Source: a virus
UHGV virus genome: UHGV-0055357
DNA length: 42,138 bases
Direction: 5' to 3' (one strand)
Part shown: positions 1 to 42,138 of the stretch, piece by piece
Layout of the letters: every line of letters begins with the position of its first letter
Position numbering within the stretch: position 1 is the stretch's first letter
Notes under the pieces: generated by a model
What the model was told of the DNA's origin: nothing
The model's database searches: none
What the model saw: the letters and a program-made list of their open reading frames with translations, nothing else
Position numbers and translations under genes: made by a program

Positions 1-49
1 CCGCATGAGCACTCGGGTAAACCGTAATACTGCCGTTCGCGTTCTCTGC

Positions 50-538
50 TCATGCTCCAGACCTCATGTTGCGCACACACCGATTGCGGCGCAGGGCGAT
101 CAGGCCAACGCCGCTGGCGCTGTTCTGCATTGCGCTCAGTTCTGCCAGTAACGTCTGTGCGCGCCGCCATAGCCCGCGCTTTTCGAGCATCGCCACTTGC
201 TCTTCGACGCGTCTGATTTCCGATACGTTATGCACTACTGGAAATTTTTCATAATTATTGCTCTCAACTACAGGAATATAATTACCCGGTGTGCGGTATG
301 TTTTTTTAAGGCCGCATTCCTCGCGAATTAATTTACCCTCATTTGTTAAACGACTTAATACAGCATTGCACTCCCTGCTTGTTATATTCAGTGATTCAGC
401 TATAAACGGCGATGAAGCGCCGGGATTAAGATGAATAAAATTTGCCACTCTTGCTCTGCGTGATAGCGCCATATTATATTTGGCCCCGCAGGGCCAATCT
501 CCGTTATCTGACTTGTAATGATTCCGCGCCTGTTTCAA
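50..538 (-). CDS. hypothetical protein, last visible gene of leftward early operon
   Basis: ORF track, 162 aa. Overlaps the upstream gene by 35 nt, so the true start may be the internal Met near 472. No family recognised. Confidence 0.4.
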   Translation of the reverse strand: MKQARNHYKSDNGDWPCGAKYNMALSRRARVANFIHLNPGASSPFIAESLNITSRECNAVLSRLTNEGKLIREECGLKKTYRTPGNYIPVVESNNYEKFPVVHNVSEIRRVEEQVAMLEKRGLWRRAQTLLAELSAMQNSASGVGLIALRRNRCVRNMRSGA

Positions 539-1001
539 GATGCGCGCCTTTAATATCTAATCCTGCCTCTATAGCCTCTTTTATTTTCTTCTTATCTGGC
601 GCGATAACAGTGGCTATATCAACCAGATCGTCAGGTAGTTGATCAACATTATCAATCACAACCGACAGGGAGCCTTTACGGACGGTAAATGTATTGCGTT
701 CGGTTTTAAATGATTTCATATTTGCGGCTTGCAAACATTTTAATGCGTATTCTTTAAGGCTTTTCGCCTGTCCTTCGAATGATTTTTTGCGGTCAGACAG
801 TCGCTTTGCCTCTTCGCCAACCGTGTTAGCCTGACCTTCCAGATTGCGGACCAGCGTCATGATTCCATCAAATTTTTCACTCAACGCCAGTTCTTCACCT
901 TCAATAGTGTCCGCAATATCGTCAACGGTAAATTCACCTGATTCAACCAGCGATTGTAATTTGCCAATATTCCCTGCGATATTTATTGCTGTGCTGCTCA
1001 T
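504..1001 (-). CDS. Gp157-like protein (siphovirus Gp157 family), recombination-module accessory
   Basis: 165 aa, acidic helical N-half and Lys-rich centre. Pattern resembles Gp157-family proteins that accompany phage single-strand-annealing genes. 4-nt overlap with the upstream 779-aa gene suggests translational coupling. Confidence 0.5.
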   Translation of the reverse strand: MSSTAINIAGNIGKLQSLVESGEFTVDDIADTIEGEELALSEKFDGIMTLVRNLEGQANTVGEEAKRLSDRKKSFEGQAKSLKEYALKCLQAANMKSFKTERNTFTVRKGSLSVVIDNVDQLPDDLVDIATVIAPDKKKIKEAIEAGLDIKGAHLETGAESLQVR

Positions 1002-3337
1002 GCTGTTTGCTCCTGCTGCTCATTTAGTGATTTAATGCGCGCGTCTTTTATTGTGTTCAGGCGGCGTAAACGACTTGCGAGATATTTAGCGTGTTCGGCA
1101 TCGCCTTTGGCTTCGGCTGCTTTCCGGTGTATTTCAATTTCTCGCGCCAGCGTATCAAAAACTTTTTTGGCTTCGTTGGGGGTAACTGCCGTTTCAATTG
1201 TATTTGCCACGCTCGTCATTTTTTCATCGAGTTCAGCGCGGAGGCGGGTAATATCCTCGGCTTTTTCGCTGGCATTTTTAATTGCAAATTCAGTGTTGTT
1301 TTCCGCCAGGTATTCTGGCAGATCATAGAGTCCGAGCCACACATCAGCAGAGAATCCAAGCAGGGATAAGGCCTTTTTAAGCGCATCGGTTAATGATTTC
1401 TTTTGCGCCTCGCCATCACATTTAATTCCGTGTTTCGTTTTGAACATATACGGCGTTGCGCCGTAGGCATATACCGATCCCTCATCAGCACCGATCTGAT
1501 ACCACAGGCGGATTTTAATGCTGTGGTTTTGTTCATACAGCAAGGTGCCGTCACCGTCACGCAACATGCGGTTGCAAATGAATTTTTTATCCTCATAAAC
1601 AGCCTCAGAAAAAGGAGCGCCCGGAATCATTTGGTCCTCTAATATTTCAAAACCCCAACGACTGCCAATAGGTCCAAATATCTCAGTAGCGCGCATAATC
1701 ATGTATTCGGCATTGATGCTGGTTCCCTCAAACCCCATTCCCGCCATTTGTTTTGTGAATCGGGGATCGGTCCGCATGACACTACGCCAGATAGCGAGAT
1801 TGTCCTGGGCCTCGTCGTTTTTGTTAGCCATGTCTTTTTCGAGACTTGCAGCAACGCTCTGAAAATCAACCGGGGTCGGGGTGGCTACAACACGGGCCTC
1901 TTCCGCTTTTTCTCCCTCACCTGAGGCGACCGGGGCCGCTGGTTTTGCCTGCTCACCCATTAACCCATCAATTGAAAACACGCCGTTACCGTGGTTTTTT
2001 ACCTCTGGTTGAACCTCAGTCTTAACCCATTTCGGATCATTTGGGTCGCTGATTCCCTCTACGTATTCACCGCGTTGTGCTGCGAGCTGTTTACTAACGT
2101 CATCATATGACGGCGCATTTTTGAGTTCCGTGTACTGCTCGCGTGTAATCTCCTCGCAACCCTGCTCAATAACCGCTGTCAGTTTTGCCAGCTTATTCGC
2201 GCGCCCAACCTCGCCCTGCGGGGTGCGGTAGTAGAACGGCCCCTGACGCTCTGGTTCTGGTGTGTCTTCCTGCAGCGCTGGCTCACCCTGGCTTGATTCG
2301 TCTGTGTGTGTACCACACGCAATAGCGATCATTCGTGGGTCCGGGTGCTCGTGGTCTGACTCAGTAAGCGTGGTATTCAGGTAGTGTGATAATTTACCCG
2401 GTGTGCTCTCAATATTTTCTGGTGCCGTTTTGACCGCGTAGATGATCATGGCTCGGGAATAATCGAGTACACCCGGAGTATTACGGAACGCGTCAAACAG
2501 AGCGGGGAACGGCTTTTCTTTATACTTAATAATTTCCTTGGCGCGGTTAATGTGCGCGGAACGGAGATTGTAAATATCAAAATCCATCGCTCGTGCATGA
2601 ATACCCAGCGCGATTTCGAGCGCGAGAGAGTTAAAATCATGCACAACATCAGGATTGCGATCCGTGGGATTCCCACCGCCAGCAGTAGTGCCTGACGGGG
2701 TACGTAATTTTTCAGTTGATTCCGGTTCCGTGCGCTCGGGATTTAAACCGCTCTGCCAGTTCGCGAGCTGCGCTTTGATATCAGGCCATTTGCTTGTAGT
2801 TGCGCATTTTTTAACAACGTACTGAATGGCCTCAATAATGCGCTCGGGATACATAGCGACAATTGCCGGAGTTTTACTAATTGCCTCGACAATATGACCG
2901 GGGAATGTTCCAGCTTCATCCTGTGTTAATTCCAGCGCGTCCGGCAGCATATCGGTTGTTATATCTGCGGTGGAGTATTTGACTAATACGGCGATCTTTT
3001 GCTCGCCGGAGAGTTTATTAAAATCCACTGATTTCGGTTCTTCAATGCGCGTAACCGGGTGTCCTAATTCCTCGGACCAGTCATATTCATAAAGAAAATT
3101 TTCATCCCACACATTGAGAGTGGGGCGGGGCATTCCTGGCGCGTCCTCGCAAAGAAAACTTTTAAATGCTGCGTCCTGCGCTCCCGGATATTCCTCAATG
3201 AATGCAAATGAAAGTTTTGCTCGCGCGTGTTTTTCATCACGCGCTTCAAATGCGTAGGCAACTTTGCGAGCGCCGTTTTCTTCAATTGATTTTTCGTCCG
3301 GGATATATGCACCGATATAGACTTTTAATTCTGACAT
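998..3337 (-). CDS. large recombination protein with Rad52/Erf-like single-strand-annealing domain in its C-terminal third
   Basis: 779 aa. C-terminal region (…GATPYMFKTKHGIKCDGEAQKKSLTDALKKALSLLGFSADVW…) resembles the DNA-binding core of Erf/Rad52-type SSAPs. N-terminal ~450 aa not recognised. AGGA ribosome-binding site precedes the ATG at 3337. Confidence 0.55.
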   Translation of the reverse strand: MSELKVYIGAYIPDEKSIEENGARKVAYAFEARDEKHARAKLSFAFIEEYPGAQDAAFKSFLCEDAPGMPRPTLNVWDENFLYEYDWSEELGHPVTRIEEPKSVDFNKLSGEQKIAVLVKYSTADITTDMLPDALELTQDEAGTFPGHIVEAISKTPAIVAMYPERIIEAIQYVVKKCATTSKWPDIKAQLANWQSGLNPERTEPESTEKLRTPSGTTAGGGNPTDRNPDVVHDFNSLALEIALGIHARAMDFDIYNLRSAHINRAKEIIKYKEKPFPALFDAFRNTPGVLDYSRAMIIYAVKTAPENIESTPGKLSHYLNTTLTESDHEHPDPRMIAIACGTHTDESSQGEPALQEDTPEPERQGPFYYRTPQGEVGRANKLAKLTAVIEQGCEEITREQYTELKNAPSYDDVSKQLAAQRGEYVEGISDPNDPKWVKTEVQPEVKNHGNGVFSIDGLMGEQAKPAAPVASGEGEKAEEARVVATPTPVDFQSVAASLEKDMANKNDEAQDNLAIWRSVMRTDPRFTKQMAGMGFEGTSINAEYMIMRATEIFGPIGSRWGFEILEDQMIPGAPFSEAVYEDKKFICNRMLRDGDGTLLYEQNHSIKIRLWYQIGADEGSVYAYGATPYMFKTKHGIKCDGEAQKKSLTDALKKALSLLGFSADVWLGLYDLPEYLAENNTEFAIKNASEKAEDITRLRAELDEKMTSVANTIETAVTPNEAKKVFDTLAREIEIHRKAAEAKGDAEHAKYLASRLRRLNTIKDARIKSLNEQQEQTA

Positions 3338-3346
3338 TTTGTGTCC

Positions 3347-3661
3347 TTAATTTCTGAAGCTGTCGTTAATTTTCTGCTGTTGGCGCGCTATTTCATCACT
3401 CAATTTCTGTGTGAATTCCGCGACAAGCTCTTCAATACTACAAACATCAAATGCGTTATTTACTGCTTTTTCATCCGCTCTGCTGCCTAATGCGGTCAAT
3501 ACAGCAGACTGGATAAAGCGGGGCTTAATTGCCCCTGAAAACCATTCCGATAATTCTTTTTCTTCTTCTTCGCGCATGGCATTAATAACATCAGCATCAA
3601 TGCGTTGTTGTTCAATAGCGTCATAAATAGCGTAAGCTGGCATCATATAACCCTCAGTCAC
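3347..3661 (-). CDS. hypothetical early protein
   Basis: ORF track, 104 aa, co-oriented in the leftward early operon. No family recognised. Confidence 0.55.
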   Translation of the reverse strand: MTEGYMMPAYAIYDAIEQQRIDADVINAMREEEEKELSEWFSGAIKPRFIQSAVLTALGSRADEKAVNNAFDVCSIEELVAEFTQKLSDEIARQQQKINDSFRN

Positions 3662-3857
3662 CCTTTGGTGGCGGTAATATTAATTAGATGTGACAGTCAT
3701 ATACGGAAAGCAAGGTGTCATCAGGAAGTTTATTAATTAATTCATTCACTAACTTATCCCATTCACCCTGGCTCATATTGTCAGTAGAGCAGCCCCACCA
3801 ACCCATTTCACCTTTAGAGATCCCTGCCCGTCAGGGCATAAATAAATTTAATTCTGA

Positions 3858-4064
3858 TTAGTTAATTAACGGATTGCCTTTGCCATCCAATAGAATCTCA
3901 ACAAAATAATCTCTGACGGTTATATTGTCGCGCATATTCGTCATAACTAATTTCCCGCGAGTATTGGCGGTTGCTCTGTATACCCGGTCTTTATATCTGA
4001 CCATTGTTCCGGGTGTTGCACACTGCCGGATTACCTCCTGTGTGCCGTAGTGTTGGTGTTTCAT
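3858..4064 (-). CDS. hypothetical early protein
   Basis: ORF track, 68 aa. 4-nt overlap with the upstream ORF 4061-4411. Confidence 0.45.
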   Translation of the reverse strand: MKHQHYGTQEVIRQCATPGTMVRYKDRVYRATANTRGKLVMTNMRDNITVRDYFVEILLDGKGNPLIN

Positions 4065-4411
4065 GAATTGATTGCCTCACCTTTTTCAGTCGTCGCCGTA
4101 TGCGCCAGGGTGATTTGTGACTTCGCCACTTTTGCTGAATTTATTTCCAGTGCCTCTTTATGTGCTTGTGCCAGATAGTCAGTCCGGCAATCCTCGTCCA
4201 GCGTGTGCCACCATCGCCAGTAACGGTAGGCTAGCTCCATGCGTCTTTTTTCCATTTCCAGCGCTTCGGCGTGGGCCGCTTCAATTGCCGCATCAATATC
4301 CACTTTCCAGGCGAGAGCTGCCGGGATATTGCGATCGCCGATTGCGTCGTCGCGGTGTTCAATCATGTCTTCAATCAGTTCTCTTTCGTTCGCTGGGCGT
4401 GACATTTGCAT
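4061..4411 (-). CDS. hypothetical early protein
   Basis: ORF track, 116 aa, Trp/Arg-rich centre. No family recognised. Confidence 0.5.
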   Translation of the reverse strand: MQMSRPANERELIEDMIEHRDDAIGDRNIPAALAWKVDIDAAIEAAHAEALEMEKRRMELAYRYWRWWHTLDEDCRTDYLAQAHKEALEINSAKVAKSQITLAHTATTEKGEAINS

Positions 4412-4422
4412 CTCCTTTGCTT

Positions 4423-4656
4423 TTATTTGCCAAAAAAACTAAGAACCAGTGAAGCGAACTCCAGTCGCTCTTCCTTGCTGAATTGCTGGTATTTTTCATT
4501 AAAGCGCATTGCGTATTCATACCAGTTCATGATCTCTTCATGAATGATGATCATCACCTCATCATCGTTGGTGCTGGCGGTGATTCGCGCCTGAACTGCT
4601 GGTATAACTACTCGTGCCACTTCCGGTAGGCATTTCAACATTGCATCCATCTTCAT
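4423..4656 (-). CDS. hypothetical protein, first gene of leftward early operon
   Basis: ORF track, 77 aa. Not Arg-rich, so not an obvious lambda N analogue. Confidence 0.5.
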   Translation of the reverse strand: MKMDAMLKCLPEVARVVIPAVQARITASTNDDEVMIIIHEEIMNWYEYAMRFNEKYQQFSKEERLEFASLVLSFFGK

Positions 4657-4701
4657 TTCCTCATCAATCCCTTATCGCCGGGTCGCGGAACTTTTACTGA
4701 G

Positions 4702-4719
4702 TAATCACTGTGCAGTGAT
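4702..4719. promoter_or_regulatory. inverted repeat AATCACTG-TG-CAGTGATT in the leader of the leftward early operon
   Basis: Read directly from sequence. Lies between the candidate leftward promoter and the first early gene, so it could be an operator or an RNA hairpin. Confidence 0.35.
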
Positions 4720-4733
4720 TGTTTTGATGTGGT

Positions 4734-4763
4734 GAATGTAGAATAACCTAAGGTATGAATCAA
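4734..4763 (-). promoter_or_regulatory. candidate PL-like leftward early promoter
   Basis: On the minus strand: TTGATT, 18-bp spacer, TACATT. The spacer contains CCTAAGG, which also occurs in the repressor/cro intergenic region. Confidence 0.3.
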
Positions 4764-4835
4764 GATTTATTTTGTAGAAAAACCTAAATTATATGGCGTG
4801 TGAATTTAACTTAATGAAAGATAAGGAATAAAAAA

Positions 4836-4851
4836 GCCAGCGGGAGCTGGC
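4836..4851 (-). terminator. rho-independent terminator ending the repressor-nuclease transcription unit
   Basis: Minus strand reads GCCAGC-TCCC-GCTGGC followed by TTTTTTATT, 12 nt downstream of the stop of ORF 4863-6017. Confidence 0.6.
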
Positions 4852-4862
4852 TTCTGGATGGA

Positions 4863-6017
4863 TTACGCTTTGTGTTTCTTAAAATTTTCGTCGTTTTGGA
4901 CGAAATGGAGAGAGTCCAGTATCAATCCCGCGATCCGCAGGATGTCCTCGGGTGAGTCCAGGTAAATGCGGTTGCCGTCTGCCTCCAGCCCGGCCCTGGA
5001 TATTTCATTGTAAATTACTGGTGTGAACTCAATAGGGAGTTGAATAGATGAGCGCAACTTTTTGTCATGATATCGAGCTATCCATCTATTTGTTTTTCCT
5101 TTAAATAGTACGGAAAAATAGGACTCTGTATCTTTGCCGTGTAAATCAACGTCTGCTCCCACAATGGCCTGGATTTTTTCGAACACCACCCGCTCGTTAT
5201 AGGTGGTGATAATATTTGGATTGTTGGGGTCGATAATATCAGCAGTCTCATCAATTACGGGTTCGTTGGCTGGATCTGGTTGCTGTACCACTTCCTCAAC
5301 TGCGGGATTGAACGACAGGCCGGATACCACCATTGCGCTGAGTGAGCGCTCTACTGCCTGTTTAACCAGCGGGGTAATTGACTCCAGAAATTTTTGGTTC
5401 AACTGACGTCCGATATTGGCATGGCTGGCAACATAACGAACAAAATCAACGTCAACCTCTTTGAGGCTTGCTGTGATAATTTTGGTGAATGACGATATGT
5501 AAACGCTTTCCTCCGCCAGAGTTCGTAGCGCCTCAGGCTTGAATTTATCGTGACGGAATCTAAAAAGCTGTTCGGCGTCAGCGTCTGAAATATCGTCCAT
5601 CACAACGCGTAAAAACGGCGTTGTGTCCATGATGTTTTTCTCTTTTAAATCAGTAAAAAAGCGCCACTCAACACCGTTAGTTATCGCGGAGATCGTAACT
5701 TCTGGAGTTGAGTTGAAATAGCGGGAGAGCTGCGGGCAATGGTTGTCGATTTTTTCCCGGCAGGATTTTGCTTCGATAAACATGACAGGCACACCCTGGC
5801 AGAATAGCGCGTAATCGACTCGCTCACCACTTTTGACGCCAGGGAAATCGGCGGCATACTCGGCTTTAACTTTCTGCGGATCGTAGGCATTAAAACCTAA
5901 AATATCTAAAAATGGCAGGATTAGCGCCTGTTTCGTGGTTTCTTCAGTTGTGCAGTGTTCCCTAACGTTTTTAACGTGTTCGATGTGATTTTTTAACTTT
6001 TGCTTAAAGCTTTCCAT
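4863..6017 (-). CDS. PD-(D/E)xK nuclease, HsdR-N-terminal-like restriction-endonuclease fold, with uncharacterised C-terminal domain
   Basis: 384 aa. N-terminal motifs ETTKQALILPFLDILGF … RVDYALF … VMFIEAK … QLSRY … ITNGVEWRFF match the D…E-x-K core of the type I HsdR N-terminal nuclease family. Same strand as the repressor and 31 bp downstream of it. Confidence 0.8.
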   Translation of the reverse strand: MESFKQKLKNHIEHVKNVREHCTTEETTKQALILPFLDILGFNAYDPQKVKAEYAADFPGVKSGERVDYALFCQGVPVMFIEAKSCREKIDNHCPQLSRYFNSTPEVTISAITNGVEWRFFTDLKEKNIMDTTPFLRVVMDDISDADAEQLFRFRHDKFKPEALRTLAEESVYISSFTKIITASLKEVDVDFVRYVASHANIGRQLNQKFLESITPLVKQAVERSLSAMVVSGLSFNPAVEEVVQQPDPANEPVIDETADIIDPNNPNIITTYNERVVFEKIQAIVGADVDLHGKDTESYFSVLFKGKTNRWIARYHDKKLRSSIQLPIEFTPVIYNEISRAGLEADGNRIYLDSPEDILRIAGLILDSLHFVQNDENFKKHKA

Positions 6018-6048
6018 GTACTCATCCTTACGATATCCAACAAACTGG

Positions 6049-6459
6049 TTATCTTTTGGACGCGCGCGACCTTGCTTTTAATAACTCACTGAGTCGAATT
6101 CTGTTGTTCTCCACCCTTAGCCGGAGGCTCTCAATTTCAGCCGCGCGGTCAGAGTCCGGTAATTGATCAAACAATTCCAGCAGTTCTTTTTGTTCGGGTG
6201 TTAACTGCTCTAAAAGATCGGGTTTTGGGGCTGGCTCCGTAGGGGTTTGATCCTCGTCACCAAACAGCAACCACGTCGGTGTGCACTGTAATCCGTCGGC
6301 AAGAGCAATAAGCCGCTTCCCCGCTGGCTGTGTCTCGTCTCGTTCCCACTGCGAAATAGTTACGTGAGCAACGCTGACAAGCTTGCCGAGGGCGGCTTGA
6401 GAGAGTTTCAGTTCTTTTCTCCGCTTGAGGAGGCGGGCACCAAAAGTTTCTTTTTTCAT
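6049..6459 (-). CDS. prophage repressor, XRE-family HTH, no S24 peptidase domain
   Basis: 136 aa. N-terminal HTH (LSQAALGKLVSVAHVTISQWE), helical C-terminus. Divergent from the Cro-like gene. No Ala-Gly/Ser-Lys autocleavage module. Confidence 0.85.
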   Translation of the reverse strand: MKKETFGARLLKRRKELKLSQAALGKLVSVAHVTISQWERDETQPAGKRLIALADGLQCTPTWLLFGDEDQTPTEPAPKPDLLEQLTPEQKELLELFDQLPDSDRAAEIESLRLRVENNRIRLSELLKARSRASKR

Positions 6460-6538
6460 TTAAGTTATTCTAATGTCCCTTGACTTAAGATTCCCTACAA
6501 TATAGAGTCCTTAGAAAAACCTAAGGGAGAAGCTCGAC
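6460..6538. promoter_or_regulatory. divergent immunity-region control region with operator-like dyad
   Basis: 79-bp intergenic region between repressor and cro-like gene. Contains TTGACT (6480-6485) and the dyad CCTTAG-AAAAAC-CTAAGG (6509-6526). AAGGGAGAA ribosome-binding site precedes the GTG start at 6539. Confidence 0.5.
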
Positions 6539-6769
6539 GTGTACAAAAATGATGCAATTCGTTTTTTTGGAAATAAAACAAAAGTTGCTGCCGCTGCAGG
6601 TGTAAAACCTGCCTCCGTGTCGGTCTGGGGCGAACTGGTCCCAGAAAAAAATGCGGCGAAATTGCAAATGGTTTCTGGTGGCGTTCTGGTCTATGACCCT
6701 GAGATTTACGCTGAATATAAACGCAACCGCCGCGAGGAACTGAACAATGAAAATCAGTCCTCAAATTGA
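6539..6769 (+). CDS. Cro-like / YdaS-like small DNA-binding regulator
   Basis: 76 aa, GTG start with good ribosome-binding site. Divergent from repressor. AIRFFGNKTKVAAAAGVKPASVSVW resembles Cro/YdaS-type HTH proteins. Confidence 0.7.
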   Translation: MYKNDAIRFFGNKTKVAAAAGVKPASVSVWGELVPEKNAAKLQMVSGGVLVYDPEIYAEYKRNRREELNNENQSSN

Positions 6770-7193
6770 GGCTGTTGCCACTGCTGTTAATCAGTGGGCA
6801 GCGAGCGAGGGCTGGCAAACCGTCGGCCTGGATATAGCAGCACAATATCACTACGAGGGTGGCGGCAGTTTACTACCCGATCCAGACAGTGACCAGGACA
6901 ACGCCAGGCAACGGGTGCGCCGTATTTTTCAGAACTGTGACGGCCCACGCTACAGCGCAATGGCAGCAGAGCTGACAGGCCCGGCATTACGTGCAATGCC
7001 TGTCATGCGAAGTGCTGCTGTGTCGATGCCTGATGCGCCGCAGTATTTATCCGCTCTGGCTCTCAAAGAGATCACGGAGTTTTTAAACGCCGTCAACCTG
7101 GGCGCACCTGATCGCGAGCTGTGCAAAGAGGGGCGAGAGGCGCGCGAGGCGTTCAATCGGTTATTTAACACGGTGATCCCGGCAGGGCACTAA
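6747..7193 (+). CDS. hypothetical regulatory protein in the cII position
   Basis: 148 aa between cro-like gene and O. No sequence similarity to lambda cII recognised; the call is positional. Confidence 0.5.
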   Translation: MKISPQIEAVATAVNQWAASEGWQTVGLDIAAQYHYEGGGSLLPDPDSDQDNARQRVRRIFQNCDGPRYSAMAAELTGPALRAMPVMRSAAVSMPDAPQYLSALALKEITEFLNAVNLGAPDRELCKEGREAREAFNRLFNTVIPAGH

Positions 7194-7212
7194 ACGGCAT
7201 CAGGCGGTCCGC

Positions 7213-8166
7213 GTGGCAGAAATTGAAGACGGTTATACGCGCATTGCTAATGATCTTTACGAGGCACTGATAGGCGCAGATTTGACAAAAGTTCAAAGCA
7301 AAGTCGCGCACGCAGTATGCCGCAAAACATACGGGTTTAATAAAAAAATGGACCGAATATCGGACGGGCAGTTAGCTGAAATAACCAGATTGCCGCGGCA
7401 AAAAGTTAATGCTGCGAAAAACGAACTTATATCCATGAAGATTATAAATCGTGAATGTGGATTAATTGGTATAAATAAAAATATCGCCGATTGGGATATT
7501 AACGGCTCACATCACAGTATTAATAATGTCACCAAAACAGTGACAAAAACTGTCACCAAAACAGGGACAGAATGTGTCACCGATTTGGTGACAAAAGAGG
7601 TGGAAGAAAGTGTCCCCAATTTGGTGACAGATGAAAGCAATGATGTCACCAAAACAGTGACAAAAACTGTCACCAAAACAGGGACACACAAAAGACAAAA
7701 GAAAGTAAATACTAAAAGATCTTCGTCAGAGAATTCTAACGATTCCTCTGACGAGCAATTACAGAAATTTTTATCAGCCCATCCTGATGCGGTGATTTAT
7801 ACCCCGTCCGGGGCAAAGTGGGGAAACGCTGATGACCTGCGTTGTGCTGAATGGCTTTCCGCCGTGGTTGAAACAATCAGGCCGTCTGCAACAAACCGAA
7901 ATATGACCTCGTGGGCAAACGACGTCCGCATGATGCGTTCGCTGGATAATCGCTCACACCGTGAAATCTGTGAGTTATTCAAATGGGCGTCCAGTGATGC
8001 TTTCTGGTGCTCGAATATTTTATCTCCTGCAAAACTGCGTGAGAAGTGGGACACGCTCGCGATACAGCGTGACGCCGGAGGACGTAAACAGCGGCAGGAA
8101 AATTTAAACCACGGTGACGATTCCGAGCACTGGAATAGCCCTGAGGCCTGGAGTGATTTTATATGA
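7213..8166 (+). CDS. O: replication initiator protein O
   Basis: 317 aa. N-terminal domain aligns by eye with lambda O (DGYxRxxNxL … GADLTKxQxKV … RKTYGxNKxMDRIxDxQLxEITxLP). Central VTKTVTKTVTKTG repeats are the coding image of the iterons. Confidence 0.9.
   Translation: MAEIEDGYTRIANDLYEALIGADLTKVQSKVAHAVCRKTYGFNKKMDRISDGQLAEITRLPRQKVNAAKNELISMKIINRECGLIGINKNIADWDINGSHHSINNVTKTVTKTVTKTGTECVTDLVTKEVEESVPNLVTDESNDVTKTVTKTVTKTGTHKRQKKVNTKRSSSENSNDSSDEQLQKFLSAHPDAVIYTPSGAKWGNADDLRCAEWLSAVVETIRPSATNRNMTSWANDVRMMRSLDNRSHREICELFKWASSDAFWCSNILSPAKLREKWDTLAIQRDAGGRKQRQENLNHGDDSEHWNSPEAWSDFI
7527..7686 (+). repeat. origin of replication: six ~19-bp iterons inside the O gene
   Basis: Copies of TGTCACC-N5-RGKGACA start at 7527, 7551, 7575, 7611, 7644 and 7668, followed by an A-rich tract 7687-7721. 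Same architecture as ori-lambda. Confidence 0.75.
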
Positions 8167-8852
8167 CACCCGAATTATACCGCGCAATTGAAAACCGTGC
8201 TGGGCGAGCGTTATCGCGCATGTCGGGCGCTAACGCAGATCAGGCAAGGGTTATTAATCCCGAAGCTGAAAACCTTGTTGACGCGCTATTCAGACAGCTT
8301 AGACAGGTTTTTCCTGCCTCCACGCAGACCAATTTAAAAACCGCTGCCGATGAAAAAACCGCAAAGCAGCAATGGATCGCCGCGTTCGCAGAGGCAGGCA
8401 TCAGCCAGCGTGAACAGTTATCAAACGGCATGGCAAAGGCTCGCGCCAGTGCGTCGCCTTTCTGGCCTTCACCCGGTCAGTTCATCGCATGGTGCCGTGA
8501 AGGGAAAGGCGTGCTGGGTATCTGCGCCGCTGACGTCATGACCGAGTACTGGAACTGGCGAAAACTGGTTTTTCGTTATCCAACGAGTGAGCAATACCCG
8601 TGGACACAGCCGGTTATGTACCACCTGTGTATTGAGTTACGTCGCCGGGGAACTGAGGGCCAGATGACCGAAAATGAGTTAACCGCGCTCGCTGGAAAGC
8701 TGTTGGTTGACTGGGAAAAACGCGTAATGGACGGCAAGCCGATTCCGCCAGTTCGCCGCGCACTGGCGGCACCTTGTGCTCCGAGGGGGAAAACTCCGGC
8801 GCAGGAATTACTGGAAAAATATAACGCTCGCAAATCTGCCGGGCTGATTTAA
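8163..8852 (+). CDS. P: replication protein P (helicase loader)
   Basis: 229 aa. FPAS, SPGQFIAWCREG and EQYPW motifs match lambda P. ATGA overlap with O. Confidence 0.9.
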   Translation: MTPELYRAIENRAGRALSRMSGANADQARVINPEAENLVDALFRQLRQVFPASTQTNLKTAADEKTAKQQWIAAFAEAGISQREQLSNGMAKARASASPFWPSPGQFIAWCREGKGVLGICAADVMTEYWNWRKLVFRYPTSEQYPWTQPVMYHLCIELRRRGTEGQMTENELTALAGKLLVDWEKRVMDGKPIPPVRRALAAPCAPRGKTPAQELLEKYNARKSAGLI

Positions 8853-9215
8853 ACAGGAGGTTTTATGAGAAACGATATTTCATGGCGAGGGCATTTATGA
8901 CCGTTGGTGTGGCATTTGCTATAGCGTGGGCGTTAAAAGGATAAATCATGAATGAAATAAGAATATTAAAACTCAGCGGAGTGCATGGCGATCCCGTTTT
9001 TGTGGTCATGAGTTGTATTGAGTCAATGACACACGCAGGTTATACGCTACTGAGGACAACATCTGGTGCGCCGCCATACCCAACCATTCCGAGAATGAGC
9101 GCGATATGATGAGCCACGGTGATAACCCTCGGTCGAATGCTTTTTGTGAGCTTCTGGCGTTCCGGTGTAACCAAAAGTGCATTAACAAAAATTAATCATC
9201 TAACAGGAAATATTT

Positions 9216-9464
9216 ATGAGTAAATCATTAGAAGATTTAAACGCTGTTCTTTTTTCGCAGATTGATAAGCTTTCCACGGAAGAGCCTGGAGATAAACTGT
9301 CAGAGGAGATTAAGCGCTCCAAGGCGATGGTGGGGGTAGCGGATACTATTATCGCAAACTCGCGTTTGGTATTCGATATCTATGAATCGCAAGGAGGCAT
9401 GAAATCTATAGAAAATCGACCGGACATTTTGCGAGTTAAAAAACATACTGGCAATGGGAAATAG
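9216..9464 (+). CDS. hypothetical protein
   Basis: ORF track, 82 aa. First gene of a tightly packed three-gene unit with the HNH and methyltransferase genes. Confidence 0.5.
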   Translation: MSKSLEDLNAVLFSQIDKLSTEEPGDKLSEEIKRSKAMVGVADTIIANSRLVFDIYESQGGMKSIENRPDILRVKKHTGNGK

Positions 9465-10005
9465 ATTTCATAAGTTCACGGAAGAGCAAAAATGCTGGTT
9501 ATTTATTCATAACGAGTTGTCTCGCAGAGAGGCAACTCGATTATTTAACCTGCGATTTCAAACGGAACTCATTGAACAGCAAATAATTAATTTCAGAAAA
9601 CGACACGCTTTGCTTACCGGGAGAACAGGACGGTTTGCTCCAGGGCAAAGCTCGCCATCTCTCTCGGGCGCAAAAGGTCCAAACAGGACGTCATTTAAGC
9701 GTGGACATACTCCAGCCAACAAAGCCCTGGTGGGGGAAGAGAGGGTGAGGGGGGGATACATTTACGTCAAAACGGTTGATGGGCGGTGGAAATTAAAACA
9801 TCGATTGCAGCATGGAGGGCAGGTAGTGAGGTTTTGGGATGGGGACGCAAACAATTTATCACCGGAAAATTTAATTCCAGTTACACGCTCCGAACATCTT
9901 ATTTTAAACAGAACGGGGTATTCACATACACCAGAACCCGTAAGGGATGCCCATATTGCCGTTGCAAAATTGAAAGCAAAGATCATTGAGGTAAAGAAAA
10001 AATGA
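9454..10005 (+). CDS. HNH endonuclease (HNH_3-like)
   Basis: 183 aa. HRLQHGGQVVRFWDGDANNLSPENLIPVTRSEH matches the HNH catalytic pattern (His, Asn-Asn, final Glu-His). 4-nt overlap with the downstream methyltransferase. Confidence 0.7.
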   Translation: MGNRFHKFTEEQKCWLFIHNELSRREATRLFNLRFQTELIEQQIINFRKRHALLTGRTGRFAPGQSSPSLSGAKGPNRTSFKRGHTPANKALVGEERVRGGYIYVKTVDGRWKLKHRLQHGGQVVRFWDGDANNLSPENLIPVTRSEHLILNRTGYSHTPEPVRDAHIAVAKLKAKIIEVKKK

Positions 10006-11534
10006 GCATTGCAAATGAACTCTGGCAGGCCGTTGACATATTGCGCGGAGAGGTAAAATCCTCAGAGTACGGAAAATATATTCTACCACTCGTTATCCTG
10101 CGCAGGATAGAGCAGGTTAGTGACGTGGAGACATTACATTCAATCACCACAGGTGCAGAACTAGCGCGGCATATAGCAACCCTTTCGGGTACAGTGCGGA
10201 ATATTTTATCCTGTTTTGATTTTGACAAAACAATCAATAAAACACATGACACAATAGTACAGCAGTTGGCCTTAGCGTTTTCCTGCATTGATGTTCACCC
10301 GGATCGCGTAAATTCTGGCGATATGGGCATGATATTTGAGGATATGATCCACCGTTTCGCGAGTGATGAAACGGCGGGCGAATTCTACACGCCAACGGAT
10401 ATAGTGAAACTGATTACAGAACTGGTGATTCCACTGGATATCTCCAGTGAGGTGGCAATATACGATCCGACCTGCGGGACGGGGGGGATACTCGGCGCGG
10501 CGGAGGAGGTTATTCGTACTCGCCGCCCTGGAGCTGACGTTACATTATATGGTCAGGAATTGAATCCCGAATCTTTCGCCATTTGCCGTGCAGATATGTT
10601 ATTGCGCGGCAGGGATCCTGAAAATATCAGGCTGGGCAATACATTATCCGAGGACAAACTGGCGGGGCGTACATTCGATTTTATTCTCTCTAATCCACCG
10701 TATGGGGTGGACTGGAAAAAAATCGATAAGCTTGTACGAGCTGAACACTGTCAGGGGTTTGCAGGCCGTTACCCAGCGGGGTTACCCCGTGTGTCGGACG
10801 GTTCTCTCCTGTTTGTGCAGCACGTTATCAGCAAGCTGGCACCGGGCGGTCGCGCAGGAATTGTACTCAACGGCTCGCCATTATTTACTGGTGGAGCGGG
10901 CAGTGGAGAGAGCCAAATTCGCAGACACATACTGGAAAACGACCTGCTGGATTGTATTATCGGACTGCCAAAAGACATGTTCTATAACACAGGGATCACC
11001 ACGTACATCTGGATACTGACAAATGAAAAGAGAGTAGAACGAAAAGGGCTGGTCACGCTAATTGATGCATCTGACCTATTTGAAAAAATGCGCAAATCTC
11101 AGGGCAATAAGCGCAATCAGCTGACTGACGCTCAGATCGCTGAAATCGTCAAGTTGTACCGTGATAATCAACCAGGTGAAAAAGTTAAGATTTTTCCGTA
11201 CACCGCTTTTGGTTTCCGCCGAATCACTGTTAAGCGCCCGGACGAGAACGGGAAACCCGATAAAAATAAACGCGATAATGAAAACGTGCCGCTGGGTGAG
11301 AATATCGACGCGTATTTTGCCAGAGAGGTTACGCCACACGTTCCTGACGCCTGGATTGACAGAAAGAAGCGAGATCCGGTTGACGGGGAGGTTGGGATTG
11401 TTGGCTATGAAATACCCTTTAATCGTCATTTTTATGTTTATGTCCCACCGCGTCCCCTTGAAGAAATTGACGCTGAGCTCGCGAGCGTAAGCCGTGAAAT
11501 TGCTGCAATGCTTGCCGAGATGCAAGCGTATTAG
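10002..11534 (+). CDS. N6-adenine DNA methyltransferase, HsdM-like, no adjacent specificity subunit
   Basis: 510 aa. SAM-binding motif I IYDPTCGTGGIL, catalytic motif IV SNPPYG, C-terminal GYEIPFNRHFYVY motif as in type I M subunits. No HsdS or HsdR helicase gene nearby. Confidence 0.85.
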   Translation: MSIANELWQAVDILRGEVKSSEYGKYILPLVILRRIEQVSDVETLHSITTGAELARHIATLSGTVRNILSCFDFDKTINKTHDTIVQQLALAFSCIDVHPDRVNSGDMGMIFEDMIHRFASDETAGEFYTPTDIVKLITELVIPLDISSEVAIYDPTCGTGGILGAAEEVIRTRRPGADVTLYGQELNPESFAICRADMLLRGRDPENIRLGNTLSEDKLAGRTFDFILSNPPYGVDWKKIDKLVRAEHCQGFAGRYPAGLPRVSDGSLLFVQHVISKLAPGGRAGIVLNGSPLFTGGAGSGESQIRRHILENDLLDCIIGLPKDMFYNTGITTYIWILTNEKRVERKGLVTLIDASDLFEKMRKSQGNKRNQLTDAQIAEIVKLYRDNQPGEKVKIFPYTAFGFRRITVKRPDENGKPDKNKRDNENVPLGENIDAYFAREVTPHVPDAWIDRKKRDPVDGEVGIVGYEIPFNRHFYVYVPPRPLEEIDAELASVSREIAAMLAEMQAY

Positions 11535-11908
11535 TCTTTTCTTGACGTTCATTTATTCATAATCATACCGTATGCATAAACGGTAAATATTGAGTGTGAT
11601 TATGGGTAAAGATGCTAACTATGACGTGGGCGTGAGCGGGGAGACGATGGGCTTTATAACGCCCAGAAAGTGGGTTTTTTCCAGCGAGCCAAAGTGTATG
11701 GTGGTGGGTGGTGGTTTGGCGGGCTTATCCTGATTGCTTTGTGTTCGAATTTGAGGCGCCCACGTCATTGAGCCAGGGGATCGCATACATTGCCAGCTAC
11801 AACAAAATGGCAGCAATGCCCGAATTCGACGACGACTTTCGGCTTGAACCCTGAGCTGCTCATATACGTTTTGAATAATTGCATTTACCCACAGTGTAGT
11901 TATTTGAG

Positions 11909-12553
11909 GTGTATATGAACGATATCTATGATGATAGCTGGTCTGAAAAATTCATCGAGCGCGTAGAACTGCTGCGCAAACTCGACACTCAGGCTATCAC
12001 TATGCCCCTGTTCCGCGAACGTGCGGAACAGATATTCACTCAAATGTCCGAGCGCGTAATAGCGCGCGCCCGGAAACAACTTGGCGACACAGACGTAACA
12101 GCGGTGTCGTTTGAAGAGGCGATCCGGTATTACGTCGTTGGCGGCAGCGGTGAGCCGGTCCTCGATTATCTCGTTTCCCGCGTTAAACCGTTTTGCGACC
12201 AGATGCGTATATCTGTTGATGCGCACGGCGTAGCGGCGTTCTGTTGTGCGTTCATGATGCTCAAAGGTGATTTGCGCGTGTCCTACGCGTTTTTCACACT
12301 GCTGATGCGCCCGTTAGTGTCCGCGTACAGAATCGGAGATTTCGGGCGCAGGCACGGCGAAAAGGGCGGCAGACCGCATAATCCGCATTATCAGGAGGCG
12401 TTGCAACACGCGGTCAACGTTATAGACGCGCACCCGAACTGTGCGCGGGTATTTCTCGTTAACACGGTCGTATCAAAACTGAGTGAAAAATACAGTGATT
12501 CACCGTCTGCCCGGACTGTGAAACGCTGGTTACAGGCCGCTGGCATTTACTGA
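11909..12553 (+). CDS. hypothetical protein
   Basis: ORF track, 214 aa (GTG at 11909 or ATG at 11915). No family recognised. Confidence 0.55.
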   Translation: MYMNDIYDDSWSEKFIERVELLRKLDTQAITMPLFRERAEQIFTQMSERVIARARKQLGDTDVTAVSFEEAIRYYVVGGSGEPVLDYLVSRVKPFCDQMRISVDAHGVAAFCCAFMMLKGDLRVSYAFFTLLMRPLVSAYRIGDFGRRHGEKGGRPHNPHYQEALQHAVNVIDAHPNCARVFLVNTVVSKLSEKYSDSPSARTVKRWLQAAGIY

Positions 12554-12662
12554 CAATAACCCCGTTTTGTCGGCAATAGGGGGTTTTGCCACTGTCCGCG
12601 ATAATTGCTGATTATTAAAATGCGCCCAATGTTTTTTATTGAGACGCTCCCGGATGAGGTTG

Positions 12663-12682
12663 TACTGTACAAATATACAGTA
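12663..12682. promoter_or_regulatory. LexA (SOS) box
   Basis: TACTGTACAAATATACAGTA matches the CTGT-N8-ACAG consensus with AT-rich centre. Sits 30 bp upstream of the ATG at 12712. Confidence 0.6.
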
Positions 12683-12711
12683 TTTATGTCTCTGATTTAG
12701 CGGGAGATATC

Positions 12712-12912
12712 ATGAAAATCATGAATGATTTAATACCGGACGCAGAGTGCCACACGGGCCTGGTACTGGTGAGAATAGAGGAAGGGCGCATTATTGGCGG
12801 CTTTGTCCTGCGGCCTGACCAATTCGTTACATCAATAACTGAACTGGAGGATGCACGAAAAATGGCAGGTTTGCCAGCATCCTCTTACACTCGCGGCGTA
12901 ACTGATTTATAA
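12712..12912 (+). CDS. small protein under the LexA box, candidate antirepressor
   Basis: 66 aa, GGGAGA ribosome-binding site. Functional call rests on the SOS box and the non-cleavable repressor, not on sequence similarity. Confidence 0.45.
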   Translation: MKIMNDLIPDAECHTGLVLVRIEEGRIIGGFVLRPDQFVTSITELEDARKMAGLPASSYTRGVTDL

Positions 12913-12973
12913 TATTCACCCGCGAGCCTGAACAACTCGCACTGAGTAACACTGTGCCAACGGAGCGATACCG

Positions 12974-13435
12974 ATGGCACTGCAATTCCCCCGTGACGGT
13001 CTGCGCCTTCACAAATCAAATTTTGCTGCGATAGGGCAGCAATTAACGCCGTTGTTAGAGTCGGGCGAATGCTATCGCCTGATTATCAAACCGTGGCGCG
13101 AAAAGCGATCTCTCTCTCAAAACGCGTTATTTCACGCGTGGATGAGCGAACTGAGCGCGTATCTCATTGCCCGCAATAAACCGTTTGCAACGCCAGAGTG
13201 GTGCAAAGACGCCCTCAAACACACGTATCTCGGCTACGAGTCTGTTGAGCGTGTTGATGTGATCACGGGCGATGTGACTGCGGTTCAAAATCTCCGGCAC
13301 ACGTCCGATCTCGACACTGGTGATATGCATGATTTTATGTGCCGCGTTGAGGCGTGGGCGCTAAATATCGGCTGTAAACTCCCGACTCCCCACGATTCTG
13401 AATTTATGCGCCTGCGCGAACGGCAGGAGGCGTAA
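12974..13435 (+). CDS. ninB: NinB / Orf-family recombination protein
   Basis: 153 aa. RSLSQNALFHAW matches the lambda NinB core motif RSLDQNRKLWAC. Confidence 0.8.
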   Translation: MALQFPRDGLRLHKSNFAAIGQQLTPLLESGECYRLIIKPWREKRSLSQNALFHAWMSELSAYLIARNKPFATPEWCKDALKHTYLGYESVERVDVITGDVTAVQNLRHTSDLDTGDMHDFMCRVEAWALNIGCKLPTPHDSEFMRLRERQEA

Positions 13436-13635
13436 TGAAGTACTCCTGGTTTAATCACGACAATTGCACAACTGCTGAGGCTGATGAACTCCAGCAGCGT
13501 TATCGCGCGCGTGGTGTTCAGATAGTGCGAGAACTGAATCCCGATCACGTCACGTGGACTATCAGCGCCCGGCTGCCGGAGAGTGAAAAACCTCCGCGCG
13601 TCCAACGTTGCTGGCAAAACCGGATGTGGGGCTGA
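13435..13635 (+). CDS. hypothetical nin-region protein
   Basis: 66 aa between ninB and ninG, ATGA-coupled to ninB. No family recognised. Confidence 0.4.
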   Translation: MKYSWFNHDNCTTAEADELQQRYRARGVQIVRELNPDHVTWTISARLPESEKPPRVQRCWQNRMWG

Positions 13636-13637
13636 GC

Positions 13638-14243
13638 ATGGCTAAACAACCGAGGCGCAAATGCAAAATCTGCCGCGAGTGGTTTCACCCGGCGGCGTTT
13701 AATATCTGGTGGTGCTGCCCGGATCACGGCGTTGAATACGCGCTACAGCTCCGGGCGAAACAGCGCGAAAAACAGCAGGCAAAAGAAAAGCGGGAGCGGG
13801 CGCAATCAGCGAAAAATGAGCGCGCGAAATGGCGTGAGCGGAAAGCAAAAGTTAAGCCCCTGACACACTGGATCAACATGACACAGCGCGCGTTCAATGA
13901 CCTCTGTCGCGAGACAGACCTGGCAAACGGGGAGGGCTGTATTTCGTGCGGCACACGCGATGCGTTCGCGTGGCACGCGGGACACTACCGGACAACAGCG
14001 GCGGCGGGCCAGTTACGTTTCACCCGTGCCAACGTCAACCTGCAATGCGATGCCTGCAACGTTCACAAATCAGGAAATATCGAGCGTTACCGGATCGGAC
14101 TGGTGCAAAAAATTGGCGAGGCCGCTGTGATGGAGATAGAGAGTAACACCACAGCACACCGCTGGACCGTCGAAGAACTGGCAACAATACGCGCGGAGGC
14201 CCGCACTGGATTACGTGAATTGAAAAAGAGGGTCGCAGCATGA
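13638..14243 (+). CDS. ninG: NinG / Rap-family recombination protein
   Basis: Starts MAKQPRRKCKICREWFHPA, with CISCGT … WHAGHYRTTAAAGQLRF … HKSGN … IESN … HRWT colinear with lambda NinG. Start taken at the ATG at 13638 rather than the track start 13608. Confidence 0.85.
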   Translation: MAKQPRRKCKICREWFHPAAFNIWWCCPDHGVEYALQLRAKQREKQQAKEKRERAQSAKNERAKWRERKAKVKPLTHWINMTQRAFNDLCRETDLANGEGCISCGTRDAFAWHAGHYRTTAAAGQLRFTRANVNLQCDACNVHKSGNIERYRIGLVQKIGEAAVMEIESNTTAHRWTVEELATIRAEARTGLRELKKRVAA

Positions 14244-14896
14244 CGTATAACGCCGGTTTTAAATCACTCCCGCTTATAACCAGTGAGGCGCATTTACGCC
14301 GTATCTGGTGTCATGGCAAACGCACTATAACGCCGGGTCAGCGTGTGTGGGTGCGGTATATGTTGAACCTGTGGGGATCTGTGATGGGGGGCGATACTTG
14401 CCCGGGCTGTTCGGGGTCAAGCGTGATAGGGCGCTTAATGATGCAGCAGGAATGGGATCAGGATAGCGCGGATCGCATCATCCATGCTGTTAACAGATTG
14501 CATGAAGAAGGTCTGCGGGGCGAAGAGTTGTTCCGCAAGGCTCGCGAATTGGTGATCCCACAATCCACGACAAAATACTGGCTTGAAAAGACTCAGGCTG
14601 ATGATGACGCGGAGTTCATTGAGCGAGTGATAGTTAAGACGTTGCGAAAAGATAGCCCGATGTACGCGGTTGCGGTTCTCAGGCATTGCTCACACCTCAA
14701 CACGCACCGTGTAGCTGTAACTTTGGCAGGGATGACAGGGACAGATGTGCAGGCCGCTCGAAAGCGGATTGTATGGTGTGAGAAGGTTTTAGAGGAAGAC
14801 TTGTTTTATGCAATGCGGCGAGAACTGAGAGCCGAGCTGACTGATTTACAAAATGGAAGCAGAGCAATGCAAGCCCGTGGCTACTCAGACTTATGA
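14240..14896 (+). CDS. late-gene antiterminator, Q-like
   Basis: 218 aa, directly after ninG and before a hairpin terminator. Cys-rich CPGCSGS motif. Assignment is mainly positional. Confidence 0.5.
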   Translation: MTYNAGFKSLPLITSEAHLRRIWCHGKRTITPGQRVWVRYMLNLWGSVMGGDTCPGCSGSSVIGRLMMQQEWDQDSADRIIHAVNRLHEEGLRGEELFRKARELVIPQSTTKYWLEKTQADDDAEFIERVIVKTLRKDSPMYAVAVLRHCSHLNTHRVAVTLAGMTGTDVQAARKRIVWCEKVLEEDLFYAMRRELRAELTDLQNGSRAMQARGYSDL

Positions 14897-14983
14897 GCAC
14901 TTTTTGTTAATTAAACGAAAAAATAAACTGACACTATTTGTATATGCTCGGCAGTGTTACACATTGAGCAAAACAATTTAAAA

Positions 14984-15008
14984 CCCCGTCAATCAGATGG
15001 GGTTTTTT
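14984..15008 (+). terminator. tR'-like intrinsic terminator downstream of the Q-like gene
   Basis: CCCCGTC-AATCA-GATGGGG followed by TTTTTT, ~85 bp after the Q stop. Position matches lambda tR' ending the short late-promoter transcript. Confidence 0.65.
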
Positions 15009-15140
15009 CATTTAGAAGGTCTTTTTACTACGACTCCCAACACTTTGTATGCATAATGGGTTTGAGTTAACCTTCAAAAATTCGCTTTAATCATTATTTT
15101 TTTGTATCATTTTGAAAAAAAATAGAAATGTAATGAATCA

Positions 15141-16037
15141 ATGACTACGATTATCGCACAAGATTCTGTTTTCGCTGCTGTAGACCAACTTTGGACGGAT
15201 GAAGAAGACAGGCCAGCAGCCGCACCGTTTAAGAAGTATTACGTATTAAATGACTCTATACTTTTCTTTTCCGGCTACATCGACCCAATCTTAGCAATTT
15301 TGGCTGGCTACATCGGTGACCGCATCGGTGTTGATGAGGAGTTCGCCGATTGGATTGCAAAATATGTTGAAGCAGAGCGTAGTACCTGTGAATTCATTGA
15401 GGTGGATAGAAAGAGTGGGGCGATTACCTATTACATAGGTGCGGAGCGATTAAAAGCATTGGGTAGCATTTTTTACTGTGCAGGCTCTGGTTCAACATAT
15501 GCTATCAATTCGTATATTGATAGCGTTAGCATCATCAATACTGGTGGCGCTTTTGACTTTTCGCAGCATGGTCTAAACCTGATTACACGAAGTATGAACA
15601 TTGCTTTCCAAAAGGATCCGTGCTCTGGTGGTGATTTTAACTTTATTATCTGGTTGGAAAATGCTCAGGTCATTGATCGGTTAGACTGGATTGCAGATGC
15701 CCACATCGACAACTACAATAAAAAGATAAAGACTAAAATTATCGAGAGATTTGAAAGCGTAGATTGTCTGAAGGAAATGCTTGCATGGATGAATGATGAG
15801 TCAAAAGAGGATGATAAAGAGATGGAAATTGAAGCGAAAATCTTTGACCAGCAAGACGTGAAGAGTTATAGTCCGCAAACTAATTTAGCAGCAAAAGGAA
15901 GATCCAAAATGAGCAACACTACTCAGCAGAAACCAAGGGTTGCAGTGAAGACCTCGGGTTCTTCTCGAGGTGCAGTGTTAAGCGCATCTTCACTTAAAGC
16001 ACGTTTAGCCCAGCGTAAAGCAGAGGGGCTAAGCTAA
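15141..16037 (+). CDS. HslV / proteasome-beta-like Ntn-hydrolase domain protein with C-terminal extension (moron)
   Basis: 298 aa. N-terminus MTTII (Thr directly after Met), FKKYYVLND aligning with HslV VKKVRRLYND, and CAGSGSTYA aligning with HslV IGSGGPYA. Extra ~110-aa charged/basic tail. AT-rich upstream region and its own terminator. Confidence 0.7.
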   Translation: MTTIIAQDSVFAAVDQLWTDEEDRPAAAPFKKYYVLNDSILFFSGYIDPILAILAGYIGDRIGVDEEFADWIAKYVEAERSTCEFIEVDRKSGAITYYIGAERLKALGSIFYCAGSGSTYAINSYIDSVSIINTGGAFDFSQHGLNLITRSMNIAFQKDPCSGGDFNFIIWLENAQVIDRLDWIADAHIDNYNKKIKTKIIERFESVDCLKEMLAWMNDESKEDDKEMEIEAKIFDQQDVKSYSPQTNLAAKGRSKMSNTTQQKPRVAVKTSGSSRGAVLSASSLKARLAQRKAEGLS

Positions 16038-16058
16038 TTAATTAGCATCATAAAAAAA

Positions 16059-16079
16059 GCGCCTGCGGGCGCTTTTTTT
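16059..16079 (+). terminator. intrinsic terminator after the moron gene
   Basis: AAAAAAA-GCGCC-TGCG-GGCGC-TTTTTTT, 20 bp after the stop at 16037. The A-tract/T-tract symmetry would allow termination in both directions. Confidence 0.7.
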
Positions 16080-16518
16080 GTATTGCCCCTAAACAACCTC
16101 TTCAGGTGGTCTTTTACTCTAAAACGTGATGACTTTCCTTCAGCTTATCAAGATTCAGGCGAGATCGTTATGTTCCATGAATCGCCGAATTTCATGGATT
16201 CAAACTAGAGGGAACTTTGGAGCTTCTAGTTAACTGTCTTCCTGAGGATGTGTAATGGTACTGAATGAGCTTGCAATCTGATGGGGCAGCTTTCTTCAAT
16301 TTCATATACCTCATAAGAAAATTACAACCTTGTAGTGCTGTTTCTCTTGCTCATAGATAACATTCACTACGTTTTGTACTTGCTTGGGGCTTGATTGACT
16401 TAATTCCGTTAGCTTATCTGCAATAAGGCGAAAAAGGTCGATGCGCTTTTCGGCGTAACATTTATCAATCAGTTGCGTTAGCGTCTTATTTACTAATTTC
16501 TTTTAAGGGTGAGATTCA

Positions 16519-16839
16519 ATGCCTCACAAATCATTAGTCGATTTCGTAGCGCGAAACGACGGCACGATCACGCTCATGTTCCTGGCTATTGTCGGCGTTG
16601 TCGGCAGGGTGTTCTACACGGGCGCGCCCTGGCGGCAGGCTGTCGGGGATCTAATTCTCTGTCCGGCAATCACGTTTGCTATTGAGCCGTTGATGCCAAC
16701 TCAAATTTACGGGGTGAAAGTTACGCCTGAGCTGGTGGCGCTGTTGATCGGTATCGGCGGGGTGCACGGGGTTCGCTGGATTGTATCGCAGAGAAAAAAA
16801 CGACTCACAAACGTAACGGATGATAACCAGCCTCGCTAA
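16519..16839 (+). CDS. holin
   Basis: 106 aa, three predicted hydrophobic helices, basic C-terminus, immediately upstream of the endolysin. Confidence 0.65.
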   Translation: MPHKSLVDFVARNDGTITLMFLAIVGVVGRVFYTGAPWRQAVGDLILCPAITFAIEPLMPTQIYGVKVTPELVALLIGIGGVHGVRWIVSQRKKRLTNVTDDNQPR

Positions 16840-16866
16840 TGCGGGGCTTTTTTATGGAGACAGGCC

Positions 16867-17352
16867 ATGAGCGAACCACGCTGGCTTACTGAAGCTCATA
16901 AATTTATCGGACTGAAAGAGATTAAAGGGCCGCAGCATAACCAGGAGATCCTCCAGTTCTGGCGCGATATTAAACGCGGCGGAATTAAAGACGATGAAAC
17001 GCCCTGGTGTGCTGCGTTCACCGGAGCTGTGCTGGAACGTTGCGGAATTAAATCAACGCTGTTTGAGTCGGCTGGCTCATACCTCGGCTGGGGTGAACAG
17101 CTATTAAAACCGGCGTTCGGGTGCGTTGTTGTATTTAAACGCGACGGCGGCGGGCATGTTGGTTTTGTTGTCGGTCAAAATAGCGCGGGTGATTTGCTGG
17201 TGCTGGGCGGCAATCAGTCTGACGCGGTGAATATCAAAGCGTTCCCGCGCTCGCGGGTTAGCGGTTATCGCTGGCCCGTAGGTGTTCAGGATATTCCTGA
17301 TTTTAATTTGCCCGAACGGGTGAATATTAGTTTTTCAATTAGTGAGGCGTGA
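16867..17352 (+). CDS. endolysin, CHAP / NlpC-P60-like peptidoglycan hydrolase
   Basis: 161 aa. Cys in TPWCAAF and His in GGGHVGFVV fit the Cys-His pair of CHAP-type cell-wall hydrolases. Sits after the holin. Confidence 0.65.
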   Translation: MSEPRWLTEAHKFIGLKEIKGPQHNQEILQFWRDIKRGGIKDDETPWCAAFTGAVLERCGIKSTLFESAGSYLGWGEQLLKPAFGCVVVFKRDGGGHVGFVVGQNSAGDLLVLGGNQSDAVNIKAFPRSRVSGYRWPVGVQDIPDFNLPERVNISFSISEA

Positions 17353-17354
17353 CG

Positions 17355-17549
17355 ATGAAAAAATTATTAATTCTGGTGGCGCTGGTCGCCCTGGCTGGTT
17401 GTACACACACGACGTATACGGAAGCAACACGCGCAGACGGAACGACGGTGAAACATATTGCGATCGCGCCGGGTACGAAAATTACAACGGCAAACGGAAA
17501 CTGTATTGATTCGACGGGCGCGGCGGCTGAGTGTCCGGTAAAGGAATAA
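17355..17549 (+). CDS. small lipoprotein
   Basis: Signal peptide MKKLLILVALVALAGC with lipobox LAGC, ~48-aa mature part. Start taken at the ATG at 17355. Confidence 0.6.
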   Translation: MKKLLILVALVALAGCTHTTYTEATRADGTTVKHIAIAPGTKITTANGNCIDSTGAAAECPVKE

Positions 17550-17552
17550 GCA

Positions 17553-17801
17553 ATGAAAAAAACATTGCTGGCCGCCTTATTTCTCTCGTTGACTGCGTGC
17601 ACTGACCCGGATTCCGCGCGAAAGGCACTGGAGGTTAACGGGTACACCAATATACAGATTCGGGGTTATGCGGGGTTGATGTGCTCTAAAGACGACACCT
17701 ATTCAACTAAATTCACAGCAATATCCCCAGCCGGACACTCTGTTAGCGGTGCTGTGTGTAGTGGATTGTTGAAGGCTGCGACGATTCGAATCGACGTCTA
17801 A
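17553..17801 (+). CDS. small lipoprotein
   Basis: MKKTLLAALFLSLTAC with lipobox LTAC, ~65-aa mature part containing three further Cys. Confidence 0.65.
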   Translation: MKKTLLAALFLSLTACTDPDSARKALEVNGYTNIQIRGYAGLMCSKDDTYSTKFTAISPAGHSVSGAVCSGLLKAATIRIDV

Positions 17802-17997
17802 CAATATGACTCGTTGACAATTTACAGCAAATAAACACTACAGAGCGTCAATTACTGGCGCTCAATAGTGATTATTGGAAGGTGGGCGACCGCCGCCAGT
17901 TGGAGCTGGCGACAGTCATTCATACCCACAGGGTGCCGTGGATACAAACCGAGGCCCACTTGCTCGCGCGAGCCGGGTAATAGTAATCGGAATAGAC

Positions 17998-18777
17998 ATG
18001 GCTGAACAGATAGCAGTTATTTTTAAAAACATTTCCGAACTGAATGAGTACGAACGAAATACGCGGACACATTCAGATGAGCAGGTTGCGCAGATAGCAA
18101 AAAGCATTGATGAGTTCGGCTGGACTAACCCGGTGCTGATTGATGAGGCCGGGGAAATTATTGCAGGCCACGGGCGCGTTGCTGCTGCAAAAGATCTCGG
18201 GCTGAATGAGGTCCCAACAATCACCCTTTATGGCCTGACCAACGAGCAAAAACGCGCGTACCGGATCGCGGACAACAAATTGCCGTTAAATGCGGGTTGG
18301 GATGATGAGCTGCTACGGCTAGAACTAACGGAACTCAGCGCCTGCGGGTTCGATATAGAGCTAACTGGATTTAGTGCGGGCGAACTCGATGAGCTATTGG
18401 CGGAAATAGCGCCCGGTGCGGAGTCGGAAGATCCGTACACAACAAAAATTGACACCCCGGTTTATGAGCCGTCTGAAATTAATCCTGCAGTAACTGAACT
18501 CTACGATGACTCAAAAACACACCAGCTCGTTAATGATATTCGTGCGGCTGGGCTACCTGGCGACGTGGAAAAGTTTTTACTCTCTGCCGCTGAGCGTCAC
18601 ACGGTATTCAATTTCAATAAAATTGCTGATTACTACGCGCACGCACCAGAAAATATCCAGACACTATTTGAACAATCCGCACTGGTGATCATTGATTACG
18701 AAAAAGCCATTGAATACGGCCTCGTCCACATGACGCAGAAACTGGTTGAAATAGTTTACGGTGATCGCGATGCGTGA
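17998..18777 (+). CDS. ParB-like nuclease domain protein
   Basis: GWTNPVLIDEAGEIIAGHGRVAAAKDLG matches the ParB N-terminal nuclease motif. Start taken at the ATG at 17998; the track extension from a TTG at 17875 looks non-coding. Confidence 0.7.
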   Translation: MAEQIAVIFKNISELNEYERNTRTHSDEQVAQIAKSIDEFGWTNPVLIDEAGEIIAGHGRVAAAKDLGLNEVPTITLYGLTNEQKRAYRIADNKLPLNAGWDDELLRLELTELSACGFDIELTGFSAGELDELLAEIAPGAESEDPYTTKIDTPVYEPSEINPAVTELYDDSKTHQLVNDIRAAGLPGDVEKFLLSAAERHTVFNFNKIADYYAHAPENIQTLFEQSALVIIDYEKAIEYGLVHMTQKLVEIVYGDRDA

Positions 18778-19633
18778 TGATTTTTGCGCGTTCATCATGA
18801 CGCACGGGCGACCCGACAAAGTTCTTACATACAGCACATTGAGACGTGCCGGATACACGGGAAAAATTTATATCGTCATTGATGACGAGGACGAATCACA
18901 GCAGCGTTATCGTGATGAATTCGGGGATCAGGTTCTGGTTTTTTCAAAAGGGGACATCGCCAGCCGATTTGATGAGGGTGACAATTTCGGTGACCGCCGT
19001 TCGATATTTTACGCCCGCAACGCCTGTTTTGAGTTGGCGGAATTAGTTGGCTGCAAATATTTTATTCAGCTCGATGATGATTATCACGAATTTCAGTTCC
19101 GTATTAATGAGAATCTGGACGTAGCGTATACCGCAATCCGTAATCTGGACGAGGTGCTCAACGAAATGCTGGAGTATTACCTGCGAATACCAGCAGCATC
19201 GATAGCAATGTCGCAAGGCGGCGATTTTCTCGGCTCAAGGACTGATGGTTGCGGGGCGTGGATAAAACGCAAAGCGATGAACAGTTTTATTTGTTCAACG
19301 GATCGCAAATTTGAGTTTGTCGGGCGGGTTAACGAGGACGTGAACACGTACACGAACCTCGGTCGTCGTGGCGAGCTGTTTATGACTATCGGTGCTGTTC
19401 AGTTGGGACAGAAACAGACGCAAAAAAATAGCGGTGGCATGACTGAGTTATATCTGGATTCAGGAACCTACGTAAAAAGTTTTTATTCGGTCATGTATTC
19501 GCCGTCATGCGTAAAGATCGGATTGATGGGCGCAAGCCATAAACGATTACATCACGAGGTGACCTGGAATAACGCCGCAGTAAAAATCATCAATGAGCGT
19601 TATAAAAAATGCCGTCAACGGGGTTCGATATGA
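18761..19633 (+). CDS. hypothetical protein with acidic DxD-like motifs
   Basis: 290 aa. IVIDDEDE and IQLDDDYHEF motifs. No family recognised with confidence. Confidence 0.55.
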   Translation: MIAMRDDFCAFIMTHGRPDKVLTYSTLRRAGYTGKIYIVIDDEDESQQRYRDEFGDQVLVFSKGDIASRFDEGDNFGDRRSIFYARNACFELAELVGCKYFIQLDDDYHEFQFRINENLDVAYTAIRNLDEVLNEMLEYYLRIPAASIAMSQGGDFLGSRTDGCGAWIKRKAMNSFICSTDRKFEFVGRVNEDVNTYTNLGRRGELFMTIGAVQLGQKQTQKNSGGMTELYLDSGTYVKSFYSVMYSPSCVKIGLMGASHKRLHHEVTWNNAAVKIINERYKKCRQRGSI

Positions 19634-19881
19634 TCCCCTTGGGCAAAGTCGAATCATTAGCTGCCTGCCGCATGAGTGAGCAACAAATTGCTGATGCGCT
19701 GGATATAAATCTAACTGAACTGAAACGAGATCCGGAGATGCTCACGCAGTACCGCGAAACAATCAGGAAAGGCAGGGCTAAAGGCGAAGCTGAATTGCGG
19801 GCGGTATTGTACAAACGCGCTAAAAACGGCGACCGTTCGGCGTATGTGGAACTAATGAGACGAGAGAAGGAAAGCGGCTAA
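19630..19881 (+). CDS. small HTH protein upstream of the small terminase
   Basis: ~83 aa from the ATG at 19630, ATGA overlap with the upstream gene. MSEQQIADALDINLTELKR looks like an HTH. Confidence 0.45.
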   Translation: MIPLGKVESLAACRMSEQQIADALDINLTELKRDPEMLTQYRETIRKGRAKGEAELRAVLYKRAKNGDRSAYVELMRREKESG

Positions 19882-20870
19882 TGAAACCGGACGAGGGCGC
19901 ACTTAAACGTGATTACTGCGCCGGAGTGCTCTCGATCCAGAAAGTTGCAGACAGGCACGGTATAGCAAAATCCACTCTGATGGATATGGCGAAAAAATAC
20001 GGCTGGATGCGACAAAAAAATCCGTCCAAAAAATCCGTCCAAAATAAAAATGGACGGACGGACGAAAAAACAGTTGAGCGAGAGAAATCTGACGCGAAAA
20101 AAAACTCGTTAGTTGCTGGTGTCGATGAGGACGATTCAGTCGACGAAGCCAGTAATTTCGGGCTATCCCCGCAGCAGGCGAATTTTGCACATTACGTCGC
20201 TGAGGGTAAATCCAGGGTGGAGGCGTACCGACTCGCAGGATACAAATGCGAAGGAGAATTTGCGCATCAATCAGCCAGTCGCCTGTATAGAAATGTCAAG
20301 GTTTCGCGCTACATCCGACACCTCCGCGACAAATTCGAAAAACGCCAGGCCGCAACAATTGACGACCTGATTCATCAGTACACAGCAATAGCAAATGCTG
20401 ACCCGAACGAACTGGCACAGCACAGACGCGTAAACTGTCGTTACTGCTGGGGTGAACACCATCTCTACCAGTGGCGTGATATTGCTGAATACGACCGGGC
20501 ATCAGCCTCAGCGGCAAAAGACGGAAAACAGCCGCCAGATTACGGTGGCCTGGGATTTGTTGATACTGCCGATCCTCACCCTGATTGCCCGAAATGTAAC
20601 GGCGAGGGAGTGAGCGAGGTATTTATTACCGACACCCGAGATCTGGAGGGTAACGCTCGCTGGCTATACGCGGGCGTGAAAGAAACGAAATTCGGGATTG
20701 AGATTCAGACCGCAAATCAGGACGCGGCACGGCGTGAACTCGCCAGGCTGTTGACCGCTCATCTGACGGCGGGTGGCAAACCAGGTGAACGCGCGGCAGC
20801 AGGTTACACACCGGACGATTACCGCAACGCACAGAACTGGATCGACAATGAATTTGGGGATCTGGACTGA
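19881..20870 (+). CDS. terminase small subunit
   Basis: 329 aa. N-terminal HTH, and ANFAHYVAEGKSRVEAYRLAGYKCEGEFAHQSASRLYRNVKVSRYI resembles the small-terminase core. Directly upstream of the large terminase. Confidence 0.7.
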   Translation: MKPDEGALKRDYCAGVLSIQKVADRHGIAKSTLMDMAKKYGWMRQKNPSKKSVQNKNGRTDEKTVEREKSDAKKNSLVAGVDEDDSVDEASNFGLSPQQANFAHYVAEGKSRVEAYRLAGYKCEGEFAHQSASRLYRNVKVSRYIRHLRDKFEKRQAATIDDLIHQYTAIANADPNELAQHRRVNCRYCWGEHHLYQWRDIAEYDRASASAAKDGKQPPDYGGLGFVDTADPHPDCPKCNGEGVSEVFITDTRDLEGNARWLYAGVKETKFGIEIQTANQDAARRELARLLTAHLTAGGKPGERAAAGYTPDDYRNAQNWIDNEFGDLD

Positions 20871-22498
20871 TGATTGAGTGGGAGAATCTCGAGTTTCCAA
20901 AGCGGGTGGAGGTGAAACGTCGCTCCACCCGTTCTTTTTTGAATTACACGCGACTGTGGTTTGAGTTGATCCAGGGTGACCGATTGATGGTCAACTGGCA
21001 CCACAGGATGATGGCGGCGAAAATCGACGGGATTATTAACGGCACAGCAGCAAAACGAAATCTGATTATCAACACCCCGCCAGGCTCCACGAAAACGGAA
21101 TTTTTTTCTATTCACCTGCCAGCGTATATCAACGCGCTGGTGCAGGAAAAAAAACTACAGCGTTTTCGTAATCTGAATATCTCGTTCTCTGATTCACTCG
21201 TTAAACGTAACAGCCGCAGAACGAGAGATATTATTGCCAGTCCTGAGTATCAGGAGTTATGGCCCTGCCAGTTCGGCGTCAAACAGGCTGACGAGTGGGA
21301 GATAATCAATGCGCTGGGGCGTTCAGTTGGACAAACAGTGTCGCGCGCTGGTGGCGGTCAGATTACCGGTGGTCGTGGTGGCTATCCCGGTCCTGAGTTT
21401 TCGGGGTACGTGCTGCTCGATGATTTTAATAAACCGCTCGATATGTTTTCGGAGACGAAACGCGCCTCAGCCAACCAGCTGCTGGTAAACACAATTCGCT
21501 CCCGGCGCGGGGATCGCTCTAAAGACAATCCCACGCCGATAATCTCTATACAGCAACGACTCCACGTTGATGACGCCACCGGGTTTATGCTCGCTGGTGG
21601 TATGGGCCTGAGTTTTGACCACACGGTTATTCCCGCGCTGATTAGTGAGGAATATATCGACGCGCTGCCGGAACCGTGGCGATCACAGTGCTGGAACGTC
21701 GTAAAAAACACGGACAGCGTGACTGTCGCGGGTGTGCGGTACTGGTCGTATTGGCCCGAGATGGAGTTCGTGGGAGATCTGCTGGCACTGTGGGAGCGTG
21801 ACGCGTACACGTTTTTGAGTCAGTACCAGCAAAATCCGGCGGCATTATCCGGTGGGCTGATTAACGGCGAATGGTTTCGCACCTACCGAAAATTACCGCG
21901 CCTGCTCTGGCGTGCTGTGTACGTTGATACCAACTCCGGCAAAGTTAAAGATTTTAACGACTACACCGTGTTTACTCTGGCTGGTATGGGGGCAGACGGA
22001 AATATGTACATCATCGATATGGAGCGCGGGAAATGGGATCCGGAGGAGTTGTTACGGAAAGCCGAGGAACTCTGGGAGCGCTGGCAACCGTCGGATACTC
22101 TCCAGCGTGCGGCACTGCGTTATATGTCGATCGAGGATAAACAAGCAGGGCAGGGGCTGATAACTACGCTCACAAAACGCCGCGCTATTCCTATCAACGC
22201 GGTTCAGCGTGGTGACGGTGAAAATAAACTGGTCCGGTGCCTGAACTGTATCCCGCAACTGAAAACCGGAAAAGTTTATATCCCGGATACGCACGACGCG
22301 GACCGGAACCCGATATTCCACACGTATTACAGTGACGGCGTAACGATAGCTGGCACAACACAGTGGGTGGTTGGATTTGTTGCCGAGGCCGTTGCGTTTA
22401 CTGCTGACGATACACACGACCACGACGATATGCTGGACACTGCGATGGACGCGGTAGACGACATGCTGATTAACCCGCAACGAGGATTTTTTGACTGA
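20870..22498 (+). CDS. terminase large subunit
   Basis: 542 aa. P-loop-like [11 protein letters not shown], Walker-B-like VLLDDF, and a C-terminal RNase-H-like nuclease region (YVDTNSG … YTVFTLAGM … [10 protein letters not shown]). Confidence 0.85.
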
Positions 22499-24024
22499 TG
22501 TGGCCGTTTAAAAAACAGCAGCCCGAACCGCTGCCAAAAAACGATGACCCGCCCAAATTTGGAGCGGGTTTTTTTTCGACTGATGTACCGCTGTTCATGC
22601 CGGAAATTGACCGGTTAGCACTGATGGCGCGCAGCCTCCAGAAACCGCTGCCGTGCACTAAAAAGGGCGTCGGCATGGATGCCGCAATTGGCAAATGGGG
22701 CGGCACTGATGCCAGCGTACCCGATGCTCAGTTGGGCTGGTACGCCAGCCAGGGATTTATCGGCTATCAGCTCTGTGCCGTTATCGCGCAGCACTGGTTG
22801 GTGGATAAAGCCTGTACGATGCCCGCGCGCGATGCGGTGCGCAACGGCTACGAAATCACGGTAAACGACGGCAGTGAGGCCAGACCGGAAATTATTGCGG
22901 CAATGCAAAAGTTGGATAAGCGTTTCGGCCTGAATAAATCCATGCGCGAGTTCGTGCGTGTGGGGCGCATTTTTGGTATCAGACACGCGTTATTCCTGGT
23001 TGATTCAGACGACCCGAACTACTACGCCAAACCGTTCAATATCGACAGCGTGAAACCGGGCAGTTATCGCGGGATATCGCAGATTGATCCGTACTGGCTC
23101 ACTCCAGAACTGGACCGCAACGCCACAGCTAACCCGGCGAATCTGCATTTCTACGAGCCGACGTGGTGGCGCGTTAACGGGCTGGGTCGTGTTCATCGTT
23201 CACATTTCTGTATTTTCCGCGCTAACGAGGTGCCGGACGTACTCAAGCCAACGTACAACTACGGCGGCGTGTCGATTCCGCAGAAAATTTTTGAACGCGT
23301 GTACGCAGCAGAACGCACGGCGAACGAGGGGCCGCAGCTCGCAATGACGAAACGCAGTACGGTTTTGTCGGTTAACACTGCGGCGGCGCTCACTGACCAG
23401 GTGGCGTTTGAGGAACGCATGGCGCTGTGGATGTACTACCTCAACAACTACGGCGTAAAAATCATCGACCGTAACGACACGTATCAGCAGACAGATACCG
23501 CGCTGGCTGACGTAGACACGGTGACGATGACGCAATACCAGTTAGTTGCTGGCGCGTCGGGTGTTCCGGTTACAAAACTGATGGGGACGTCGCCGAAAGG
23601 CTTTCAGTCCAGCGGCAGCTACGAGGAGTCGAGCTATCACGAGGAACTGGAGGCGATACAGGAAAACGACCTGACACCGCTGGCAGAGCGCCATCACCAA
23701 CTACTGATGCGGTCCATTATTGCGCCGCGATTTGGTATCTCGCCCGTCGAAACAGAAATTACCTGGTCACCAGTGGCGTCACTCACGGCTACTGAGCAGG
23801 CAGATATCAACGTCAAAAAAGCGCAGACAGATACCGCCCTGGCACAGGTCGGCGCTATCGACGGCGTGGACGTTCGCAACCGGATTATCAAAGACCCGGA
23901 CAGCGGATACAGCGGCATCGAGCCGTATGAGGATGACAATGGCGAAGAAAATCAACCTGTCGAAGAAGAAGGCGCAATGGGCGCGCCAGTTCAAACCCCA
24001 GATAATCCGGGGCGCACCGCTTAA
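22498..24024 (+). CDS. portal protein
   Basis: 508 aa with acidic C-terminal tail, directly after the large terminase. Confidence 0.75.
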
Positions 24025-24811
24025 CTACAACGCGGCGCAGGCGGGGAGGGTTGAGGCTGAACTGCTGAAACTGGTCAGACAGATGATGCGGGAAACGCAG
24101 CGTGAAATCACCACGCTGTTTCAGTCGGGCGCTGGTAAACAGTATTTCGCTACGGACGCCAGTGTATCGAGTCAGTCACGAATTTTGCTGAACTCGTTAG
24201 CCAGTAAGTTCATGAAAGTTTTTAAAAGCCGGGCAAAGGGTATCACTGAAAAAATGCTCAAAGGCGCGGCGAACTCCAGCACAACCAGCCTGCGGCAGAG
24301 TATCGAGCAGTTAACCGGGGGCGTGACACTCTCGACAGATATTTTTTCTGGAACTCTGAAAGAGAAGCTGAACGCGGCAGCAACGCAGAGTACCAATCTA
24401 ATTGTCTCAATTCCTCAGCAATATCTGGCTACTGTAAAAAATGCGGTCACGTCATCTATCAGTAGCGGGAACGGGCTGGCTGACCTGACGCCATTTTTCG
24501 AGCGGCAGAACGGAATTACAGAGCGCCACGCAAAAAACATGGCGCTGGACCAGACCCGCAAGGTTTACAACACAATTAACGCCGAGCGCATGAAGTCTGT
24601 CGGTATCAGCAAATTCGAGTGGCTACATTCTGCGGGCGGGCAAAGGCCGCGACCGTATCACCTGCACACACTGAACGGCGGGATATACGACCTCAATGAT
24701 CCTCCGGTTATCGACCCAAAAACTGGCGAGCGCGGATTACCCGGACAACTGCCGAACTGCAAATGTCGGATGCGTCCGGTTATCGAACTCGACGACGGAA
24801 CAACAACATGA
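23927..24811 (+). CDS. head morphogenesis protein (Mu F / SPP1 gp7-like)
   Basis: Track ORF 23720-24811 overlaps the portal; likely start is the ATG at 23927/23933/23939. Position and composition fit the minor head morphogenesis family. Confidence 0.6.
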
Positions 24812-25983
24812 CGGGCCAATCTCAACGAATATACGACCTCAACAACTGGTTCGAAATCCCCAAAAACCCCATCTCAAAAGTTGGGGTTTTTCCGTATTTA
24901 GGGAGCACCATCGGCGCGCCTGAGCCGGACAAGATTTACATGGTTTACCGCCCCGCAGAGGCGCTGGCAGATCCCGAGTGCCTGCAATCGTTCAGGCTGC
25001 TGCCATTTATCAACGACCACGAAATGCTGGGCGAGGGAGAGACGCCAGCGGAGCAGTACGGCGTTGAAGGCGTTATCGGGGAAAACGTCGTTTTTGAGGG
25101 CGACGAGAACCAGGGGACGCTCTACGCAAATCTCAAAGTTTTTTCTCAGCGTCTGGCGGAGCTAATCGCCGACGGGAAAAAAGAACTCTCATGCGGCTAT
25201 CGCTGCGTATACGAATTCAGACCGGGAACGTGGAACGGTCAACCCTACGACTATGTGCAACTCAAAATCAGGGGCAATCACATCGCCCTGGTTGACGAGG
25301 GGCGCATGGGGCCGACGGTCGCAGTGCTCGACCACTTTAAATTCACAATAGATTCATCGGAGTTAAAACACATGGCAGAACCAGGCGAAAACAAAGAAGG
25401 TCAGGACGGCGACGGCGCTGGCGAGGGCGACATGACGCTGGCGCAGTGCGCAGCAGCCATCAAACAAATCATGCCGATTATTCAGCAATTCCAGTCCGCA
25501 CAGGGCGCAAGTCCGGCAGCGGCAACACCGGATGAGGAAGCGCCACCAGAGGGAGAAAAAAAGGCAACACCACCGGAAGAGCAAACCGGAGATGAAGACG
25601 TGCCACCGGAAGAAAAAGCGGCGCAGGACGCAGCTATTAAAAAACTTCGTGCAGAAATCCGGGACACGCGCAGCGCGCTGGACGGTTTCAAAAAAGACGG
25701 CATGAAAATGCTCATGGGGCAGATCGCCCGCCGTGACACGCTGGCAGAGCAGCTATCCCACCACATCGGCGCGTTTGATCACCGTGAAAAAACGCTGGAT
25801 GAGGTCGCTAAATACGGCGTGAAAAAACTCGGCATCAACTGCGCCGACGGCATGGAAGAAGCCGTGCTGCTGGGCTACCTCCACGCTCGCCCTGTTAACT
25901 ACGGTGGCAGCGACGACACCACTTATTCAGCGGCTGACGCGGCTGATAGTGACGAAATTACCAAATACCTGGGGGGCAAATAA
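24808..25983 (+). CDS. capsid scaffolding or protease-like protein
   Basis: Start taken at the ATG at 24808 (ATGA overlap). Acidic, Pro/Glu-rich central linker and helical C-terminus, located between portal and capsid genes. Confidence 0.55.
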
Positions 25984-26477
25984 TGTCGTTTCCAACTGCT
26001 ATCAATAAATCCCTGGCGTTCGGTGTGCCGGGTGAGTTCTACGCAGAGGGGCCGAGTCGTGTGCGCTCTGCAATGATTCAGTCCGCTGACGCAAAAAATA
26101 ACGTATTCGGACGCGCGTTTTCGCAGACCAGCGATCACGTAGGCGCGGGCGGCTCGGAGGAATTGTTCGTTGGCATTCTGGTTAACCCGAAATCTCAACC
26201 GATGTATGGCGACTCAACCAACCCACTAAGTCCGTCGATGGTCCTACCTAACGGATTGAACGCAGAGTTCTGCTCGATGGGGATCCTCGTGGTGAGCTTT
26301 ACCAGCGCCGTGGCTGTCGGTCAAAAAGTGGTGTTTGACACCACGACCGGGGAACTCTCCACCGTTGCGCCAACTGCTACGAGTGCCGGTACAGGCAAGG
26401 CATTTGTCCCTAACTGCCGCGTTACCCATTTCACCACTGCTGGCGCTGGTCCTGCTGTTATCACGCTTACCAACTAA
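25983..26477 (+). CDS. head structural or decoration protein
   Basis: 164 aa, Gly/Thr/Ala-rich, immediately upstream of the major capsid gene. Confidence 0.5.
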   Translation: MSFPTAINKSLAFGVPGEFYAEGPSRVRSAMIQSADAKNNVFGRAFSQTSDHVGAGGSEELFVGILVNPKSQPMYGDSTNPLSPSMVLPNGLNAEFCSMGILVVSFTSAVAVGQKVVFDTTTGELSTVAPTATSAGTGKAFVPNCRVTHFTTAGAGPAVITLTN

Positions 26478-26488
26478 CGGAAAAAATC

Positions 26489-27601
26489 ATGAGCAAAACC
26501 GTTTCACAAATTCACTCGTACATTGGGCCGCGCAACGTTCGCCCGCTCAATCTGACGAAATGCGACGGCTATCCGAAGGGGTTGTCTAAATTGGGGATCT
26601 GCATGGATTCCCGCACACTGCGCACGATGGGCGCGGCGATGGACTCAACCGCGCTACCCGGCCTCACAACTGCGGCGAGCAACGGCGTACCGGTTCAGGC
26701 GTTGCAAACCTGGTTACCAGGATTTGTTGCCACGGTTACGCAGCCGCGCAAAATCGACGACCTGATTGGTATCACTACTGTCGGTAGCTGGGAGGACGAG
26801 GAAATTATCCAGTCCGTCATGGAGTTGACGGGTAAAGCGGCGGTATATGGTGATTACACCAATATCCCGCTGTCGTCCTGGAACGTCGGCTATGAGCGCC
26901 GCAGCGTCATTCGCTTTGAAGAAGGTTTGCAGGTTGGCTATCTTGAGTCAGCACGCGCCGCAAAAATCAAAGTCGACAGCGCAGCCACCAAGCGCAACGG
27001 CGCGGCGATTGCTCTGGAAATCAACCGTAATGACGTTGGTTTCTACGGCTACAACAACGGCACCAACCGCACCTACGGTATGCTGAACGACCCGGCGGCT
27101 CCGGCGTACAAAACGCTCCCGGCTGGCGCATCAGGCCAGACCAAATGGTCCGGCAAAACATTCCAGGAAATCACCGCAGATATTCGCCTGATTGCTAACG
27201 CTCTGCTGGTTGATTCCAAATCTGTTGTTGATCCAACTGAAAACGAGTGCACGTTAACGCTCGCCAACGGCTCAATCTCGTATCTCAGCGTATCGACCGA
27301 CATGGGGATGAGCGTGCAGGACTGGATTTCAAAAACCTATCCGAAGTGGCGTATCAAGACCGCGCCGGAGTTCGACGGTGCCAACGGCGGCGCTAACATT
27401 ATGCAGCTTCACGCCGAAAATATTCTGGCTGATGAAGTTTCGACTGATGACAAAGGCGTCTGGTCGCAGCTCGTGCCTGCCAAGTTCGTCACTATCGGCG
27501 CAGAACAGCGCGCGAAGTTTTACACAGAGGATTTCAGTAACGCCACCGCTGGCGTCATGCTGAAACGTCCGTATGCCTGCGTCCGTGCTACGGGTAACTA
27601 A
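26489..27601 (+). CDS. major capsid protein
   Basis: 370 aa, strong ribosome-binding site, position and size typical of a major capsid protein. Confidence 0.75.
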   Translation: MSKTVSQIHSYIGPRNVRPLNLTKCDGYPKGLSKLGICMDSRTLRTMGAAMDSTALPGLTTAASNGVPVQALQTWLPGFVATVTQPRKIDDLIGITTVGSWEDEEIIQSVMELTGKAAVYGDYTNIPLSSWNVGYERRSVIRFEEGLQVGYLESARAAKIKVDSAATKRNGAAIALEINRNDVGFYGYNNGTNRTYGMLNDPAAPAYKTLPAGASGQTKWSGKTFQEITADIRLIANALLVDSKSVVDPTENECTLTLANGSISYLSVSTDMGMSVQDWISKTYPKWRIKTAPEFDGANGGANIMQLHAENILADEVSTDDKGVWSQLVPAKFVTIGAEQRAKFYTEDFSNATAGVMLKRPYACVRATGN

Positions 27602-27612
27602 GGAGATAATTT

Positions 27613-27990
27613 ATGGAATACTATATTTACTCGACACTCACCGGCTCACAGGCATATCAGGTATATCGTAACGGGGGGGCCGACCTGCCGATTGCTGAAC
27701 GTGCAATTCTGGTAGCAGGCGGCGCAAACCTGGCTGATAAAAATTTCATCACGCCGAAAGGCGTCGTGACTACCGTGTCCGATGAAGATCTGGCTCTGCT
27801 GAAGCAAAACCCGGTTTTTCAGTTGCACAAATCCAACGGCTTTATTGTTGTTGAAGAGAAACCGGCTCCGGTTGAAAAAGTTGCCAGCGACATGGAGGCG
27901 CGCGACGAGTCTGCGCCGCTGACGGATAACGATTTCATCGCTAACGGTCAGAAGCCTCCGAAAGTCATCGACAACAAAAGGGAAAAATAA
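27613..27990 (+). CDS. hypothetical head-completion protein
   Basis: ORF track, 125 aa, tightly packed in the structural operon. Confidence 0.5.
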   Translation: MEYYIYSTLTGSQAYQVYRNGGADLPIAERAILVAGGANLADKNFITPKGVVTTVSDEDLALLKQNPVFQLHKSNGFIVVEEKPAPVEKVASDMEARDESAPLTDNDFIANGQKPPKVIDNKREK

Positions 27991-27992
27991 TC

Positions 27993-38733: not shown

Positions 38734-39839
38734 CACGTATTGCTTCCCCATTTGCAGCCTCCGGTGATAAAGAACAAATCCCACAGACCAAACAGGACAC
38801 GGGCGAAATTAGTTTCAGCGAGGGCTACGGCCCCGATTATGAGAAAGACCTCGACAATGACACAGGCGCGAAAACAATTGAACGCGCTAAATTAAACTGG
38901 CTGTTATGTCTTGTTACGTCTGAGATTAAAAAATATCAGGAGCAGGGTATTCCTGATTGTATTTCAAAAGAAGACAACGGCGGGATTGATTACCCCTACG
39001 CCGCCGCCGCAATGGTGCGATATAACAATAAAATTTACTACTCATTAAAAGACGCAAACACAGACAAGCCTGATACTAATTCGTGGAGCCTGCTGGACCC
39101 CTCTGAATATTTGAGCGTGGGCGGTGGCACTATAAACGGCGATTTAACAATTACGGGCAGTCTGGATATTAACGGCGAGCAGCCCTACACGAAATCAAAC
39201 CCGCCGCCAGCAACGCCCAATTCATTGTCTATTGGTACGGTAACAACACTGGAACCAGGCGCGCCAGCTACAGCCGTAATCACAGGCGAGGCACCGGAAC
39301 AAACGCTGAGTCTCGGAATACCCGCTGGCGCACCGGGGGAAGATGGCGCGGATGGCGCGGGCGGCGGCAATATTAAAATATCAGCAGGTGGCACAACATA
39401 TAAACCAGACGCTGACGGTGTTATAACGCTGGGGAGCGCTGCTGGACGGGATATTGAAGAAAACAACAGGGATGTGAGTTGGGCCAAAAAGACAGTGCCA
39501 GAATGGGTGCCAGCGGGGGCCAGGGATGGCCTTGAGGCGCGAGATCCGTGGGCCGAGGTTATTGACTGGCAGAATTTTGATTTTGTCTCGGGTTGCTCAT
39601 ACGCCATTAGTAAAAAATCAAATAACGACCCGTTAGCCAATAAATCAAAAGACGCTGATGCGACATGGCAGGTGACATGCGTGTCAAGGTCATTTGCTGA
39701 CAATTACATTCACGAACCTTTATTGATCGTCAGGGAGTCCGGTCGTGTATTTAACGACGTGTATATTGTTTTCTGTTATACGCCGGGTGCCGATGACAGA
39801 TATTGGGCGGTTGGCACAATTGCAATGGAAAAAATTTAA
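38730..39839 (+). CDS. tail fibre protein with Gly-rich collagen-like segment
   Basis: 369 aa. Conserved N-terminal anchor region shared with the next gene. Central Gly-rich stretch GAPGEDGADGAGGG. Confidence 0.65.
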   Translation: MTRIASPFAASGDKEQIPQTKQDTGEISFSEGYGPDYEKDLDNDTGAKTIERAKLNWLLCLVTSEIKKYQEQGIPDCISKEDNGGIDYPYAAAAMVRYNNKIYYSLKDANTDKPDTNSWSLLDPSEYLSVGGGTINGDLTITGSLDINGEQPYTKSNPPPATPNSLSIGTVTTLEPGAPATAVITGEAPEQTLSLGIPAGAPGEDGADGAGGGNIKISAGGTTYKPDADGVITLGSAAGRDIEENNRDVSWAKKTVPEWVPAGARDGLEARDPWAEVIDWQNFDFVSGCSYAISKKSNNDPLANKSKDADATWQVTCVSRSFADNYIHEPLLIVRESGRVFNDVYIVFCYTPGADDRYWAVGTIAMEKI

Positions 39840-39848
39840 GGAATATTA

Positions 39849-41153
39849 ATGGAAAAATTTATTAAAACGCCATTCGCCTTTTTAGGTGACCGCTCCGAAA
39901 TTCCCGACCCAATTCAAAACACTGGCGACGTTTCCATGATGACGGGTTACGGGTACGATTACGAACGCGATCAATTATCGGACACTAACGCGAAAAATAT
40001 CGAACGCCAGAAAATGAACTGGTTGTTTTATATTATCACTCGTGCGATATCTGAGTATCAGTCATCTGGTGTGCCGGAATTTATTACTACGGTAATGAAC
40101 GGCGGCAATCCATACCCGTATCAGAAATCAGCACTAGTGAGATTCAATAGTGGTATCTATTATTCGCTGGTTGATAACAACACTGCCACGCCGGAAGATA
40201 ACACCAAGTGGGCGCAACTCATGTACTCCAATGAGGATATTTTCGACGGGTATTTGAGAATCGATAAACTTCTTTCTGAGATAGCAGAACAGGGAGCAAA
40301 TGCACAAAAACAAGCGCGGGAAAATATCGGTATTGATGGCGATATTGCCTACCGCAACAAAGAAAATACATTTAAAGAAAAAAACACATTTATCAAACCC
40401 ACGCAATTTAATGATGATGTCACTGTCGCGGCTGGCAAAAAAATCAACGCACCAACTATCTGGCTGACGTATAACGGCGAAAAGATGGGGGCACTATCCG
40501 GCAGCGTTGGCGATACCGTTAACCTGATTAGTGACGCTAAATTATTGCTCGGTGGCGCAACAGTTCATGATTTGAAATACCTAGCAGGCAATACCGAATA
40601 TGAGGTGTGGCACGCGGGGAATTATGATCCAGTAAGAACCGTGAATTATATTGGGCCCGATAAAAATGGGAACGTCCAGATTGAATTTTCACCACCACCA
40701 AATCATGACGGTGCATACGCAATGATCACGTATGAATTAAAAATCGACGCAAGCACAGGAATTAGAAAAATTATACCCATTTATGGATCAGAACTAGTCC
40801 CCGGCAGTCAAGTTTTATCTGGCGGAGCAAGATATGGCATCTGGCAACCAACTACTGGCGGAGGAGGGTCTTTACAGGATCCAACAATGACAGCTCTTTC
40901 CCGTCGTTATCCAGTTGGTAATTTAGATAAACTAAAAAATCTTCGAAATCCCGAACCGTATTATAGCGGGAGTGCGATTAAGGGCTGGACGCTTGGTTTA
41001 ATCGACCTAACGTGTAACATTGATGGTGTAGAAGATGACGTGATATTCACCGCTTCGAGCGGGGATTGTGAGGAGTACGGTCGACAGGTTTATGCGAATG
41101 CCATTGCGGGCATGTACGGTGAGATCCCGCCAGATCCAGGAACGCTAAAATAA
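39849..41153 (+). CDS. second tail fibre protein, paralogous N-terminus and distinct C-terminus
   Basis: 434 aa. The first ~120 aa align with the previous gene (shared PF-A, EIP, TGxxS, GYGxDYE, KxNWL, GxPxxI, YPY, VRxN, IYYSL, spacing preserved). The C-terminus is unrelated. Confidence 0.65.
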   Translation: MEKFIKTPFAFLGDRSEIPDPIQNTGDVSMMTGYGYDYERDQLSDTNAKNIERQKMNWLFYIITRAISEYQSSGVPEFITTVMNGGNPYPYQKSALVRFNSGIYYSLVDNNTATPEDNTKWAQLMYSNEDIFDGYLRIDKLLSEIAEQGANAQKQARENIGIDGDIAYRNKENTFKEKNTFIKPTQFNDDVTVAAGKKINAPTIWLTYNGEKMGALSGSVGDTVNLISDAKLLLGGATVHDLKYLAGNTEYEVWHAGNYDPVRTVNYIGPDKNGNVQIEFSPPPNHDGAYAMITYELKIDASTGIRKIIPIYGSELVPGSQVLSGGARYGIWQPTTGGGGSLQDPTMTALSRRYPVGNLDKLKNLRNPEPYYSGSAIKGWTLGLIDLTCNIDGVEDDVIFTASSGDCEEYGRQVYANAIAGMYGEIPPDPGTLK

Positions 41154-41395
41154 TAGGCAGTACGCTAGCTCACATAAAAAACGGTGCGCACCCGGAATTT
41201 TATGAGATTCCACTATGCTCCGATCCGCACGCCCGGTAAACGAGGTTGTTCAGAATCTGGAATCAGCCTCGCAAATCCACCACAGCACCGGGCGCAATTC
41301 CTAAAAATATTTTTTCAATCATCGCCTTGCACTGGATCATGATATGCGCGCCCGGCTGGAATGAAGCTGGGCGCTCTATTTATTGCACGGATGTT

Positions 41396-42088
41396 ATGAT
41401 GAAAAAATACCTCGTTTTATGCCTCGCTCTGGCCCTGACGGGCTGCAAAGTCGATCTCGCAACCACCGTTGATCTCGCAGATATTCAGTCGGAACAGCAC
41501 AAAGCCACCACCGCTGACCTGAATTTTGAAGTCGCGGCGTGTAACGACTACGAAGACTCCCGCAAAGACTCTGATAGTCTGCTCAGAATCAAGGCACAGA
41601 TCCCCACTATTTTCACGAACGCCGAATTTGTTGAGTGTTACCAGAAAAAATTTGAGTCGTTCGCACATTTCCGCGTACCTGTTGATGTCGGCGCACTGTC
41701 TGAAAAAGCCGTCGTCGCCGTGCCTGATGCCGATATTTTCCTGACGTCGAAAAAAGAGGACGGGCAACTCGCCTCAATTTATCTGTCTGAAAAAGTACGT
41801 AAAAACCTAAAACAGGCGCAGAAAAGCACCCCTGTTGATTTTGACTACAACATTACTATAACGATTAACCGCACAGAGGAACCGGTTGAAGCGGTGGTCG
41901 CAGGCCTGTTTGTTGTTGACGCGAAAGGAAATCGCGCGCCAGTTGTATTGCAGAAGCTCCACTGGCAAAAAGCCAAAACCATGACGTTCTCGCTATCAGA
42001 TGTAGGCAAATCACAGCTATTTGATAAGGGCGTGTTCGAACTACTGCTGTCAGACAGCAGGGCAAAACAGCGTCTTGGGATACAATAA
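41396..42088 (+). CDS. lipoprotein, function unknown (cargo or flanking host gene)
   Basis: Start taken at ATG 41396 (MMKKYLVLCLALALTGC, lipobox LTGC), ~231 aa. Lies after the last tail fibre gene. Confidence 0.6.
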   Translation: MMKKYLVLCLALALTGCKVDLATTVDLADIQSEQHKATTADLNFEVAACNDYEDSRKDSDSLLRIKAQIPTIFTNAEFVECYQKKFESFAHFRVPVDVGALSEKAVVAVPDADIFLTSKKEDGQLASIYLSEKVRKNLKQAQKSTPVDFDYNITITINRTEEPVEAVVAGLFVVDAKGNRAPVVLQKLHWQKAKTMTFSLSDVGKSQLFDKGVFELLLSDSRAKQRLGIQ

Positions 42089-42138
42089 ATTAATATGCGG
42101 TGCTCTACGGAGTGCCGCAATAATTTAGGGGCAAAATT

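What the first reader, a model, noticed from the sequence alone, without database searches (positions are those of the whole stretch)
4744..6526. Shared operator-like motif at both flanks of the repressor-nuclease unit
The 13-mer TAGAAAAACCTAA occurs at 4775-4787 and again at 6512-6524, and AACCTAAGG occurs at 4744-4752 and 6518-6526. The right-hand copy is part of the dyad CCTTAG-AAAAAC-CTAAGG between repressor and cro. The left-hand copies overlap the candidate leftward promoter. This looks like an OL/OR operator pair, and it places the nuclease gene inside the immunity region.
Basis: seen in the sequence. Interest (0 to 1): 0.45.

Follow-up and report, generated by a model that had tools for sequence, protein, structure and literature searches.

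The report
Prophage repressor operators flanking a nuclease gene
The repeated motif is real and is most likely the set of repressor-binding sites of an E. coli prophage's on/off switch, a well-known type of switch, here with an uncharacterised nuclease gene inserted between the repressor gene and its second control region.

Summary

The window is a lambdoid (Rac/Qin-like) prophage of E. coli STEC384. The repressor (6049-6459, minus strand) belongs to the DicA family, and its DNA-binding domain resembles that of P22 C2.

The motif is an 18-bp dyad, CCTTAG-N6-CTAAGG. There are five copies, not three:
- Three lie between the repressor and cro genes: Oc 6509-6526, Om 6483-6500, Oa 6458-6475.
- Two lie at the leftward promoter: OL2 4772-4789 and OL1 4736-4753.

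A weight matrix built only from four other phages ranks these five sites as the top five in the 42 kb.

The layout matches 12 relatives, including Qin, where DicA binding to the homologous site Oc (TGTTAG-N6-CTAACA) has been shown in vivo. The outer half-site bases differ between two classes, and they change together at both control regions.

In the 12 DicA-type relatives the left operators start about 36-110 bp after the repressor gene. Here they start 1,260 bp after it, because a 384-aa PD-(D/E)xK nuclease gene and a terminator lie in between. This is the position of rexAB in lambda.

Homologous nuclease genes follow four kinds of repressor in 9 further contexts of 11 sampled. This is an ordinary switch of a known kind with a moderately interesting cargo gene.

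The parts
6509..6526 (.). Oc (OR1-like) operator, perfect dyad CCTTAG-AAAAAC-CTAAGG. It starts directly after the PR -10 and covers the predicted cro start site and part of the cro ribosome-binding site.
   Evidence: 24.7 bits. Same position as Qin Oc (PMC3441716). Invariant in the Salmonella relatives.
6483..6500 (.). Om-like middle site ACTTAAGATTCCCTACAA, between the PR -35 and -10. This is the weakest match.
   Evidence: 16.0 bits, fifth of all positions, just below the null maximum of 16.4. Same position as ACTTAGGTTTCTCTACGA in L003 and L024.
6458..6475 (.). Oa-like site ATTTAAGTTATTCTAATG. It overlaps two bases of the repressor ATG and contains TAGAAT, the candidate -10 of the repressor's own promoter.
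   Evidence: 6460-6472, 2 mismatches; 17.8 bits. A site abuts the ATG in all 13 loci.
4772..4789 (.). OL2 (nearer the repressor), read on the minus strand as ATTTAGGTTTTTCTACAA. It lies upstream of the PL -35.
   Evidence: 23.9 bits. The core is invariant in Salmonella while the flanks diverge.
4736..4753 (.). OL1 (farther from the repressor), read on the minus strand as CCTTAGGTTATTCTACAT. It overlaps the PL spacer and -10.
   Evidence: 25.6 bits. The 36-bp spacing to OL2 matches the 35-36 bp seen in all relatives.
6480..6508 (+). PR promoter for cro: TTGACT, 17-bp spacer, TAGAGT.
   Evidence: Qin has TTGACT-17-TATCTT at the same position.
4735..4763 (-). Candidate PL: -35 TTGATT (4763 to 4758), 17-bp spacer, -10 TACATT (4740 to 4735). 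Predicted start near 4728.
   Evidence: Read from the sequence. TTG is at the same place in 12 of 13 loci. It matches 8 of 12 consensus positions, so it falls below the scan threshold. Inferred.
6467..6472 (-). Candidate -10 (TAGAAT) of the repressor promoter, 7 nt before the A of the ATG. This predicts a leaderless repressor mRNA. No Shine-Dalgarno sequence is present.
   Evidence: Sequence. TAGAAT or TAGCAT is conserved in all loci. Inferred.
6049..6459 (-). DicA-family repressor, 136 aa. It has an HTH_3 domain and no S24 peptidase domain.
6539..6769 (+). Cro-like protein (P22_Cro family, DicC-like), 76 aa.
4863..6017 (-). 384-aa protein with an N-terminal PD-(D/E)xK nuclease domain (HSDR_N; D68, E82, K84) and a C-terminal YjbR/YdhG-like domain. 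The gene starts 31 bp after the repressor stop.
   Evidence: phrog_4225, E 7e-146; catalytic residues invariant in 28 homologues.
4832..4855 (-). Intrinsic terminator (10-bp stem followed by a T run) that closes the repressor-nuclease unit just before OL2.
   Evidence: The stem is kept in Salmonella while the loop differs.
4423..4656 (-). First gene of the leftward operon. Downstream genes include a Kil-like division inhibitor (3858-4064), Gam and RecE.
12663..12682 (+). LexA box TACTGTACAAATATACAGTA, upstream of the Rem-like gene.
12712..12912 (+). 66-aa homologue of the Qin Rem antirepressor. This is the likely inducer of the switch.
   Evidence: 36% identity over 44 aa, E 7e-9. Rem antagonises DicA (bioRxiv 10.1101/2023.04.14.536235).

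Best explanation
The motif copies are the operators of a DicA/DicC-type (P22 C2/Cro-like) lysis-lysogeny switch.

How it most likely works (all steps inferred from homology and anatomy):
- A dimer of the 136-aa repressor recognises an 18-bp dyad, (C/T)CTTAG(G)-N4-(C)CTAAG(G).
- At the right-hand region, repressor on Oc (6509-6526) sits over the PR start site and blocks transcription of cro, the cII-like gene and the replication genes. As shown for Qin DicA, it probably also activates the weak, probably leaderless repressor promoter, whose -10 lies inside Oa.
- Om and Oa are weaker sites. They would serve for cooperative or negative autoregulation by the repressor, for Cro, or both.
- At the left-hand region, OL1 overlaps the spacer and -10 of PL and OL2 lies just upstream of its -35. 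Together they silence the kil-gam-recE operon.
- The nuclease gene lies between the repressor gene and OL, upstream of the only terminator. It is therefore most likely transcribed with the repressor in the lysogen, like rexAB in lambda.
- The repressor has no self-cleavage domain. Induction most likely works through a LexA-controlled, Rem-like antirepressor encoded at 12712-12912.

Shown here: motif positions, statistics, conservation, homologies and gene order. Inferred: binding, promoter positions, co-transcription and the induction route.
For: Site statistics.

Conservation:
- All five sites are unchanged in Salmonella prophages whose repressor is 97% identical, while neighbouring bases differ.
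- In 164 other E. coli genomes, only the block 4720-4799 (OL1, -35, OL2) of a 181-bp query stays alignable.

Family architecture in 13 loci: Oc lies 66-68 bp before the repressor ATG, a site abuts the ATG, and two downstream sites 35-36 bp apart bracket a TTG -35.

Specificity classes:
- The CCTTAG and TGTTAG classes change in step at OR and OL.
- They coincide with differences in the N-terminal arm and helix 2 of the repressor, SQAAL against TQR(E/S).

Homology and published evidence:
- DicA family and P22 C2 N-terminal domain.
- DicA binds Qin Oc in vivo, represses dicC and activates dicA (PMC3441716).
- Operators were described at dicBp as well as between dicA and dicC (10.1101/2023.04.14.536235).
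- The centres of Oc and OL2 are A-tracts, the kind the P22 repressor prefers by indirect readout (PMC4267663).

Regulatory signals and independent parallels:
- PR promoter and terminator.
- Klebsiella phage KpF5 repeats the arrangement with a different repressor and its own operator, ATTAGGCTAAGCCTAAT, on both sides of a homologous nuclease gene plus terminator.
- LexA box and Rem homologue.
Against: - There is no binding or transcript data for this phage.
- OL1 and OL2 have one good half-site and one degenerate half-site (CTACAT, CTACAA against CTAAGG). In Qin a single A-to-C change in one half of Oc abolished DicA binding in vivo (PMC3441716).
- In Qin, DicA did not detectably bind isolated Om or Oa (data not shown in PMC3441716). 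So the weaker copies here may not be repressor sites.
- The sites in relatives are positional orthologues, so the weight-matrix test is not evolutionarily independent.
- The class covariation rests on only two classes.
- PL matches only 8 of 12 consensus positions and was not called by the scan.
- Co-transcription of the nuclease gene rests on the absence of a detected terminator or promoter, not on data.
Confidence: 0.85

Rival explanations
1. The sites are used mainly by the Cro-like (DicC-type) protein. Alternatively the two proteins divide them: the repressor binds only Oc, while Cro binds Oa, Om and the OL sites.
For: In Qin only Oc bound DicA in the in vivo assay; Om and Oa did not (PMC3441716). 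Cro here belongs to the P22_Cro family, and Cro proteins of lambdoid phages use the same operators as the repressor. Oa overlaps the candidate repressor promoter, the classic Cro target.
Against: DicA represses dicBp 22-fold in Qin, while deleting dicC has no effect on it (10.1101/2023.04.14.536235). So the repressor acts at the left promoter in the type member. OL1 and OL2 score as high as Oc in the weight matrix.
Confidence: 0.1
2. The shared sequence reflects common promoter parts or an old duplication of a promoter block (a TAGAAT-like -10 and an A-tract), not protein-binding sites at the left flank.
For: TAGAAT occurs inside Oa and, on the opposite strand, inside OL1. Oa resembles OL1, and Oc resembles OL2, spacer included. 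This pattern could be a duplication trace.
Against: The dyad half-sites, not the promoter hexamers, are what stay constant across 13 loci. The half-site flanks change in step at both regions. In Salmonella a perfect TATAAT next to OL2 is lost while OL2 is untouched. Phage KpF5 shows the same two-flank arrangement with an unrelated operator.
Confidence: 0.04
3. The nuclease gene is an independent insertion with its own promoter. Its position between the repressor gene and OL has no regulatory meaning.
For: The family also occurs away from repressors: at a prophage end in Pasteurella and beside HicAB in Porphyromonas phages. No transcript data exist.
Against: The gap to the repressor is 31 bp here, 8 bp in Morganella and 27 bp in the Fusobacterium phage, always in the same orientation. 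In the window the scan found no terminator between the two genes and one right after the nuclease gene. In 9 further contexts of 11 sampled, the gene follows a repressor or a repressor-protease pair of four different kinds.
Confidence: 0.15
4. The repeat is a chance match in AT-rich intergenic DNA.
For: 3 of 100 shuffles reach four 13-mer matches with up to 2 mismatches.
Against: All matches fall within about 285 bp of intergenic DNA out of 42 kb. The sites are conserved in other genera and sit at fixed positions relative to the genes.
Confidence: 0.01

Closest known systems
dicA-dicC-dicBp immunity region of the E. coli K-12 Qin cryptic prophage
   Same: The repressor is of the same family (NF007257), and Cro is of the DicC/P22 Cro type. 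Oc, Om and Oa sit at the same positions. The PR promoter is the same type, TTGACT with a 17-bp spacer. Two operators 35-36 bp apart bracket the leftward promoter. The repressor is short and lacks a cleavage domain, and a Rem-type antirepressor is present (PMC3441716; 10.1101/2023.04.14.536235).
   Different: The repressor is only 57% identical to the closest E. coli DicA-like proteins found. The half-site specificity is CCTTAG rather than TGTTAG. A 1.15-kb nuclease gene plus terminator lies between the repressor gene and OL. The prophage looks complete rather than cryptic. The Rem-like gene carries a near-consensus LexA box.
Phage P22 immC (c2 repressor, cro, OR and OL)
   Same: The DNA-binding domain is homologous (1adr E 7e-21). 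The operator is an 18-bp dyad with contacted outer bases and four uncontacted, A/T-rich central bases (PMC4267663). Oa even contains ATTTAAG, which I recall, unchecked, as the P22 consensus half-site.
   Different: There is no S24 self-cleavage domain, so direct RecA-mediated cleavage is not expected. OL has two sites rather than three. The half-site sequence differs.
Phage lambda cI-rexA-rexB with OL and OR
   Same: A cargo gene sits directly after the repressor gene, in the same orientation, before the terminator and OL/PL. The predicted repressor mRNA is leaderless. The operators flank the whole unit at a distance of 1.7 kb (2.4 kb in lambda, from general knowledge).
   Different: The nuclease is not homologous to RexA or RexB, and the repressor is of a different family. 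OL-OR looping is neither known nor tested here.
Antirepressor-controlled short repressors (Gifsy prophages; Qin DicA and Rem)
   Same: The repressor is short and lacks a peptidase domain. A small gene behind a LexA box is homologous to Rem.
   Different: Antirepressor activity of the 66-aa protein is untested. It is only 36% identical to Rem over 44 residues.

Membership tests
DicA/DicC-type lambdoid immunity region | Repressor homologous to DicA over its full length | tested here: met
   NCBIfam NF007257, 180.3 bits (cut-off 101), residues 1-136 against model positions 1-135.
DicA/DicC-type lambdoid immunity region | Divergently transcribed Cro/DicC-type gene | tested here: met
   Pfam P22_Cro, 54.7 bits (cut-off 30.2). 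The NCBIfam DicC model scores 100 bits, below its cut-off of 130. So the protein is Cro-family but not a close DicC.
DicA/DicC-type lambdoid immunity region | Dyad operators (Oc, Om, Oa) in the repressor-cro intergenic region, at the family's positions | tested here: met
   Oc lies 67 bp before the ATG, against 66-68 bp in all 12 relatives. A site abuts the ATG in every locus.
DicA/DicC-type lambdoid immunity region | The same operator type repeated at the leftward (dicBp/PL-like) promoter | tested here: met
   OL2 and OL1 are 36 bp apart around TTGATT. Relatives have the same layout.
DicA/DicC-type lambdoid immunity region | Repressor binds the operators and represses PR and PL | not testable with these tools
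   This needs EMSA, footprinting or reporter assays. It has been shown only for Qin Oc and dicBp (PMC3441716; 10.1101/2023.04.14.536235).
DicA/DicC-type lambdoid immunity region | No RecA-cleavable domain; induction by an antirepressor | tested here: inconclusive
   There is no Peptidase_S24 hit. A Rem homologue follows a LexA box. Its function is untested.
Type I restriction enzyme R subunit (the RefSeq name of the 384-aa protein) | HSDR_N nuclease domain together with SF2 helicase/ATPase motor domains, and adjacent hsdM and hsdS genes | tested here: not met
   Only HSDR_N and HSDR_N_2 match, at residues 25-128. The NCBIfam HsdR model scores 19 bits against a cut-off of 729. There is no motor domain in the 384 aa. 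The fold matches only the nuclease domain of HsdR and type IIG enzymes. The name is a misnomer.
Lambda rexAB-type cargo of the repressor operon | Gene downstream of the repressor, same strand, inside the repressor transcription unit and before OL | tested here: met
   The gap is 31 bp. The scan found no terminator between the genes, and the terminator lies at 4832-4855, before OL2. Co-transcription itself is not shown.
Lambda rexAB-type cargo of the repressor operon | Homology to RexA or RexB, or a shown exclusion phenotype | tested here: not met
   Pfam and PADLOC gave no Rex family hit. PADLOC gave only a marginal type IIG hit at E 0.0055. The phenotype cannot be tested here.

The most novel reading that the evidence does not exclude
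The 384-aa nuclease (phrog_4225: a PD-(D/E)xK domain plus a YjbR/YdhG-like domain) may be an undescribed prophage defence or superinfection-exclusion gene expressed in the lysogen. It would have been repeatedly captured into the repressor transcription unit of temperate phages. It follows DicA-type, RacR-type, CI-S24-type and Gram-positive repressor or protease modules, and in Yersinia it survives as a bare repressor-nuclease pair. In the window the OL and OR operators would frame this unit. Two perfectly matching E. coli CRISPR spacers against the gene show that elements carrying it are common invaders.
Probability: 0.35. Interest if true: 0.55.

Novelty: new member of a known kind. Interest (0 to 1): 0.3.

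Why it matters
The work gives a precise, testable map of the genetic switch of a rare STEC prophage, found in 2 of 5,426 complete E. coli genomes and also in Salmonella. The map comprises five operators, three promoters, a terminator and a candidate antirepressor.

It shows that DicA-type switches fall into at least two operator-specificity classes. This is useful for predicting immunity groups among prophages.

The more interesting by-product is the nuclease. A conserved, uncharacterised nuclease family sits in the repressor operon of temperate phages from several phyla. This marks it as a candidate lysogen-expressed defence gene that PADLOC (2023) does not list. The operator finding itself is textbook regulatory architecture.

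Tried and rejected
- A near-identity DNA search of the phage collection found nothing. Only two complete E. coli genomes hold the region.
- A genome-collection scan with the repressor returned only relatives of 55-65% identity. Closer ones came from the protein index.
- A perfect TATAAT at 4788-4793 (minus strand) next to OL2 looked like a PL -10. I rejected it because it has no -35 and is not conserved in Salmonella (CACAAAAC there).
- My first core pattern, CTTAGG-N6-CTA, was in the wrong register and found nothing relevant. One search corrected it.
- An Rfam scan of 4300-7000 found nothing meaningful.
- A simple terminator scan found no clear terminator between the repressor gene and OL in relatives. 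So the terminator here may have arrived with the nuclease cassette.
- Literature searches for the nuclease family in a prophage or repressor context found nothing relevant.
- OL-OR looping was considered but cannot be assessed.
Full report
**1. Observation**

The sequence and pattern searches confirm the 13-mer TAGAAAAACCTAA at 4775-4787 and 6512-6524. The dyad CCTTAG-AAAAAC-CTAAGG occupies 6509-6526.

Allowing two mismatches, the 13-mer matches only four places in 42 kb (expected 0.91). All four lie in the two intergenic regions: 4739-4751, 4775-4787, 6460-6472 (minus strand) and 6512-6524. The core TTAGG-N5-CTA matches three times against 0.5 expected, in the same places.

**2. Context**

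The window is a lambdoid prophage of E. coli STEC384 and STEC379, identical over the 2.8 kb queried (4400-7200). Only 2 of 5,426 complete genomes hold this immunity region. The gene order is:
- int, xis ... recE, gam, kil-like gene ... 77-aa ORF (4423-4656), all on the minus strand;
- an intergenic region, 4657-4862;
- a 384-aa HSDR_N protein (4863-6017, minus strand);
- the 136-aa repressor (6049-6459, minus strand);
- an intergenic region, 6460-6538;
- cro-like gene (6539-6769, plus strand), then a cII/YdaT-like gene, O and P.

The repressor is a full-length DicA-family protein (NF007257, 180 bits against a cut-off of 101). It has no peptidase domain. Its N-terminal domain is homologous to the DNA-binding domain of P22 C2 (1adr, E 7e-21).

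A strong terminator (4832-4855, minus strand) follows the HSDR_N gene. The scan found no terminator between that gene and the repressor gene. PR is TTGACT-17-TAGAGT at 6480-6508.

**3. Comparative evidence**

*Close relatives.* Salmonella prophages have a 97% identical repressor and the same nuclease gene but different neighbouring genes. They keep every motif copy unchanged while adjacent bases differ. For example, a TATAAT next to OL2 is lost.

*More distant relatives.* I examined eleven further DicA-type loci: Enterobacter, Pantoea, Erwinia, Buttiauxella, E. albertii, E. ruysiae, two Citrobacter, PPompW, Klebsiella phage ST405-OXA48phi1.2 and PhiR42_1. I added Qin of K-12. With Salmonella locus L010, twelve of these relatives plus the window make the 13 loci compared in detail; Erwinia locus L004 was scanned only.

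In every one:
- the best dyad of the repressor-cro region lies 66-68 bp before the repressor ATG;
- a second site abuts the ATG;
- two more sites, 35-36 bp apart, bracket a TTG-type -35 downstream of the repressor gene.

The window has the same arrangement, with OL2 at 4772-4789 and OL1 at 4736-4753, 36 bp apart. A middle site, Om, lies at 6483-6500.

*Weight-matrix test.* A weight matrix built from 20 sites of four other phages ranks the window's five sites as the top five of all positions on both strands: 25.6, 24.7, 23.9, 17.8 and 16.0 bits. The next best site scores 12.1, and the null maximum was 16.4. Because these sites are orthologous to the window's sites, the test shows conservation. 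It is not independent discovery.

*Conservation in other E. coli.* In 164 other E. coli genomes, only 4720-4799 (the OL1, -35, OL2 block) of a 181-bp query stays alignable.

**4. Specificity classes**

The loci split into two classes:
- a CCTTAG-N6-CTAAGG class (the window, Salmonella, Enterobacter, Pantoea, PPompW, the Klebsiella phage);
- a TGTTAG-N6-CTAACA class (Qin, PhiR42_1, Buttiauxella, E. albertii, E. ruysiae, Citrobacter).

The OL sites follow the class of their own Oc. The classes coincide with differences in the N-terminal arm and helix 2 of the repressor (SQAAL against TQR(E/S)), while helix 3 is conserved. This is what operators and their repressor are expected to do. It rests on only two classes, so it is suggestive rather than conclusive.

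**5. What is known**

Qin Oc is TTGTTAGTCATAACTAACAA. In vivo, DicA binds it, represses dicC and activates its own gene. A single A-to-C change abolishes binding. Om and Oa were defined by sequence only, and DicA did not bind them alone (PMC3441716).

[quoted passage not shown] DicA represses dicBp 22-fold, and the Qin protein Rem acts as its antirepressor (10.1101/2023.04.14.536235).

The P22 repressor binds an 18-bp dyad. It contacts positions 2-7 and 12-17 and reads the four central bases indirectly, preferring A/T-rich centres (PMC4267663). In the window, Oc and OL2 have AAAA/TTTT centres.

**6. Mechanism (inferred)**

- Repressor on Oc covers the PR start region, because Oc begins right after the -10.
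- OL1 overlaps the spacer and -10 of the candidate PL (TTGATT-17-TACATT, 4763 to 4735), and OL2 lies upstream of its -35.
- Oa contains TAGAAT seven bases before the ATG, with no ribosome-binding site. This predicts a leaderless, activator-dependent repressor mRNA, as for lambda cI.
- PL controls a Kil-like division inhibitor. Tight repression therefore matters, as with dicB in Qin.
- Induction probably runs through a 66-aa Rem homologue (12712-12912; 36% identity, E 7e-9). It sits behind a near-consensus LexA box at 12663-12682.

**7. The nuclease inside the immunity region**

*Position.* In the 12 DicA-type relatives OL starts about 36-110 bp after the repressor gene. In the window it starts 1,260 bp after it, with the nuclease gene and terminator in between.

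*The protein.*
- It matches phrog_4225 over its full length (E 7e-146).
- It has an HSDR_N PD-(D/E)xK domain whose residues D68, E82 and K84 are invariant in 28 homologues.
- It lacks the motor domains of a type I R subunit, so the RefSeq name is a misnomer.
- PADLOC does not list it.

*Where homologues sit.* Homologues lie directly downstream of, and in the same orientation as:
- a RacR-type repressor in Klebsiella phage KpF5. That phage's own operator, ATTAGGCTAAGCCTAAT, again occurs on both sides of the repressor-nuclease-terminator unit;
- CI-S24 repressors in two Morganella prophage contexts, in one of which the next gene downstream is N-like, and in a Yersinia remnant;
- a CI-type repressor in a Fusobacterium phage and an HTH regulator cluster in a Clostridium phage;
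- a repressor followed by a second gene (an annotated metalloprotease in the Enterococcus phage) in Streptococcus, Enterococcus and, by gene order only, Lacticaseibacillus phages.

Two sampled contexts differ: Pasteurella and Porphyromonas.

**8. Verdict**

The finding is correct and describes an ordinary DicA/P22-type OL/OR operator system. It is a new member of a known kind with a new operator-specificity class. The only mildly novel aspect is the recurrent nuclease cargo of the repressor operon, whose function is unknown.

Noticed in passing
window 5067-5098 and 5423-5455 (inside the nuclease gene); also 4669-4686: CRISPR arrays of E. coli ATCC 8739 and about 38 other complete genomes carry spacers matching the nuclease gene at 100%. 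In the ATCC 8739 array, two such spacers have protospacers flanked by AAG and AGG, which I recall as working type I-E PAMs. A third, partly read spacer in the same array shares 18 nt with the PL leader.
   Followed up: partly
window 4703-4720 (minus-strand transcript; about +9 to +26 of the predicted PL mRNA): The palindrome AATCACTGCACAGTGATT lies between conserved CATCAA and CTCAG. It is present in the PL leader of all 13 DicA-type loci, including the Qin dicBp leader (CACCGCACGGTG). The loop GCAC is constant and the stem changes on both sides together. It could be an RNA hairpin or a second protein-binding site. It occurs once in the window, and Rfam has no match.
   Followed up: partly
window 12663-12682 and 12712-12912: A near-consensus LexA box, TACTGTACAAATATACAGTA, sits directly upstream of a 66-aa ORF homologous to the Qin antirepressor Rem (36% identity, E 7e-9; phrog_340). 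This is the likely SOS-controlled inducer of the prophage.
   Followed up: partly
L032 and L033, 2214-4158 (Yersinia pseudotuberculosis): An S24-type repressor gene followed by a homologue of the nuclease gene stands alone among ordinary chromosomal genes (GGDEF, OmpA, ABC transporter, Fic). This suggests the two-gene unit is retained after the prophage decays.
   Followed up: no
window 9454-10005 and 10002-11534: An HNH endonuclease gene overlaps the start of a 510-aa HsdM-like N6-adenine methyltransferase gene (HsdM_N, N6_Mtase and Eco57I domains) in the early-right operon. No hsdS or hsdR gene is nearby. Any link to the HSDR_N nuclease was not examined. The Salmonella relatives carry different methylases.
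   Followed up: no
window about 7500-7700 (inside the O-like replication gene, 7213-8166): The protein contains repeated VTKTVTKTVTKTG segments. These imply DNA repeats inside the O gene, as expected for iterons of a lambda-type origin.
   Followed up: no
window 4737-4744, plus strand: TGTAGAAT inside OL1 reads as an extended -10 pointing rightwards, antisense to the nuclease gene. The equivalent TAGAAT is conserved in the farther OL site of several relatives. Whether it drives an antisense transcript is unknown.
   Followed up: no

What the first reader, a model, noticed from the sequence alone, without database searches (positions are those of the whole stretch)
4826..6459. Stand-alone PD-(D/E)xK nuclease in the rexAB slot, co-oriented with the repressor
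The 384-aa ORF at 4863-6017 has the HsdR-N-terminal nuclease core but no helicase, methylase or specificity partner. It lies 31 bp downstream of the HTH repressor on the same strand and is closed by its own terminator at 4836-4851, so it is probably expressed in the lysogen. In lambda this slot holds the exclusion genes rexA/rexB. This layout fits a single-gene, prophage-encoded defence or exclusion nuclease. The ~210-aa C-terminal half is unrecognised and could be the sensor or regulator.
Basis: partly seen in the sequence, partly recalled or inferred. Interest (0 to 1): 0.8.

Follow-up and report, generated by a model that had tools for sequence, protein, structure and literature searches.

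The report
Solitary prophage nuclease beside the repressor
A prophage carries, directly behind its repressor gene, a stand-alone DNA-cutting enzyme from a large uncharacterised family that holds this same position in temperate phages of many bacterial phyla. It is a credible but untested candidate for a one-gene anti-phage defence.

Summary
ORF 4863-6017 (-) encodes a 384-aa protein. It starts 31 bp after a DicA-type repressor gene on the same strand and ends at a strong terminator hairpin. Repressor-operator-like repeats bracket the two genes, so the position matches lambda's rexAB slot.

The protein has three parts:
- an HsdR / type IIG-type PD-(D/E)xK nuclease domain; D68, E82, K84, E53 and Q96xxxY100 are invariant in 85 diverse relatives;
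- a helical hairpin followed by an acidic flexible linker;
- a C-terminal domain absent from Pfam, with a YdhG/YjbR/MotA-CTD "double-wing" fold.

There is no helicase, no HsdS and no conserved methylase partner.

The family is large (3,765 clusters at 50% identity). It occurs in temperate phages of Proteobacteria, Firmicutes, Bacteroidota, Actinobacteria and Fusobacteria. It usually lies directly downstream of the repressor, and those repressors belong to three unrelated families. It matches no dedicated PADLOC or NCBIfam model.

The most likely reading is a lysogen-expressed, methylase-independent, restriction-like nuclease guided by a swappable DNA-reader domain. Expression, DNA cleavage and defence are all inferred, not shown.

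Side finding: 38 E. coli genomes carry CRISPR spacers that match this gene perfectly.

The parts
4863..6017 (-). Gene for the 384-aa solitary nuclease (stop codon 4863-4865)
   Evidence: ORF; HSDR_N; PHROG 4225 over full length; 100% identical to WP_235399347.1 in E. coli STEC384
5598..6017 (-). Residues 1-140: PD-(D/E)xK nuclease core, with E53, D68, E82-x-K84 and Q96xxxY100
   Evidence: These residues are invariant in 85 sequences. AF2 pLDDT is above 90 here. Foldseek matches the nuclease domains of DrdV, 3h1t HsdR, BpuSI and EcoR124I HsdR.
5313..5597 (-). Residues 141-235: helical region with long helices 161-186 and 208-235; a possible dimerisation scaffold (inferred)
   Evidence: AF2 secondary structure; conserved across the family
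5232..5312 (-). Residues 236-262: disordered acidic linker
   Evidence: pLDDT below 50 at 239-248. Net charge is -7 here, the family median is -4, and the length ranges from 8 to 47 aa.
4866..5231 (-). Residues 263-384: C-terminal alpha/beta 'double-wing' domain (conserved T271, T272, E275, D296, Y300, R315)
6018..6048 (-). 31-bp spacer between the repressor and nuclease genes, with an AAGGA ribosome-binding site; no promoter-like site detected
   Evidence: Sequence; promoter scan
6049..6459 (-). DicA-type HTH repressor gene (136 aa), presumed to be co-transcribed with the nuclease gene
   Evidence: HTH_3; NF007257 DicA, E=1.5e-53
4826..4855 (-). Intrinsic terminator that closes the repressor-nuclease unit
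   Evidence: -15.1 kcal/mol, z=-4.5
4737..4792 (.). OL-like operator pair (TTAGGTTATTCTA and TTAGGTTTTTCTA, 36 bp apart), with a weak PL-like promoter read by eye (TTGATT, 17 nt spacer, TACATT)
   Evidence: The promoter is my own reading of the sequence and falls below the scan threshold.
6453..6531 (.). OR-like operator region between the repressor and cro genes, including the palindrome CCTTAGGTTTTTCTAAGG and a PR-like promoter at 6480-6508 (+)
6539..6769 (+). Divergent Cro-like gene (P22_Cro / YdaS)
5067..5098 (.). Protospacer, a 32/32 match to an E. coli type I-E CRISPR spacer; flank equals an AAG PAM
5423..5455 (.). Protospacer, a 33/33 match to a second spacer of the same array; flank equals AGG

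Best explanation
The gene is an accessory ('moron') gene of a lambdoid prophage integrated at ttcA. It encodes a solitary, restriction-like DNA endonuclease that the lysogen makes together with the repressor, and it probably protects the lysogen against other phages.

Proposed mechanism:
1. Transcription from the repressor's maintenance promoter reads through the 31-bp spacer into the nuclease gene and stops at the hairpin at 4855-4832. This step is inferred.
2. The N-terminal domain is an HsdR / type IIG-type, RecB-family PD-(D/E)xK nuclease that cuts DNA. The complete catalytic set is shown by sequence. Activity itself is inferred.
3. The helical hairpin probably pairs two subunits. This is inferred.
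4. The C-terminal double-wing domain sits on an acidic flexible tether. It reads a feature of foreign DNA and so tells self from non-self without a cognate methylase. That feature is most plausibly a base modification or an unusual DNA structure. In style this resembles type IV / type IIM enzymes. This step is inferred. It rests on the fold and on relatives that replace the domain with DUF4357, RAMA or SeqA_C-like domains.

Sub-probabilities: a lysogen-expressed defence or exclusion nuclease of some kind, about 0.6; the DNA-reader, methylase-independent restriction mechanism specifically, about 0.35.
For: Nuclease identity.
- HSDR_N scores above Pfam's cut-off.
- E53, D68, E82, K84, Q96 and Y100 are invariant in 85 sequences that are about 30% identical.
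- QxxxY is the RecB-family motif needed for cleavage by EcoR124I HsdR (PMC2475608).
- The AF2 model has pLDDT 92.8. Its structural neighbours are the type IIG and type I nuclease domains.

Position.
- 31-bp gap with an RBS and no internal promoter, then a terminator.
- Operator repeats occur only at 4739-4787 and 6460-6524.

Recurrence behind repressors.
- RacR: KpF5 and E. coli PCN061.
- CI-S24: Citrobacter with a 21-bp gap, Xenorhabdus 10 bp, Yersinia 67 bp, and a 27%-identical gut relative 40 bp.
- Streptococcus phage IPP25 and Lacticaseibacillus P7.1 carry it in their lysogeny modules.
- Own clade: 43 of 46 non-redundant viral loci have a same-strand upstream gene within 200 bp. At least 34 of those genes are repressors: 21 with HTH_3 (20 of the 46 also carry S24) and 13 RacR-size proteins, one of which I checked and found 100% identical to RacR.
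- Distant gut-phage clade: 68 of 78 loci have a same-strand upstream gene. Of 62 non-redundant neighbours, 18 carry S24 and about 10 more carry an HTH.

Accessory nature.
- Phages with DicA-type repressors 49-67% identical to this one hold other genes in the slot.
- Only 33 of 5,426 E. coli genomes carry any homologue.

No obligate partner.
- Downstream neighbours are heterogeneous. They include a Pycsar-type TIR effector and a dCTP-deaminase-like gene.
- Other neighbours are toxin-antitoxin pairs: HicAB and PIN/Phd.

C-terminal domain as a swappable DNA module.
- Relatives with the same N-terminal part carry DUF4357 (2, E=1e-19), RAMA (1, E=8e-4) or SeqA_C (1, E=1.6e-3) instead.

Precedent. 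bstA lies downstream of cI, is highly expressed in lysogeny and occupies the rexAB site (PMC8585504).
Against: - There are no expression, activity or phenotype data for any family member in the libraries I could search.
- The protein matches no dedicated PADLOC 2.0 system or candidate model.
- The C-terminal domain is close to neutral (family median net charge -1). The nuclease domain is acidic (median -5). That is not what a strong DNA binder would show.
- Two of the alternative-domain hits are weak.
- Some members lie in a baseplate operon, at a prophage end, or in chromosomal and archaeal-like contexts. The link to the repressor is therefore frequent but not universal.
- How the prophage spares its own DNA after induction is unexplained.
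Confidence: 0.55

Rival explanations
1. Abortive-infection nuclease. The enzyme is held inactive in the lysogen. The tethered C-terminal domain senses a phage protein or another infection cue, then releases or activates the nuclease, which degrades DNA indiscriminately and kills the infected cell.
For: - The slot is used by the abortive-infection systems RexAB and BstA.
- A flexible acidic tether of variable length would suit an autoinhibitory or sensor arrangement.
- The C-terminal domain is not basic.
- Its conserved polar residues (T, T, E, D, Y, R) look more like a pocket than a DNA-backbone surface.
- Neighbouring toxin-antitoxin and TIR genes suit an abortive-infection neighbourhood.
Against: - pTM 0.60 with both domains individually confident gives no sign of a docked, autoinhibited state.
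- The alternative C-terminal domains in relatives are associated with DNA or with restriction enzymes.
- The closest folds include two DNA binders.
Confidence: 0.2
2. The gene has a function in the phage's own life cycle rather than in defence. It could be a recombination, repair or DNA-processing nuclease. It could also be a nuclease switched on when an S24 repressor is cleaved during the SOS response, for example to degrade host or competitor DNA during induction.
For: - Many upstream repressors are LexA-like S24 proteins. An operon that is negatively autoregulated would be induced, not silenced, by DNA damage.
- Some copies sit in late (baseplate) operons.
- The neighbouring early-left operon encodes recombination functions: Exo VIII and Gam.
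Against: - The gene is dispensable. Related phages lack it and it is rare in E. coli.
- It lies behind repressors with and without an S24 domain.
- In Yersinia it persists with only its repressor, and in Brenneria and Edwardsiella it persists alone. No phage remains there for it to serve.
Confidence: 0.12
3. Selfish free-standing homing endonuclease. A nuclease plus a DNA-binding domain spreads by cutting gene-less alleles in related phages.
For: - The distribution is sporadic and the insertion sites vary, including sites between conserved baseplate genes.
- The protein is 62-78% identical across genera while its neighbours differ.
- The two-module architecture resembles that of free-standing homing enzymes (own knowledge).
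Against: - The gene is inserted behind three unrelated repressor families and in distant phyla. That argues for selection on expression context rather than on a conserved target sequence.
- It persists at chromosomal sites without phage homologues.
- A 384-aa protein with strongly conserved catalytic and C-terminal residues over about 400 clusters at E<1e-30 is unusual for a rapidly decaying homing gene.
Confidence: 0.05
4. Catalytically silent nuclease-fold protein that acts as a DNA-binding regulator of immunity.
For: It is co-transcribed with the repressor (inferred). PD-(D/E)xK folds are sometimes reused as DNA binders (own knowledge).
Against: All catalytic residues, including QxxxY, are invariant across 85 diverse members.
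Confidence: 0.03

Closest known systems
Nuclease domain of type I restriction enzyme HsdR (for example EcoR124I, PDB 2w00; V. vulnificus 3h1t)
   Same: Pfam HSDR_N; the D...ExK triad plus the RecB-family QxxxY motif; the same fold by Foldseek
   Different: No SF2 helicase/translocase and no HsdM/HsdS complex. NCBIfam HsdR models are missed by far: 19 bits against 729, and 12 against 285. The enzyme cannot reach its cleavage sites by ATP-driven translocation.
N-terminal nuclease plus helical connector of type IIG enzymes (DrdV 7lo5/7lvv, BpuSI 3s1s)
   Same: These are the best structural matches, aligning over about 200 columns that include part of the helical region. Up to 13 of 85 family members hit any one PADLOC IIG REase-MTase model through this domain.
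   Different: No fused methyltransferase or target-recognition domain. A 120-aa double-wing domain on a flexible tether stands in their place.
Lambda rexAB and Salmonella BTP1 bstA (defence genes in the slot next to the repressor)
   Same: Same position: downstream of the repressor, inside the immunity region, with its own terminator. The slot is known as a mosaic hotspot, and bstA there is highly transcribed in lysogens (PMC8585504).
   Different: No sequence or domain relationship. RexAB and BstA are abortive-infection systems without a PD-(D/E)xK nuclease.
Prophage-borne type IV (modification-dependent) restriction enzymes such as McrA on e14 and GmrSD on CT596 (own knowledge)
   Same: A single polypeptide carried by a prophage, with a nuclease plus a separate DNA-reading module and no cognate methylase. 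JGI labels some family fragments 'predicted type IV restriction endonuclease'.
   Different: A different nuclease family and no recognised modified-base reader (SRA, EVE, YTH and the like). Dependence on modification is untested.
YdhG/DUF1801, YjbR/DUF419 and T4 MotA C-terminal 'double-wing' domains
   Different: Sequence identity is only 6-16% and no profile match exists. The domain is near neutral in charge. Homology and DNA binding are not established.
PHROG 4225 ('endonuclease')
   Same: Full-length match, E=7e-146. This is the family itself.
   Different: The PHROG label is an annotation only. I found no tested function.

Membership tests
PD-(D/E)xK superfamily, HSDR_N (PF04313) | Profile match above the curated threshold | tested here: met
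   54.6 bits against a cut-off of 25.1. All 23 and all 85 relatives I checked also match or align.
PD-(D/E)xK superfamily, HSDR_N (PF04313) | Catalytic D...(D/E)xK triad and the RecB-type QxxxY motif | tested here: met
   D68, E82, K84, Q96 and Y100 are invariant in 85 sequences. The role of the motif is documented in PMC2475608.
PD-(D/E)xK superfamily, HSDR_N (PF04313) | Restriction-endonuclease-like alpha/beta core fold | tested here: met
   AF2 pLDDT is above 90 over residues 1-140. Foldseek probability is 0.9-1.0 to the DrdV, HsdR and BpuSI nuclease domains, though E-values are only about 1e-2.
Type I restriction enzyme R subunit (HsdR) | SF2 helicase/translocase domains in the same polypeptide | tested here: not met
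   The protein is 384 aa with no helicase domain. NCBIfam HsdR models score 19.3 against 729 and 12.4 against 284.55.
Type I restriction enzyme R subunit (HsdR) | Adjacent hsdM and hsdS genes | tested here: not met
   No HsdS in the window. One orphan HsdM-type gene lies 4 kb away on the other strand. It is absent from most related loci.
Type IIG restriction-modification enzyme | Nuclease fused to a methyltransferase and a target-recognition domain | tested here: not met
   Only the nuclease part aligns. No N6_Mtase domain is present in the protein.
Type IV (modification-dependent) restriction enzyme | Nuclease without a cognate methylase | tested here: met
   No conserved methylase neighbour across the loci examined.
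Type IV (modification-dependent) restriction enzyme | A recognised modified-DNA reader domain | tested here: inconclusive
   This protein has a double-wing domain of unknown ligand. Some relatives carry DUF4357, RAMA or SeqA_C-like domains instead.
Type IV (modification-dependent) restriction enzyme | Cleavage only of modified DNA | not testable with these tools
   This needs biochemistry or phage challenge experiments.
Lambda RexAB / BstA-type defence genes linked to the repressor | Location downstream of the repressor inside the immunity region, co-oriented, with its own terminator | tested here: met
   Compare PMC8585504.
Lambda RexAB / BstA-type defence genes linked to the repressor | Homology to RexA/RexB or to BstA | tested here: not met
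   No such hits in Pfam, PADLOC or PHROGs.
Lambda RexAB / BstA-type defence genes linked to the repressor | Expression in the lysogen and exclusion of other phages | not testable with these tools
   Inferred from the layout only.
Any catalogued anti-phage defence system (PADLOC-DB 2.0) | Match to a model of a defence system or a candidate system | tested here: not met
   The window protein's best hit has E=0.0055. Of 85 members, most hits are partial matches to IIG REase-MTase models, plus scattered single-digit hits to MTase_I, mad2, Cas4 and PDC-M54B models.
PHROG 4225 | Full-length profile match | tested here: met
   Residues 1-376 against profile positions 1-357 of 357, E=7.1e-146.

The most novel reading that the evidence does not exclude
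The family is a widespread, so far unrecognised class of one-protein, methylase-independent restriction enzymes. It rides on the prophage repressor transcript in many bacterial phyla. An HsdR/IIG-type nuclease is aimed at non-self DNA by an exchangeable reader module. Here that module is a MotA-CTD-like double-wing domain not previously linked to restriction, and it recognises a modification or structure typical of invading phage DNA.
Probability: 0.35. Interest if true: 0.7.

Novelty: new variant of a known kind. Interest (0 to 1): 0.55.

Why it matters
If the reading is right, this is a compact (about 1.15 kb) single-gene immune module. It is carried by temperate phages of gut, oral and pathogenic bacteria and is missing from the defence catalogues I could query. 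It would be a further well-populated occupant of the defence hotspot next to the repressor. It would also give a function to a fold (YjbR/DUF1801/MotA-CTD-like) that mostly lacks one, and it might supply a new DNA-feature-specific nuclease as a tool. It is easy to test: one gene, clear catalytic mutants and a natural lysogen (E. coli STEC384/379). If the reading is wrong, the finding is still a clean example of a moron inserted in the immunity region.

Tried and rejected
- Megablast of 4500-6900 against 50,697 phage records: no match.
- Sequence searches against PDB chains with the protein and with the family profile: only chance-level hits.
- AFDB50 fold library: not available.
- The 85-sequence alignment was too diverse for the search for related loci. 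I used two sub-alignments instead.
- A profile search with the C-terminal domain alone returned mostly truncated fragments of the same family and revealed no new architectures.
- Literature searches gave no functional data: HsdR N-terminal with prophage, DUF450, HSDR_N, 'prophage Lp2 protein 6' and COG2810. The Porphyromonas CRISPR paper only lists the family among many spacer targets.
- Brenes & Laub 2025 is not held, so I could not check whether their screen hit this family.
- The DefensePredictor supplements list only larger (825-971 aa) HsdR_N-domain proteins. The domain-centric NAR 2026 study excluded single-gene systems.
- Partner hypotheses rejected: the orphan HsdM-type methylase is not conserved with the family, and there is no conserved downstream gene.
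- Model coordinates are not exposed, so I could not map conserved residues in 3D.
Full report
**What is there.** The window matches, at 100% identity over the tested stretch 4500-6900, a lambdoid prophage integrated next to ttcA (the Rac attachment region) in E. coli STEC384 and STEC379. ORF 4863-6017 on the minus strand encodes 384 aa. RefSeq calls it 'type I restriction endonuclease'. It starts 31 bp after the stop codon of a 136-aa repressor gene (6049-6459) on the same strand. An AAGGA ribosome-binding site precedes the ATG, and the scan finds no promoter-like site in or just upstream of the spacer. A 10-bp GC-rich hairpin followed by a T-run lies directly after the stop codon, at 4855-4832. 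Its energy is -15.1 kcal/mol, z=-4.5, and none of 200 shuffles folds as well. The repressor is DicA-type (NCBIfam NF007257, 180 bits against a cut-off of 101). It faces a divergent P22-Cro/YdaS-like gene and a YdaT-like gene.

**The rexAB-slot claim tested.** The sequence TTAGGTTTTTCTA, allowing up to two mismatches, occurs four times in 42 kb. Two copies lie between the repressor and cro genes (6460-6524). The other two, 36 bp apart, lie just past the terminator (4739-4787) and ahead of the early-left genes. The repressor and nuclease genes therefore sit between OR-like and OL-like operator sets. Lambda's cI-rexA-rexB has the same layout, and so does cI-bstA in Salmonella phage BTP1. Owen et al. 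describe that site as a mosaic hotspot and report bstA there as highly expressed in lysogeny (PMC8585504). Phages whose DicA-type repressors are 49-67% identical to this one carry unrelated small genes in the slot. These are PPompW, Klebsiella ST405-OXA48phi1.2 and PhiR42_1. The nuclease gene is therefore an accessory insertion.

**The protein.** Pfam finds HSDR_N (E=1.7e-14) and HSDR_N_2 over residues 25-128 and nothing beyond. PHROG 4225 'endonuclease' matches over the full length (E=7e-146). In an alignment of 85 full-length relatives, mostly about 30% identical, nine positions are invariant: E25, K29, E53, D68, E82, K84, Q96, Y100 and G115. They include the D...ExK triad and the QxxxY motif. 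That motif marks RecB-family nucleases and is required for DNA cleavage by EcoR124I HsdR (PMC2475608).

AlphaFold2 on this alignment gives mean pLDDT 92.8 and pTM 0.60. The model has four parts:
- a nuclease core, residues 1-140;
- a helical region with two long helices, 161-186 and 208-235;
- a disordered linker, about 236-262;
- a compact alpha/beta domain, 263-384.

The linker is acidic, and across the family its length ranges from 8 to 47 aa.

Foldseek against the PDB places the N-terminal part next to the nuclease domains of the type IIG enzymes DrdV and BpuSI and of type I HsdR (3h1t, EcoR124I). Probabilities are 0.9-1.0, but E-values are only about 1e-2.

MotA proteins also appear among the best BFVD matches. 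Sequence identity to these is 6-16%, and no Pfam model matches any of 45 family members in this region. The resemblance is therefore one of fold, not demonstrated homology.

**What it is not.** It is not an HsdR subunit. It has no helicase, and it misses the NCBIfam HsdR thresholds by more than an order of magnitude. It is not a type IIG enzyme, since it has no methyltransferase or recognition domain. PADLOC 2.0 has no dedicated model for it. Up to 13 of 85 members hit any one type IIG model, and only through the nuclease domain. NCBIfam of June 2026 has no family-specific model either.

The window encodes an orphan HsdM-type methyltransferase at 10002-11534 (+). It lies in the nin region, 4 kb away on the other strand, has no HsdS, and does not accompany the family elsewhere.

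**Distribution and context.** The family is large. There are 1,377 hits in the word-indexed search. The exhaustive search of 50%-identity representatives gives 3,765 clusters at E<=1e-3 and 396 at E<=1e-30, nearly all 340-420 aa long. Enterobacterales and Pasteurellaceae members are 62-78% identical to the window protein.

Sequenced temperate phages of eleven host genera carry it: Klebsiella, Clostridium, Fusobacterium, Enterococcus, Streptococcus, Lacticaseibacillus, Corynebacterium, Pseudomonas, Porphyromonas, Acetoanaerobium and Terrisporobacter. Where I looked, the arrangements were as follows.

| Source | Arrangement |
|---|---|
| Klebsiella phage KpF5 | Rac-type repressor, then the gene |
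| E. coli PCN061 | RacR, 170 bp, gene |
| Streptococcus phage IPP25 | repressor, one small gene, the gene, integrase |
| Lacticaseibacillus P7.1 | third co-oriented ORF after a strand switch; all ORFs unannotated, reading it as a lysogeny module is my inference |
| Citrobacter (4 loci) | CI-S24 repressor, 21 bp, gene |
| Xenorhabdus | CI-S24 repressor, 10 bp, gene |
| Gut-metagenome relative, 27% identical | S24 repressor, 40 bp, gene |

I quantified this with my own crude ORF calling and after removing duplicate loci.
- In the window's own clade, 43 of 46 viral loci have a same-strand upstream gene within 200 bp.
- Of those 46 upstream genes, 21 carry HTH_3 and 20 carry Peptidase_S24.
- Another 13 are RacR-size proteins. 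The one I checked is 100% identical to RefSeq RacR.
- So at least 34 of 46 are repressors, drawn from three unrelated families.
- In a distant gut-phage clade, 68 of 78 loci have a same-strand upstream gene.
- Of 62 non-redundant neighbours in that clade, 18 carry S24 and about 10 more carry an HTH.
- A random phage gene would have the repressor as its upstream neighbour in only a few per cent of cases. This baseline is my estimate from roughly one repressor per 50-70 genes.

These counts are of distinct sequences, not of independent evolutionary events.

**Exceptions.**
- About 28 E. coli genomes carry a variant, about 70% identical at the DNA level, inside a baseplate operon.
- A Pasteurella copy ends a tail module at the edge of a prophage.
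- Porphyromonas phages have the gene next to hicAB.
- A Brenneria copy lies next to a PIN/Phd pair with no phage genes nearby.
- An Edwardsiella copy abuts an IS element.
- One relative sits beside ribosomal-protein genes in what looks like an archaeal contig.
- In Yersinia pseudotuberculosis, the S24 repressor and the nuclease gene survive as a two-gene unit among ordinary chromosomal genes.

The downstream neighbours in 42 gut-phage loci are heterogeneous. They include a Pycsar-type TIR effector and a dCTP-deaminase-like protein. No conserved partner exists.

**Mechanism.** The sequence shows a catalytically complete RecB/HsdR-type nuclease under strong purifying selection, with a second conserved domain on a flexible tether. 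Co-transcription with the repressor, DNase activity, dimerisation through the helical hairpin and a role in defence are all inferred.

A nuclease made continuously in a lysogen without a protective methylase must either recognise something absent from host DNA or stay inactive until triggered. I favour recognition, for two reasons. First, two of the closest folds, MotA CTD and PSPTO_3016, bind DNA (own knowledge). Second, relatives with the same nuclease and helical part carry other C-terminal domains. These are DUF4357 in two proteins (E=1e-19), RAMA ('restriction enzyme adenine methylase associated') in one (E=8e-4), and a SeqA C-terminal-like domain in one (E=1.6e-3). A constant effector with exchangeable DNA-associated modules is how restriction enzymes usually vary their specificity.

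Two points count against this reading. The double-wing domain is not basic (median net charge -1). Its conserved residues (T271, T272, E275, D296, Y300, R315) look like a pocket, which would suit either a flipped base or a non-DNA ligand. The abortive-infection sensor model therefore stays open at about 0.2. A role in the phage's own life cycle, a homing endonuclease and an inert regulator are less likely, for the reasons given under rival explanations.

**Novelty and verdict.** The general idea, a defence gene riding on the repressor transcript, is well established. Databases already call this protein an endonuclease, and JGI labels some fragments 'predicted type IV restriction endonuclease'. 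Three things are not catalogued in the resources I could query:
- the domain combination of an HsdR/IIG nuclease, a helical hairpin and a double-wing domain;
- the family's size;
- its strikingly conserved placement behind unrelated repressors across phyla.

I found no experimental work on any member. I rate the finding a new variant of a known kind, with interest 0.55.

**Side observation.** Thirty-eight E. coli genomes match this region only through a type I-E CRISPR array next to queE. In ATCC 8739, three of twelve spacers match the window perfectly. Two lie inside this gene (5067-5098 and 5423-5455) and one at 17363-17394. A fourth spacer matches 4661-4689 at 27 of 29 positions. The three clustered protospacers lie on the same strand, with flanks equal to AAG, AGG and AAG PAMs. 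That fits primed acquisition from a phage carrying this gene.

Noticed in passing
window 5067-5098, 5423-5455, 4661-4689, 17363-17394; L002 1229-1991: 38 E. coli genomes (for example ATCC 8739) match the window only through a type I-E CRISPR array next to queE. Three of its 12 spacers are perfect matches, two of them inside the nuclease gene, and a fourth matches at 27/29. The three clustered protospacers share a strand and have AAG, AGG and AAG PAM-equivalent flanks, which suggests primed acquisition from a phage of this lineage.
   Followed up: partly
window 9454-11534 (+): A 183-aa ORF with a weak HNH_3 match (E=1.6e-4) overlaps by 4 nt the start of an orphan HsdM-type methyltransferase (HsdM_N plus N6_Mtase, no HsdS) in the nin region. 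This could be an HNH-methylase pair or an anti-restriction methylase. It is not linked to the nuclease family in other loci.
   Followed up: partly
L098 (E. coli 214-4) 4544-5704; also L156-L181: A variant of the gene, about 70% identical at the DNA level, is inserted inside a baseplate operon of a myovirus-like prophage in about 28 E. coli genomes. It sits between a small hypothetical gene and the baseplate J gene, on the same strand.
   Followed up: partly
L105 (Yersinia pseudotuberculosis) 3214-5158: An HTH plus Peptidase_S24 repressor and the nuclease gene (67-bp gap) persist as an isolated two-gene unit, flanked by OmpA-like, GGDEF, ABC-transporter and Fic genes. No other phage genes lie within 4 kb.
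   Followed up: no
proteins P0149, P0182 and others of alignment A8: Relatives with the same nuclease and helical N-terminal part carry different C-terminal domains: DUF4357 (2 proteins, E=1e-19), RAMA (1, E=8e-4) and SeqA_C-like (1, E=1.6e-3). Others have C-termini that no Pfam model recognises. The C-terminus is an exchangeable module.
   Followed up: partly
window 7507-7700, inside ORF 7213-8166 (+): The replication-protein (O-like) gene contains tandem repeats that encode VTKTVTKTGT-type peptides, repeated twice about 100 nt apart. They resemble the origin iterons embedded in the O gene of lambdoid phages.
   Followed up: no
L006 (Porphyromonas phage 019b) 2738-4565; L102 (Brenneria) 4001-6080: Family members lie next to toxin-antitoxin pairs: hicAB in Porphyromonas phages and PIN/Phd in Brenneria. 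In gut phages, single cases lie next to a Pycsar-type TIR effector and a dCTP-deaminase-like gene.
   Followed up: no
window 6459-6500 (-): The repressor gene has no obvious Shine-Dalgarno sequence before its ATG. Its upstream region has a TATATT -10-like element and a poor -35. This recalls the weak, activator-dependent PRM of lambda and its leaderless cI mRNA.
   Followed up: no

Follow-up and report, generated by a model that had tools for sequence, protein, structure and literature searches.

Three overlapping genes in a lambda-like prophage raise the question of whether a DNA methylase and a protein labeled as an HNH endonuclease form a restriction-modification unit, or whether the methylase serves the phage by other means. 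The window, i.e. the whole stretch of 42,138 nucleotides that was analysed, is such a lambdoid prophage, flanked by ttcA and uspF in E. coli STEC384/379. Within its nin region, the three genes occupy a slot between the replication gene P and ninB:

9216-9464, + strand: ORF1, 82 aa
9454-10005, + strand: ORF2, 183 aa
10002-11534, + strand: methylase, 510 aa, type I M-subunit-like N6-adenine DNA methyltransferase

As the first-pass annotation had described, the genes are co-directional, all on the + strand, and overlap at 9454-9464 and 10002-10005. The ATG of ORF2 (9454) lies 11 nt within ORF1, which ends at a TAG stop codon (9462-9464), and ORF2 and the methylase gene are joined by an ATGA overlap (10002-10005) with a GAGG about 10 nt 5'. 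ORF2 is left without annotation in RefSeq PGAP, while the GenBank record does carry the 183-aa gene. The methylase gene belongs to the delayed-early region, which is late for shielding incoming DNA.

Among 5426 complete genomes, the regions 9000-11700 and 7200-14300 matched only STEC384 and STEC379, and a search of the phage collection for a DNA match to the prophage gave none. All copies in draft genomes were 100% identical over 9216-11534 and therefore offered no usable variation within the lineage. A promoter/terminator scan of 8700-12100 returned sites no more numerous than in shuffled sequence, and an Rfam scan of 8700-13000 gave zero matches.

An orphan methylase of the type I M-subunit family

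The methylase scored above the cutoffs of Pfam N6_Mtase (221 bits, E=2e-65) and HsdM_N (39.8 bits, E=9e-10) and matched the PADLOC profile MTase_I PDLC03029 with 640 bits (E=1e-192). Its score of 116.4 bits against the NCBIfam equivalog TIGR00497 (hsdM) was under the curated cutoff of 242.75; TIGR00497 represents another HsdM lineage. A match to MADS mad2 was partial and far under the cutoff. The following parts can be distinguished:

10002-10301, + strand: what remains of the N-terminal domain (residues 1-100); the methylase is most diverged here
near 10119-10124, + strand: deletion junction in the N-terminal domain, about 41 aa lost past residue ~40
10464-10487, + strand: motif I, DPTCGTGG, SAM binding (residues 155-162)
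10692-10703, + strand: motif IV, NPPY, catalytic (residues 231-234)
11241-11531, + strand: C-terminal region (residues 414-510)
11457-11528, + strand: terminal long helix (residues 486-509; AlphaFold2, block-mean pLDDT ~66-91)

The AlphaFold2 model (pTM 0.73) consists of an N-terminal domain, a catalytic domain and a C-terminal helix, and contains no recognition domain. All of its top 21 fold matches in the PDB are type I M subunits, the best being PacII M1/M2 (PDB 7VRU/7VS4), EcoR124I and EcoKI (Foldseek E=1e-23, TM ~0.6). These share the architecture of N-terminal domain, catalytic domain and C-terminal tail with the phage methylase, but only about 20-26% of its sequence, and the tail as well as a conserved beta-rich subdomain preceding it (residues ~395-470) fall outside every sequence-level match in the PDB. 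In type I enzymes, the M tails and the coiled coil of S form a four-helix bundle (PMC9613975); on the predicted structure, helix 486-509 is the counterpart of this HsdS-bundling tail. Sequence, C-terminal identity and predicted fold thus agree with the initial description of motifs I and IV (NPPY) and an HsdM-type C-terminus without a target-recognition domain, and together they identify the putative product of 10002-11534 as a genuine type I M subunit.

The closest complete systems are the hsdM-hsdS-(DUF5655)-hsdR operons of enterobacteria, Aeromonas and related bacteria (HsdMs P0007, P0022 and P0021), whose HsdMs have the same motifs and domain order. The phage methylase is 49-50% identical to HsdMs of 585-680 aa from hsdM-hsdS-hsdR operons. 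Median identity to 118 true HsdMs was 27% in the N-terminal domain, 61% in the catalytic domain and 65% over the C-terminal 97 aa; the C-terminus of one 640-aa HsdM reached 67% identity to the C-terminal region of the methylase. Unlike its operon counterparts, the phage protein has undergone deletions: it lacks about 41 aa of the N-terminal domain, an insert of about 95 aa, most of which is also missing from the bona fide 585-aa HsdM P0021, and six aa before motif I. The motif I column is invariant in the family alignment except for A to C, and motif IV reads NPPF in true HsdMs of the same family but NPPY in both phage copies known to us, the second of which is described below. All family-invariant catalytic residues are kept and the reading frame is intact.

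The phage gene also differs from the operon genes in its location in the nin region and in its partners. Of a complete type I system for restriction and modification, the locus holds hsdM, and neither an hsdS nor a helicase/translocase hsdR. The prophage annotation, searched for both genes, contains none, as had been noted initially, and the only HSDR_N protein in the prophage comprises the nuclease domain alone. Among metagenomic homologues, by contrast, a Methylase_S gene lies directly 3' in 54 of 65. The ORF at 11909-12553 was examined as a possible half-size HsdS in disguise and rejected, since it matches neither Methylase_S nor any Pfam family and is missing from the ORF list of the sister locus. 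The methylase is an orphan, without hsdS or hsdR in the prophage.

A second, 73%-identical copy (L002/L062) is carried by another lambdoid prophage, likewise without hsdS and with the same deletions. Between the two phage copies, dN is 0.20 and divergence at synonymous sites has reached saturation (pS 0.82), which indicates that the gene is under purifying selection. Upstream of this second copy, an unrelated 163-aa gene takes the place of ORF1 and ORF2. The short form of the methylase was found in these two phage lineages only. Another orphan with an N-terminal deletion (L065) resides in a different mobile element, which hints that the trimmed-orphan solution arose more than once. These data bear on the notion that the gene is an inert remnant, a piece of a type I operon captured by illegitimate recombination and now functionless. 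Two internal deletions, the lack of partner genes and the rarity of the form would suit such an origin, but the open frame, the full set of catalytic residues and the same architecture under constraint at 73% identity in a second phage make it quite improbable. The reading as an orphan phage methylase, one of the two options raised in the first-pass annotation, fits well: the gene encodes a type I M subunit unaccompanied by S or R, resides in an early/accessory (nin) region with no active nuclease partner identified, and is held under purifying selection in a second prophage. Protection of the phage is what we infer from this.

The first-pass annotation had further raised a split, type I-like system, in which the phage M subunit would obtain its R module from a second gene:

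4863-6017, strand opposite to the methylase: HSDR_N nuclease, directly 3' of cI, immunity operon

Both proteins do derive from type I components. However, the nuclease lacks a helicase or translocase domain and is encoded on the other strand in the cI operon, whereas the methylase sits in the rightward early operon. Members of its family, PHROG 4225, are carried by many Gram-positive phages and, with 76% identity, by Klebsiella phage KpF5; no phage with PHROG 4225 was among the 40 of 109 methylase-matching phage records listed. The nuclease is an independent gene of the cI operon, and a split arrangement is extremely improbable.

Another possibility is that the methylase is self-sufficient. 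Non-specific adenine methylases of phages and prophages provide the model: the trimmed M subunit, probably as a dimer, would methylate adenines without S and with little or no specificity, and so protect phage DNA broadly. The absence of an S gene from both phages and the retention of all catalytic motifs under purifying selection would be in line with this, as would the finding that the gene is intact and identical in at least 24 E. coli contigs although no cognate type I system seems to be present in the current host. The conserved beta-rich subdomain could, in the model, contact DNA. Yet S-dependent relatives possess this subdomain and the tail just as well, and full-length fold matches are S-dependent M subunits only. 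CamA and M.BseCI match the model over the catalytic domain alone and have recognition domains of their own, of which the methylase has none. Type I M subunits such as that of EcoKI are not known to modify DNA by themselves. We therefore regard self-sufficiency as rather unlikely.

ORF1 and ORF2 form a conserved pair

ORF2 owes its label to PHROG 1891, 'HNH endonuclease', which it matches with E=8e-40. Against Pfam HNH_3, in contrast, it scored 21.7 bits, below the cutoff of 24.8, with the domain placed at residues 122-148; homologues from Vibrio and Aliivibrio reach 52-56 bits and exceed this cutoff. In the AlphaFold2 model (pLDDT 73), a bundle of three helices at the N-terminus is joined by a Gly/Arg-rich linker to an HNH_3-like core at the C-terminus. 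The linker is conserved in sequence yet predicted to be disordered, and the N-terminal helical domain is duplicated in many family members. No Foldseek hit in the PDB had an E-value under 0.6; with its two domains and disordered linker, the model is a poor query. As the PDB likewise yielded no relative of the ORF2 family in sequence and profile searches, the family profile was compared by hhalign with the homing endonuclease I-HmuI (PDB 1U3E). The alignment is weak (E=0.0011, probability 21%) and pairs ORF2 residues 97-149 with I-HmuI 33-97, which span NUMOD4-like strands and the HNH core:

9742-9909, + strand: HNH_3-like core of ORF2 (residues 97-152), from hhalign of the family profile with I-HmuI
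9832-9834, + strand: codon TTT of Phe127, aligned with His75, the general base of I-HmuI

We take His75 of I-HmuI to be the general base and Asp74 and Asn96 to be metal ligands, as in the published structure, and the placement of the ORF2 site residues by hhalign presumably agrees with the HNH_3 consensus. Besides Phe127, Arg126 of ORF2 aligns with Asp74 and His148 with Asn96. Across the 52 family members, the His75 position is occupied by F, C, S or Y and never by His, the Asp74 position by K, I, R, W or C and never by an acidic residue, and the Asn96 position, which is not conserved, mostly by Leu. This copy alone has an 8-aa deletion in the hairpin of the core. ORF2 thus resembles I-HmuI and other HNH_3 homing endonucleases in the aligned core, but differs from them in its replaced site residues, its N-terminal helical domain and its small upstream partner gene. 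As judged from its sequence, ORF2 is probably a catalytically dead pseudo-nuclease that descended from the HNH_3 homing-endonuclease fold and lost the catalytic residues. As the catalytic His and the acidic metal ligand are absent family-wide, ORF2 is implausible as a restriction partner.

The product of ORF1 is helical and belongs to no Pfam family. It matches PHROG 2044; the label of that group, 'RNA polymerase beta subunit', is apparently spurious. The protein database holds at least 3283 relatives; among the 120 listed, those with names are 'hypothetical' or 'phage protein', bar two JGI labels that look spurious as well. With an ORF1 profile, a homologue was detected directly 5' of the ORF2 homologue in 30/30 viral loci and 21/22 genome loci, and in these 51 of 52 loci the two genes overlap mostly by 4 nt. 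ORF2's constant partner is ORF1 and not a methylase, and the two genes are a conserved cassette of temperate phages.

These findings leave little room for the compact restriction-modification or exclusion module put forward in the first-pass annotation, in which the HNH protein would cut unmethylated DNA and the methylase protect. That idea drew on the translational coupling of the genes and the annotation of the ORF2 family. It is largely refuted: two site residues are lost in 52/52 members, the third is variable and the core of this copy is shortened; a type I M subunit lacks any specificity for a nuclease to be matched with; the nearest methylase relative is not paired with an HNH gene; and PADLOC gave no defence-system match for ORF1 or ORF2.

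A looser connection with methylation deserves more weight. DNA methylase genes lie within about 2 kb in approximately 20 of the 44 distinct loci with an ORF1-ORF2 pair (about 45%), with 7 of these 20 identified from motifs alone (Pfam E>0.2). They represent some six families: Dam (PF05869), D12, MT-A70, C5, a small NPPF/NPPY type that Pfam misses, and the HsdM described here. In nine loci the methylase is directly adjacent to the pair, on either side and often with a 4-nt overlap; given presence in the flank, this adjacency is above a rough expectation (P about 0.005-0.04, for lineages that are not independent). The ORF1-ORF2 pair occurs next to methylases of several unrelated families beyond simple chance, but a pairing of nuclease and methylase genes does not hold across related elements: most ORF2 homologues have no adjacent methylase, and the 73%-identical methylase does without the pair.

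ORF1 and ORF2 might accordingly be a dedicated accessory of phage methylases, a regulator or a factor targeting or reading DNA, so that the three genes would be one module but no restriction system. The frequency of nearby methylases and the nine adjacent cases favor this idea. On the other hand, over half of the pair loci have no methylase in the flanking DNA examined on either side, the closest relative of our methylase lacks the pair, and it is difficult to envisage one partner serving methylases of six unrelated folds. Part of the signal is weakened by the motif-only calls and the shared ancestry of lineages, and 4-nt overlaps are common in phage operons. In other phages, genes for DNA polymerase III beta, SSB, DnaA-like proteins and primases are found near the pair; pair and methylases share a replication/early module, and this common position may explain much of their association. 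Overall, we consider a dedicated accessory unlikely.

A possible partnership with host HsdS

The best explanation, to which we assign a probability of roughly 40%, is that the methylase is a trimmed orphan phage HsdM working through the HsdS of the host, with ORF1 and ORF2 as separate cargo; in this view the methylase and the pair are two independent pieces of phage cargo, and they are no restriction-modification unit. According to this model, a phage lineage would have captured a type I M subunit and trimmed it by deleting part of the N-terminal domain and the internal insert, while the catalytic core and the HsdS-docking C-terminal tail were retained. As a type I M subunit without a DNA-recognition domain of its own, it would most likely join HsdS from a same-family type I system of the host, and the complex would methylate phage DNA at whichever sites the host restricts. 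ORF2 would most likely be a DNA-binding protein acting together with the small ORF1 protein. Partnership with HsdS and a role in anti-restriction are what we infer for the methylase, which probably helps the phage to evade restriction.

Several points bear on this proposal. Type I families are defined via subunit complementation (PMC3874165). The HsdM N-terminal domain is the seat of maintenance preference and of Ral sensitivity, and mutations in it can confer de novo methylation, in some cases with loss of restriction (PMC12707154). The altered N-terminal domain of the phage enzyme may, similarly to lambda Ral, shift the balance towards de novo methylation or break the coupling of the complex to HsdR. 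A specificity-agnostic anti-restriction device, whose conserved tail plugs into the resident HsdS of the same family, so that it takes over the specificity with which the host restricts, and whose remodelled N-terminus makes it a de novo methylase and/or prevents recruitment of HsdR, is conceivable but doubtful. In PacII, the interface between the N-terminal and catalytic domains of the two M subunits is required for methylation (PMC9613975), so the N-terminal deletion could instead cripple the phage enzyme. Moreover, the tail is conserved no more than the catalytic core, and its conservation does not single out binding to S. Our literature search for phage or orphan HsdMs using a host HsdS found no published precedent.

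As to partners, about 150-290 of the 5426 E. coli genomes carry a detectable hsdM of this family, so potential hosts exist. E. coli KL53 (NZ_CP030919.1, near 2.70 Mb) and the Salmonella locus L036 are examples with a same-family system. In the STEC384/379 chromosomes, a blastn search for a second hsdM of this family gave no match besides the prophage copy; a partner thus appears to be absent from the present lysogen.

Phage orphan methylases are a known strategy of anti-restriction; they normally have their own DNA recognition and each guards one set of sites. Self-sufficient examples (Dam PF05869, D12, MT-A70) occupy the same early/nin niche with the same presumed role, and in other phages they fill the equivalent slot by the ORF1-ORF2 pair, but they recognise DNA themselves, whereas the phage type I M subunit has no recognition domain. 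By analogy, the preferred model, an HsdM joining host HsdS, comes close to lambda Ral, in that unmodified phage DNA would be modified faster by the type I specificity of the host; ral, like the methylase gene, is a non-essential early gene (PMC12707154). Ral, however, has 67 aa, acts on the host methylase as an allosteric activator and is no methylase subunit, and it is unrelated in sequence to the phage methylase. Ronin (bioRxiv 10.1101/2023.04.06.535777), an HsdMS-derived decoy that has lost the nuclease, is a repurposed type I derivative that likewise lacks HsdR. It is host-encoded, keeps HsdS, has gained a small membrane toxin and can dispense with methylase activity, while the phage locus has no HsdS and keeps the catalytic motifs.

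With the catalytic residues gone and a small partner gene always alongside, PHROG 1891 proteins are better not taken for nucleases or partners in restriction; residue and partner-gene evidence, as far as sequences go, would correct the habit of annotating them as HNH endonucleases. The frequent nearness of the ORF1-ORF2 pair to many methylase families is a lead for a controlled comparative study. If our preferred explanation is true, a phage M subunit using host HsdS would give protection from every member of a type I family irrespective of target sequence, and would be a subunit-level counterpart of lambda Ral.

The prophage and its three-gene cassette

In E. coli STEC384, the lambdoid prophage sits between ttcA and uspF, and STEC379 has an identical copy. 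Its genes run in the order int-xis, exo/gam, a stand-alone nuclease, cI, cro, a gene in the cII position, O and P, followed by the three genes of the cassette and then by ninB, ninG, the lysis genes, the terminase and the structural genes. The cassette consists of:

9216-9464, plus strand, ORF1 (82 aa)
9454-10005, plus strand, ORF2 (183 aa)
10002-11534, plus strand, methylase (510 aa)

ORF1 and ORF2 overlap by 11 nt, and ORF2 is joined to the methylase gene by an ATGA overlap. ORF2 is called in the GenBank record but not by RefSeq PGAP, in which 538 nt between the neighbouring annotated genes are left empty. Just two of 5426 complete E. coli genomes have the three-gene region, and no fewer than 24 contigs, draft or metagenomic, carry it at 100% identity.

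The early-right region (7200-14300; O, P, the cassette, ninB and ninG) is without a megablast match in 5424 of the 5426 complete genomes, and the prophage lineage is unusual for E. coli despite its lambdoid architecture. The replication protein encoded by the O-like gene (7213-8166) contains repeated VTKTVTKTG peptide units (~7530-7700), which suggests iteron-type DNA repeats (an origin) within the gene, as in lambda O. Two overlapping genes lie between the lysis genes and terS:

17998-18777, plus strand, ParB_N-domain protein (RefSeq 'ParB/Srx')
18770-19633, plus strand, Pfam TAGT (TET-associated glycosyltransferase) protein (E=8e-37; RefSeq 'hypothetical')

Together these may form a DNA hypermodification module; the prophage annotation shows neither TET/JBP nor a C5 methylase.

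Identity and anatomy of the methylase

The methylase scores above threshold for Pfam N6_Mtase and HsdM_N and matches PADLOC MTase_I PDLC03029 with E=1e-192. One other phage copy aside, its closest relatives are 585-680-aa proteins (49-50% identity) belonging to hsdM-hsdS-hsdR operons, and in a metagenome sample of the family Methylase_S is the immediate downstream gene in 54 of 65 cases. Aligned with these relatives, the phage protein is missing ~41 aa within the N-terminal domain, 6 aa ahead of motif I and, where the catalytic domain meets the C-terminal region, a ~95-aa insert. The last of these losses is tolerated, since one bona fide 585-aa HsdM is also without most of the insert. Motif I (DPTCGTGG), motif IV (NPPY) and essentially all family-invariant columns are retained, and the median identity to 118 true HsdMs is 27% in the N-terminal domain, 61% in the catalytic domain and 65% in the C-terminal 97 aa.

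An AlphaFold2 model (pTM 0.73) predicts a helical N-terminal remnant, a Rossmann-type core, a beta-rich subdomain and a long terminal helix (486-509). In a fold search of the PDB, type I M subunits take all of the 21 top ranks; those self-sufficient N6_Mtase enzymes that carry a recognition domain of their own align with the model over the catalytic domain alone. Sequence, motifs and predicted fold all assign the methylase to the type I M family. Alignment and fold thus bear out the motifs I and IV and the HsdM-type C-terminus named in the first-pass annotation, and the full fold matches agree with its statement that a recognition domain is lacking. Its report of no hsdS and no hsdR also holds, and without these subunits the locus does not qualify as a type I system.

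Another lambdoid prophage (L002/L062) has a second copy (509 aa, 73% identical) in its nin region, with homologues of RecA_dep_nuc, YlcG and antiterminator Q downstream of it. This copy shows the same deletions, and neither phage encodes HsdS. Between the two copies dN is 0.20 and synonymous sites are saturated: selection maintains the short form, which is therefore not a fragment in decay. A third, more distant orphan (547 aa, 48% identity), likewise S-less and shortened in its N-terminal domain, resides on a different mobile element (L065, metagenome contig JACCDO012044779.1, positions 1286-8492). There, two repeated-HTH-motif proteins precede the methylase, the second overlapping its start by 4 nt, and a resolvase and a second N6_Mtase follow.

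The ORF1-ORF2 pair and the stand-alone nuclease

ORF2 matches PHROG 1891 ('HNH endonuclease') over its full length (E=8e-40); the Pfam HNH_3 threshold is passed by its homologues but not by ORF2 itself. Viral contigs, phage records and GTDB genomes together yielded 52 loci with ORF2 homologues, which belong to phages of Vibrio and Aliivibrio and to prophages of Lachnospiraceae, alpha- and gamma-proteobacteria. In all but one (51 loci) the ORF2 homologue directly follows a homologue of ORF1, itself part of a family of >3000 unnamed phage proteins, usually with a 4-nt overlap.

The ORF2 family profile aligns weakly to the NUMOD4-like strands and HNH core of I-HmuI (PDB 1U3E, sequence verified). 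In this enzyme His75 is the general base, the catalytic roles of the aligned residues being taken from the published structure. The weak alignment places Phe127, Arg126 and His148 of ORF2 at His75, Asp74 and Asn96, respectively. Among 52 distinct family members, the His75 position is occupied by Phe (26), Cys (22), Ser (2) or Tyr (2), the Asp74 position is never acidic, and the Asn96 position is Leu in 30. The ORF2 of the window has also lost 8 aa from the hairpin, a deletion unique to this copy. Its model comprises an N-terminal three-helix bundle, a Gly/Arg-rich linker that is predicted to be disordered yet is conserved in sequence, and an HNH-like core. As judged from these alignments, ORF2 is HNH_3-like by fold ancestry and fails the defining catalytic features; we read it as a putative DNA-binding pseudo-nuclease working with ORF1.

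There is no obligate link between the pair and methylases. In over half of the pair's loci, the flanking DNA examined on either side contains no methylase, and the nearest methylase relative (73% identical) is preceded by an unrelated 163-aa gene. The constant neighbour of ORF2 is ORF1, not a methylase. Thirteen loci have a methylase with Pfam or phmmer support within ~2 kb of the pair, among them:

Vibrio K303 and Aliivibrio H905: Dam (PF05869), directly downstream
Rheinheimera prophage: homologue of that Dam (phmmer; no Pfam match), directly upstream
Two viral contigs: Dam + C5, or MT-A70 + C5, directly upstream
Rhodobacteraceae prophage: MT-A70, directly downstream
Lachnospiraceae: D12, 0.9-1.7 kb upstream

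Seven further loci encode small proteins with EPAxGxG...NPPF/Y and no significant Pfam score, called as methylases on motifs alone. In alpha-proteobacterial prophages, members of a family of 190-230-aa proteins (TPxW...EPAxGxG...NPPF/Y; Pfam E>0.2) encoded downstream of ORF2 homologues look like small N6-adenine methylases. The candidates, by related locus, are:

L016, 4624-5262
L024, 6077-6775
L028, 4818-5489
L032, 4818-5387
L033, 4630-5325

With gene calls by simple ORF rules and lineages that are not independent, a methylase occurs near the pair in ~20 of 44 distinct loci (7 of the ~20 being motif-only calls) and is directly adjacent in nine. Given presence in the examined flanks, adjacency exceeds a crude 18-25% expectation (P ~0.005-0.04, also with related lineages collapsed), which would favour a facultative functional link. 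However, the pair is surrounded by replication functions (DNA pol III beta, SSB, primases), the usual site of phage methylases, and this shared position may explain part of the signal. We consider such a link unlikely.

The stand-alone nuclease (4863-6017, minus strand; 384 aa) has a PD-(D/E)xK HSDR_N domain alone and lies directly downstream of cI, where lambda has rexAB. Its family, PHROG 4225, occurs in many Gram-positive phages and in Klebsiella phage KpF5 (76% identity); none of these phages is among the 40 listed of the 109 phage records matching the methylase. Its strand, its place by cI and its lone domain reveal no tie to the methylase of the kind a split arrangement had implied. A role in defence or exclusion, with expression in the lysogen, is probable.

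At least three spacers in one type I-E CRISPR array of E. coli ATCC 8739 (NC_010468.1, ~1016.3-1017.1 kb) match the prophage at 100% identity, two of them within the stand-alone nuclease gene:

5065-5099, spacer match
5423-5456, spacer match
17363-17394, spacer match
4668-4691, 24-nt partial match

The same matches occur in 145 other E. coli genomes, and further CRISPR-annotated matches (95-97% identical) fall at ~12446-12484 and ~13925-13967.

Host HsdS and the proposed role of the methylase

In solved type I complexes, the M tails and the HsdS coiled coil form a four-helix bundle, and the interface of N-terminal and catalytic domains between two M subunits forms on DNA (PMC9613975). Subunit complementation is what defines the type I families (PMC3874165). 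Maintenance-methylation preference and Ral sensitivity reside in the HsdM N-terminal domain, where mutations lead to de novo methylation and some abolish restriction (PMC12707154). No type I M subunit has a recognition domain, the phage methylase included. Given its conserved tail and catalytic core, its remodelled N-terminal domain and the lack of an S gene, the simplest reading is that the methylase would borrow HsdS from a host type I system of the same family. It would then methylate phage DNA at the host's sites, an outcome like that of Ral, the lambda restriction-alleviation protein.

The three genes are very probably not a restriction-modification module: with no HNH catalytic residues and no conserved pairing, the suggested compact module with the HNH protein as nuclease finds little footing. 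That conclusion together with HsdS borrowing we put at about 40%. The alternative first-pass view of an orphan methylase directed against host restriction stands in that the gene is an orphan under selection; its anti-restriction role we infer.

The hsdM family of the methylase is detectable in ~150-290 of 5426 E. coli genomes, and blastn against the STEC384 and STEC379 chromosome records found no second member. The phage methylase is therefore probably without a partner in this lysogen, and no prophage-dependent methylation motif is predicted there.

Phage orphan methylases and restriction alleviation are both already known; a literature search found no paper describing a phage-borne, S-less, N-terminally trimmed HsdM, which is a new variant. 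Its anatomy is out of the ordinary, and the hypothesis lends itself to clean testing, though we infer all functions assigned here.

What the first reader, a model, noticed from the sequence alone, without database searches (positions are those of the whole stretch)
12663..12912. Near-consensus LexA box upstream of a 66-aa ORF, with a repressor that lacks a self-cleavage domain
TACTGTACAAATATACAGTA at 12663-12682 fits the SOS-box consensus and sits 30 bp from the ATG at 12712. The prophage repressor (6049-6459) is HTH-only with no S24 peptidase module, so RecA-stimulated autocleavage is unlikely. In Gifsy-type and phage-186-type systems, induction depends on a LexA-controlled antirepressor encoded outside the immunity region. 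The 66-aa ORF is the obvious candidate.
Basis: partly seen in the sequence, partly recalled or inferred. Interest (0 to 1): 0.6.

Follow-up and report, generated by a model that had tools for sequence, protein, structure and literature searches.

The report
SOS-controlled Rem/GfoA-type prophage antirepressor gene
A near-perfect LexA (DNA-damage) operator sits on the promoter of a 66-residue gene that is a homologue of two proven small antirepressors (Rem of Qin, GfoA of Gifsy-1), in a prophage whose repressor is a DicA-type protein with no self-cleavage domain; this is a well-supported but ordinary new example of the known Gifsy-type induction switch.

Summary
TACTGTACAAATATACAGTA (12663-12682) is the only strong LexA box in the window. 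It lies 29 nt before a 66-aa ORF (12712-12912) that has a good Shine-Dalgarno sequence. The repressor (6049-6459) has an HTH domain and no S24 peptidase domain.

- The ORF is homologous to Rem, the experimentally shown antirepressor of DicA (hhalign probability 97%). It falls in the same PHROG (phrog_340) as Rem and GfoA.
- The repressor is 49% identical to DicA over its full length.
- Of 85 related loci, 62 carry a LexA box of at least 20 bits within 900 nt upstream. No such site occurs in the other 1.48 Mb of those loci. Many have the Gifsy layout of box, dinI, antirepressor.
- Of 70 loci with enough upstream DNA, 63 carry a DicA-type short repressor.

The most likely mechanism is this. DNA damage leads to LexA cleavage. 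The promoter, whose -10 hexamer is the first half of the box as in phage 186 p95, then fires. The antirepressor binds the repressor and lifts lysogenic repression.

This is a new, unannotated member of a known kind. In passing I found a conserved two-hairpin element, with compensatory base changes, immediately after the antirepressor gene in all these phages.

The parts
12663..12682 (.). LexA (SOS) box TACTGTACAAATATACAGTA
   Evidence: It has 2 mismatches to the 20-mer consensus, and 0 of 100 shuffles matched. It scores 26.1 bits on the weight matrix. Boxes of at least 20 bits lie upstream of homologues in 62 of 85 loci, and none occurs elsewhere in 1.48 Mb.
12639..12668 (+). Putative sigma-70 promoter: -35 TTGAGA (12639-12644), 18-nt spacer, -10 TACTGT (12663-12668), which is the first half of the LexA box
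   Evidence: Read from the sequence. The -35 hexamer is conserved in L012. The architecture matches the annotated SOS promoter p95 of phage 186, where the -10 is also the TACTGT of the LexA box after an 18-nt spacer. The simple promoter scan did not list it because its -10 hexamer does not meet that scan's criteria. This part is inferred.
12702..12707 (+). Shine-Dalgarno sequence GGGAGA, 4 nt before the ATG
   Evidence: It is conserved in L012, L004 and L007.
12712..12912 (+). 66-aa Rem/GfoA-family small antirepressor gene (candidate)
   Evidence: ORF. The family alignment shows a conserved GF-LR-DEFVTS core. Homology to Rem is shown, and to phrog_340. The AlphaFold2 model has a beta hairpin at 18-32 and a helix at 42-51, with pLDDT 74.
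6049..6459 (-). DicA-type prophage repressor, 136 aa, HTH plus a helical C-terminal region, no S24 domain (presumed target)
   Evidence: Pfam finds HTH_3 only. It is 49% identical to DicA, E 3e-46, and 28% identical to GtgR. In the PDB it matches only the N-terminal domain of P22 C2.
6539..6769 (+). Cro-like gene, divergent from the repressor; marks the immunity region about 6.2 kb from the antirepressor gene
   Evidence: P22_Cro, E 8.9e-15. Annotated as a Cro/CI family regulator.
12558..12588 (+). Terminator-like hairpin AACCCC...GGGGGTTTT after the upstream 214-aa gene; would insulate the LexA promoter from upstream transcription
   Evidence: The fold energy is not better than shuffles (z -0.35), so this is weak.
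12917..12981 (+). Conserved two-hairpin element after the antirepressor gene. Hairpin 1: arms 12922-12926 and 12936-12940, loop CCTGAACAA. Hairpin 2: arms 12954-12959 and 12975-12980, enclosing the SD sequence and start codon of the next gene.
   Evidence: RNAalifold predicts the same structure that I specified. 96.5% of cells are paired and 6 of 11 pairs show compensatory changes. The covariance model finds one copy per phage, always at this position. The window's own fold has z -2.97.
12974..13435 (+). NinB/YbcN-like gene immediately downstream, probably co-transcribed; no terminator was found between it and the antirepressor gene
   Evidence: NinB Pfam hit and phrog_72. The scan found no + strand terminator in 12912-12974.

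Best explanation
The 66-aa ORF (12712-12912) encodes a small antirepressor of the Rem/GfoA family, and its promoter is repressed directly by host LexA.

In the lysogen, LexA bound at 12663-12682 covers the -10 hexamer (TACTGT) and keeps the gene off. DNA damage activates RecA, LexA cleaves itself, and the promoter fires. The antirepressor then accumulates and binds the prophage's DicA-type repressor (6049-6459), which has no S24 self-cleavage domain. The repressor comes off its operators, so the early lytic operons are expressed. The same transcript probably continues into the NinB-like, NinG and Q-like genes.

Shown here: the box; its family-wide conservation upstream of homologues; homology of the ORF to Rem and its placement in the same PHROG profile family as GfoA; homology of the repressor to DicA and GtgR; the absence of an S24 domain; and the co-occurrence of the two gene families.

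Inferred: LexA binding, the promoter position, physical binding of the two proteins, and the requirement of this gene for induction.
For: Box quality and uniqueness.

Box conservation: 62 of 85 loci (36 of 52 clusters at 95% identity) have a box of at least 20 bits within 900 nt upstream. None occurs in the remaining 1.48 Mb. In the group with the box 355-400 nt upstream, a dinI homologue sits between box and gene, which is the Gifsy operon layout (PMC3121763).

Homology of the ORF: BLASTP to Rem E 7e-9; hhalign 97.3%. phrog_340 is shared with Rem and GfoA.

Experimental precedent: Rem derepresses the DicA-controlled dicBp promoter 165-fold (PMC10448788). GfoA and GftA bind their repressors, which are not cleaved on induction (PMC3121763).

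Repressor: 49% identical to DicA, with no S24 domain.

Co-occurrence: a DicA-type repressor is present in 63 of 70 loci with at least 7 kb of upstream DNA. Only one locus gave an S24-domain hit.

Position: the gene occupies the same slot, just before the nin/Q genes, as rem in Qin, gftA in Gifsy-2 and gfoA.

Promoter: the architecture is the same as the annotated p95 of phage 186.
Against: There is no experimental evidence for this locus or for this short (60-66 aa) subfamily. All 279 database clusters are labelled 'hypothetical'.

Pairwise BLASTP to GfoA and GftA finds nothing. A direct profile comparison with close GfoA relatives is weak (P 0.0017, probability 15%). The link to GfoA therefore runs through phrog_340 and Rem.

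Rem itself and its close relatives in functional phages have no LexA box. About 30% of clusters in this subfamily also lack one. LexA control is therefore common but not universal.

Antirepressor and repressor sequences do not co-vary (Mantel rho 0.11). Identical antirepressors sit with repressors only 52% identical to each other. Specific pairing is therefore not demonstrated.

The promoter hexamers are read by eye.
Confidence: 0.8

Rival explanations
1. The protein is a LexA-controlled antirepressor, but its main targets are DicA-type repressors of other prophages in the same cell, including cryptic ones such as Qin. It would then be dispensable for induction of its own prophage, as FsoA of Fels-1 is.
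For: Antirepressor and repressor sequences are uncoupled: 100%-identical antirepressors occur with repressors 52% identical to each other, and the window and L012 are 97% versus 51% identical. Cross-reaction between heteroimmune Gifsy phages, and FsoA acting on a foreign repressor, are documented in PMC3121763.
Against: The prophage's own repressor is DicA-type and has no self-cleavage domain, so it needs some inducer. No other LexA-controlled gene or antirepressor candidate was found in the window; the only other LexA-like site scores 17.3 bits and lies inside a gene. Acting in trans does not exclude acting on its own repressor.
Confidence: 0.12
2. The LexA-controlled promoter mainly provides SOS-dependent transcription of the downstream nin and Q-like genes, giving late-gene or recombination functions directly. 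The 66-aa protein would be an accessory product with a role other than antirepression.
For: No terminator was found between the ORF and the NinB-like gene. NinG and a DUF1133 Q-like gene follow on the same strand. A conserved structured element joins the ORF to the next gene.
Against: Homology to Rem, a proven antirepressor, is strong. [quoted passage not shown] In relatives the LexA box stays with the antirepressor gene while the downstream gene changes.
Confidence: 0.05
3. The box is a chance or decayed palindrome with no regulatory role, and induction of this prophage proceeds by another route or not at all.
For: The 97%-identical homologue in L012 has a much weaker box, 17.3 bits. About 30% of clusters have none.
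Against: The box scores 26.1 bits, within the top of genuine SOS boxes. None of 100 shuffles gave a match. No site of at least 20 bits occurs in 1.48 Mb of control sequence, against 62 of 85 upstream regions. Its position on a plausible -10 hexamer matches phage 186 p95.
Confidence: 0.03

Closest known systems
Rem / DicA of cryptic prophage Qin, E. coli K-12 (Ragunathan & Vanderpool 2023, PMC10448788)
   Same: The 66-aa protein is homologous to the C-terminal 45 residues of Rem (36% identity, hhalign 97%). The repressor is 49% identical to DicA over its full length. The gene sits in the same slot just upstream of the nin/Q genes and is followed by the same two-hairpin element.
   Different: Rem is 83 aa and has an N-terminal extension that is absent here. 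Rem, in Qin and in the functional phages mEp460_ev081 and PPompW, has no LexA box and is preceded by a hok/mok module. That paper states that the signal inducing Rem is unknown. Here the signal can be read from the sequence as SOS.
GfoA/GfhA and GftA antirepressors of Salmonella Gifsy-1, -3 and -2 (Lemire, Figueroa-Bossi & Bossi 2011, PMC3121763)
   Same: The logic is the same: a short repressor that is not cleaved, and a small antirepressor encoded outside the immunity region under a LexA box, between the replication genes and NinG/Q. GfoA belongs to the same PHROG. Many relatives of the window gene have the Gifsy layout of box, dinI, antirepressor.
   Different: There is no pairwise similarity to GfoA or GftA. 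In the window there is no dinI in front, and the downstream gene is NinB-like, not irsA. The start codon is ATG rather than GTG or TTG.
Tum of coliphage 186 (p95 SOS operon)
   Same: It is a LexA-repressed antirepressor of a CI that is not cleaved. The promoter architecture is identical: the -10 hexamer TACTGT is the first half of the LexA box, with an 18-nt spacer.
   Different: No homology (hhalign probability 0.2%). Tum is 146 aa with a DinI-like C-terminal half. Phage 186 is P2-like, not lambdoid.
P22 Ant / SPC32H Ant and N15 AntC (large antirepressors)
   Same: These proteins also inactivate a repressor by binding it. Some are LexA-controlled (from my own knowledge and the discussion in PMC3121763).
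   Different: They are much larger, unrelated proteins. The 66-aa protein hits no Pfam family, so no ANT or Bro-N hit was returned. It matches nothing in the PDB by sequence or fold.

Membership tests
Rem/GfoA small antirepressors (phrog_340; tagged PF27490 in the protein database) | Sequence homology to an experimentally proven member | tested here: met
   BLASTP to Rem E 7e-9. hhalign probability 97.3%, E 2e-11. phrog_340 E 4.4e-10 for the window protein, 4.4e-21 for Rem and 7.6e-21 for GfoA.
Rem/GfoA small antirepressors (phrog_340; tagged PF27490 in the protein database) | Small size (about 60-85 aa) and a location outside the immunity region, between the replication genes and NinG/Q | tested here: met
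   The protein is 66 aa. The gene lies 6.2 kb from the repressor, and NinB-like, NinG and Q-like genes follow it. The slot is the same as in Qin, Gifsy-2 and the Gifsy-1-like locus.
Rem/GfoA small antirepressors (phrog_340; tagged PF27490 in the protein database) | Cognate repressor is a short DicA/GfoR/GtgR-type HTH protein without an S24 peptidase domain | tested here: met
   The co-occurrence holds in 63 of 70 related loci.
Rem/GfoA small antirepressors (phrog_340; tagged PF27490 in the protein database) | Binds the repressor and releases it from DNA; expression alone induces the prophage | not testable with these tools
This needs a pull-down, size-exclusion chromatography or EMSA, and expression from PBAD.
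Gifsy-type LexA-regulated dinI-antirepressor-irsA operon | LexA box on the operon promoter | tested here: met
   A 26.1-bit box overlaps the putative -10 hexamer. Actual LexA binding was not tested.
Gifsy-type LexA-regulated dinI-antirepressor-irsA operon | dinI homologue as the first gene and irsA as the gene after the antirepressor | tested here: not met
   In the window no ORF lies between the box and the gene. The downstream gene is NinB-like and shows no similarity to Gifsy-2 IrsA (E 0.2). Relatives in the group with the box 355-400 nt upstream do have dinI.
E. coli LexA operator (SOS box) | Palindrome CTGT-N8-ACAG with an AT-rich spacer, close to TACTGTATATATATACAGTA | tested here: met
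   2 mismatches in 20 positions, and the core is perfect.
E. coli LexA operator (SOS box) | Overlaps or adjoins a promoter, and is conserved upstream of orthologues | tested here: met
   The overlap with a -10 hexamer is inferred, by the phage 186 p95 analogy. Conservation upstream of homologues is shown.
E. coli LexA operator (SOS box) | Bound by LexA; gene induced by DNA damage in a manner that depends on lexA+ and recA+ | not testable with these tools
   Needs EMSA or footprinting and reporter assays.
Phage 186 Tum family | Homology to Tum, including its DinI-like C-terminal half | tested here: not met
   hhalign probability 0.2%. No Pfam family of any kind, DinI included, was returned at significant E-values.

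The most novel reading that the evidence does not exclude
The short (60-66 aa) Rem-like subfamily may be broad-spectrum, SOS-triggered antirepressors that recognise a conserved surface of all DicA-type repressors. One LexA-controlled gene would then co-induce heteroimmune prophages. It would also derepress cryptic elements such as Qin (the dicBF cell-division inhibitors), supplying the 'missing signal' for Rem/DicA-type switches.

In addition, the conserved two-hairpin element that follows every antirepressor gene (Rem, GfoA and GftA alike) may be a previously undescribed cis-regulatory RNA. It could gate expression of the downstream nin/Q genes from the antirepressor transcript.
Probability: 0.3. 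Interest if true: 0.6.

Novelty: new member of a known kind. Interest (0 to 1): 0.4.

Why it matters
The result explains how this E. coli prophage, from a pork isolate named STEC384, is probably induced by DNA damage even though its repressor cannot cleave itself.

It gives a function to a family of 279 protein clusters in Enterobacterales that are all labelled 'hypothetical'.

It shows that in most members of this subfamily the inducing signal is SOS. For the founding E. coli member, Rem, the signal is still unknown.

Identical antirepressors occur with divergent DicA-type repressors. This predicts cross-induction between co-resident prophages, which matters for the spread of prophage-borne virulence genes under antibiotics that trigger the SOS response.

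None of this changes the known paradigm.

Tried and rejected
- **Pairwise BLASTP.** The 66-aa protein found nothing against GftA or GfoA. A profile comparison with close GfoA relatives was weak. I therefore do not claim direct homology to GfoA beyond shared membership of phrog_340.
- **Word-indexed protein search.** A search with the single sequence found only one relative. The exhaustive search found 8 representatives, and a profile search was needed to reach 279 clusters.
- **Searches against annotated collections.** DNA searches of the phage collection and a protein search of the plasmid collection found nothing. A protein search of the phage collection found one unannotated Klebsiella phage homologue.
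- **Pfam.** The local copy has no family for the protein. The database tag PF27490 is not in that copy and appears in no paper.
- **Structure.** The AlphaFold2 model is a small beta hairpin plus helix (pLDDT 74). It gave no meaningful PDB fold match and no PDB sequence match.
- **Tum of phage 186.** I considered it as a relative and rejected it.
- **IrsA.** I considered it as the identity of the downstream gene and rejected it.
- **nut/boxB reading of the two-hairpin element.** I rejected it because there is one copy per phage, no boxA, and a 7-9 nt loop. Rfam has no match.
- **Co-variation of antirepressor and repressor.** I tested for it as evidence of specific pairing and did not find it.

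Full report
**Where the window comes from.** The segment 12560-12975 is 100% identical to the chromosomes of two E. coli pork isolates, STEC384 and STEC379. It is absent from the other 5,424 complete E. coli genomes. The surrounding annotation is that of a lambdoid prophage. In order it has Gam, a divergent repressor/Cro pair, a YdaT/CII-like gene, O- and P-like replication genes, an orphan DNA methyltransferase, NinB/YbcN-like and NinG genes, a DUF1133 Q-like gene, lysis genes and terminase.

**The observation.** TACTGTACAAATATACAGTA lies at 12663-12682.
- It has 2 mismatches to the 20-mer SOS consensus. It is the only match with up to 3 mismatches in the window, and none of 100 shuffles produced one.
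- The looser core CTGT-N8-ACAG also occurs only here, but that pattern alone is not rare by chance.
The site scores 26.1 bits. The perfect consensus scores 30.1 and the training boxes 13-27.
- The ORF starts at ATG 12712, 29 nt after the box. GGGAGA lies 4 nt upstream of the ATG, and there is no earlier in-frame start.
- The repressor ORF (6049-6459, minus strand, 136 aa) hits only HTH families in Pfam, with no S24 peptidase. In the PDB it resembles only the N-terminal domain of P22 C2.

**What the 66-aa protein is.** It is a real, conserved protein.
- An exhaustive search of 1.8 billion representatives found 8 relatives. A profile search found 279 clusters, all in Enterobacterales and all 'hypothetical', most of them tagged PF27490. 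The conserved core is G-x4-GF-x-LR-x-DEFVTS-x7-A-x3-AG.
- Its best PHROG is phrog_340, of unknown function (E 4.4e-10).
- I read the sequence of GfoA, the Gifsy-1 antirepressor, from an IMG/VR Salmonella prophage, using the published cloning primer (PMC3121763). GfoA hits the same phrog_340 at E 7.6e-21.
- A later paper (PMC10448788) used GfoA to find Rem of the cryptic prophage Qin. It showed that Rem derepresses the DicA-controlled dicBp promoter 165-fold. Rem also hits phrog_340 (E 4.4e-21).
- Rem aligns directly with the window protein: BLASTP E 7e-9, 36% identity over 44 residues, and profile against sequence at 97.3% probability, E 2e-11.
- Pairwise BLASTP to GfoA and GftA finds nothing. 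A direct profile comparison with close GfoA relatives is weak. The firm homology is therefore to Rem, and the link to GfoA is at the level of the shared PHROG.
- The AlphaFold2 model is a beta hairpin (18-32) followed by a helix (42-51), with mean pLDDT 74. It resembles nothing in the PDB by fold or sequence.

**What the repressor is.** It is 49% identical to DicA over its whole length (E 3e-46). It is 28% identical to the Gifsy-2 repressor GtgR, including the C-terminal LLxLFxxLP motif. Lemire et al. showed that Gifsy repressors of this type are not cleaved on induction. They are inactivated by binding of the antirepressor, in a complex of a size consistent with an A2B2 heterotetramer (PMC3121763).

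**Comparative tests.** I collected 8 genomic loci and 80 IMG/VR loci that encode relatives of the 66-aa protein.

1. *LexA boxes.*
   - Of 85 loci with at least 450 nt of upstream DNA, 62 have a box of at least 20 bits within 900 nt upstream. After clustering at 95% identity, this is 36 of 52 clusters.
   - Not one site of at least 20 bits occurs in the remaining 1.48 Mb of the same loci.
   - The boxes sit at a few characteristic distances. Some lie 30-49 nt upstream, directly in front of the gene as in the window. Others lie about 140 nt upstream, or 355-400 nt upstream.
   - In the 355-400 nt group the intervening gene is a DinI homologue, which reproduces the Gifsy arrangement of LexA box, dinI, antirepressor (compare Gifsy-2).
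2. *Repressor type.* Of 70 loci with at least 7 kb of upstream DNA, 63 carry a full-length DicA-type short repressor 2.5-9 kb upstream on the opposite strand. Hits to P22 C2 cover only its HTH domain. Only one locus gave a hit to an S24 domain.
3. *Specificity.* Antirepressor identity and repressor identity are essentially uncorrelated across 52 distinct pairs (Mantel rho 0.11). Identical antirepressors occur with repressors only 52% identical to each other. The window and L012 share 97% of antirepressor residues but only 51% of repressor residues. This gives no support for one-to-one co-evolution. It fits the broad, cross-reacting specificity reported for GfoA and GfhA.
4. *Rem itself.* Rem proper, in Qin and in the functional phages mEp460_ev081, PPompW and a Rac-like element, has no LexA box. 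It is preceded by a hok/mok module. LexA control therefore marks the short subfamily and the Gifsy genes, not the whole family.

**Promoter.** TTGAGA (12639-12644), an 18-nt spacer and TACTGT (12663-12668) form a plausible sigma-70 promoter whose -10 hexamer is the first half of the LexA box. The annotated SOS promoter p95 of phage 186 has exactly this design: -35, an 18-nt spacer, and a -10 TACTGT that is the start of the LexA site. LexA bound there would block open-complex formation. This step is inferred. A terminator-like hairpin at 12558-12588 may insulate the promoter from upstream transcription, but its predicted stability is no better than that of shuffled sequence. No terminator was found between the ORF and the NinB-like gene, so the SOS transcript probably continues into the nin/Q region.

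**Mechanism proposed.**
- DNA damage leads to RecA-stimulated cleavage of LexA (established knowledge).
- The promoter at 12639-12668 is derepressed (inferred from the position of the box).
- The 66-aa Rem-like protein is synthesised (the ORF and Shine-Dalgarno sequence are shown).
- The protein binds the DicA-type repressor, which comes off its operators (inferred from homology to Rem and from the behaviour of GfoA/GftA in PMC3121763).
- The early operons are expressed and the lytic cycle starts.

Because no proteolysis of the repressor is involved, the switch is reversible in principle, as Lemire et al. noted for Gifsy phages.

**Rivals.**
- The protein may act mainly in trans on other DicA-type repressors. 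The lack of co-variation makes cross-talk likely, but that does not exclude action on its own repressor.
- The promoter may chiefly serve the downstream nin/Q genes. Against this, the LexA box stays with the antirepressor gene across relatives while the downstream gene changes.
- The box may be chance. The statistics above argue strongly against this.

**Comparison with known systems.** This is the Gifsy-type induction logic, carried out with a Rem-type protein and a DicA-type repressor, on a promoter built like p95 of phage 186.
- It is not a Tum homologue.
- It lacks the dinI and irsA partners of the Gifsy operon.
- It lacks Rem's N-terminal extension.

I file it as a new member of a known kind. 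The modest new content is that a large, unannotated subfamily can now be read as SOS-controlled antirepressors, whereas the trigger for Rem itself is still unknown.

**Seen in passing: a conserved two-hairpin element.** The 60 nt after the antirepressor stop codon are conserved in almost all related loci. They are also conserved after rem in Qin, gftA in Gifsy-2 and gfoA in Gifsy-1-like prophages, although the next gene differs. The element has two hairpins.
- *Hairpin 1.* The loop sequence CUGAACA is almost invariant (a single substitution in two of the 29 aligned sequences, L007 and Qin), while the stem changes by compensatory substitutions.
- *Hairpin 2.* It holds the Shine-Dalgarno sequence of the next gene in its loop and the AUG in its 3' arm.
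- *Support for the structure.* RNAalifold independently returns the structure I specified. 96.5% of cells are paired and 6 of 11 pairs have compensatory changes. Controls with one arm shifted give 18-48% paired.
- *Copy number.* A covariance model finds exactly one copy per phage, always at this junction.
- *Known families.* Rfam has nothing similar.

Its function is unknown. Translational or processing control of the gene downstream of the antirepressor is the simplest guess.

Noticed in passing
window 12917-12981 (hairpin 1 arms 12922-12926 and 12936-12940; hairpin 2 arms 12954-12959 and 12975-12980): A conserved two-hairpin element lies immediately after the antirepressor gene. The loop CUGAACA is almost invariant, and the stems change by compensatory substitutions. 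The second hairpin encloses the Shine-Dalgarno sequence and start codon of the next gene. There is one copy per phage, and it also follows rem (Qin, mEp460), gftA (Gifsy-2) and gfoA. Rfam has no match.
   Followed up: partly
window 12560-12720 compared with L012 9849-10009: The two upstream regions are nearly identical, but their substitutions cluster inside and beside the LexA box. The CTGT/ACAG core is kept, while the score falls from 26.1 bits in the window to 17.3 bits in L012. This suggests tuning of LexA affinity, and so of the induction threshold, between otherwise identical modules.
   Followed up: partly
window 4133-4152: A second, weaker LexA-like site, TGCTGAATTTATTTCCAGTG (17.3 bits), lies inside the 116-aa ORF 4061-4411 (minus strand) of the early-left region. 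Sites of this strength occur by chance at roughly 0.3 per 42 kb in the related loci, so it may be fortuitous.
   Followed up: no
L150 (Qin), L153 (mEp460_ev081), L154 (PPompW), L155 (Rac-like): Rem proper has no LexA box within the sequence examined and is always preceded by a hok/mok (gef) toxin module. This agrees with the published statement that its inducing signal is unknown.
   Followed up: partly
window 4863-6017 (-), 9454-10005 (+), 10002-11534 (+): A 384-aa gene with a type I restriction HSDR_N-like domain lies directly downstream of the repressor on the same strand, in a rexAB-like position. It may be a defence gene expressed in the lysogen. Separately, an HNH endonuclease gene and an orphan HsdM-like N6-adenine methyltransferase gene sit between the replication genes and the antirepressor module.
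   Followed up: no
window 11590-11854; L004 9287-9538: Two overlapping short ORFs in the window together resemble a single 83-aa ORF in Superficieibacter locus L004. That ORF is itself preceded by a 27.7-bit LexA box. The window copy looks frameshifted and has no box.
   Followed up: no
L002 6690-6940 (Klebsiella phage ST405-OXA48phi1.2): The homologue here (L002 7001-7183) is unannotated in GenBank and has no LexA box. Instead, three direct repeats of AAATAGGGGGTTG, spaced about 115 nt apart, precede it. The window has a single AATAGGGGGTT at about 12575, inside the terminator-like hairpin.
   Followed up: no
window 12687-12709: The leader of the 66-aa ORF can fold so that UGUCUCU pairs with the Shine-Dalgarno sequence GGGAGA (7 bp, -10.7 kcal/mol for the 48-nt stretch, z -1.56, not significant). 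It might damp leaky translation of the antirepressor.
   Followed up: no
L071, L074, L078, L079, about 839 nt upstream of the homologue: Some relatives carry two strong LexA boxes. The distal one precedes a 109-aa ORF that I did not characterise, and lies upstream of the dinI-antirepressor pair.
   Followed up: no

Follow-up and report, generated by a model that had tools for sequence, protein, structure and literature searches.

At the locus studied here, a 298-aa ORF lies between a Q-like gene with its terminator and a holin gene in UHGV virus genome UHGV-0055357, of which a stretch of 42,138 nucleotides was analyzed (the window). This arrangement had been described in an earlier note on the same DNA and was confirmed: the upstream neighbor carries Pfam DUF1133 and lies directly 3' of NinG, the downstream neighbor is a Phage_holin_3_1 gene, and the range given in that note (15011–16080) corresponds to the large ORF plus its leader and terminator (Table 1). 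In Citrobacter prophages, DUF1133 co-matches a Phage_antitermQ protein at the same position, so that the label 'Q-like' for the upstream gene is reasonable. The large ORF occupies a low-GC cassette that is bounded by two strong terminators. The upstream region is AT-rich, as had been noted, with the leader (14897–15140) at 30% GC as against 50% for the window, and the large ORF itself at 42%. The strong terminator previously placed at 16059–16079 was recovered as a hairpin of about 16050–16081. Since an A-run and a T-run flank both of its sides it is potentially bidirectional, and it closes both of the transcription units considered here, that of the large ORF and that of an ORF nested within it. 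Equivalent terminators are found 3' of the gene in Morganella and Vibrio. A search of the whole window against Rfam gave no matches.

Table 1. Features of the cassette and its neighbors (positions are those of the window).
Feature	Position	Strand	Description
Q-like gene (DUF1133)	14240..14896	+	Upstream edge of cargo slot; Pfam DUF1133 E = 2e-5
Intrinsic terminator, tR'-like	14980..15006	+	5' of cassette; terminator scan; RNA fold -15.8 kcal/mol, z -5.0
AT-rich leader of large ORF	15007..15140	+	Without Shine-Dalgarno and without consensus sigma-70 promoter
Large ORF	15141..16037	+	298 aa; proteasome-beta/HslV-like N-terminal-threonine hydrolase homologue; ATG at 15141
Regions of the 298-aa protein			Catalytic domain aa 1-180; two extra helices aa 186-237; disordered linker aa 240-263; docking tail aa 264-298
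Thr2 codon	15144..15146	+	Predicted catalytic N-terminal nucleophile after Met1 removal; MTT invariant, n = 24 homologues
Asp15 (15183-15185) to Lys32 (15234-15236)	15183..15236	+	Putative equivalents of proteasome Asp17 and Lys33; both invariant
Gly115-Ser116-Gly117	15483..15491	+	Putative equivalent of beta5 Gly128-Ser129-Gly130 (phmmer alignment, yeast beta5)
Asp159-Pro-Cys161-Ser162-Gly163-Gly164	15615..15632	+	Putative equivalent of beta5 Asp166 ... Ser169-Gly170-Gly171 (phmmer alignment)
Nested sigma-70-like promoter	15844..15872	+	TTGACC (15844-15849), 17-nt spacer, TATAGT (15867-15872); promoter scan
Internal Shine-Dalgarno AAAGGAAGA	15894..15902	+	Nucleotides conserved, encoded residues differ
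Nested in-frame small ORF	15909..16037	+	Met257 to stop, 42 aa, MSNTTQQKPRVAVKTSGSSRGAVLSASSLKARLAQRKAEGLS; tail module as a predicted separate peptide
Strong intrinsic terminator	16050..16081	+	RNA fold -20.2 kcal/mol, z -5.3; A-run and T-run flank hairpin
Holin	16519..16839	+	Pfam Phage_holin_3_1; downstream edge of cargo slot
CHAP endolysin	16867-17352		3' of holin

The start of the large ORF is poorly furnished with expression signals. The promoter scan of the leader (15007–15140) returned none at the tool's threshold, and a possible -10 element, TATCAT, is present at 15105–15110, the surrounding stretch being common to the Klebsiella (TATAAT) and Lelliottia copies in an alignment of upstream sequences. 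A Shine-Dalgarno (SD) sequence at the main start is absent in every locus checked: the anti-SD duplex energy at Met1 was about 0 in the ten loci scored first, and did not go beyond -3.1 kcal/mol in two that were added later. The earlier note had reported that an HslU-like ATPase partner was missing, and in the RefSeq annotation of 41,201 bp of prophage and left flank there is indeed no AAA+ or HslU-like gene.

The protein matched the PHROG 1040 profile 'peptidase HslV family' (E = 1e-7), with aa 1–246 aligned to profile positions 14–228 of 277, an extent that disposes of the objection that the similarity might be confined to short chance motifs. The same profile was matched by 18 of 19 family members (best E = 4e-16), and the match is remote, as a tblastn search of 50,697 phage records turned up no relative. 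The protein resembles solved proteasomes weakly in sequence (E about 0.01–0.05, phmmer and hmmsearch against PDB chains), Pfam Proteasome (PF00227) gave no match to it even at E up to 10, and scans of the protein against Pfam, NCBIfam and PADLOC produced nothing relevant, only coiled-coil noise (ATP11, a chlamydiaphage scaffold model). When the family profile was aligned by hhalign to a single E. coli HslV sequence, only the N-terminal 23 columns aligned; this single-sequence template is too weak, and structure was relied on instead. The AF2 model of the 298-aa protein (pLDDT 84.7) displays the four-layer alpha-beta-beta-alpha sandwich of Ntn hydrolases with strands S1–S10 and helices H1–H4 (H1 aa 47–62, H2 aa 66–79), and Foldseek against the PDB returned E = 2e-6 at probability 1.0, so that the structure prediction that had been proposed as a check gave the expected fold. 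The structural matches include HslV of T. brucei and T. maritima, and those to beta subunits are much stronger than those to connectase or alpha subunits. Significant whole-domain sequence similarity to HslV was not found. These results support the identification of the protein as a divergent proteasome-like (T1-type) homologue rather than HslV proper; of the HslV/proteasome-beta likeness originally claimed, the proteasome-like part stands (PHROG 1040, catalytic set), while the assignment to HslV itself does not (no PF00227 match, no adjacent HslU).

The residues expected of such an enzyme appear to be in place. The MTTII N-terminus, the Lys-Lys pair and the GSG motif that had been pointed out are all present (K31-K32 at the Lys33 position; G115-S116-G117), and the conservation of Thr, Asp and Lys is borne out across homologues. 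Among 19–24 of these, M1, T2, T3, D15, K32, G45 (the Gly47 equivalent), G115, G117, D159, C161 and G163 are invariant, and S44, S116 and S162 are kept in at least 90%. A methionine preceding threonine is removed according to the methionine-aminopeptidase rule; a propeptide would be unneeded, since removal of Met1 would expose the Thr. An in-frame stop five codons 5' of the ATG excludes a longer N-terminus. The register of Thr1, Asp17 and Lys33 coincides in an hmmsearch alignment to the archaeal beta subunit 3h4p, where the N-terminal stretch scores 1.7 bits and is not significant alone. Further along, the D-x-C-S-G-G motif of the protein aligns with the D166/S169/G170 motif of 20S beta5, and we take this motif to be absent from the HslV sequence that was used for comparison. 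Judged from these alignments, the whole N-terminal-threonine catalytic set is retained, with putative equivalents of Thr1, Asp17, Lys33, Gly47, Gly-Ser-Gly, Asp166 and Ser169, and the large protein would be an active, probably specific protease. The large ORF is shown to be under purifying selection (dN/dS 0.07–0.12). Three outcomes had been named in advance as refuting the original proposal, namely the lack of an Ntn fold in structure prediction, catalytic positions that are not conserved and similarity limited to short motifs; all three were examined and none of them was observed.

Beyond the catalytic domain the protein is extended by aa 181–298 (roughly 110–118 aa). An added charged tail of about 110 aa had been described; the extension exists, but it is more than a charged tail, being built of two helices, the disordered linker and a docking module that is conserved, and it contains the nested gene. 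In the AF2 model the linker (aa 240–263) has a pLDDT below 50 and includes the internal Met257; in the model of the short form, the sole disordered stretch (aa 199–202) ends at the internal Met202. Both models thus place the disordered hinge at the internal Met, and the tail that follows has a pLDDT of 72–94. In both AlphaFold models, whose underlying alignments are shallow (14 and 24 sequences), the tail forms beta-bridges and is placed with high confidence, and we read it as packing in cis against the catalytic domain. No other region is conserved as well as the tail (66% identity, compared with 50% for the core). Synonymous divergence is lower in the linker and tail, which could reflect recombination instead of constraint. 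Used alone as a query, the tail peptide found no family and no structure, and a weak ASH2 match was due to low complexity. A likeness of the peptide to ribosomal protein L34 was unsupported by Pfam.

The DNA encoding the linker and tail carries a second set of expression signals. A sigma-70-like promoter is found at the identical aligned position in 11 of 11 loci, in the form TTGACn-17-TATAGT (or CATAAT, TATAAT) and at a constant distance from the internal SD and ATG. Vibrio splendidus likewise has all three elements, with a near-consensus promoter 5' of the internal SD and Met, and V. cholerae keeps the internal SD and ATG, its match to the nested promoter being weak and badly placed. Altogether, promoter, SD and a near-invariant Met (kept in at least 90% of sequences) are retained at the nucleotide level in 12 of 13 loci, and the 13th retains SD and Met. 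Among conserved 6-nt windows the -35 hexamer falls within the highest 0.2% and the -10 hexamer within the highest 1.8%, with a spacer that is 57% identical; the residues encoded at the two hexamers vary (F/V/I/L-D; YS/HN/YL), as do those encoded at the SD (AKGR, KGD, EEE, EGG or AGG). Anti-SD energies at the internal site range from -5.6 to -11.9 kcal/mol and are the gene-wide minimum in four loci. A terminator follows directly 3' of the small ORF in three distant loci, and public annotations of other genomes list separate proteins of 42–54 aa that start at the internal Met. A degenerate DNA pattern of promoter, SD and ATG approximates a generic strong gene start and, among the matches listed, retrieved unrelated and mostly Firmicutes genomes. 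The conservation pattern supports the view that the 'tail' of the protease is at the same time a nested gene, equipped with a separate promoter and ribosome-binding site and predicted to specify a 42-residue peptide. A cargo gene annotated merely as a 'hypothetical protein' can therefore conceal a small overlapping gene which goes unnoticed in standard annotation.

The gene family is rare and mobile. Megablast and tblastn searches with the long and short forms found no match in the 50,697 phage records, and the gene occurs in 2 of 5,426 complete E. coli genomes. It fills the Q-holin slot in four different lambdoid prophages and in one decayed remnant, where the Q gene is split and the protease gene intact. 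Its position in the slot is constant behind three different Q families and before different lysis cassettes. The original description of the site as a cargo (moron) slot is supported by this survey, because the gene recurs at this site in other prophages. Among filamentous phages of Vibrio, one of them represented by a complete inovirus contig of 8.5 kb, it is located 3' of zot, as it is in V. cholerae, in a filamentous prophage adjoining rtxA. The gene adjoins an integrase in two genomes (Erwinia and V. splendidus), and in Morganella and Proteus chromosomes it is solitary and intact. None of 13 loci has an adjacent AAA+ gene.

The best explanation for the locus is, in our judgment, a two-product cassette with a peptide-regulated protease, the likeliest reading being a self-regulated accessory protease. 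We consider this probable, taken jointly with the view that the locus is an accessory cassette (moron) which is self-contained, moves horizontally and encodes two nested products. The first product would be the large N-terminal-threonine protease and the second its last 42 residues in the same reading frame, made alone from the near-consensus promoter, SD and ATG within the large gene. The free peptide may regulate the protease because it would compete with the tethered tail for a common site, most likely with a restraining effect; it could equally serve as an activator, an assembly factor or the main effector instead of an inhibitor. In a lysogen the peptide would be made steadily, and output of the large ORF, which lacks an SD and lies behind a terminator, would presumably be weak until raised by Q-dependent read-through. 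The cassette is expected to serve the cell that carries it, perhaps by phage exclusion or by remodelling host proteins, rather than virion production.

A single-locus protease-antidote module is conceivable but rather doubtful. In such a module the threonine protease would be checked by its own tail peptide, made in excess from the nested promoter. Loss or out-titration of a labile peptide, upon infection by another phage or upon prophage induction, would then free the protease to degrade specific host or phage proteins, giving the lysogen abortive-infection or exclusion immunity, or some other conversion phenotype. If true, this would account for the presence of the cassette in the toxin slots of lambdoid and CTX-like filamentous phages, and for its domestication in Morganella and Proteus. 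The PADLOC-DB v2 models of defence proteins gave 0 families at E up to 1, and there is therefore no direct link to defence.

It is improbable that the protein is a phage-encoded HslV that uses host HslU (or a ClpX-type unfoldase) and so retargets or poisons ATP-dependent proteolysis, with the basic C-terminal tail docking. The HslV-like MTTII N-terminus, the name of the PHROG 1040 family, the two HslV structures among the structural matches and the lack of a partner gene travelling with the protease gene would all fit, and the carrier genera are without exception enterobacterial or Vibrio relatives, groups known to possess HslUV. We likewise give little credence to a catalytically dead or non-proteolytic protein, whether a scaffold, a binding protein or a connectase-like peptide ligase/transpeptidase with the conserved RVAVKTSG motif of the tail as its substrate. 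The conservation of the full catalytic set argues against a dead enzyme, and a connectase is disfavored both by the much better match to beta subunits and by the model, which is without the connectase-like two-helix insertion between S3 and S4.

That the gene is needed for lytic growth, with a late or lysis-associated function such as the processing of lysis or virion proteins in place of an accessory role, appears very unlikely. The position between Q and the holin is in its favor, as the gene would share Q-antiterminated late transcription, but the gene is missing from the phage records searched by tblastn and nearly so from E. coli, it is accompanied by several unrelated lysis cassettes and Q types, it is present in non-lytic filamentous phages and intact as a solitary chromosomal gene, and the cassette has terminators of its own. 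That the HslV/proteasome likeness consists of short chance motifs, and the nested promoter and SD of chance matches in AT-rich sequence, is scarcely credible: E-values against PDB chains are marginal and promoter-like matches are common in AT-rich DNA (in Proteus, 12 in 1.5 kb against 10.3 expected), but this explanation was tested and rejected in the present analysis. A role as capsid protease or scaffold, similar to lambda C/Nu3, was also considered and set aside, the gene being outside the head module of a prophage that has its own DUF2213 head-maturation gene, and being found also in filamentous phages and alone in chromosomes.

To our knowledge, hardly any proteasome-like protease other than HslV and the 20S particle has been characterised, and we know of no phage-borne one with a known role. 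The present family offers a compact and genetically tractable example, of about 1.1 kb, with no partner genes, a complete predicted catalytic set and a built-in second product that may regulate it. If the nested peptide does control the protease, a self-compartmentalising or Ntn protease would here be regulated by a design that is new, and the cassette might represent a prophage function, in conversion or immunity, of a type not described before.

Compared with HslV (ClpQ), the phage protein has in common the Ntn sandwich fold, an MTT(I/L) N-terminus without a propeptide, Lys-Lys at the Lys33 position and Gly-Ser-Gly. It differs in having no hslU in its operon and no match to Pfam Proteasome, in its D-x-x-S-G-G motif, as in 20S beta5, and in about 118 extra C-terminal residues; moreover, HslV is encoded by a core heat-shock gene, whereas the phage gene is mobile and rare. 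To 20S beta subunits, Anbu and BPH it shows about 13–19% identity, and it has neither an alpha-type partner nor a propeptide; these proteins have no counterpart of its tail module or nested gene. The earlier note knew of no HslV-like protein described in this phage context, but proteasome homologues of phages have already been catalogued (PMC8665760; PHROG 1040; BFVD matches). PPH, RPC and DPH (Fuchs, Alva and Lupas 2021, PMC8665760) are group I homologues of the proteasome that are divergent, uncharacterised and confined to phages and proteobacteria, DPH being a small divergent proteobacterial group and PPH being flanked by phage genes in bacterial genomes; RPC and DPH are listed as not found in phages (PMC8665760). 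PPH and RPC are said to be without helix H2 (PMC8665760), whereas both H1 and H2 are present in the model of the phage protein, and the survey makes no mention of a nested gene such as the phage protein's gene contains. For a characterised phage HslV/proteasome homologue, the literature searched yielded the 2021 bioinformatic survey and annotation mentions only. The RPC and DPH reference sequences, WP_140207863 and WP_074989469.1 respectively, are not among the accessions listed for the clusters of the present family.

The nested arrangement resembles those of Tn5 transposase/inhibitor, sieB/esc and lambda C/Nu3 without any sequence relationship to them, and the phage case is set apart by a short product of 42 aa and a long product that is proteasome-like. 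All three, with sieB/esc known from both P22 and lambda, are nested in-frame genes in which a C-terminal short form is made from internal signals, an internal promoter being one of them in Tn5. In lambda, the scaffold gene Nu3 lies inside the protease gene C. In Tn5 (Inh versus transposase) and in sieB/esc (P22 Esc versus SieB), the long form is opposed by the short one, which is the relationship proposed here for the peptide and the protease.

The location of the cassette invites comparison with phage-borne toxin genes. Unlike the Stx and cholera toxins, the phage protein has no signal peptide, and since it must also keep a free N-terminal Thr in the cytoplasm, it is not a secreted toxin. The stx genes lie between Q/tR' and the lysis genes, and ctxAB follows zot in CTXphi; the cassette is found at the same positions, as it follows Q and a terminator in lambdoid prophages and zot in the filamentous phages of Vibrio.

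The large ORF, encoding a 298-aa protein, lies where the earlier note had placed it, between a Q-like gene and terminator on one side and the holin on the other, as the DUF1133 match and the terminator and holin positions confirm (see table). E. coli STEC384 and STEC379 carry a prophage beside ttcA with which the window is identical, and the gene is listed there as coding for a hypothetical protein (WP_059215995.1). The DUF1133 family co-hits a Phage_antitermQ protein at the equivalent position in Citrobacter prophages. An in-frame TAG five codons upstream of the ATG rules out an N-terminus longer than Met1, and there is no propeptide. The AT-rich upstream region (leader GC 30%, against 42% for the large ORF and 50% for the window) and the strong terminator after the gene were likewise borne out, as was the lack of an HslU-like partner: the annotation of the 41,201 bp examined (the E. 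coli prophage and its left flank) shows no AAA+ or HslU-like gene. From the end of the cassette (the large ORF with its flanking terminators) to the holin, window 16082-16518 spans ~440 nt without an ORF of 60 aa or more, where other prophages have only ~150-300 nt, and GC over 16038-16518 is 39%. This gap may be the leftover of another insertion, or a site of late-transcript signals.

Features of the Q-holin interval in the window, with the predicted nested promoter in other carriers (-35 hexamer, spacer length in nt, -10 hexamer)
Feature	Position in window	Strand	Details
Q-like gene	14240-14896	+	DUF1133 match; directly after NinG
Intrinsic terminator, upstream	14980-15006	+	-15.8 kcal/mol, z -5.0
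Large ORF	15141-16037	+	ATG to stop, 298 aa
Nested promoter, window and four other enterics	15844-15872	+	TTGACC-17-TATAGT
Nested promoter, Morganella			TTGACG-17-TATAGT
Nested promoter, Proteus			TTGACA-17-CATAAT
Nested promoter, Erwinia			TTGACC-17-TATCTT
Nested promoter, Vibrio			TTGGTA-17-TATAAT
Intrinsic terminator, downstream, stronger	~16050-16081	+	-20.2 kcal/mol, z -5.3
Holin	16519-16839	+	CHAP endolysin gene next

Scans of the large ORF product against Pfam and NCBIfam gave no relevant match. PHROG 1040 ("peptidase HslV family") matches aa 1-246 with E = 1e-7 and is matched by 18 of 19 relatives (best E 4e-16). Searching PDB sequences with phmmer returned proteasome beta5 chains only, weakly (E ~0.01), in an alignment that places G115-S116-G117 on G128-S129-G130 and D159-x-x-S162-G163-G164 on D166-x-x-S169-G170-G171. 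The family profile puts MTT ... D15 ... K31-K32 on Thr1, Asp17 and Lys33 of an archaeal beta subunit, a stretch that is not significant alone. In the AlphaFold2 model, made with a 14-sequence alignment (pLDDT 84.7, pTM 0.81), aa 1-180 contain S1-S10 and H1-H4 ordered as in a proteasome beta subunit, and Foldseek found 269 PDB matches below 1e-3, the top ones being 20S beta of M. tuberculosis, HslV of T. brucei and beta subunits from eukaryotes (E = 2e-6, probability 1.0). Among 19-24 homologues M1, T2, T3, D15, K32, G45, G115, G117, D159, C161 and G163 are invariant, and S44, S116 and S162 are kept in at least 90%; the catalytic set is complete and conserved. The large ORF is under purifying selection (dN/dS 0.07-0.12), and the conservation pattern supports a predicted active site in its product. 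Because structure prediction returned an Ntn-hydrolase fold, the catalytic positions are conserved among homologues and the similarity reaches beyond short chance motifs, the interpretation in the earlier note stands: the protein is proteasome/HslV-like in fold and catalytic apparatus, though not HslV itself.

The family is small, with 23 clusters among 5.8 billion proteins and 14 representatives in a second set of 1.8 billion, all members being named hypothetical. A long form of ~298 aa occurs in Escherichia, Klebsiella aerogenes, Lelliottia, Citrobacter, Morganella, Proteus, Pantoea and Erwinia, and a short form of 231-249 aa in Vibrio and Aliivibrio. It is carried by 2 of 5,426 complete E. 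coli genomes and was not found at BLAST level in sequenced phage records. The gene is mobile and travels alone at every locus, in settings of several kinds. A survey of related prophages found the gene in the Q-holin slot of four further lambdoid elements, in K. aerogenes, C. freundii, Citrobacter sp. and, as a decayed remnant, Lelliottia; Q families (DUF1133, PF06530, PF06323) and lysis genes differ among the carriers. The Lelliottia remnant (locus L013 4659-6900) is at ttcA, like the window's prophage; its Q is broken up into two ORFs, and downstream no genes for lysis or structural proteins were called, but the cassette is intact. The Erwinia copy has icd on one side and a prophage integrase on the other, and the V. 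splendidus copy adjoins an integrase. In Vibrio filamentous (inovirus) prophages the short form follows zot (L017 1-8744, L018, L020, L142 435-8696), including a complete 8.5-kb inovirus contig (L020, IMG/VR); this is the position held in CTXphi by ctxAB. A V. cholerae prophage copy lies directly beside rtxA. Intact solitary copies belong to the core chromosome in Morganella, between feoC and a bioH-like hydrolase gene (L002 5609-7734; 119 member sequences), and in Proteus, between yjdM and a thiL-like gene (L012 5205-7943), and since the neighbors are housekeeping genes and no phage genes lie nearby, domestication is suggested. A PIN toxin pair is located just upstream of the Proteus copy. 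The overall distribution argues for a self-sufficient accessory cassette that benefits the carrier cell or lysogen, and not for a function in lysis or the virion.

Within the large ORF, and in the same frame, a complete small gene is predicted at window 15844-16037, consisting of a sigma-70-like promoter, a Shine-Dalgarno (SD) sequence, an ATG and 42 codons, and 12 of the 13 homologous loci conserve it at the nucleotide level. The SD stood at a fixed distance upstream of the internal Met in the first ten loci examined and the encoded residues differ, being AAA GGA AGA (AKGR) in enterics, AAA GGA GAC (KGD) in Proteus, GAG GAG GAA (EEE) in Erwinia, and GAA or GCA followed by GGA GGT (EGG or AGG) in Vibrio. 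It pairs with the anti-SD at -5.6 to -11.9 kcal/mol, in four loci the lowest energy anywhere in the gene, compared with an essentially SD-less Met1 at every locus (~0 kcal/mol for the ten examined first, -3.1 kcal/mol at the strongest for the two added later). The leaders upstream of the main start are A/U-rich (window 15100-15143; L002, L005, L008, L009, L012, L013, L015), and those of E. coli, Klebsiella and Lelliottia share ~45 nt from a T-run, containing TATCAT, TATAAT or TAAAAT.

At each of the 11 loci checked the nested promoter precedes the internal ATG by 36 nt, or by 46 nt in the short form; no other promoter-like site is common to all eight long-form genes. V. splendidus combines TTGACA-18-TATTAT with an SD and a Met that opens a 49-aa tail; in V. 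cholerae the SD and Met are retained with only a weak promoter. Conservation reaches 96% in the -35 hexamer (within the top 0.2% of 6-nt windows across the gene) and 92% in the -10 hexamer (top 1.8%), whereas the 17-nt spacer, at 57%, is close to the 58% of third codon positions generally. The hexamer codons switch residues (F/V/I/L-D; YS/HN/YL) with the letters kept, so the hexamers are conserved as nucleotides, not as amino acids. A terminator directly follows the stop codon in the window, Morganella and Vibrio, and the nested unit would therefore be a ~200-nt transcript encoding a 42-aa basic peptide, MSNTTQQKPRVAVKTSGSSRGAVLSASSLKARLAQRKAEGLS.

The ~110-aa "charged tail" of the earlier note is present as an extension, and the peptide it encodes is basic, but the region is in four parts and holds the nested gene. 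In the AlphaFold model two extra helices (aa 186-204 and 207-237) are followed by a disordered linker (aa 240-263), then by a strand and a terminal helix (~aa 270-294, pLDDT 77-94). Met257, in the linker, is conserved in at least 90% of sequences, which is unexpected where no structure is predicted; the SD, the SD-less main start and the nested promoter, three nucleotide-level elements, would explain it. No part of the protein is better conserved than the tail (66% mean identity versus 50% for the core; dN/dS 0.02-0.11), for which Pfam and the PDB gave no match. The Vibrio short-form model (pLDDT 89.9) also places the tail confidently, with disorder only at residues 199-202, ending at internal Met202. 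Separate proteins of 42-54 aa starting at the internal Met appear in public annotations of Morganella and Aliivibrio, at the annotation level, one in Aliivibrio fischeri sharing a contig with a truncated large ORF, and in M. psychrotolerans (protein P0028) an in-frame deletion fuses MTTIISQ straight to the tail. The tail conservation, short-form model, separate annotations and this deletion all fit the nested-gene reading. Partial or whole loss of the catalytic core by natural deletion or truncation, with an intact tail frame, is seen in P0028, P0032 (Aliidiomarina), and P0069 and P0099 (Aliivibrio fischeri). Between E. coli and Klebsiella or Lelliottia, synonymous divergence (pS) is 0.29-0.43 in linker and tail and 0.74-0.83 in the core; the nested gene may constrain these nucleotides, or the 3' part may have been exchanged more recently by recombination.

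Methionine aminopeptidase tolerates threonine in second position, so Met1 would be removed to give an active N-terminal-Thr protease. Because the models place it with confidence and show beta-bridges, the tail is likely to pack against the catalytic domain. In lambdoid carriers the large ORF, preceded by a terminator and a weak leader and lacking an SD, would be made at a sharply higher rate on Q read-through; the peptide would be made constitutively. Produced from stronger signals, the free peptide may compete for the tail site and so tune the enzyme. In Tn5 (Inh/transposase) and in P22 and lambda (Esc/SieB) a nested shorter form restrains the longer one, and because of these precedents a role for the peptide in restraining the protease is favored. 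A role as activator or assembly aid would also fit, and the known behavior of proteasome tails and propeptides supplied in trans is compatible with such help. PADLOC did not support a known defense family for the large ORF product.

The window prophage (L001 3419-41201, in the matching E. coli locus) is a mosaic whose early, nin and Q regions resemble those of lambda. Baseplate, hub and spike proteins and a DUF3383 protein are annotated in its structural module, suggesting that the tail is contractile and not of the lambda type. Beside the repressor is a RefSeq 'type I restriction endonuclease' (window ~4860-6020, - strand; L001 9964-11118), and the nin region carries a class I SAM-dependent DNA methyltransferase (window ~10000-11540, + strand; L001 15103-16635), both candidates for further accessory or defense cargo. 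From the lysis genes to the terminase (window 17875-19633) are a ParB/Srx-domain protein and a 290-aa hypothetical protein, an insert unusual for a lambdoid late region. The K. aerogenes prophage encodes, in its early region and on the opposite strand (L008 1440-3169, - strand), a 397-aa AAA_15-type ATPase (faint match) and a 178-aa partner, a candidate two-gene defense system.

Compared with known systems, the large ORF product aligned with a single E. coli HslV sequence over only 23 columns in hhalign. Its D-x-C-S-G-G aligns with the D166/S169/G170 motif of 20S beta5, and a similar motif is presumably absent from HslV, going by that one sequence. On sequence, the short alignment and the motif set the product apart from HslV proper. 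The earlier note knew of no such protein, but phage-borne proteasome homologues are already catalogued, Fuchs et al. 2021, PHROG 1040 and BFVD being the sources, with at least 18 viral structural relatives in BFVD; the remark is thus right in part only. A literature search for phage proteasome/HslV homologues found no functional study of any such protein. The family may belong in RPC or DPH, proteasome-homologue groups of Fuchs et al. 2021 (PMC8665760); PPH and RPC are said to be without helix H2, whereas the AlphaFold model has H2. The assignment by structure is firm and the architecture is unusual, whereas the function is inferred. What appears new is the putative tail gene nested with its own promoter, the repeated placement in toxin slots of lambdoid and filamentous phages, and the solitary, apparently domesticated copies.

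What the first reader, a model, noticed from the sequence alone, without database searches (positions are those of the whole stretch)
17355..17801. Lysis cassette ends with two tandem small lipoproteins instead of a recognisable Rz/Rz1 spanin pair
After holin and endolysin come two lipobox proteins (LAGC and LTAC) with no transmembrane inner-membrane spanin and no embedded Rz1-type gene. Neither is Pro-rich like typical outer-membrane spanins. They may be an unusual spanin solution, or lipoprotein morons with exclusion or serum-resistance roles as in lambda Bor/Cor.
Basis: inference. Interest (0 to 1): 0.5.

Follow-up and report, generated by a model that had tools for sequence, protein, structure and literature searches.

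The report
Orphan lipoprotein ends spanin-less lysis cassette
An E. coli prophage that has no recognisable spanin ends its lysis cassette with two unrelated small outer-membrane lipoproteins: the first belongs to an undescribed family that sits in the spanin position of many enterobacterial prophages and may be a new way of breaking the outer membrane, and the second is a copy of the uncharacterised T-even phage gene 39.1.

Summary
Window 17355-17549 (Lpp1, 64 aa, LAGC) and 17553-17801 (Lpp2, 82 aa, LTAC) are real lipoprotein genes. They are packed tightly behind a lambda-S-type holin and a TIGR02594/CHAP endolysin. The window covers the whole prophage except int/xis, and it holds no i-spanin, embedded Rz1 or u-spanin.

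The two genes are not a pair. Lpp2 belongs to the T-even gp39.1 family (phrog_902; more than 1000 phages). Elsewhere that family lies among early or replication genes, in phages whose lysis genes lie elsewhere. Its predicted fold is cystatin/PepSY-like, so it is best read as a captured accessory gene.

Lpp1 belongs to a tiny orphan family: 17 representatives among 1.84 billion. In every locus examined it sits at the 3' end of the lysis region. It follows four unrelated endolysin families and several holin types, in phages with at least five virion types, and never accompanies a spanin. It is usually 2-30 nt behind the preceding gene, and dN/dS is about 0.07.

My best reading (about 0.5) is that Lpp1 is an outer-membrane-acting lysis factor that takes the place of spanins. 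The mechanism is unknown, and a moron role is not excluded. About 8% of complete E. coli genomes, including ST131 strains, carry it. The claim can be tested directly by lambda Rz/Rz1 complementation.

The parts
16519..16839 (+). Holin (106 aa), lambda S-type family. It is the first gene of the lysis cassette and follows a 480-nt leader.
   Evidence: PF05106 1.4e-5, phrog_126 holin/anti-holin 2e-8, TIGR01594 1.6e-5. PGAP annotates it as 'phage holin family protein'.
16829..16848 (+). Terminator-like GC hairpin followed by a T-run, overlapping the holin stop codon. Late transcripts must read through it to reach the endolysin, Lpp1 and Lpp2.
   Evidence: Consensus scan. Function not tested.
16867..17352 (+). 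Endolysin (161 aa), TIGR02594 / CHAP-type peptidoglycan hydrolase.
   Evidence: TIGR02594 1.8e-39, CHAP 1.5e-6, phrog_1259 and endolysin PHROGs.
17355..17549 (+). Lpp1: a 64-aa prolipoprotein (lipobox LAGC, Cys16, Thr+2). The mature protein is 49 aa including the lipidated Cys, is Thr-rich and predicted to form beta strands, and has two further conserved Cys (C50, C60). It belongs to an orphan family that always lies at the 3' end of spanin-less lysis cassettes. It is a candidate outer-membrane lysis factor.
17553..17801 (+). Lpp2: an 82-aa prolipoprotein (lipobox LTAC, Cys16, Thr+2). It belongs to the T-even gp39.1 family (phrog_902) and has a helix plus four-strand sheet fold (cystatin/PepSY-like) with invariant C44 and C69. 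It is an accessory gene appended to the cassette. PGAP does not annotate it.

Best explanation
The region encodes two unrelated lipoproteins that are predicted to be sorted to the outer membrane. Both are transcribed and translated as the tail of the late lysis operon (holin, endolysin, Lpp1, Lpp2) of a prophage that has no spanin.

Lpp1 is the conserved partner of the lysis cassette. I propose the following sequence. Lpp1 is made together with the endolysin. [quoted passage not shown] There it waits until the holin fires and the endolysin removes the murein. It then weakens or ruptures the outer membrane without any inner-membrane partner, so it does the job that spanins do in other phages.

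The mature 40-residue core is very strongly constrained. This suggests that Lpp1 acts by binding a conserved host envelope component and not by non-specific membrane activity. The only experimental precedent for a lipoprotein of this size breaking the E. coli outer membrane is the colicin lysis proteins, which activate the phospholipase OMPLA. I take that as the working model, not as a family assignment.

Lpp2 is not part of this mechanism. It is a gp39.1-family periplasm-facing lipoprotein with an inhibitor-like fold that was captured at the end of the operon in this lineage. Its role is unknown; it may act in exclusion or envelope protection.

Shown: gene reality, the lipoprotein signals, tight coupling to the endolysin, absence of spanins, positional conservation, purifying selection, and the family assignment of Lpp2. 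Inferred: outer-membrane localisation, late expression, any role in lysis, and the mechanism.
For: (1) No spanin occurs anywhere in the complete prophage. None is annotated in the complete late region of phage vB_EcoM-705R4.

(2) Lpp1 homologues lie at the 3' end of the lysis region in every locus examined. In 29 of those loci an all-start scan found no i-spanin, o-spanin or u-spanin within -3.5/+2.5 kb.

(3) The preceding endolysin belongs to four unrelated families: TIGR02594/CHAP (window, L009, L022, L035, L041, L061), Peptidase_M15_4 (L006, L038, L055-60), Phage_lysozyme PF00959 (L030, L037) and Peptidase_M15_3 (L046). The holins are of at least four types: PF05106, holin_8 plus holin_3_7, holin_3_3, and an unassigned 'MPHxxxWW' type.

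(4) The carriers have different virion modules: a myovirus with a T4-like baseplate (window), a lambda head with a P2 tail (705R4), a P22 portal (L043), a BPP-1-like podovirus in which holin, endolysin and Lpp1 sit as a unit between the scaffold and capsid genes (L046), and an HK97-like HNH/Terminase_4 phage (L061). This argues against a receptor-specific exclusion role.

(5) The gap between the upstream stop and the Lpp1 start is 2-11 nt in most cassettes, with a good Shine-Dalgarno site. No sigma-70-like promoter was found in 15900-18200.

(6) The median dN/dS is 0.07 with dS saturated.

(7) Lpp2 relatives lie next to gene 39/cef/dexA in T-even phages, and next to DNA ligase or RdgC in other phages. 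They never lie in a lysis cassette. Close relatives of this prophage's late region (L038, L055-60) have Lpp1 but no Lpp2.

(8) The overall rate of spanin-less phages is about 13% (PMC6139136). If four endolysin-defined cassette classes are treated as independent, the chance that all four lack spanins is roughly 0.13^4, about 3e-4. This is my own rough estimate.
Against: No experiment bears on Lpp1, and no phage outer-membrane lipoprotein has been shown to disrupt the outer membrane without an inner-membrane partner. Lpp1 is not cationic or amphipathic (net charge about -1). It is not Pro-rich. It is too short to span the periplasm. Its structure prediction is poor (pLDDT 62). It matches no known lysis family; Pfam Lysis_col, Rz and Rz1 gave nothing at E<=1 for 38 members.

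The junction between lysis and terminase genes is a known slot for accessory genes. Ant, KilA-N, HTH and HNH genes are inserted around Lpp1 in some loci. In two cassette types the gap before Lpp1 is about 130 nt (L006, L043). Truly spanin-less phages exist, so the absence of spanins need not be compensated for. The cassette classes are not fully independent samples.
Confidence: 0.5

Rival explanations
1. Lpp1 is an accessory (moron-type) lipoprotein with no role in lysis, for example envelope remodelling, superinfection exclusion at a step common to many phages, or host fitness. It happens to occupy the variable slot between the lysis and packaging genes. On this view the carrier phages are genuinely spanin-less and rely on shear or on a weak outer membrane.
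For: The slot also receives Ant, KilA-N, HTH_35 and HNH genes. In L030 and L037 Lpp1 is separated from the endolysin by such inserts, and in L006 and L043 by about 130 nt. Kongari et al. recorded 31 genomes with a lipoprotein gene but no linked i-spanin and assigned no function. Strong purifying selection would also fit a protein that binds a conserved host target for exclusion.
Against: Lpp1 is always co-oriented with the lysis genes and usually translationally coupled to them. No promoter-like site was found. It never co-occurs with spanins in 29 loci, although most temperate enterobacterial phages have them. In L046 it travels with the holin and endolysin into the middle of a structural operon. 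It is not linked to tail or receptor-binding genes, and it occurs in phages with at least five different virion types. That argues against Cor/Llp-type receptor masking.
Confidence: 0.33
2. Lpp1 is a periplasmic-side regulator of lysis and not the outer-membrane disruptor. It might modulate timing, or act as an endolysin or holin modulator or immunity factor.
For: The position directly after the endolysin and the translational coupling suggest stoichiometric co-expression. The weak NCBIfam hits include 'T6SS immunity periplasmic lipoprotein', but they are driven by the signal peptide.
Against: Lpp1 is 70-98% identical next to four structurally unrelated endolysin families and several holin families. 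A specific enzyme-inhibitor or holin-binding relationship is therefore unlikely. In L043 it follows a holin with no endolysin between them.
Confidence: 0.08
3. Lpp1 and Lpp2 together form a novel two-lipoprotein spanin, with one retained in the inner membrane and one in the outer membrane.
For: The two genes are adjacent and tightly packed, with a 3-nt gap. Kongari et al. raised the possibility that an inner-membrane lipoprotein could serve as an i-spanin.
Against: Both have Thr at +2, and neither has the Asp+2 Lol-avoidance signal. The pair exists only in the window and L021. Lpp1 occurs alone in all other loci. Lpp2 relatives occur alone in more than 1000 phages, outside lysis cassettes. Lpp2 is a compact globular domain, not an extended coiled coil.
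Confidence: 0.03
4. One or both ORFs are chance ORFs or decayed pseudogenes.
For: PGAP does not call Lpp2 at all and calls Lpp1 'hypothetical'.
Against: dN/dS is about 0.07 for Lpp1. Lpp2 has 772 homologue clusters, 14 invariant columns and an AF2 pLDDT of 84. Both have good Shine-Dalgarno sites and intact lipoboxes.
Confidence: 0.01

Closest known systems
o-spanins of two-component spanins (lambda Rz1 type)
   Same: Lpp1 is a small outer-membrane lipoprotein with a non-Asp +2 residue. It is encoded at the 3' end of a lysis cassette, has conserved periplasmic Cys residues and is expressed with the late lysis genes.
   Different: There is no i-spanin partner, whether embedded, overlapped, separated or elsewhere in the prophage. 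Lpp1 is not Pro-rich and is predicted to form beta strands. It has no sequence similarity to Rz1 beyond the signal peptide. It is far more conserved than o-spanins usually are.
Unimolecular spanin (T1 gp11 type)
   Same: A single gene after the endolysin, an N-terminal outer-membrane lipoprotein signal, and a periplasmic part predicted to be beta-rich.
   Different: Lpp1 has no C-terminal transmembrane domain. Its 49-residue mature protein cannot bridge the periplasm.
Colicin lysis proteins / bacteriocin release proteins (Pfam Lysis_col)
   Same: Very small lipoproteins, rich in Thr, Ser, Gly and Ala, whose production permeabilises the E. coli outer membrane through OMPLA (established knowledge). 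They are the only precedent for outer-membrane damage by a lone lipoprotein of this size.
   Different: No sequence match was found. Lpp1 is longer and has a conserved C-terminal Cys pair. It is phage-borne and is coupled to a holin and an endolysin.
phiKT gp28 disruptin
   Same: A non-spanin solution to outer-membrane disruption in a spanin-less coliphage (bioRxiv 10.1101/515445).
   Different: Disruptin is a cationic amphipathic peptide without a lipid anchor. Lpp1 is a slightly acidic lipoprotein.
Lambda Bor, phi80/N15 Cor, T5 Llp (phage accessory lipoproteins)
   Same: Small phage-encoded outer-membrane lipoproteins. Bor lies just downstream of the lambda lysis genes.
   Different: Bor is transcribed on its own from the opposite strand in lysogens. 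Cor and Llp lie next to tail or receptor-binding genes and are receptor-specific. Lpp1 and Lpp2 are co-oriented with the lysis operon, lack a promoter-like site, and match these families only in the signal peptide (phrog_1119 residues 1-19; PDB 8a60 residues 1-17).
T-even phage gp39.1 (phrog_902), function unknown
   Same: Lpp2 is a member: phrog_902 at 1e-23, and 47-52% identity over the full length to the T2, JS98, SP18 and Klebsiella-phage proteins. The lipobox Cys and two further Cys are invariant.
   Different: The genomic position differs: the end of a late lysis operon in a temperate phage, against early-gene clusters in T-even and other phages. Its GC content is typical of its own prophage.

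Membership tests
Two-component spanin (i-spanin + o-spanin) | o-spanin: an outer-membrane lipoprotein signal (lipobox, no Asp at +2) encoded in or next to the lysis cassette | tested here: met
   LAGC/Thr+2 (Lpp1) and LTAC/Thr+2 (Lpp2), directly after the endolysin.
Two-component spanin (i-spanin + o-spanin) | A partner i-spanin: a type II inner-membrane protein with an N-terminal TMD and a periplasmic coiled-coil domain, whose gene embeds, overlaps or adjoins the o-spanin gene | tested here: not met
   No such ORF occurs in any frame of the whole prophage, nor in 29 Lpp1 loci. The only membrane proteins nearby are multi-TMD holins.
Two-component spanin (i-spanin + o-spanin) | A Pro-rich, largely unstructured mature o-spanin | tested here: not met
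   2 Pro in 49 residues (Lpp1) and 2 in 67 (Lpp2). AF2 predicts beta strands for Lpp1 and a compact alpha/beta fold for Lpp2.
Unimolecular spanin (T1 gp11) | An N-terminal outer-membrane lipoprotein signal and a C-terminal transmembrane domain in one polypeptide | tested here: not met
   Neither protein, nor any homologue, has a hydrophobic C-terminal segment.
Colicin lysis protein / BRP (Pfam PF02402 Lysis_col) | Sequence membership in Lysis_col | tested here: not met
   hmmscan of Lpp1 and of all 38 aligned members against Pfam at E<=1 gave no Lysis_col hit.
Colicin lysis protein / BRP (Pfam PF02402 Lysis_col) | OMPLA-dependent outer-membrane permeabilisation on expression | not testable with these tools
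   This needs expression in wild-type and pldA hosts.
Bor / Cor / Llp accessory lipoproteins | Sequence homology of the mature domain | tested here: not met
   Only signal-peptide-length matches were found: phrog_1119 Cor residues 1-19 at E=0.004, and PDB 8a60 'lytic conversion lipoprotein' residues 1-17 at E=0.37.
Bor / Cor / Llp accessory lipoproteins | Independent expression (own promoter, often opposite strand) or linkage to receptor-binding tail genes | tested here: not met
   The genes are on the same strand, 2-3 nt apart, with no promoter-like site in 15900-18200. Lpp1 carriers have unrelated tail modules.
T-even gp39.1 family (phrog_902) - for Lpp2 | A significant full-length profile match with conserved lipobox Cys and Cys pair | tested here: met
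   phrog_902 at 9.9e-24 over residues 1-80. The profile search returned 772 clusters, including 'gp39.1 [Escherichia phage JS98]'. C16, C44 and C69 are invariant.
T-even gp39.1 family (phrog_902) - for Lpp2 | Location among early or replication genes | tested here: not met
   Here it is the last gene of the late lysis operon. Elsewhere it lies next to gene 39/cef/dexA, DNA ligase or RdgC.
Bacterial lipoprotein (SPase II substrate) - both proteins | n-region, h-region and lipobox [LVI][ASTVI][GAS]C, with the Cys conserved in homologues | tested here: met
   Actual lipidation (globomycin sensitivity, palmitate labelling) is not testable here.

The most novel reading that the evidence does not exclude
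Lpp1 defines a third class of phage outer-membrane-disruption proteins, after spanins and disruptin. It would be a lone lipoprotein of about 47 residues, anchored in the outer membrane, that completes lysis without any inner-membrane link, probably by engaging a conserved host envelope component. Possibilities are activation of OMPLA in the manner of colicin lysis proteins, or recruitment of a host envelope-spanning protein as a surrogate i-spanin. It would be the normal lysis solution of a widespread set of E. coli (including ST131), Salmonella and Citrobacter prophages.
Probability: 0.35. Interest if true: 0.8.

Novelty: new variant of a known kind. Interest (0 to 1): 0.58.

Why it matters
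How phages without spanins breach the outer membrane is an open question. About 13% of phages of Gram-negative hosts lack spanins, and only one alternative, phiKT disruptin, is known. Most published spanin-less examples are virulent phages or infect hosts that are hard to manipulate.

Here the candidate is a single 64-codon gene in temperate phages of E. coli K-12-compatible lineages. About 8% of complete E. coli genomes carry it, including the pandemic ST131 clone, and so do many Salmonella. The established lambda Rz/Rz1 complementation assay can test it within days.

If Lpp1 does disrupt the outer membrane, its conserved host target would be a newly identified weak point of the enterobacterial outer membrane. 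Annotation pipelines would also gain a marker for a lysis function they currently label 'hypothetical'.

Separately, the work shows that T-even gene 39.1 encodes a conserved lipoprotein that is truncated in the T4 reference and mis-annotated in a T2 record. That gives a starting point for a family of more than 1000 uncharacterised phage genes.

Tried and rejected
- **Spanin elsewhere in the prophage:** rejected by the all-frame scans and by the RefSeq annotation of both flanks.
- **Lpp1 and Lpp2 as an inner-membrane/outer-membrane lipoprotein pair:** rejected. Both have Thr+2, and they co-occur only in one lineage.
- **Homology of Lpp1 to known families:** Pfam, PHROGs, NCBIfam, PADLOC and PDB sequence searches gave only signal-peptide-driven hits. 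A weak YgdI/YgdR match (E=0.003, residues 4-32, 25 of 38 members) reaches 16 residues into the mature part but is far below the cut-off. I treat it as an unconfirmed lead.
- **Structure of Lpp1:** AF2 gave pLDDT 62, and Foldseek against BFVD found nothing.
- **Remote Lpp1 relatives:** the exhaustive HMM search found only 17 representatives. Scans of genome contigs and viral contigs for the loci of the most distant ones found nothing.
- **Side-by-side replacement of Rz/Rz1 by Lpp1 behind near-identical holins or endolysins:** none found. The window holin has no phage-database homologue. The L037 lysozyme and the L046 peptidase have only relatives below 62% identity. SP6 has annotated 'spanins' after a 57%-identical endolysin, but those annotations look atypical, so I do not rely on them.
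- **afdb50 fold library:** unavailable.
- **Literature:** searches for gp39.1, 705R4, lysis lipoproteins and spanin-less systems found no description of either family.
- **Composition:** the GC content of both genes matches their neighbours, so there is no sign of recent acquisition.
- **Conserved non-coding stretch downstream of Lpp2:** folding gave no significant structure.

Full report
**What is in the sequence.** Window 16519-17801 carries four co-oriented, tightly packed genes.
- A 106-aa holin at 16519-16839: PF05106 and phrog_126, and TIGR01594-like.
- A 161-aa endolysin at 16867-17352: TIGR02594 at 1.8e-39, with a CHAP match.
- Lpp1 at 17355-17549, 64 aa: MKKLLILVALVALAGC|THTT...
- Lpp2 at 17553-17801, 82 aa: MKKTLLAALFLSLTAC|TDPD...

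Both lipoproteins have canonical lipoboxes and Thr at +2. By the enterobacterial +2 rule (established knowledge) this predicts Lol-dependent sorting to the outer membrane. Each has a Shine-Dalgarno site 7 nt upstream, and the gaps to the preceding stop codons are 2 and 3 nt.

**Where the window comes from.** The window is 100% identical to a prophage integrated next to ttcA in E. coli STEC384 (NZ_CP091029.1). Mapping the coordinates shows that it covers the whole prophage except int/xis, ending just past the last phage gene next to uspF.

**Absence of spanins.** All-frame, all-start scans for lipoboxes, N-terminal TMDs and C-terminal TMDs found no i-spanin, embedded or separate o-spanin, or u-spanin anywhere. 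The only other lipoprotein is a 229-aa protein at 41399-42088. RefSeq annotates no spanin either.

**Lpp2 is a member of the T-even gp39.1 family.**
- *Family.* Lpp2 matches phrog_902 (unknown function) at 1e-23. tblastn finds relatives at about 50% identity in 1072 phage records, mostly T4-like. A profile search returns 772 clusters, including 'gp39.1 [Escherichia phage JS98]'.
- *Position elsewhere.* In Klebsiella phage Metamorpho, Shigella phage SP18 and T2 the gene lies between topoisomerase gene 39 and cef/goF/dexA. By established knowledge of T4 this is an early region. In other phages and prophages the gene lies beside DNA ligase or RdgC. It never lies in a lysis cassette. T-even phages have their own spanins elsewhere (pseT.3/pseT.2, established knowledge).
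- *Distribution relative to Lpp1.* Close relatives of this prophage's late region carry Lpp1 but lack Lpp2 (L038; L055-60). Lpp2 is next to Lpp1 only in the window and L021.

Lpp2 is therefore an accessory gene appended to the operon, not half of a spanin.

**Lpp1 belongs to an orphan family tied to lysis cassettes.**
- *Family size.* A word-indexed search found 84 clusters, all lipoproteins of about 63 aa from Escherichia, Salmonella, Citrobacter, Enterobacter and Leclercia. An exhaustive HMM search of 1.84 billion representatives found only 17 hits, all small lipoproteins sharing the core ...ADGT.V.....APGT.VT..NG.C[IV][DN]S.G...C.
- *Known families.* No Pfam, PHROG, NCBIfam, PADLOC or PDB family matches beyond the signal peptide. 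The AF2 model is weak (pLDDT 62, short beta strands).
- *Selection.* Across 11 alleles the first 40 mature codons have saturated synonymous sites but a median dN/dS of 0.07. That is unusually strong constraint for a small phage protein.

*Genomic position of Lpp1.* In every locus examined, Lpp1 is on the same strand as the lysis genes and at their 3' end. The table lists the cassette types.

| Locus | Genes preceding Lpp1, and context |
|---|---|
| window, L021 | PF05106 holin, CHAP/TIGR02594 endolysin |
| ST131-type prophages, phage vB_EcoM-705R4 | holin_8, holin_3_7, CHAP endolysin |
| Citrobacter; Salmonella (relatives of this prophage) | holin, Peptidase_M15_4 endolysin |
| L030, L037 | PF05106 holin, a 53-aa membrane protein, PF00959 lysozyme, then an Ant or KilA-N insert |
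| L046 (BPP-1-like Salmonella podophage) | holin_3_3, Peptidase_M15_3 endolysin; the three genes sit as a unit between the scaffold and capsid genes |
| L061 (Leclercia) | holin, HTH_35 gene, CHAP endolysin; followed by HNH and Terminase_4 |
| L043 (Citrobacter; a 60%-identical Lpp1) | holin only; followed by P22-type packaging genes |

The gap before Lpp1 is 2-11 nt in most cassettes, 20-30 nt in three, and about 130 nt in two. An all-start scan of 29 loci from -3.5 to +2.5 kb found no i-spanin, Rz1-like ORF or u-spanin. The only nearby type II membrane protein is a 282-aa ORF upstream of the holin in two cassette types (L006, L035). The complete late region of 705R4 also has no annotated spanin. 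No sigma-70-like promoter occurs in 15900-18200, so nothing suggests independent expression. The GC content of both genes matches their neighbours.

**Interpretation.** Lpp1 follows four unrelated endolysin families and several holin types, so a specific enzyme-inhibitor relationship is unlikely. It occurs in phages with at least five different virion architectures, so receptor masking of the Cor/Llp kind is unlikely. What is constant is its co-expression with the lysis genes and the absence of spanins.

Kongari et al. found spanins in about 87% of 677 phage genomes. They noted 31 genomes with an unexplained lipoprotein and no linked i-spanin (PMC6139136). Against that base rate, several independent Lpp1 cassette classes that all lack spanins are hard to put down to chance. 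With four classes my rough figure is about 3e-4.

The most economical reading is that Lpp1 supplies the outer-membrane step of lysis. I put this at about 0.5, because it rests wholly on comparative evidence.

The mechanism is inferred. The proposed steps are Sec export, lipidation, Lol transfer to the outer membrane, and action once the murein is gone. Lpp1 cannot work by spanin-type fusion of the inner and outer membranes, since it has no inner-membrane anchor and is too short. It cannot work as a cationic peptide like disruptin, since its net charge is about -1. Its strong sequence constraint points to a conserved host partner. The only precedent for a lone small lipoprotein breaking the E. 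coli outer membrane is the colicin lysis proteins acting through OMPLA. Lpp1 is not a sequence member of that family.

The main rival (about 0.33) is that Lpp1 is an accessory gene in a permissive slot and that these phages are genuinely spanin-less.

**Comparison and novelty.** Lpp1 meets one o-spanin criterion: it is an outer-membrane lipoprotein encoded in the lysis cassette. It fails the others: it has no i-spanin partner and is not Pro-rich. It fails the defining C-terminal TMD of u-spanins. It should not be filed as either. I found no paper describing either family. I rate the finding as a new variant of a known kind: a lysis cassette whose terminal gene is an orphan outer-membrane lipoprotein. 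The probability that it is a new class of lysis protein is about 0.35.

**Prevalence.** blastn with the Lpp1 gene hits 499 of 5426 complete E. coli genomes. About 447 of these are Lpp1 genes, mostly in ST131-type prophages. About 52 are exact 32-nt CRISPR spacers.

**Limits.**
- No experiment bears on the function of either protein.
- The loci sampled are not phylogenetically independent.
- The Lpp1 structure model is poor.
- The contexts of the most distant Lpp1 relatives could not be retrieved.
- No case was found of Rz/Rz1 and Lpp1 alternating behind near-identical endolysins.

Noticed in passing
window 17363-17394 and 17457-17488 (inside Lpp1); window 16543-16575 (inside the holin): E. coli CRISPR arrays carry exact 32-33-nt spacers against this phage. 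A type I-E array (NZ_CM129825.1, repeat GAGTTCCCCGCGCCAGCGGGGATAAACCG) matches 17363-17394; the window has AAA at the PAM position, where AAG is expected. A type I-F array (NZ_CP025892.1) matches 17457-17488 with a correct CC PAM (window 17489-90 is GG on the + strand). About 52 of 5426 complete genomes have such Lpp1 spacers. Two more genomes have a spacer against the holin gene. Exact spacers in E. coli CRISPR arrays show that phages carrying these alleles have been acquisition targets.
   Followed up: partly
window 17553-17801: The Lpp2 gene is not annotated at all in the RefSeq/PGAP record NZ_CP091029.1. There is a gap between the 'hypothetical protein' (Lpp1) and the ParB-like gene, although Lpp2 has 772 homologue clusters.
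   Followed up: yes
L005 (T4 NC_000866) 5398-5703; L012 (T2 PV958097.1) 1129-1398: T4 gene 39.1 (65 aa) is a 5'-truncated copy of the family without a signal peptide; stop codons interrupt the upstream frame. T2 and most relatives encode the full lipoprotein. In the T2 record PV958097.1 the locus is annotated as a 128-aa ORF on the opposite strand.
   Followed up: partly
window 41399-42088: A third lipoprotein (229 aa, lipobox LTGC, phrog_3832, unknown function) is the last gene of the prophage. It follows the tail-fibre region and lies next to host uspF, a typical moron position.
   Followed up: partly
window ~17862-17990: A non-coding stretch of about 130 nt between Lpp2 and the ParB-like gene is almost invariant between this prophage, L021 and the otherwise diverged L038. 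It includes a hairpin with one compensatory change (CGCCAG/CTGGCG against TGCCAG/CTGGCA). The folding energy is not significant (z = -0.68), and there is no credible Rfam match. It may be a packaging or regulatory site.
   Followed up: partly
window 16829-16848: A terminator-like hairpin with a T-run lies at the end of the holin gene, inside the lysis operon. Expression of the endolysin, Lpp1 and Lpp2 would need read-through, presumably by the DUF1133/Q-like antiterminator encoded at 14240-14896.
   Followed up: no
L006 2074-2922; L035 3637-4485: In two Lpp1 cassette types a 282-aa protein lies just upstream of the holin. It has one TMD (residues about 40-57) and a long, charged C-terminal domain, so its topology resembles an i-spanin although it is much larger. 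It has only a weak DUF7424 hit. It is absent from the window and from most Lpp1 loci.
   Followed up: partly
window 15141-16518: A low-GC (0.42) 298-aa gene with a weak HslV-peptidase-family PHROG match lies between the Q-like gene and the holin, followed by a 480-nt leader (GC 0.39). The leader gives only sub-threshold matches to Salmonella sRNA models STnc40, STnc50 and STnc130.
   Followed up: no
L043 4514-5210: In a Citrobacter portucalensis prophage the Lpp1 variant follows a holin, with no endolysin gene between them or nearby. A 297-aa secreted protein lies upstream. The cassette is either decayed or organised differently.
   Followed up: no
L051 (SP6 AY288927.2) 1960-2320: The genes annotated as 'i-spanin' (49 aa) and 'o-spanin' (65 aa, no lipobox, GTG start) in this SP6 record do not look like canonical spanins. 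The o-spanin start is probably mis-set.
   Followed up: no

What the first reader, a model, noticed from the sequence alone, without database searches (positions are those of the whole stretch)
17998..19633. ParB-like nuclease-domain protein plus an acidic DxD-motif protein upstream of the terminase genes
ParB-like nuclease-domain genes near phage packaging genes have been linked to DNA processing, and in some phages to DNA modification when paired with transferases. The adjacent 290-aa protein has DxD-like acidic clusters (IVIDDEDE, QLDDDYHEF) that could indicate a nucleotide-sugar or nucleotidyl transferase, but I cannot place it in a family.
Basis: inference. Interest (0 to 1): 0.45.

Follow-up and report, generated by a model that had tools for sequence, protein, structure and literature searches.

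The report
ParB-partnered phage glycosyltransferase gene pair
The unplaced 290-aa protein is a glycosyltransferase of the phage DNA-sugar-adding family TAGT, always paired with a ParB-like adaptor, in an E. coli prophage that has no known way to make the hydroxymethylated bases such enzymes normally decorate, so what it modifies is unknown.

Summary
Window 17998-18777 encodes a 259-aa ParB/Srx-fold protein.

The two genes overlap by 8 nt and open a chain of overlapping genes: ParB, TAGT, HTH, TerS, TerL, portal.

In 227 of 227 related loci that could be evaluated, TAGT follows a protein carrying the same C-terminal module. This module is a short conserved motif, a helical domain and an acidic tail, and matches no Pfam or PDB entry. 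The loci come from proteobacterial, Lactobacillus, Nocardia and haloarchaeal viruses. 94% of the partners also carry the ParB nucleotide-binding domain, which is shared with ParB-fused DNA methyltransferases. A natural TAGT-ParB-CTD fusion exists.

The complete 44-kb STEC prophage has no TET/JBP dioxygenase or hydroxymethylase.

Most likely this is a two-subunit, late-expressed DNA glycosylation module with an unknown acceptor. Protein glycosylation is the main rival. The E. coli version is full-length in 889 of 5426 complete genomes. The K-12 genes ynaK and ydaY are its remnants.

The parts
17877..17990 (+). Conserved non-coding leader directly 5' of the ParB start. It has an invariant closing stem (UGGGC/GCCCA), a hairpin with covarying pairs, and a 12-bp perfect palindrome (GCTCGCGCGAGC). 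It is an optional companion of ParB-led operons, not a core part of the pair.
   Evidence: It is conserved at 72-97% in 11 distinct loci, including a Yersinia phage whose ParB is followed by a ParB-methyltransferase. Indels are not multiples of 3. 6-7 pairs show compensatory changes. There is no Rfam family. The single-sequence fold is not significant (z -0.66).
17998..18405 (+). ParB-like protein, residues 1-136: ParB/Srx nucleotide-binding domain plus two following helices. Motif GHGR (G57-R60) stands in place of the canonical GERR.
   Evidence: PF02195. AF2 pLDDT is about 90 over residues 11-100. Foldseek hits are Noc, ParB, PadC and KorB at E 2e-6 to 1e-4. The profile alignment to PDB ParB/Noc places IIAGHGR on IIAGERR. 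PADLOC MTase_II model, N-terminal part, E 7e-42.
18406..18474 (+). Predicted disordered linker (residues 137-159) holding the conserved linear motif Y147-T-x-K-I-x-x-P-x-Y156-x-P158.
   Evidence: pLDDT is below 50 over residues 137-154. Y147 and Y156 are invariant and P154 is near-invariant in 58 diverse sequences.
18475..18774 (+). ParB-like protein C-terminal helical domain (AAERHTVFNFNKIADYYAH...SALVIIDY) plus acidic tail. This is the TAGT-specific partner module.
   Evidence: It is present upstream of TAGT in 227 of 227 evaluable loci, sometimes without any ParB domain. It is absent from the Yersinia ParB that pairs with a methyltransferase. No Pfam or PDB sequence match. 1148 cluster representatives carry it; in the 150 listed it is C-terminal in nearly all.
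18770..19633 (+). TAGT-family GT-A glycosyltransferase (287 aa). Positions below use the 290-aa numbering. R17. Nucleotide-binding acidic cluster D41-D44 (nt 18881-18892). DxD motif D105-D107 (nt 19073-19081). N191-E192-D193. Basic C-terminal extension, residues 227-290.
   Evidence: PF20691 E 8e-37 and phrog_842 E 4e-92. Invariant residues. AF2 pTM 0.82 with Foldseek hits to SpsA, GnT-I, ColGalT1, LARGE1, glycogenin and AvpGT. The C-terminal 62 aa have pI 9.6. The start overlaps the ParB stop by 8 nt (ATGCGTGA).
19630..19881 (+). 83-aa HTH-like protein related to the N-terminal part of small terminase subunits. Its start overlaps the TAGT stop (ATGA).
   Evidence: phrog_309 E 6e-14. Sequence. 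It is conserved downstream of TAGT in the enterobacterial loci.
19881..20870 (+). Terminase small subunit.
   Evidence: PF03592 E 4e-14 and phrog_51 E 1e-42. It travels with ParB-TAGT-HTH as a four-gene block while TerL types differ.
20870..22498 (+). Terminase large subunit.
   Evidence: phrog_38 E 3e-96 and PF17289.

Best explanation
This is a two-gene, translationally coupled glycosylation module that heads the DNA-packaging operon of a temperate E. coli phage. The catalytic subunit is a metal-dependent GT-A glycosyltransferase of the TAGT family, which uses an NDP-sugar. Its obligate partner is the upstream ParB-like protein. The partner's C-terminal module (linear motif, helical domain, acidic tail) docks to the transferase. 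Its N-terminal ParB/Srx nucleotide-binding domain is the same module that is fused to phage DNA methyltransferases. That domain gates or delivers the enzyme onto double-stranded phage DNA late in infection, just before or during packaging. The sugar-decorated DNA would then be protected from host restriction in the next cell.

Shown here: family membership, fold, intact catalytic motifs, strict co-occurrence, gene overlap, a natural fusion, and absence of any hydroxymethyl-pyrimidine pathway.

Inferred: physical complex formation, DNA as the target, the timing, and the protective role.

Unknown: the acceptor atom. The phage makes no 5-hmC or 5-hmU, so the acceptor would have to be a canonical base, the backbone or a DNA end.
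For: TAGT membership is far above cut-off, and the published GT-A motif set R...DDD...ED is invariant (motif from bioRxiv 10.1101/2023.12.21.572611). The fold is GT-A.

The characterised relatives cited here that are phage or trypanosome enzymes act on DNA. T2/T6 TAGT adds a second glucose to glucosyl-hmC (PMC13216743). 5mYOX-linked GT-A enzymes glycosylate 5hmC, and they resemble the base-J glucosyltransferase.

The partner's C-terminal module lies upstream of TAGT in 227 of 227 evaluable loci from proteobacterial, Lactobacillus, Nocardia, Vibrio and haloarchaeal viruses. The start and stop codons overlap by 8 nt here and in the E. coli loci, and by 11 nt in the Lactobacillus and haloarchaeal viruses.

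A natural TAGT-ParB-CTD fusion occurs on three independent contigs, followed by a second TAGT and TerL.

CTD distances track TAGT distances better than NBD distances do (r 0.90 against 0.69; distant pairs 0.31 against -0.15).

The NBD matches the N-terminal module of ParB-fused DNA methyltransferases (E 7e-42). In a Yersinia phage the same leader and the same gene position carry a ParB plus a ParB-methyltransferase.

The predicted architecture is NBD, helices, disordered linker and CTD, with no HTH. This equals the architecture of the phage ParB shown to activate a thymine dioxygenase on dsDNA (PMC13229309).

Phosphate-binding residues R23, R60 and N93 are conserved.

The position at the head of the packaging operon recurs in unrelated phages.
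Against: No enzyme that could supply a hydroxyl-bearing base is present. There is no Tet_JBP or thymidylate-synthase-type hit in the whole 44-kb prophage, none in the complete Lactobacillus phage genome, and none among the listed Pfam families for 69 upstream proteins from 30 diverse loci. Direct glycosylation of unmodified DNA has no precedent that I know of.

The ParB-like protein is strongly acidic (pI 4.4) and has no recognisable DNA-binding domain. The catalytic Glu of the GERR motif is replaced by His.

4% of partners lack the ParB domain altogether, so NTP gating cannot be essential everywhere.

The eukaryotic homologue GREB1 glycosylates a protein (PMC7968844).

No experimental data exist for any member of this subfamily in the papers searched.
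Confidence: 0.5

Rival explanations
1. The transferase glycosylates a protein rather than DNA. The most specific version is that the acceptor is its own partner: an invariant Tyr, or the adjacent Thr/Ser, in the disordered motif Y-T-x-K-I-x-x-P-x-Y-x-P, in the manner of glycogenin. Alternatively the target is a terminase, a virion protein or a host protein.
For: Two invariant tyrosines sit in a predicted disordered linker just before the CTD. Glycogenin and other protein-modifying GT-A enzymes (ColGalT1, the SunS S-glycosyltransferase) are among the fold matches. GREB1, the animal TAGT homologue, O-GlcNAcylates ER-alpha (PMC7968844). There is no hydroxylated DNA base for the enzyme to use. The partner is acidic and lacks a DNA-binding domain. 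Tandem second TAGT genes and extra putative glycosyltransferases in some loci would fit glycan chain building.
Against: The partner's N-terminal domain is the one used by DNA methyltransferases and by a DNA dioxygenase activator (PMC13229309). The phage and trypanosome relatives characterised so far all act on DNA. A conserved short motif in a linker is equally expected for a docking peptide. The fold matches are generic for GT-A.
Confidence: 0.2
2. The enzyme still needs a hydroxymethylated or already glycosylated pyrimidine, as T2/T6 TAGT does. It would act only on such DNA supplied from elsewhere, for example the genome of a co-infecting T-even-like phage, so it would serve inter-phage competition rather than self-protection.
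For: It is a TAGT family member, and the only biochemically defined phage TAGT adds a second sugar to glucosyl-hmC. The gene pair sits in a prophage in 889 of 5426 complete E. coli genomes.
Against: The pair heads the late packaging operon with overlapping reading frames, so it should be expressed on induction and not in the lysogen. The same pair occurs in lytic phages and a halovirus. The T4-like Aeromonas phage 65 TAGT is only about 23-25% identical and has no CTD partner. The pair matches no PADLOC defence model.
Confidence: 0.07
3. The two genes are functionally separate. The ParB-like protein would be a nuclease or accessory factor for terminase. The glycosyltransferase would be a lysogenic-conversion 'moron' that alters the cell surface.
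For: The site between the lysis and packaging genes is a known hot spot for morons; trkG sits there in the E. coli relatives. ParB-like proteins next to terminases have long been annotated as nucleases. The closest PDB fold matches of related phage GT-A enzymes include the prophage wall-teichoic-acid transferase TarP.
Against: Co-occurrence is 227 of 227, the reading frames overlap, a fusion protein exists, and the CTD co-varies with TAGT. The gene order is the same in a haloarchaeal virus, and the CTD-protein/TAGT pair also occurs in a 191-kb lytic Vibrio phage.
Confidence: 0.06
4. The 287-aa protein is a nucleotidyltransferase (sugar-nucleotide pyrophosphorylase type) rather than a glycosyltransferase.
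For: ADP-glucose pyrophosphorylases appear among the Foldseek matches at E about 5e-5, because they share the GT-A-like Rossmann core.
Against: The specific sequence family is TAGT, at 100 bits above cut-off. The top and best-TM matches are glycosyltransferases: SpsA, GnT-I, AvpGT and ColGalT1. The R...DDD...ED motif set of phage DNA GT-A enzymes is invariant.
Confidence: 0.03

Closest known systems
T2/T6 beta-glucosyl-HMC-alpha-glucosyltransferase, the founding phage member of Pfam TAGT (PF20691)
   Same: Same Pfam family and GT-A fold. Phage-encoded and post-replicative. PHROG 842 carries its name.
   Different: The T-even enzyme adds a second glucose to alpha-glucosyl-5hmC in genomes that make hmC. 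Here there is no hmC pathway and no alpha- or beta-GT. T4-like relatives are only about 23-25% identical (Aeromonas phage 65). That relative has no CTD partner protein.
5mYOX/TET-associated GT-A glycosyltransferases of metaviromes (Burke 2021, PMC8256090; Pyle 2023 bioRxiv 10.1101/2023.12.21.572611)
   Same: GT-A fold and the same R...DDD...ED active-site motif set. ParB-like genes and terminase genes were listed among the neighbours of these GTs.
   Different: Those enzymes sit beside a C5-methyltransferase and a dioxygenase that create the 5hmC acceptor. This pair stands alone. [quoted passage not shown]
ParB activators of phage thymine dioxygenases (O'Toole 2026, PMC13229309)
   Same: A small phage ParB with a nucleotide-binding domain, short helices, a disordered linker and a C-terminal domain, and no HTH. 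It is encoded next to, and specific for, a DNA-modifying enzyme. Conserved NTP-pocket residues.
   Different: The partner enzyme here is a glycosyltransferase, not a dioxygenase. Activation is inferred here, not shown.
ParB-fused phage DNA methyltransferases (Kaljevic 2025, PMC12704722; PHROG 498; PADLOC MTase_II PDLC03229)
   Same: The N-terminal 135-145 residues are clearly homologous (E 7e-51 and 7e-42). The position next to packaging genes is the same. In Yersinia phage vB_YpM_39 the same leader precedes a ParB and a ParB-Methyltransf_23 fusion.
   Different: The effector here is a separate polypeptide, reached through a dedicated C-terminal module. No methyltransferase domain is present.
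Canonical chromosome/plasmid ParB (ParABS partition)
   Same: Fold of the N-terminal domain and the phosphate-binding Arg of the GxxR motif.
   Different: No HTH DNA-binding domain. No ParA in any window ORF scanned. GERR is changed to GHGR. The protein is acidic. It lies in the late phage operon.

Membership tests
Pfam PF20691 TAGT (TET-Associated Glycosyltransferase) | Profile score above the curated gathering threshold | tested here: met
   127.5 bits against 27.5, E 8e-37, residues 11-226 on profile positions 4-205 of 205. phrog_842 E 4e-92.
Pfam PF20691 TAGT (TET-Associated Glycosyltransferase) | GT-A fold with DxD and the R...DDD...ED catalytic motif set | tested here: met
   The AF2 model has pTM 0.82. 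Best PDB matches are SpsA, GnT-I, ColGalT1, LARGE1 and AvpGT. R17, D105-D107 and D193 are invariant, and N191 and E192 are invariant or nearly so.
Pfam PF20691 TAGT (TET-Associated Glycosyltransferase) | Genomic association with a TET/JBP dioxygenase or another source of 5-hydroxymethylpyrimidine | tested here: not met
   None in the whole prophage. None in the complete phage phi jlb1. None among the listed Pfam families of 69 upstream proteins from 30 loci. This is a contextual feature, not a sequence-defining one.
Pfam PF20691 TAGT (TET-Associated Glycosyltransferase) | Sugar transfer to a DNA base or to a DNA-linked sugar | not testable with these tools
   Needs nucleoside mass spectrometry or an in-vitro assay.
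ParB/Srx superfamily (PF02195 ParB_N) | Profile score above threshold and the ParB N-domain fold | tested here: met
   29.3 bits against 26.3. Foldseek hits Noc, ParB, PadC and KorB at E 2e-6 to 1e-4.
ParB/Srx superfamily (PF02195 ParB_N) | NTP-pocket residues: box I Arg, GxxR Arg and the Asn of ENxxR | tested here: met
   R60 and N93 are invariant; R23 is present here and in the family consensus. The catalytic Glu of GERR is replaced by His58. NTP binding itself was not tested.
Canonical partition ParB (ParABS) | HTH DNA-binding domain, a ParA partner and a parS site | tested here: not met
   No HTH domain in Pfam or in the model. No ParA in any window ORF scanned. The protein has pI 4.4. A 12-bp palindrome lies 30 nt upstream, but it is absent from most related loci.
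ParB-type activators of phage DNA-modifying enzymes (5mYOX-ParB) | Architecture of NBD, helix pair, disordered linker and CTD, without a DNA-binding domain, encoded beside the cognate enzyme | tested here: met
   AF2 gives strands and helices over 7-134, a disordered stretch at 137-154 and a helical domain at 172-240. The gene lies directly upstream of the enzyme gene and overlaps it.
ParB-type activators of phage DNA-modifying enzymes (5mYOX-ParB) | Requirement of the partner for enzyme activity on dsDNA | not testable with these tools
   Needs co-expression or reconstitution.
ParB-fused DNA methyltransferases | Methyltransferase domain in the same polypeptide | tested here: not met
   Only the N-terminal ParB module matches (PADLOC PDLC03229 positions 16-154 of 436; phrog_498 positions 39-176 of 633).

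The most novel reading that the evidence does not exclude
The ParB-CTD/TAGT pair is a self-sufficient two-protein system that puts a sugar directly on unmodified DNA (a canonical base, the backbone or a DNA end), with no prior hydroxymethylation. That would be a DNA modification chemistry not yet described. It would be carried by prophages in about one in six complete E. coli genomes and by viruses of Firmicutes, Actinobacteria, Vibrio and haloarchaea.
Probability: 0.3. Interest if true: 0.85.

Novelty: new variant of a known kind. Interest (0 to 1): 0.55.

Why it matters
Phage DNA glycosylation is known only as a second step on hydroxymethylated pyrimidines. A 2026 survey counted 288 of 753 GT-encoding phage genomes with 'solitary' TAGT homologues of unknown role (PMC13216743). 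This work shows that one large solitary subfamily is not solitary. It always comes with a dedicated partner module, usually on a ParB nucleotide-binding domain, at the head of the packaging operon, and with no source of hydroxymethyl bases.

This makes the open question directly testable in E. coli with two small genes. If DNA is the target, it is a new modification route relevant to restriction and CRISPR evasion, and to sequencing and cloning of prophage DNA. If the target is a protein, it is a new use of the ParB fold.

It also extends the recent finding that phage ParBs activate DNA-modifying enzymes, from dioxygenases to glycosyltransferases. It explains the K-12 orphan genes ynaK and ydaY as remnants of the pair.

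Tried and rejected
- **Hidden dioxygenase or hydroxymethylase.** I scanned every sizeable ORF of the window with Pfam and PHROGs. I also checked the RefSeq annotation of the prophage ends, the complete phi jlb1 genome, and 69 upstream proteins from 30 representative loci. Nothing was found. Limit: for one set only 25 of 37 matched Pfam families were displayed.
- **tRNA or a known RNA family in the window.** None. A U4 snRNA hit (19.8 bits against 46) is spurious.
- **The leader as a thermodynamically stable RNA.** The single-sequence z-score is only -0.66. Support comes from covariation only.
- **Remote homology of the C-terminal module.** No significant Pfam or PDB-sequence match. There is a weak sub-threshold PF23887 signal in 16 of 58 members.
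- **Accessory methyltransferase or extra GT genes as core parts.** The Methyltransf_23, GT9-like and MptE-like neighbours occur in at most 5 loci each, so they are not core.
- **Defence-system membership.** TAGT has no PADLOC match.
- **Structure prediction of the complex.** Not attempted. The tool returns no inter-chain confidence, and paired sequences from fetched loci are not admissible.
- **Iyer et al. 2013 (NAR 41:7635).** This paper defined TAGT and proposed that ParB directs modification enzymes. It is not in the held library. Its view is cited only through Burke 2021 and O'Toole 2026.
- **Pyle et al. 2024 (Cell Rep).** The journal version is not held. The bioRxiv version was used.
Full report
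**What is there**

The window is almost the whole of a 44-kb lambdoid-type prophage. It is 100% identical to the chromosomes of E. coli STEC384 and STEC379 and is integrated beside ttcA, the Rac site.

Its early region carries Gam, an ExoVIII-like exonuclease, a CI-type repressor, O/P replication genes, NinB, NinG and a Q-like protein. A lysis cassette at 16519-17801 follows.

The finding lies directly after the lysis genes.
- 17998-18777 encodes a 259-aa ParB/Srx-fold protein (PF02195 at 29.3 bits against a cut-off of 26.3; phrog_620 E 2e-70).
- The next ORF, 290 aa from a GTG at 18761, is a clear member of Pfam PF20691, 'TET-Associated Glycosyltransferase' (TAGT). It scores 127.5 bits against a cut-off of 27.5, and phrog_842 gives E 4e-92.
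- The likelier start is the ATG at 18770, giving 287 aa. RefSeq and a 99%-identical metagenomic protein use this start. It overlaps the ParB stop by 8 nt, ATGCGTGA.
- The chain of overlaps continues: TAGT/83-aa HTH protein 4 nt (ATGA), HTH/TerS 1 nt, TerS/TerL 1 nt, TerL/portal 1 nt. All six genes therefore form one translationally coupled unit.

**The transferase**

An alignment with relatives from Lactobacillus phage phi jlb1 and the haloarchaeal virus HHTV-2 (42% identity) shows many invariant residues. They include R17, D44, D71, D74-N75, Y84-A85-R86, D105-D106-D107-Y108, Q152/G154/D155, R170-K171, N191-E192-D193, T220-Q221 and R262/H264/H265/W269.

This contains the R...DDD...ED motif set described for phage DNA GT-A enzymes (bioRxiv 10.1101/2023.12.21.572611).

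The AlphaFold2 model (pLDDT 81, pTM 0.82) is a GT-A fold. Its best PDB matches are SpsA, GnT-I, ColGalT1, LARGE1, glycogenin and the nucleoside glycosyltransferase AvpGT.

In SpsA-type enzymes these positions hold the uridine-binding Asp and the DxD metal site; that placement is my inference from the model.

A conserved 62-residue C-terminal extension beyond the Pfam domain is basic, with pI 9.6.

**The partner**

The AF2 model (pLDDT 77.5) has four parts: a ParB nucleotide-binding domain, two helices (103-134), a disordered stretch (137-154) and a confident helical domain (about 160-240).

Only the N-terminal roughly 135 residues match solved structures: Noc, ParB, PadC and KorB at E 2e-6 to 1e-4.

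A profile alignment puts IIAGHGR on the canonical IIAGERR. The phosphate-binding Arg (R60), the box I Arg (R23) and N93 are kept, while the hydrolytic Glu is replaced by His.

The same N-terminal module matches the N-terminus of ParB-fused DNA methyltransferases: phrog_498 E 7e-51 and PADLOC MTase_II E 7e-42.

The whole protein is acidic (pI 4.4) and has no HTH domain.

**Comparative genomics**

I fetched 251 loci. 227 of them had enough upstream sequence to judge.
- All 227 carry the partner's C-terminal module directly upstream of TAGT on the same strand. The module is the motif Y[TS]xK[IV]xxPxYxP, then a helical domain (AAxRHxxFNYxxIAxYYAH ... SALVIIDF), then an acidic tail.
- 213 of these partners also have a recognisable ParB domain.
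- 5 have a divergent long N-domain.
- 9 are CTD-only proteins of 120-156 aa.

A 191-kb lytic Vibrio phage has a CTD-only protein plus TAGT next to a helicase. Nocardia phage NTR1 has the order CTD protein, TAGT, TerL. The T4-like Aeromonas phage 65 makes hmC, has only a remote TAGT, and has no CTD partner.

The Yersinia phage vB_YpM_39 ParB pairs with a ParB-Methyltransf_23 fusion. It shares the N-domain (E 1.5e-58) but lacks the CTD.

The CTD has no Pfam or PDB-sequence relative. It defines 1148 representatives at 50% clustering. Among the 150 listed it lies at the C-terminus in nearly all; a few carry 70-120 further residues after it.

One representative (534 aa) is a natural fusion of a TAGT-like domain, a ParB domain and the CTD. 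It occurs on three independent contigs and is followed by a second TAGT (14-nt overlap), TerL and portal.

Across 160 distinct pairs, CTD distances track TAGT distances better than the ParB-domain distances do, although CTD and ParB domain share a polypeptide. Pearson r is 0.90 against 0.69; among distant pairs it is 0.31 against -0.15. This comparison is not corrected for phylogeny.

My reading is that the CTD is the transferase-specific docking module and the ParB domain is a generic, exchangeable module shared with other DNA-modifying enzymes.

In enterobacterial loci, ParB-TAGT-HTH-TerS moves as a block while TerL types differ.

**What is missing**

TAGT enzymes with known function need a hydroxymethylated pyrimidine or a sugar already attached to one (PMC13216743, PMC8256090 and the Pyle preprint).

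No Tet_JBP, thymidylate-synthase-type hydroxymethylase, or alpha- or beta-GT was found in any of the following:
- the whole prophage;
- the complete phi jlb1 genome;
- the listed Pfam families of 69 upstream proteins from 30 representative loci.

The only other modification gene in the window is an orphan HsdM-type N6-adenine methyltransferase.

Extra putative glycan-building genes occur in a few loci only. These are a second TAGT, a GT9-like protein, an MptE-like protein and a Methyltransf_23 protein.

**Mechanism**

I commit to a two-subunit glycosylation module acting on phage DNA late in infection (confidence 0.5). TAGT is the catalytic subunit. The partner's CTD docks to it. The ParB domain gates or delivers it on dsDNA.

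Four lines support this.
- The characterised phage and trypanosome relatives cited here (T2/T6 TAGT, 5mYOX-linked GT-A enzymes, the base-J glucosyltransferase) act on DNA.
- The ParB module is shared with DNA methyltransferases at the same genomic position.
- A phage ParB of the same architecture has been shown to activate a thymine dioxygenase specifically on dsDNA (PMC13229309).
- Aravind and co-workers earlier proposed that ParB directs modification enzymes during packaging, as cited in PMC8256090.

The weak point is the acceptor. Without a hydroxymethyl base the sugar must go onto a canonical base, the backbone or an end, and I know of no precedent for that.

The main rival (0.2) is protein glycosylation, possibly of the partner's own invariant tyrosines. 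That would fit the acidic, DNA-binding-domain-free partner, and it has a precedent in GREB1 (PMC7968844).

The minor rivals are action on foreign hmC DNA, two unrelated genes, and a nucleotidyltransferase. Each is disfavoured for the reasons given in its entry.

**Novelty and prevalence**

The families are known. ParB-like genes have been listed among GT neighbours, and 'solitary TAGTs' have been flagged as unexplained.

I did not find the following described in the held literature:
- the strict pairing with a dedicated C-terminal module;
- the CTD-only and fused variants;
- the systematic absence of a hydroxymethyl pathway in this subfamily.

The E. coli version of the pair is full-length in 889 of 5426 complete genomes. 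The K-12 Rac genes ynaK and ydaY are its truncated remnants.

I rate this a new variant of a known kind, with interest 0.55. If direct glycosylation of unmodified DNA were shown, interest would be about 0.85.

Noticed in passing
window 17877-17990 (+), also L012, L048, L049, L054, L055, L057, L059, L092, L205, L222: A roughly 110-nt conserved non-coding element lies immediately upstream of the ParB start. It has an invariant closing stem UGGGC/GCCCA, an inner hairpin with four covarying pairs, and a 12-bp perfect palindrome (GCTCGCGCGAGC, GCTCTCGAGAGC or GCTTGTACAAGC). The palindrome stays symmetrical even at its centre, which fits a DNA-binding site as well as an RNA hairpin. There is no Rfam family. 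It also occurs in Yersinia phages and in 69 E. coli plasmid records (likely phage-plasmids), where a ParB plus a ParB-methyltransferase follows. It is absent from most ParB-TAGT loci.
   Followed up: partly
P0248; loci L252, L253 and a 16.6-kb JGI contig: A natural 534-aa fusion of a TAGT-like domain, a ParB nucleotide-binding domain and the CTD. It is followed by a second TAGT gene and the large terminase, on three independent contigs.
   Followed up: yes
L092 (Yersinia phage vB_YpM_39) 3130-5126: At the position equivalent to ParB-TAGT, behind the same leader, sit a 207-aa ParB without the CTD and a 457-aa ParB-Methyltransf_23 fusion. This is an apparent swap of the effector behind a shared ParB module.
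   Followed up: partly
L048 4912-7017, L059, L054; L086 4304-6360: A few loci add genes around the pair: an MptE-like protein (weak), a GT9-like protein (weak) and a Methyltransf_23 protein (E 2e-12) upstream of ParB. In L086 a Methyltransf_23 gene sits between a CTD-only protein and TAGT. Four loci have two TAGT genes. This suggests more elaborate glycans in some phages.
   Followed up: partly
E. coli K-12 Rac prophage (e.g. NZ_CP026342.1 1425377-1425630): The K-12 genes ynaK and ydaY, downstream of trkG, are truncated remnants of the E. coli version of the ParB-TAGT pair. The intact pair is present in 889 of 5426 complete E. coli genomes.
   Followed up: yes
window 9454-11534 (+): An orphan HsdM-type N6-adenine DNA methyltransferase (510 aa, PF02384 E 2e-65) lies directly after an HNH endonuclease-like gene (183 aa). 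No HsdS or HsdR lies beside them.
   Followed up: no
window 4863-6017 (-): A 384-aa protein with a type I restriction HSDR_N nuclease-type domain (phrog_4225 'endonuclease', E 7e-146) lies next to the CI-like repressor. It is a candidate prophage-encoded nuclease expressed in the lysogen. It has no PADLOC match.
   Followed up: no
window 15141-16037 (+): A low-GC stretch (0.40 against about 0.50) holds a 298-aa ORF between the Q-like gene and the lysis genes. Its only hit is a weak HslV-like peptidase PHROG match (E 1e-7). It is probably a moron of unknown function.
   Followed up: no
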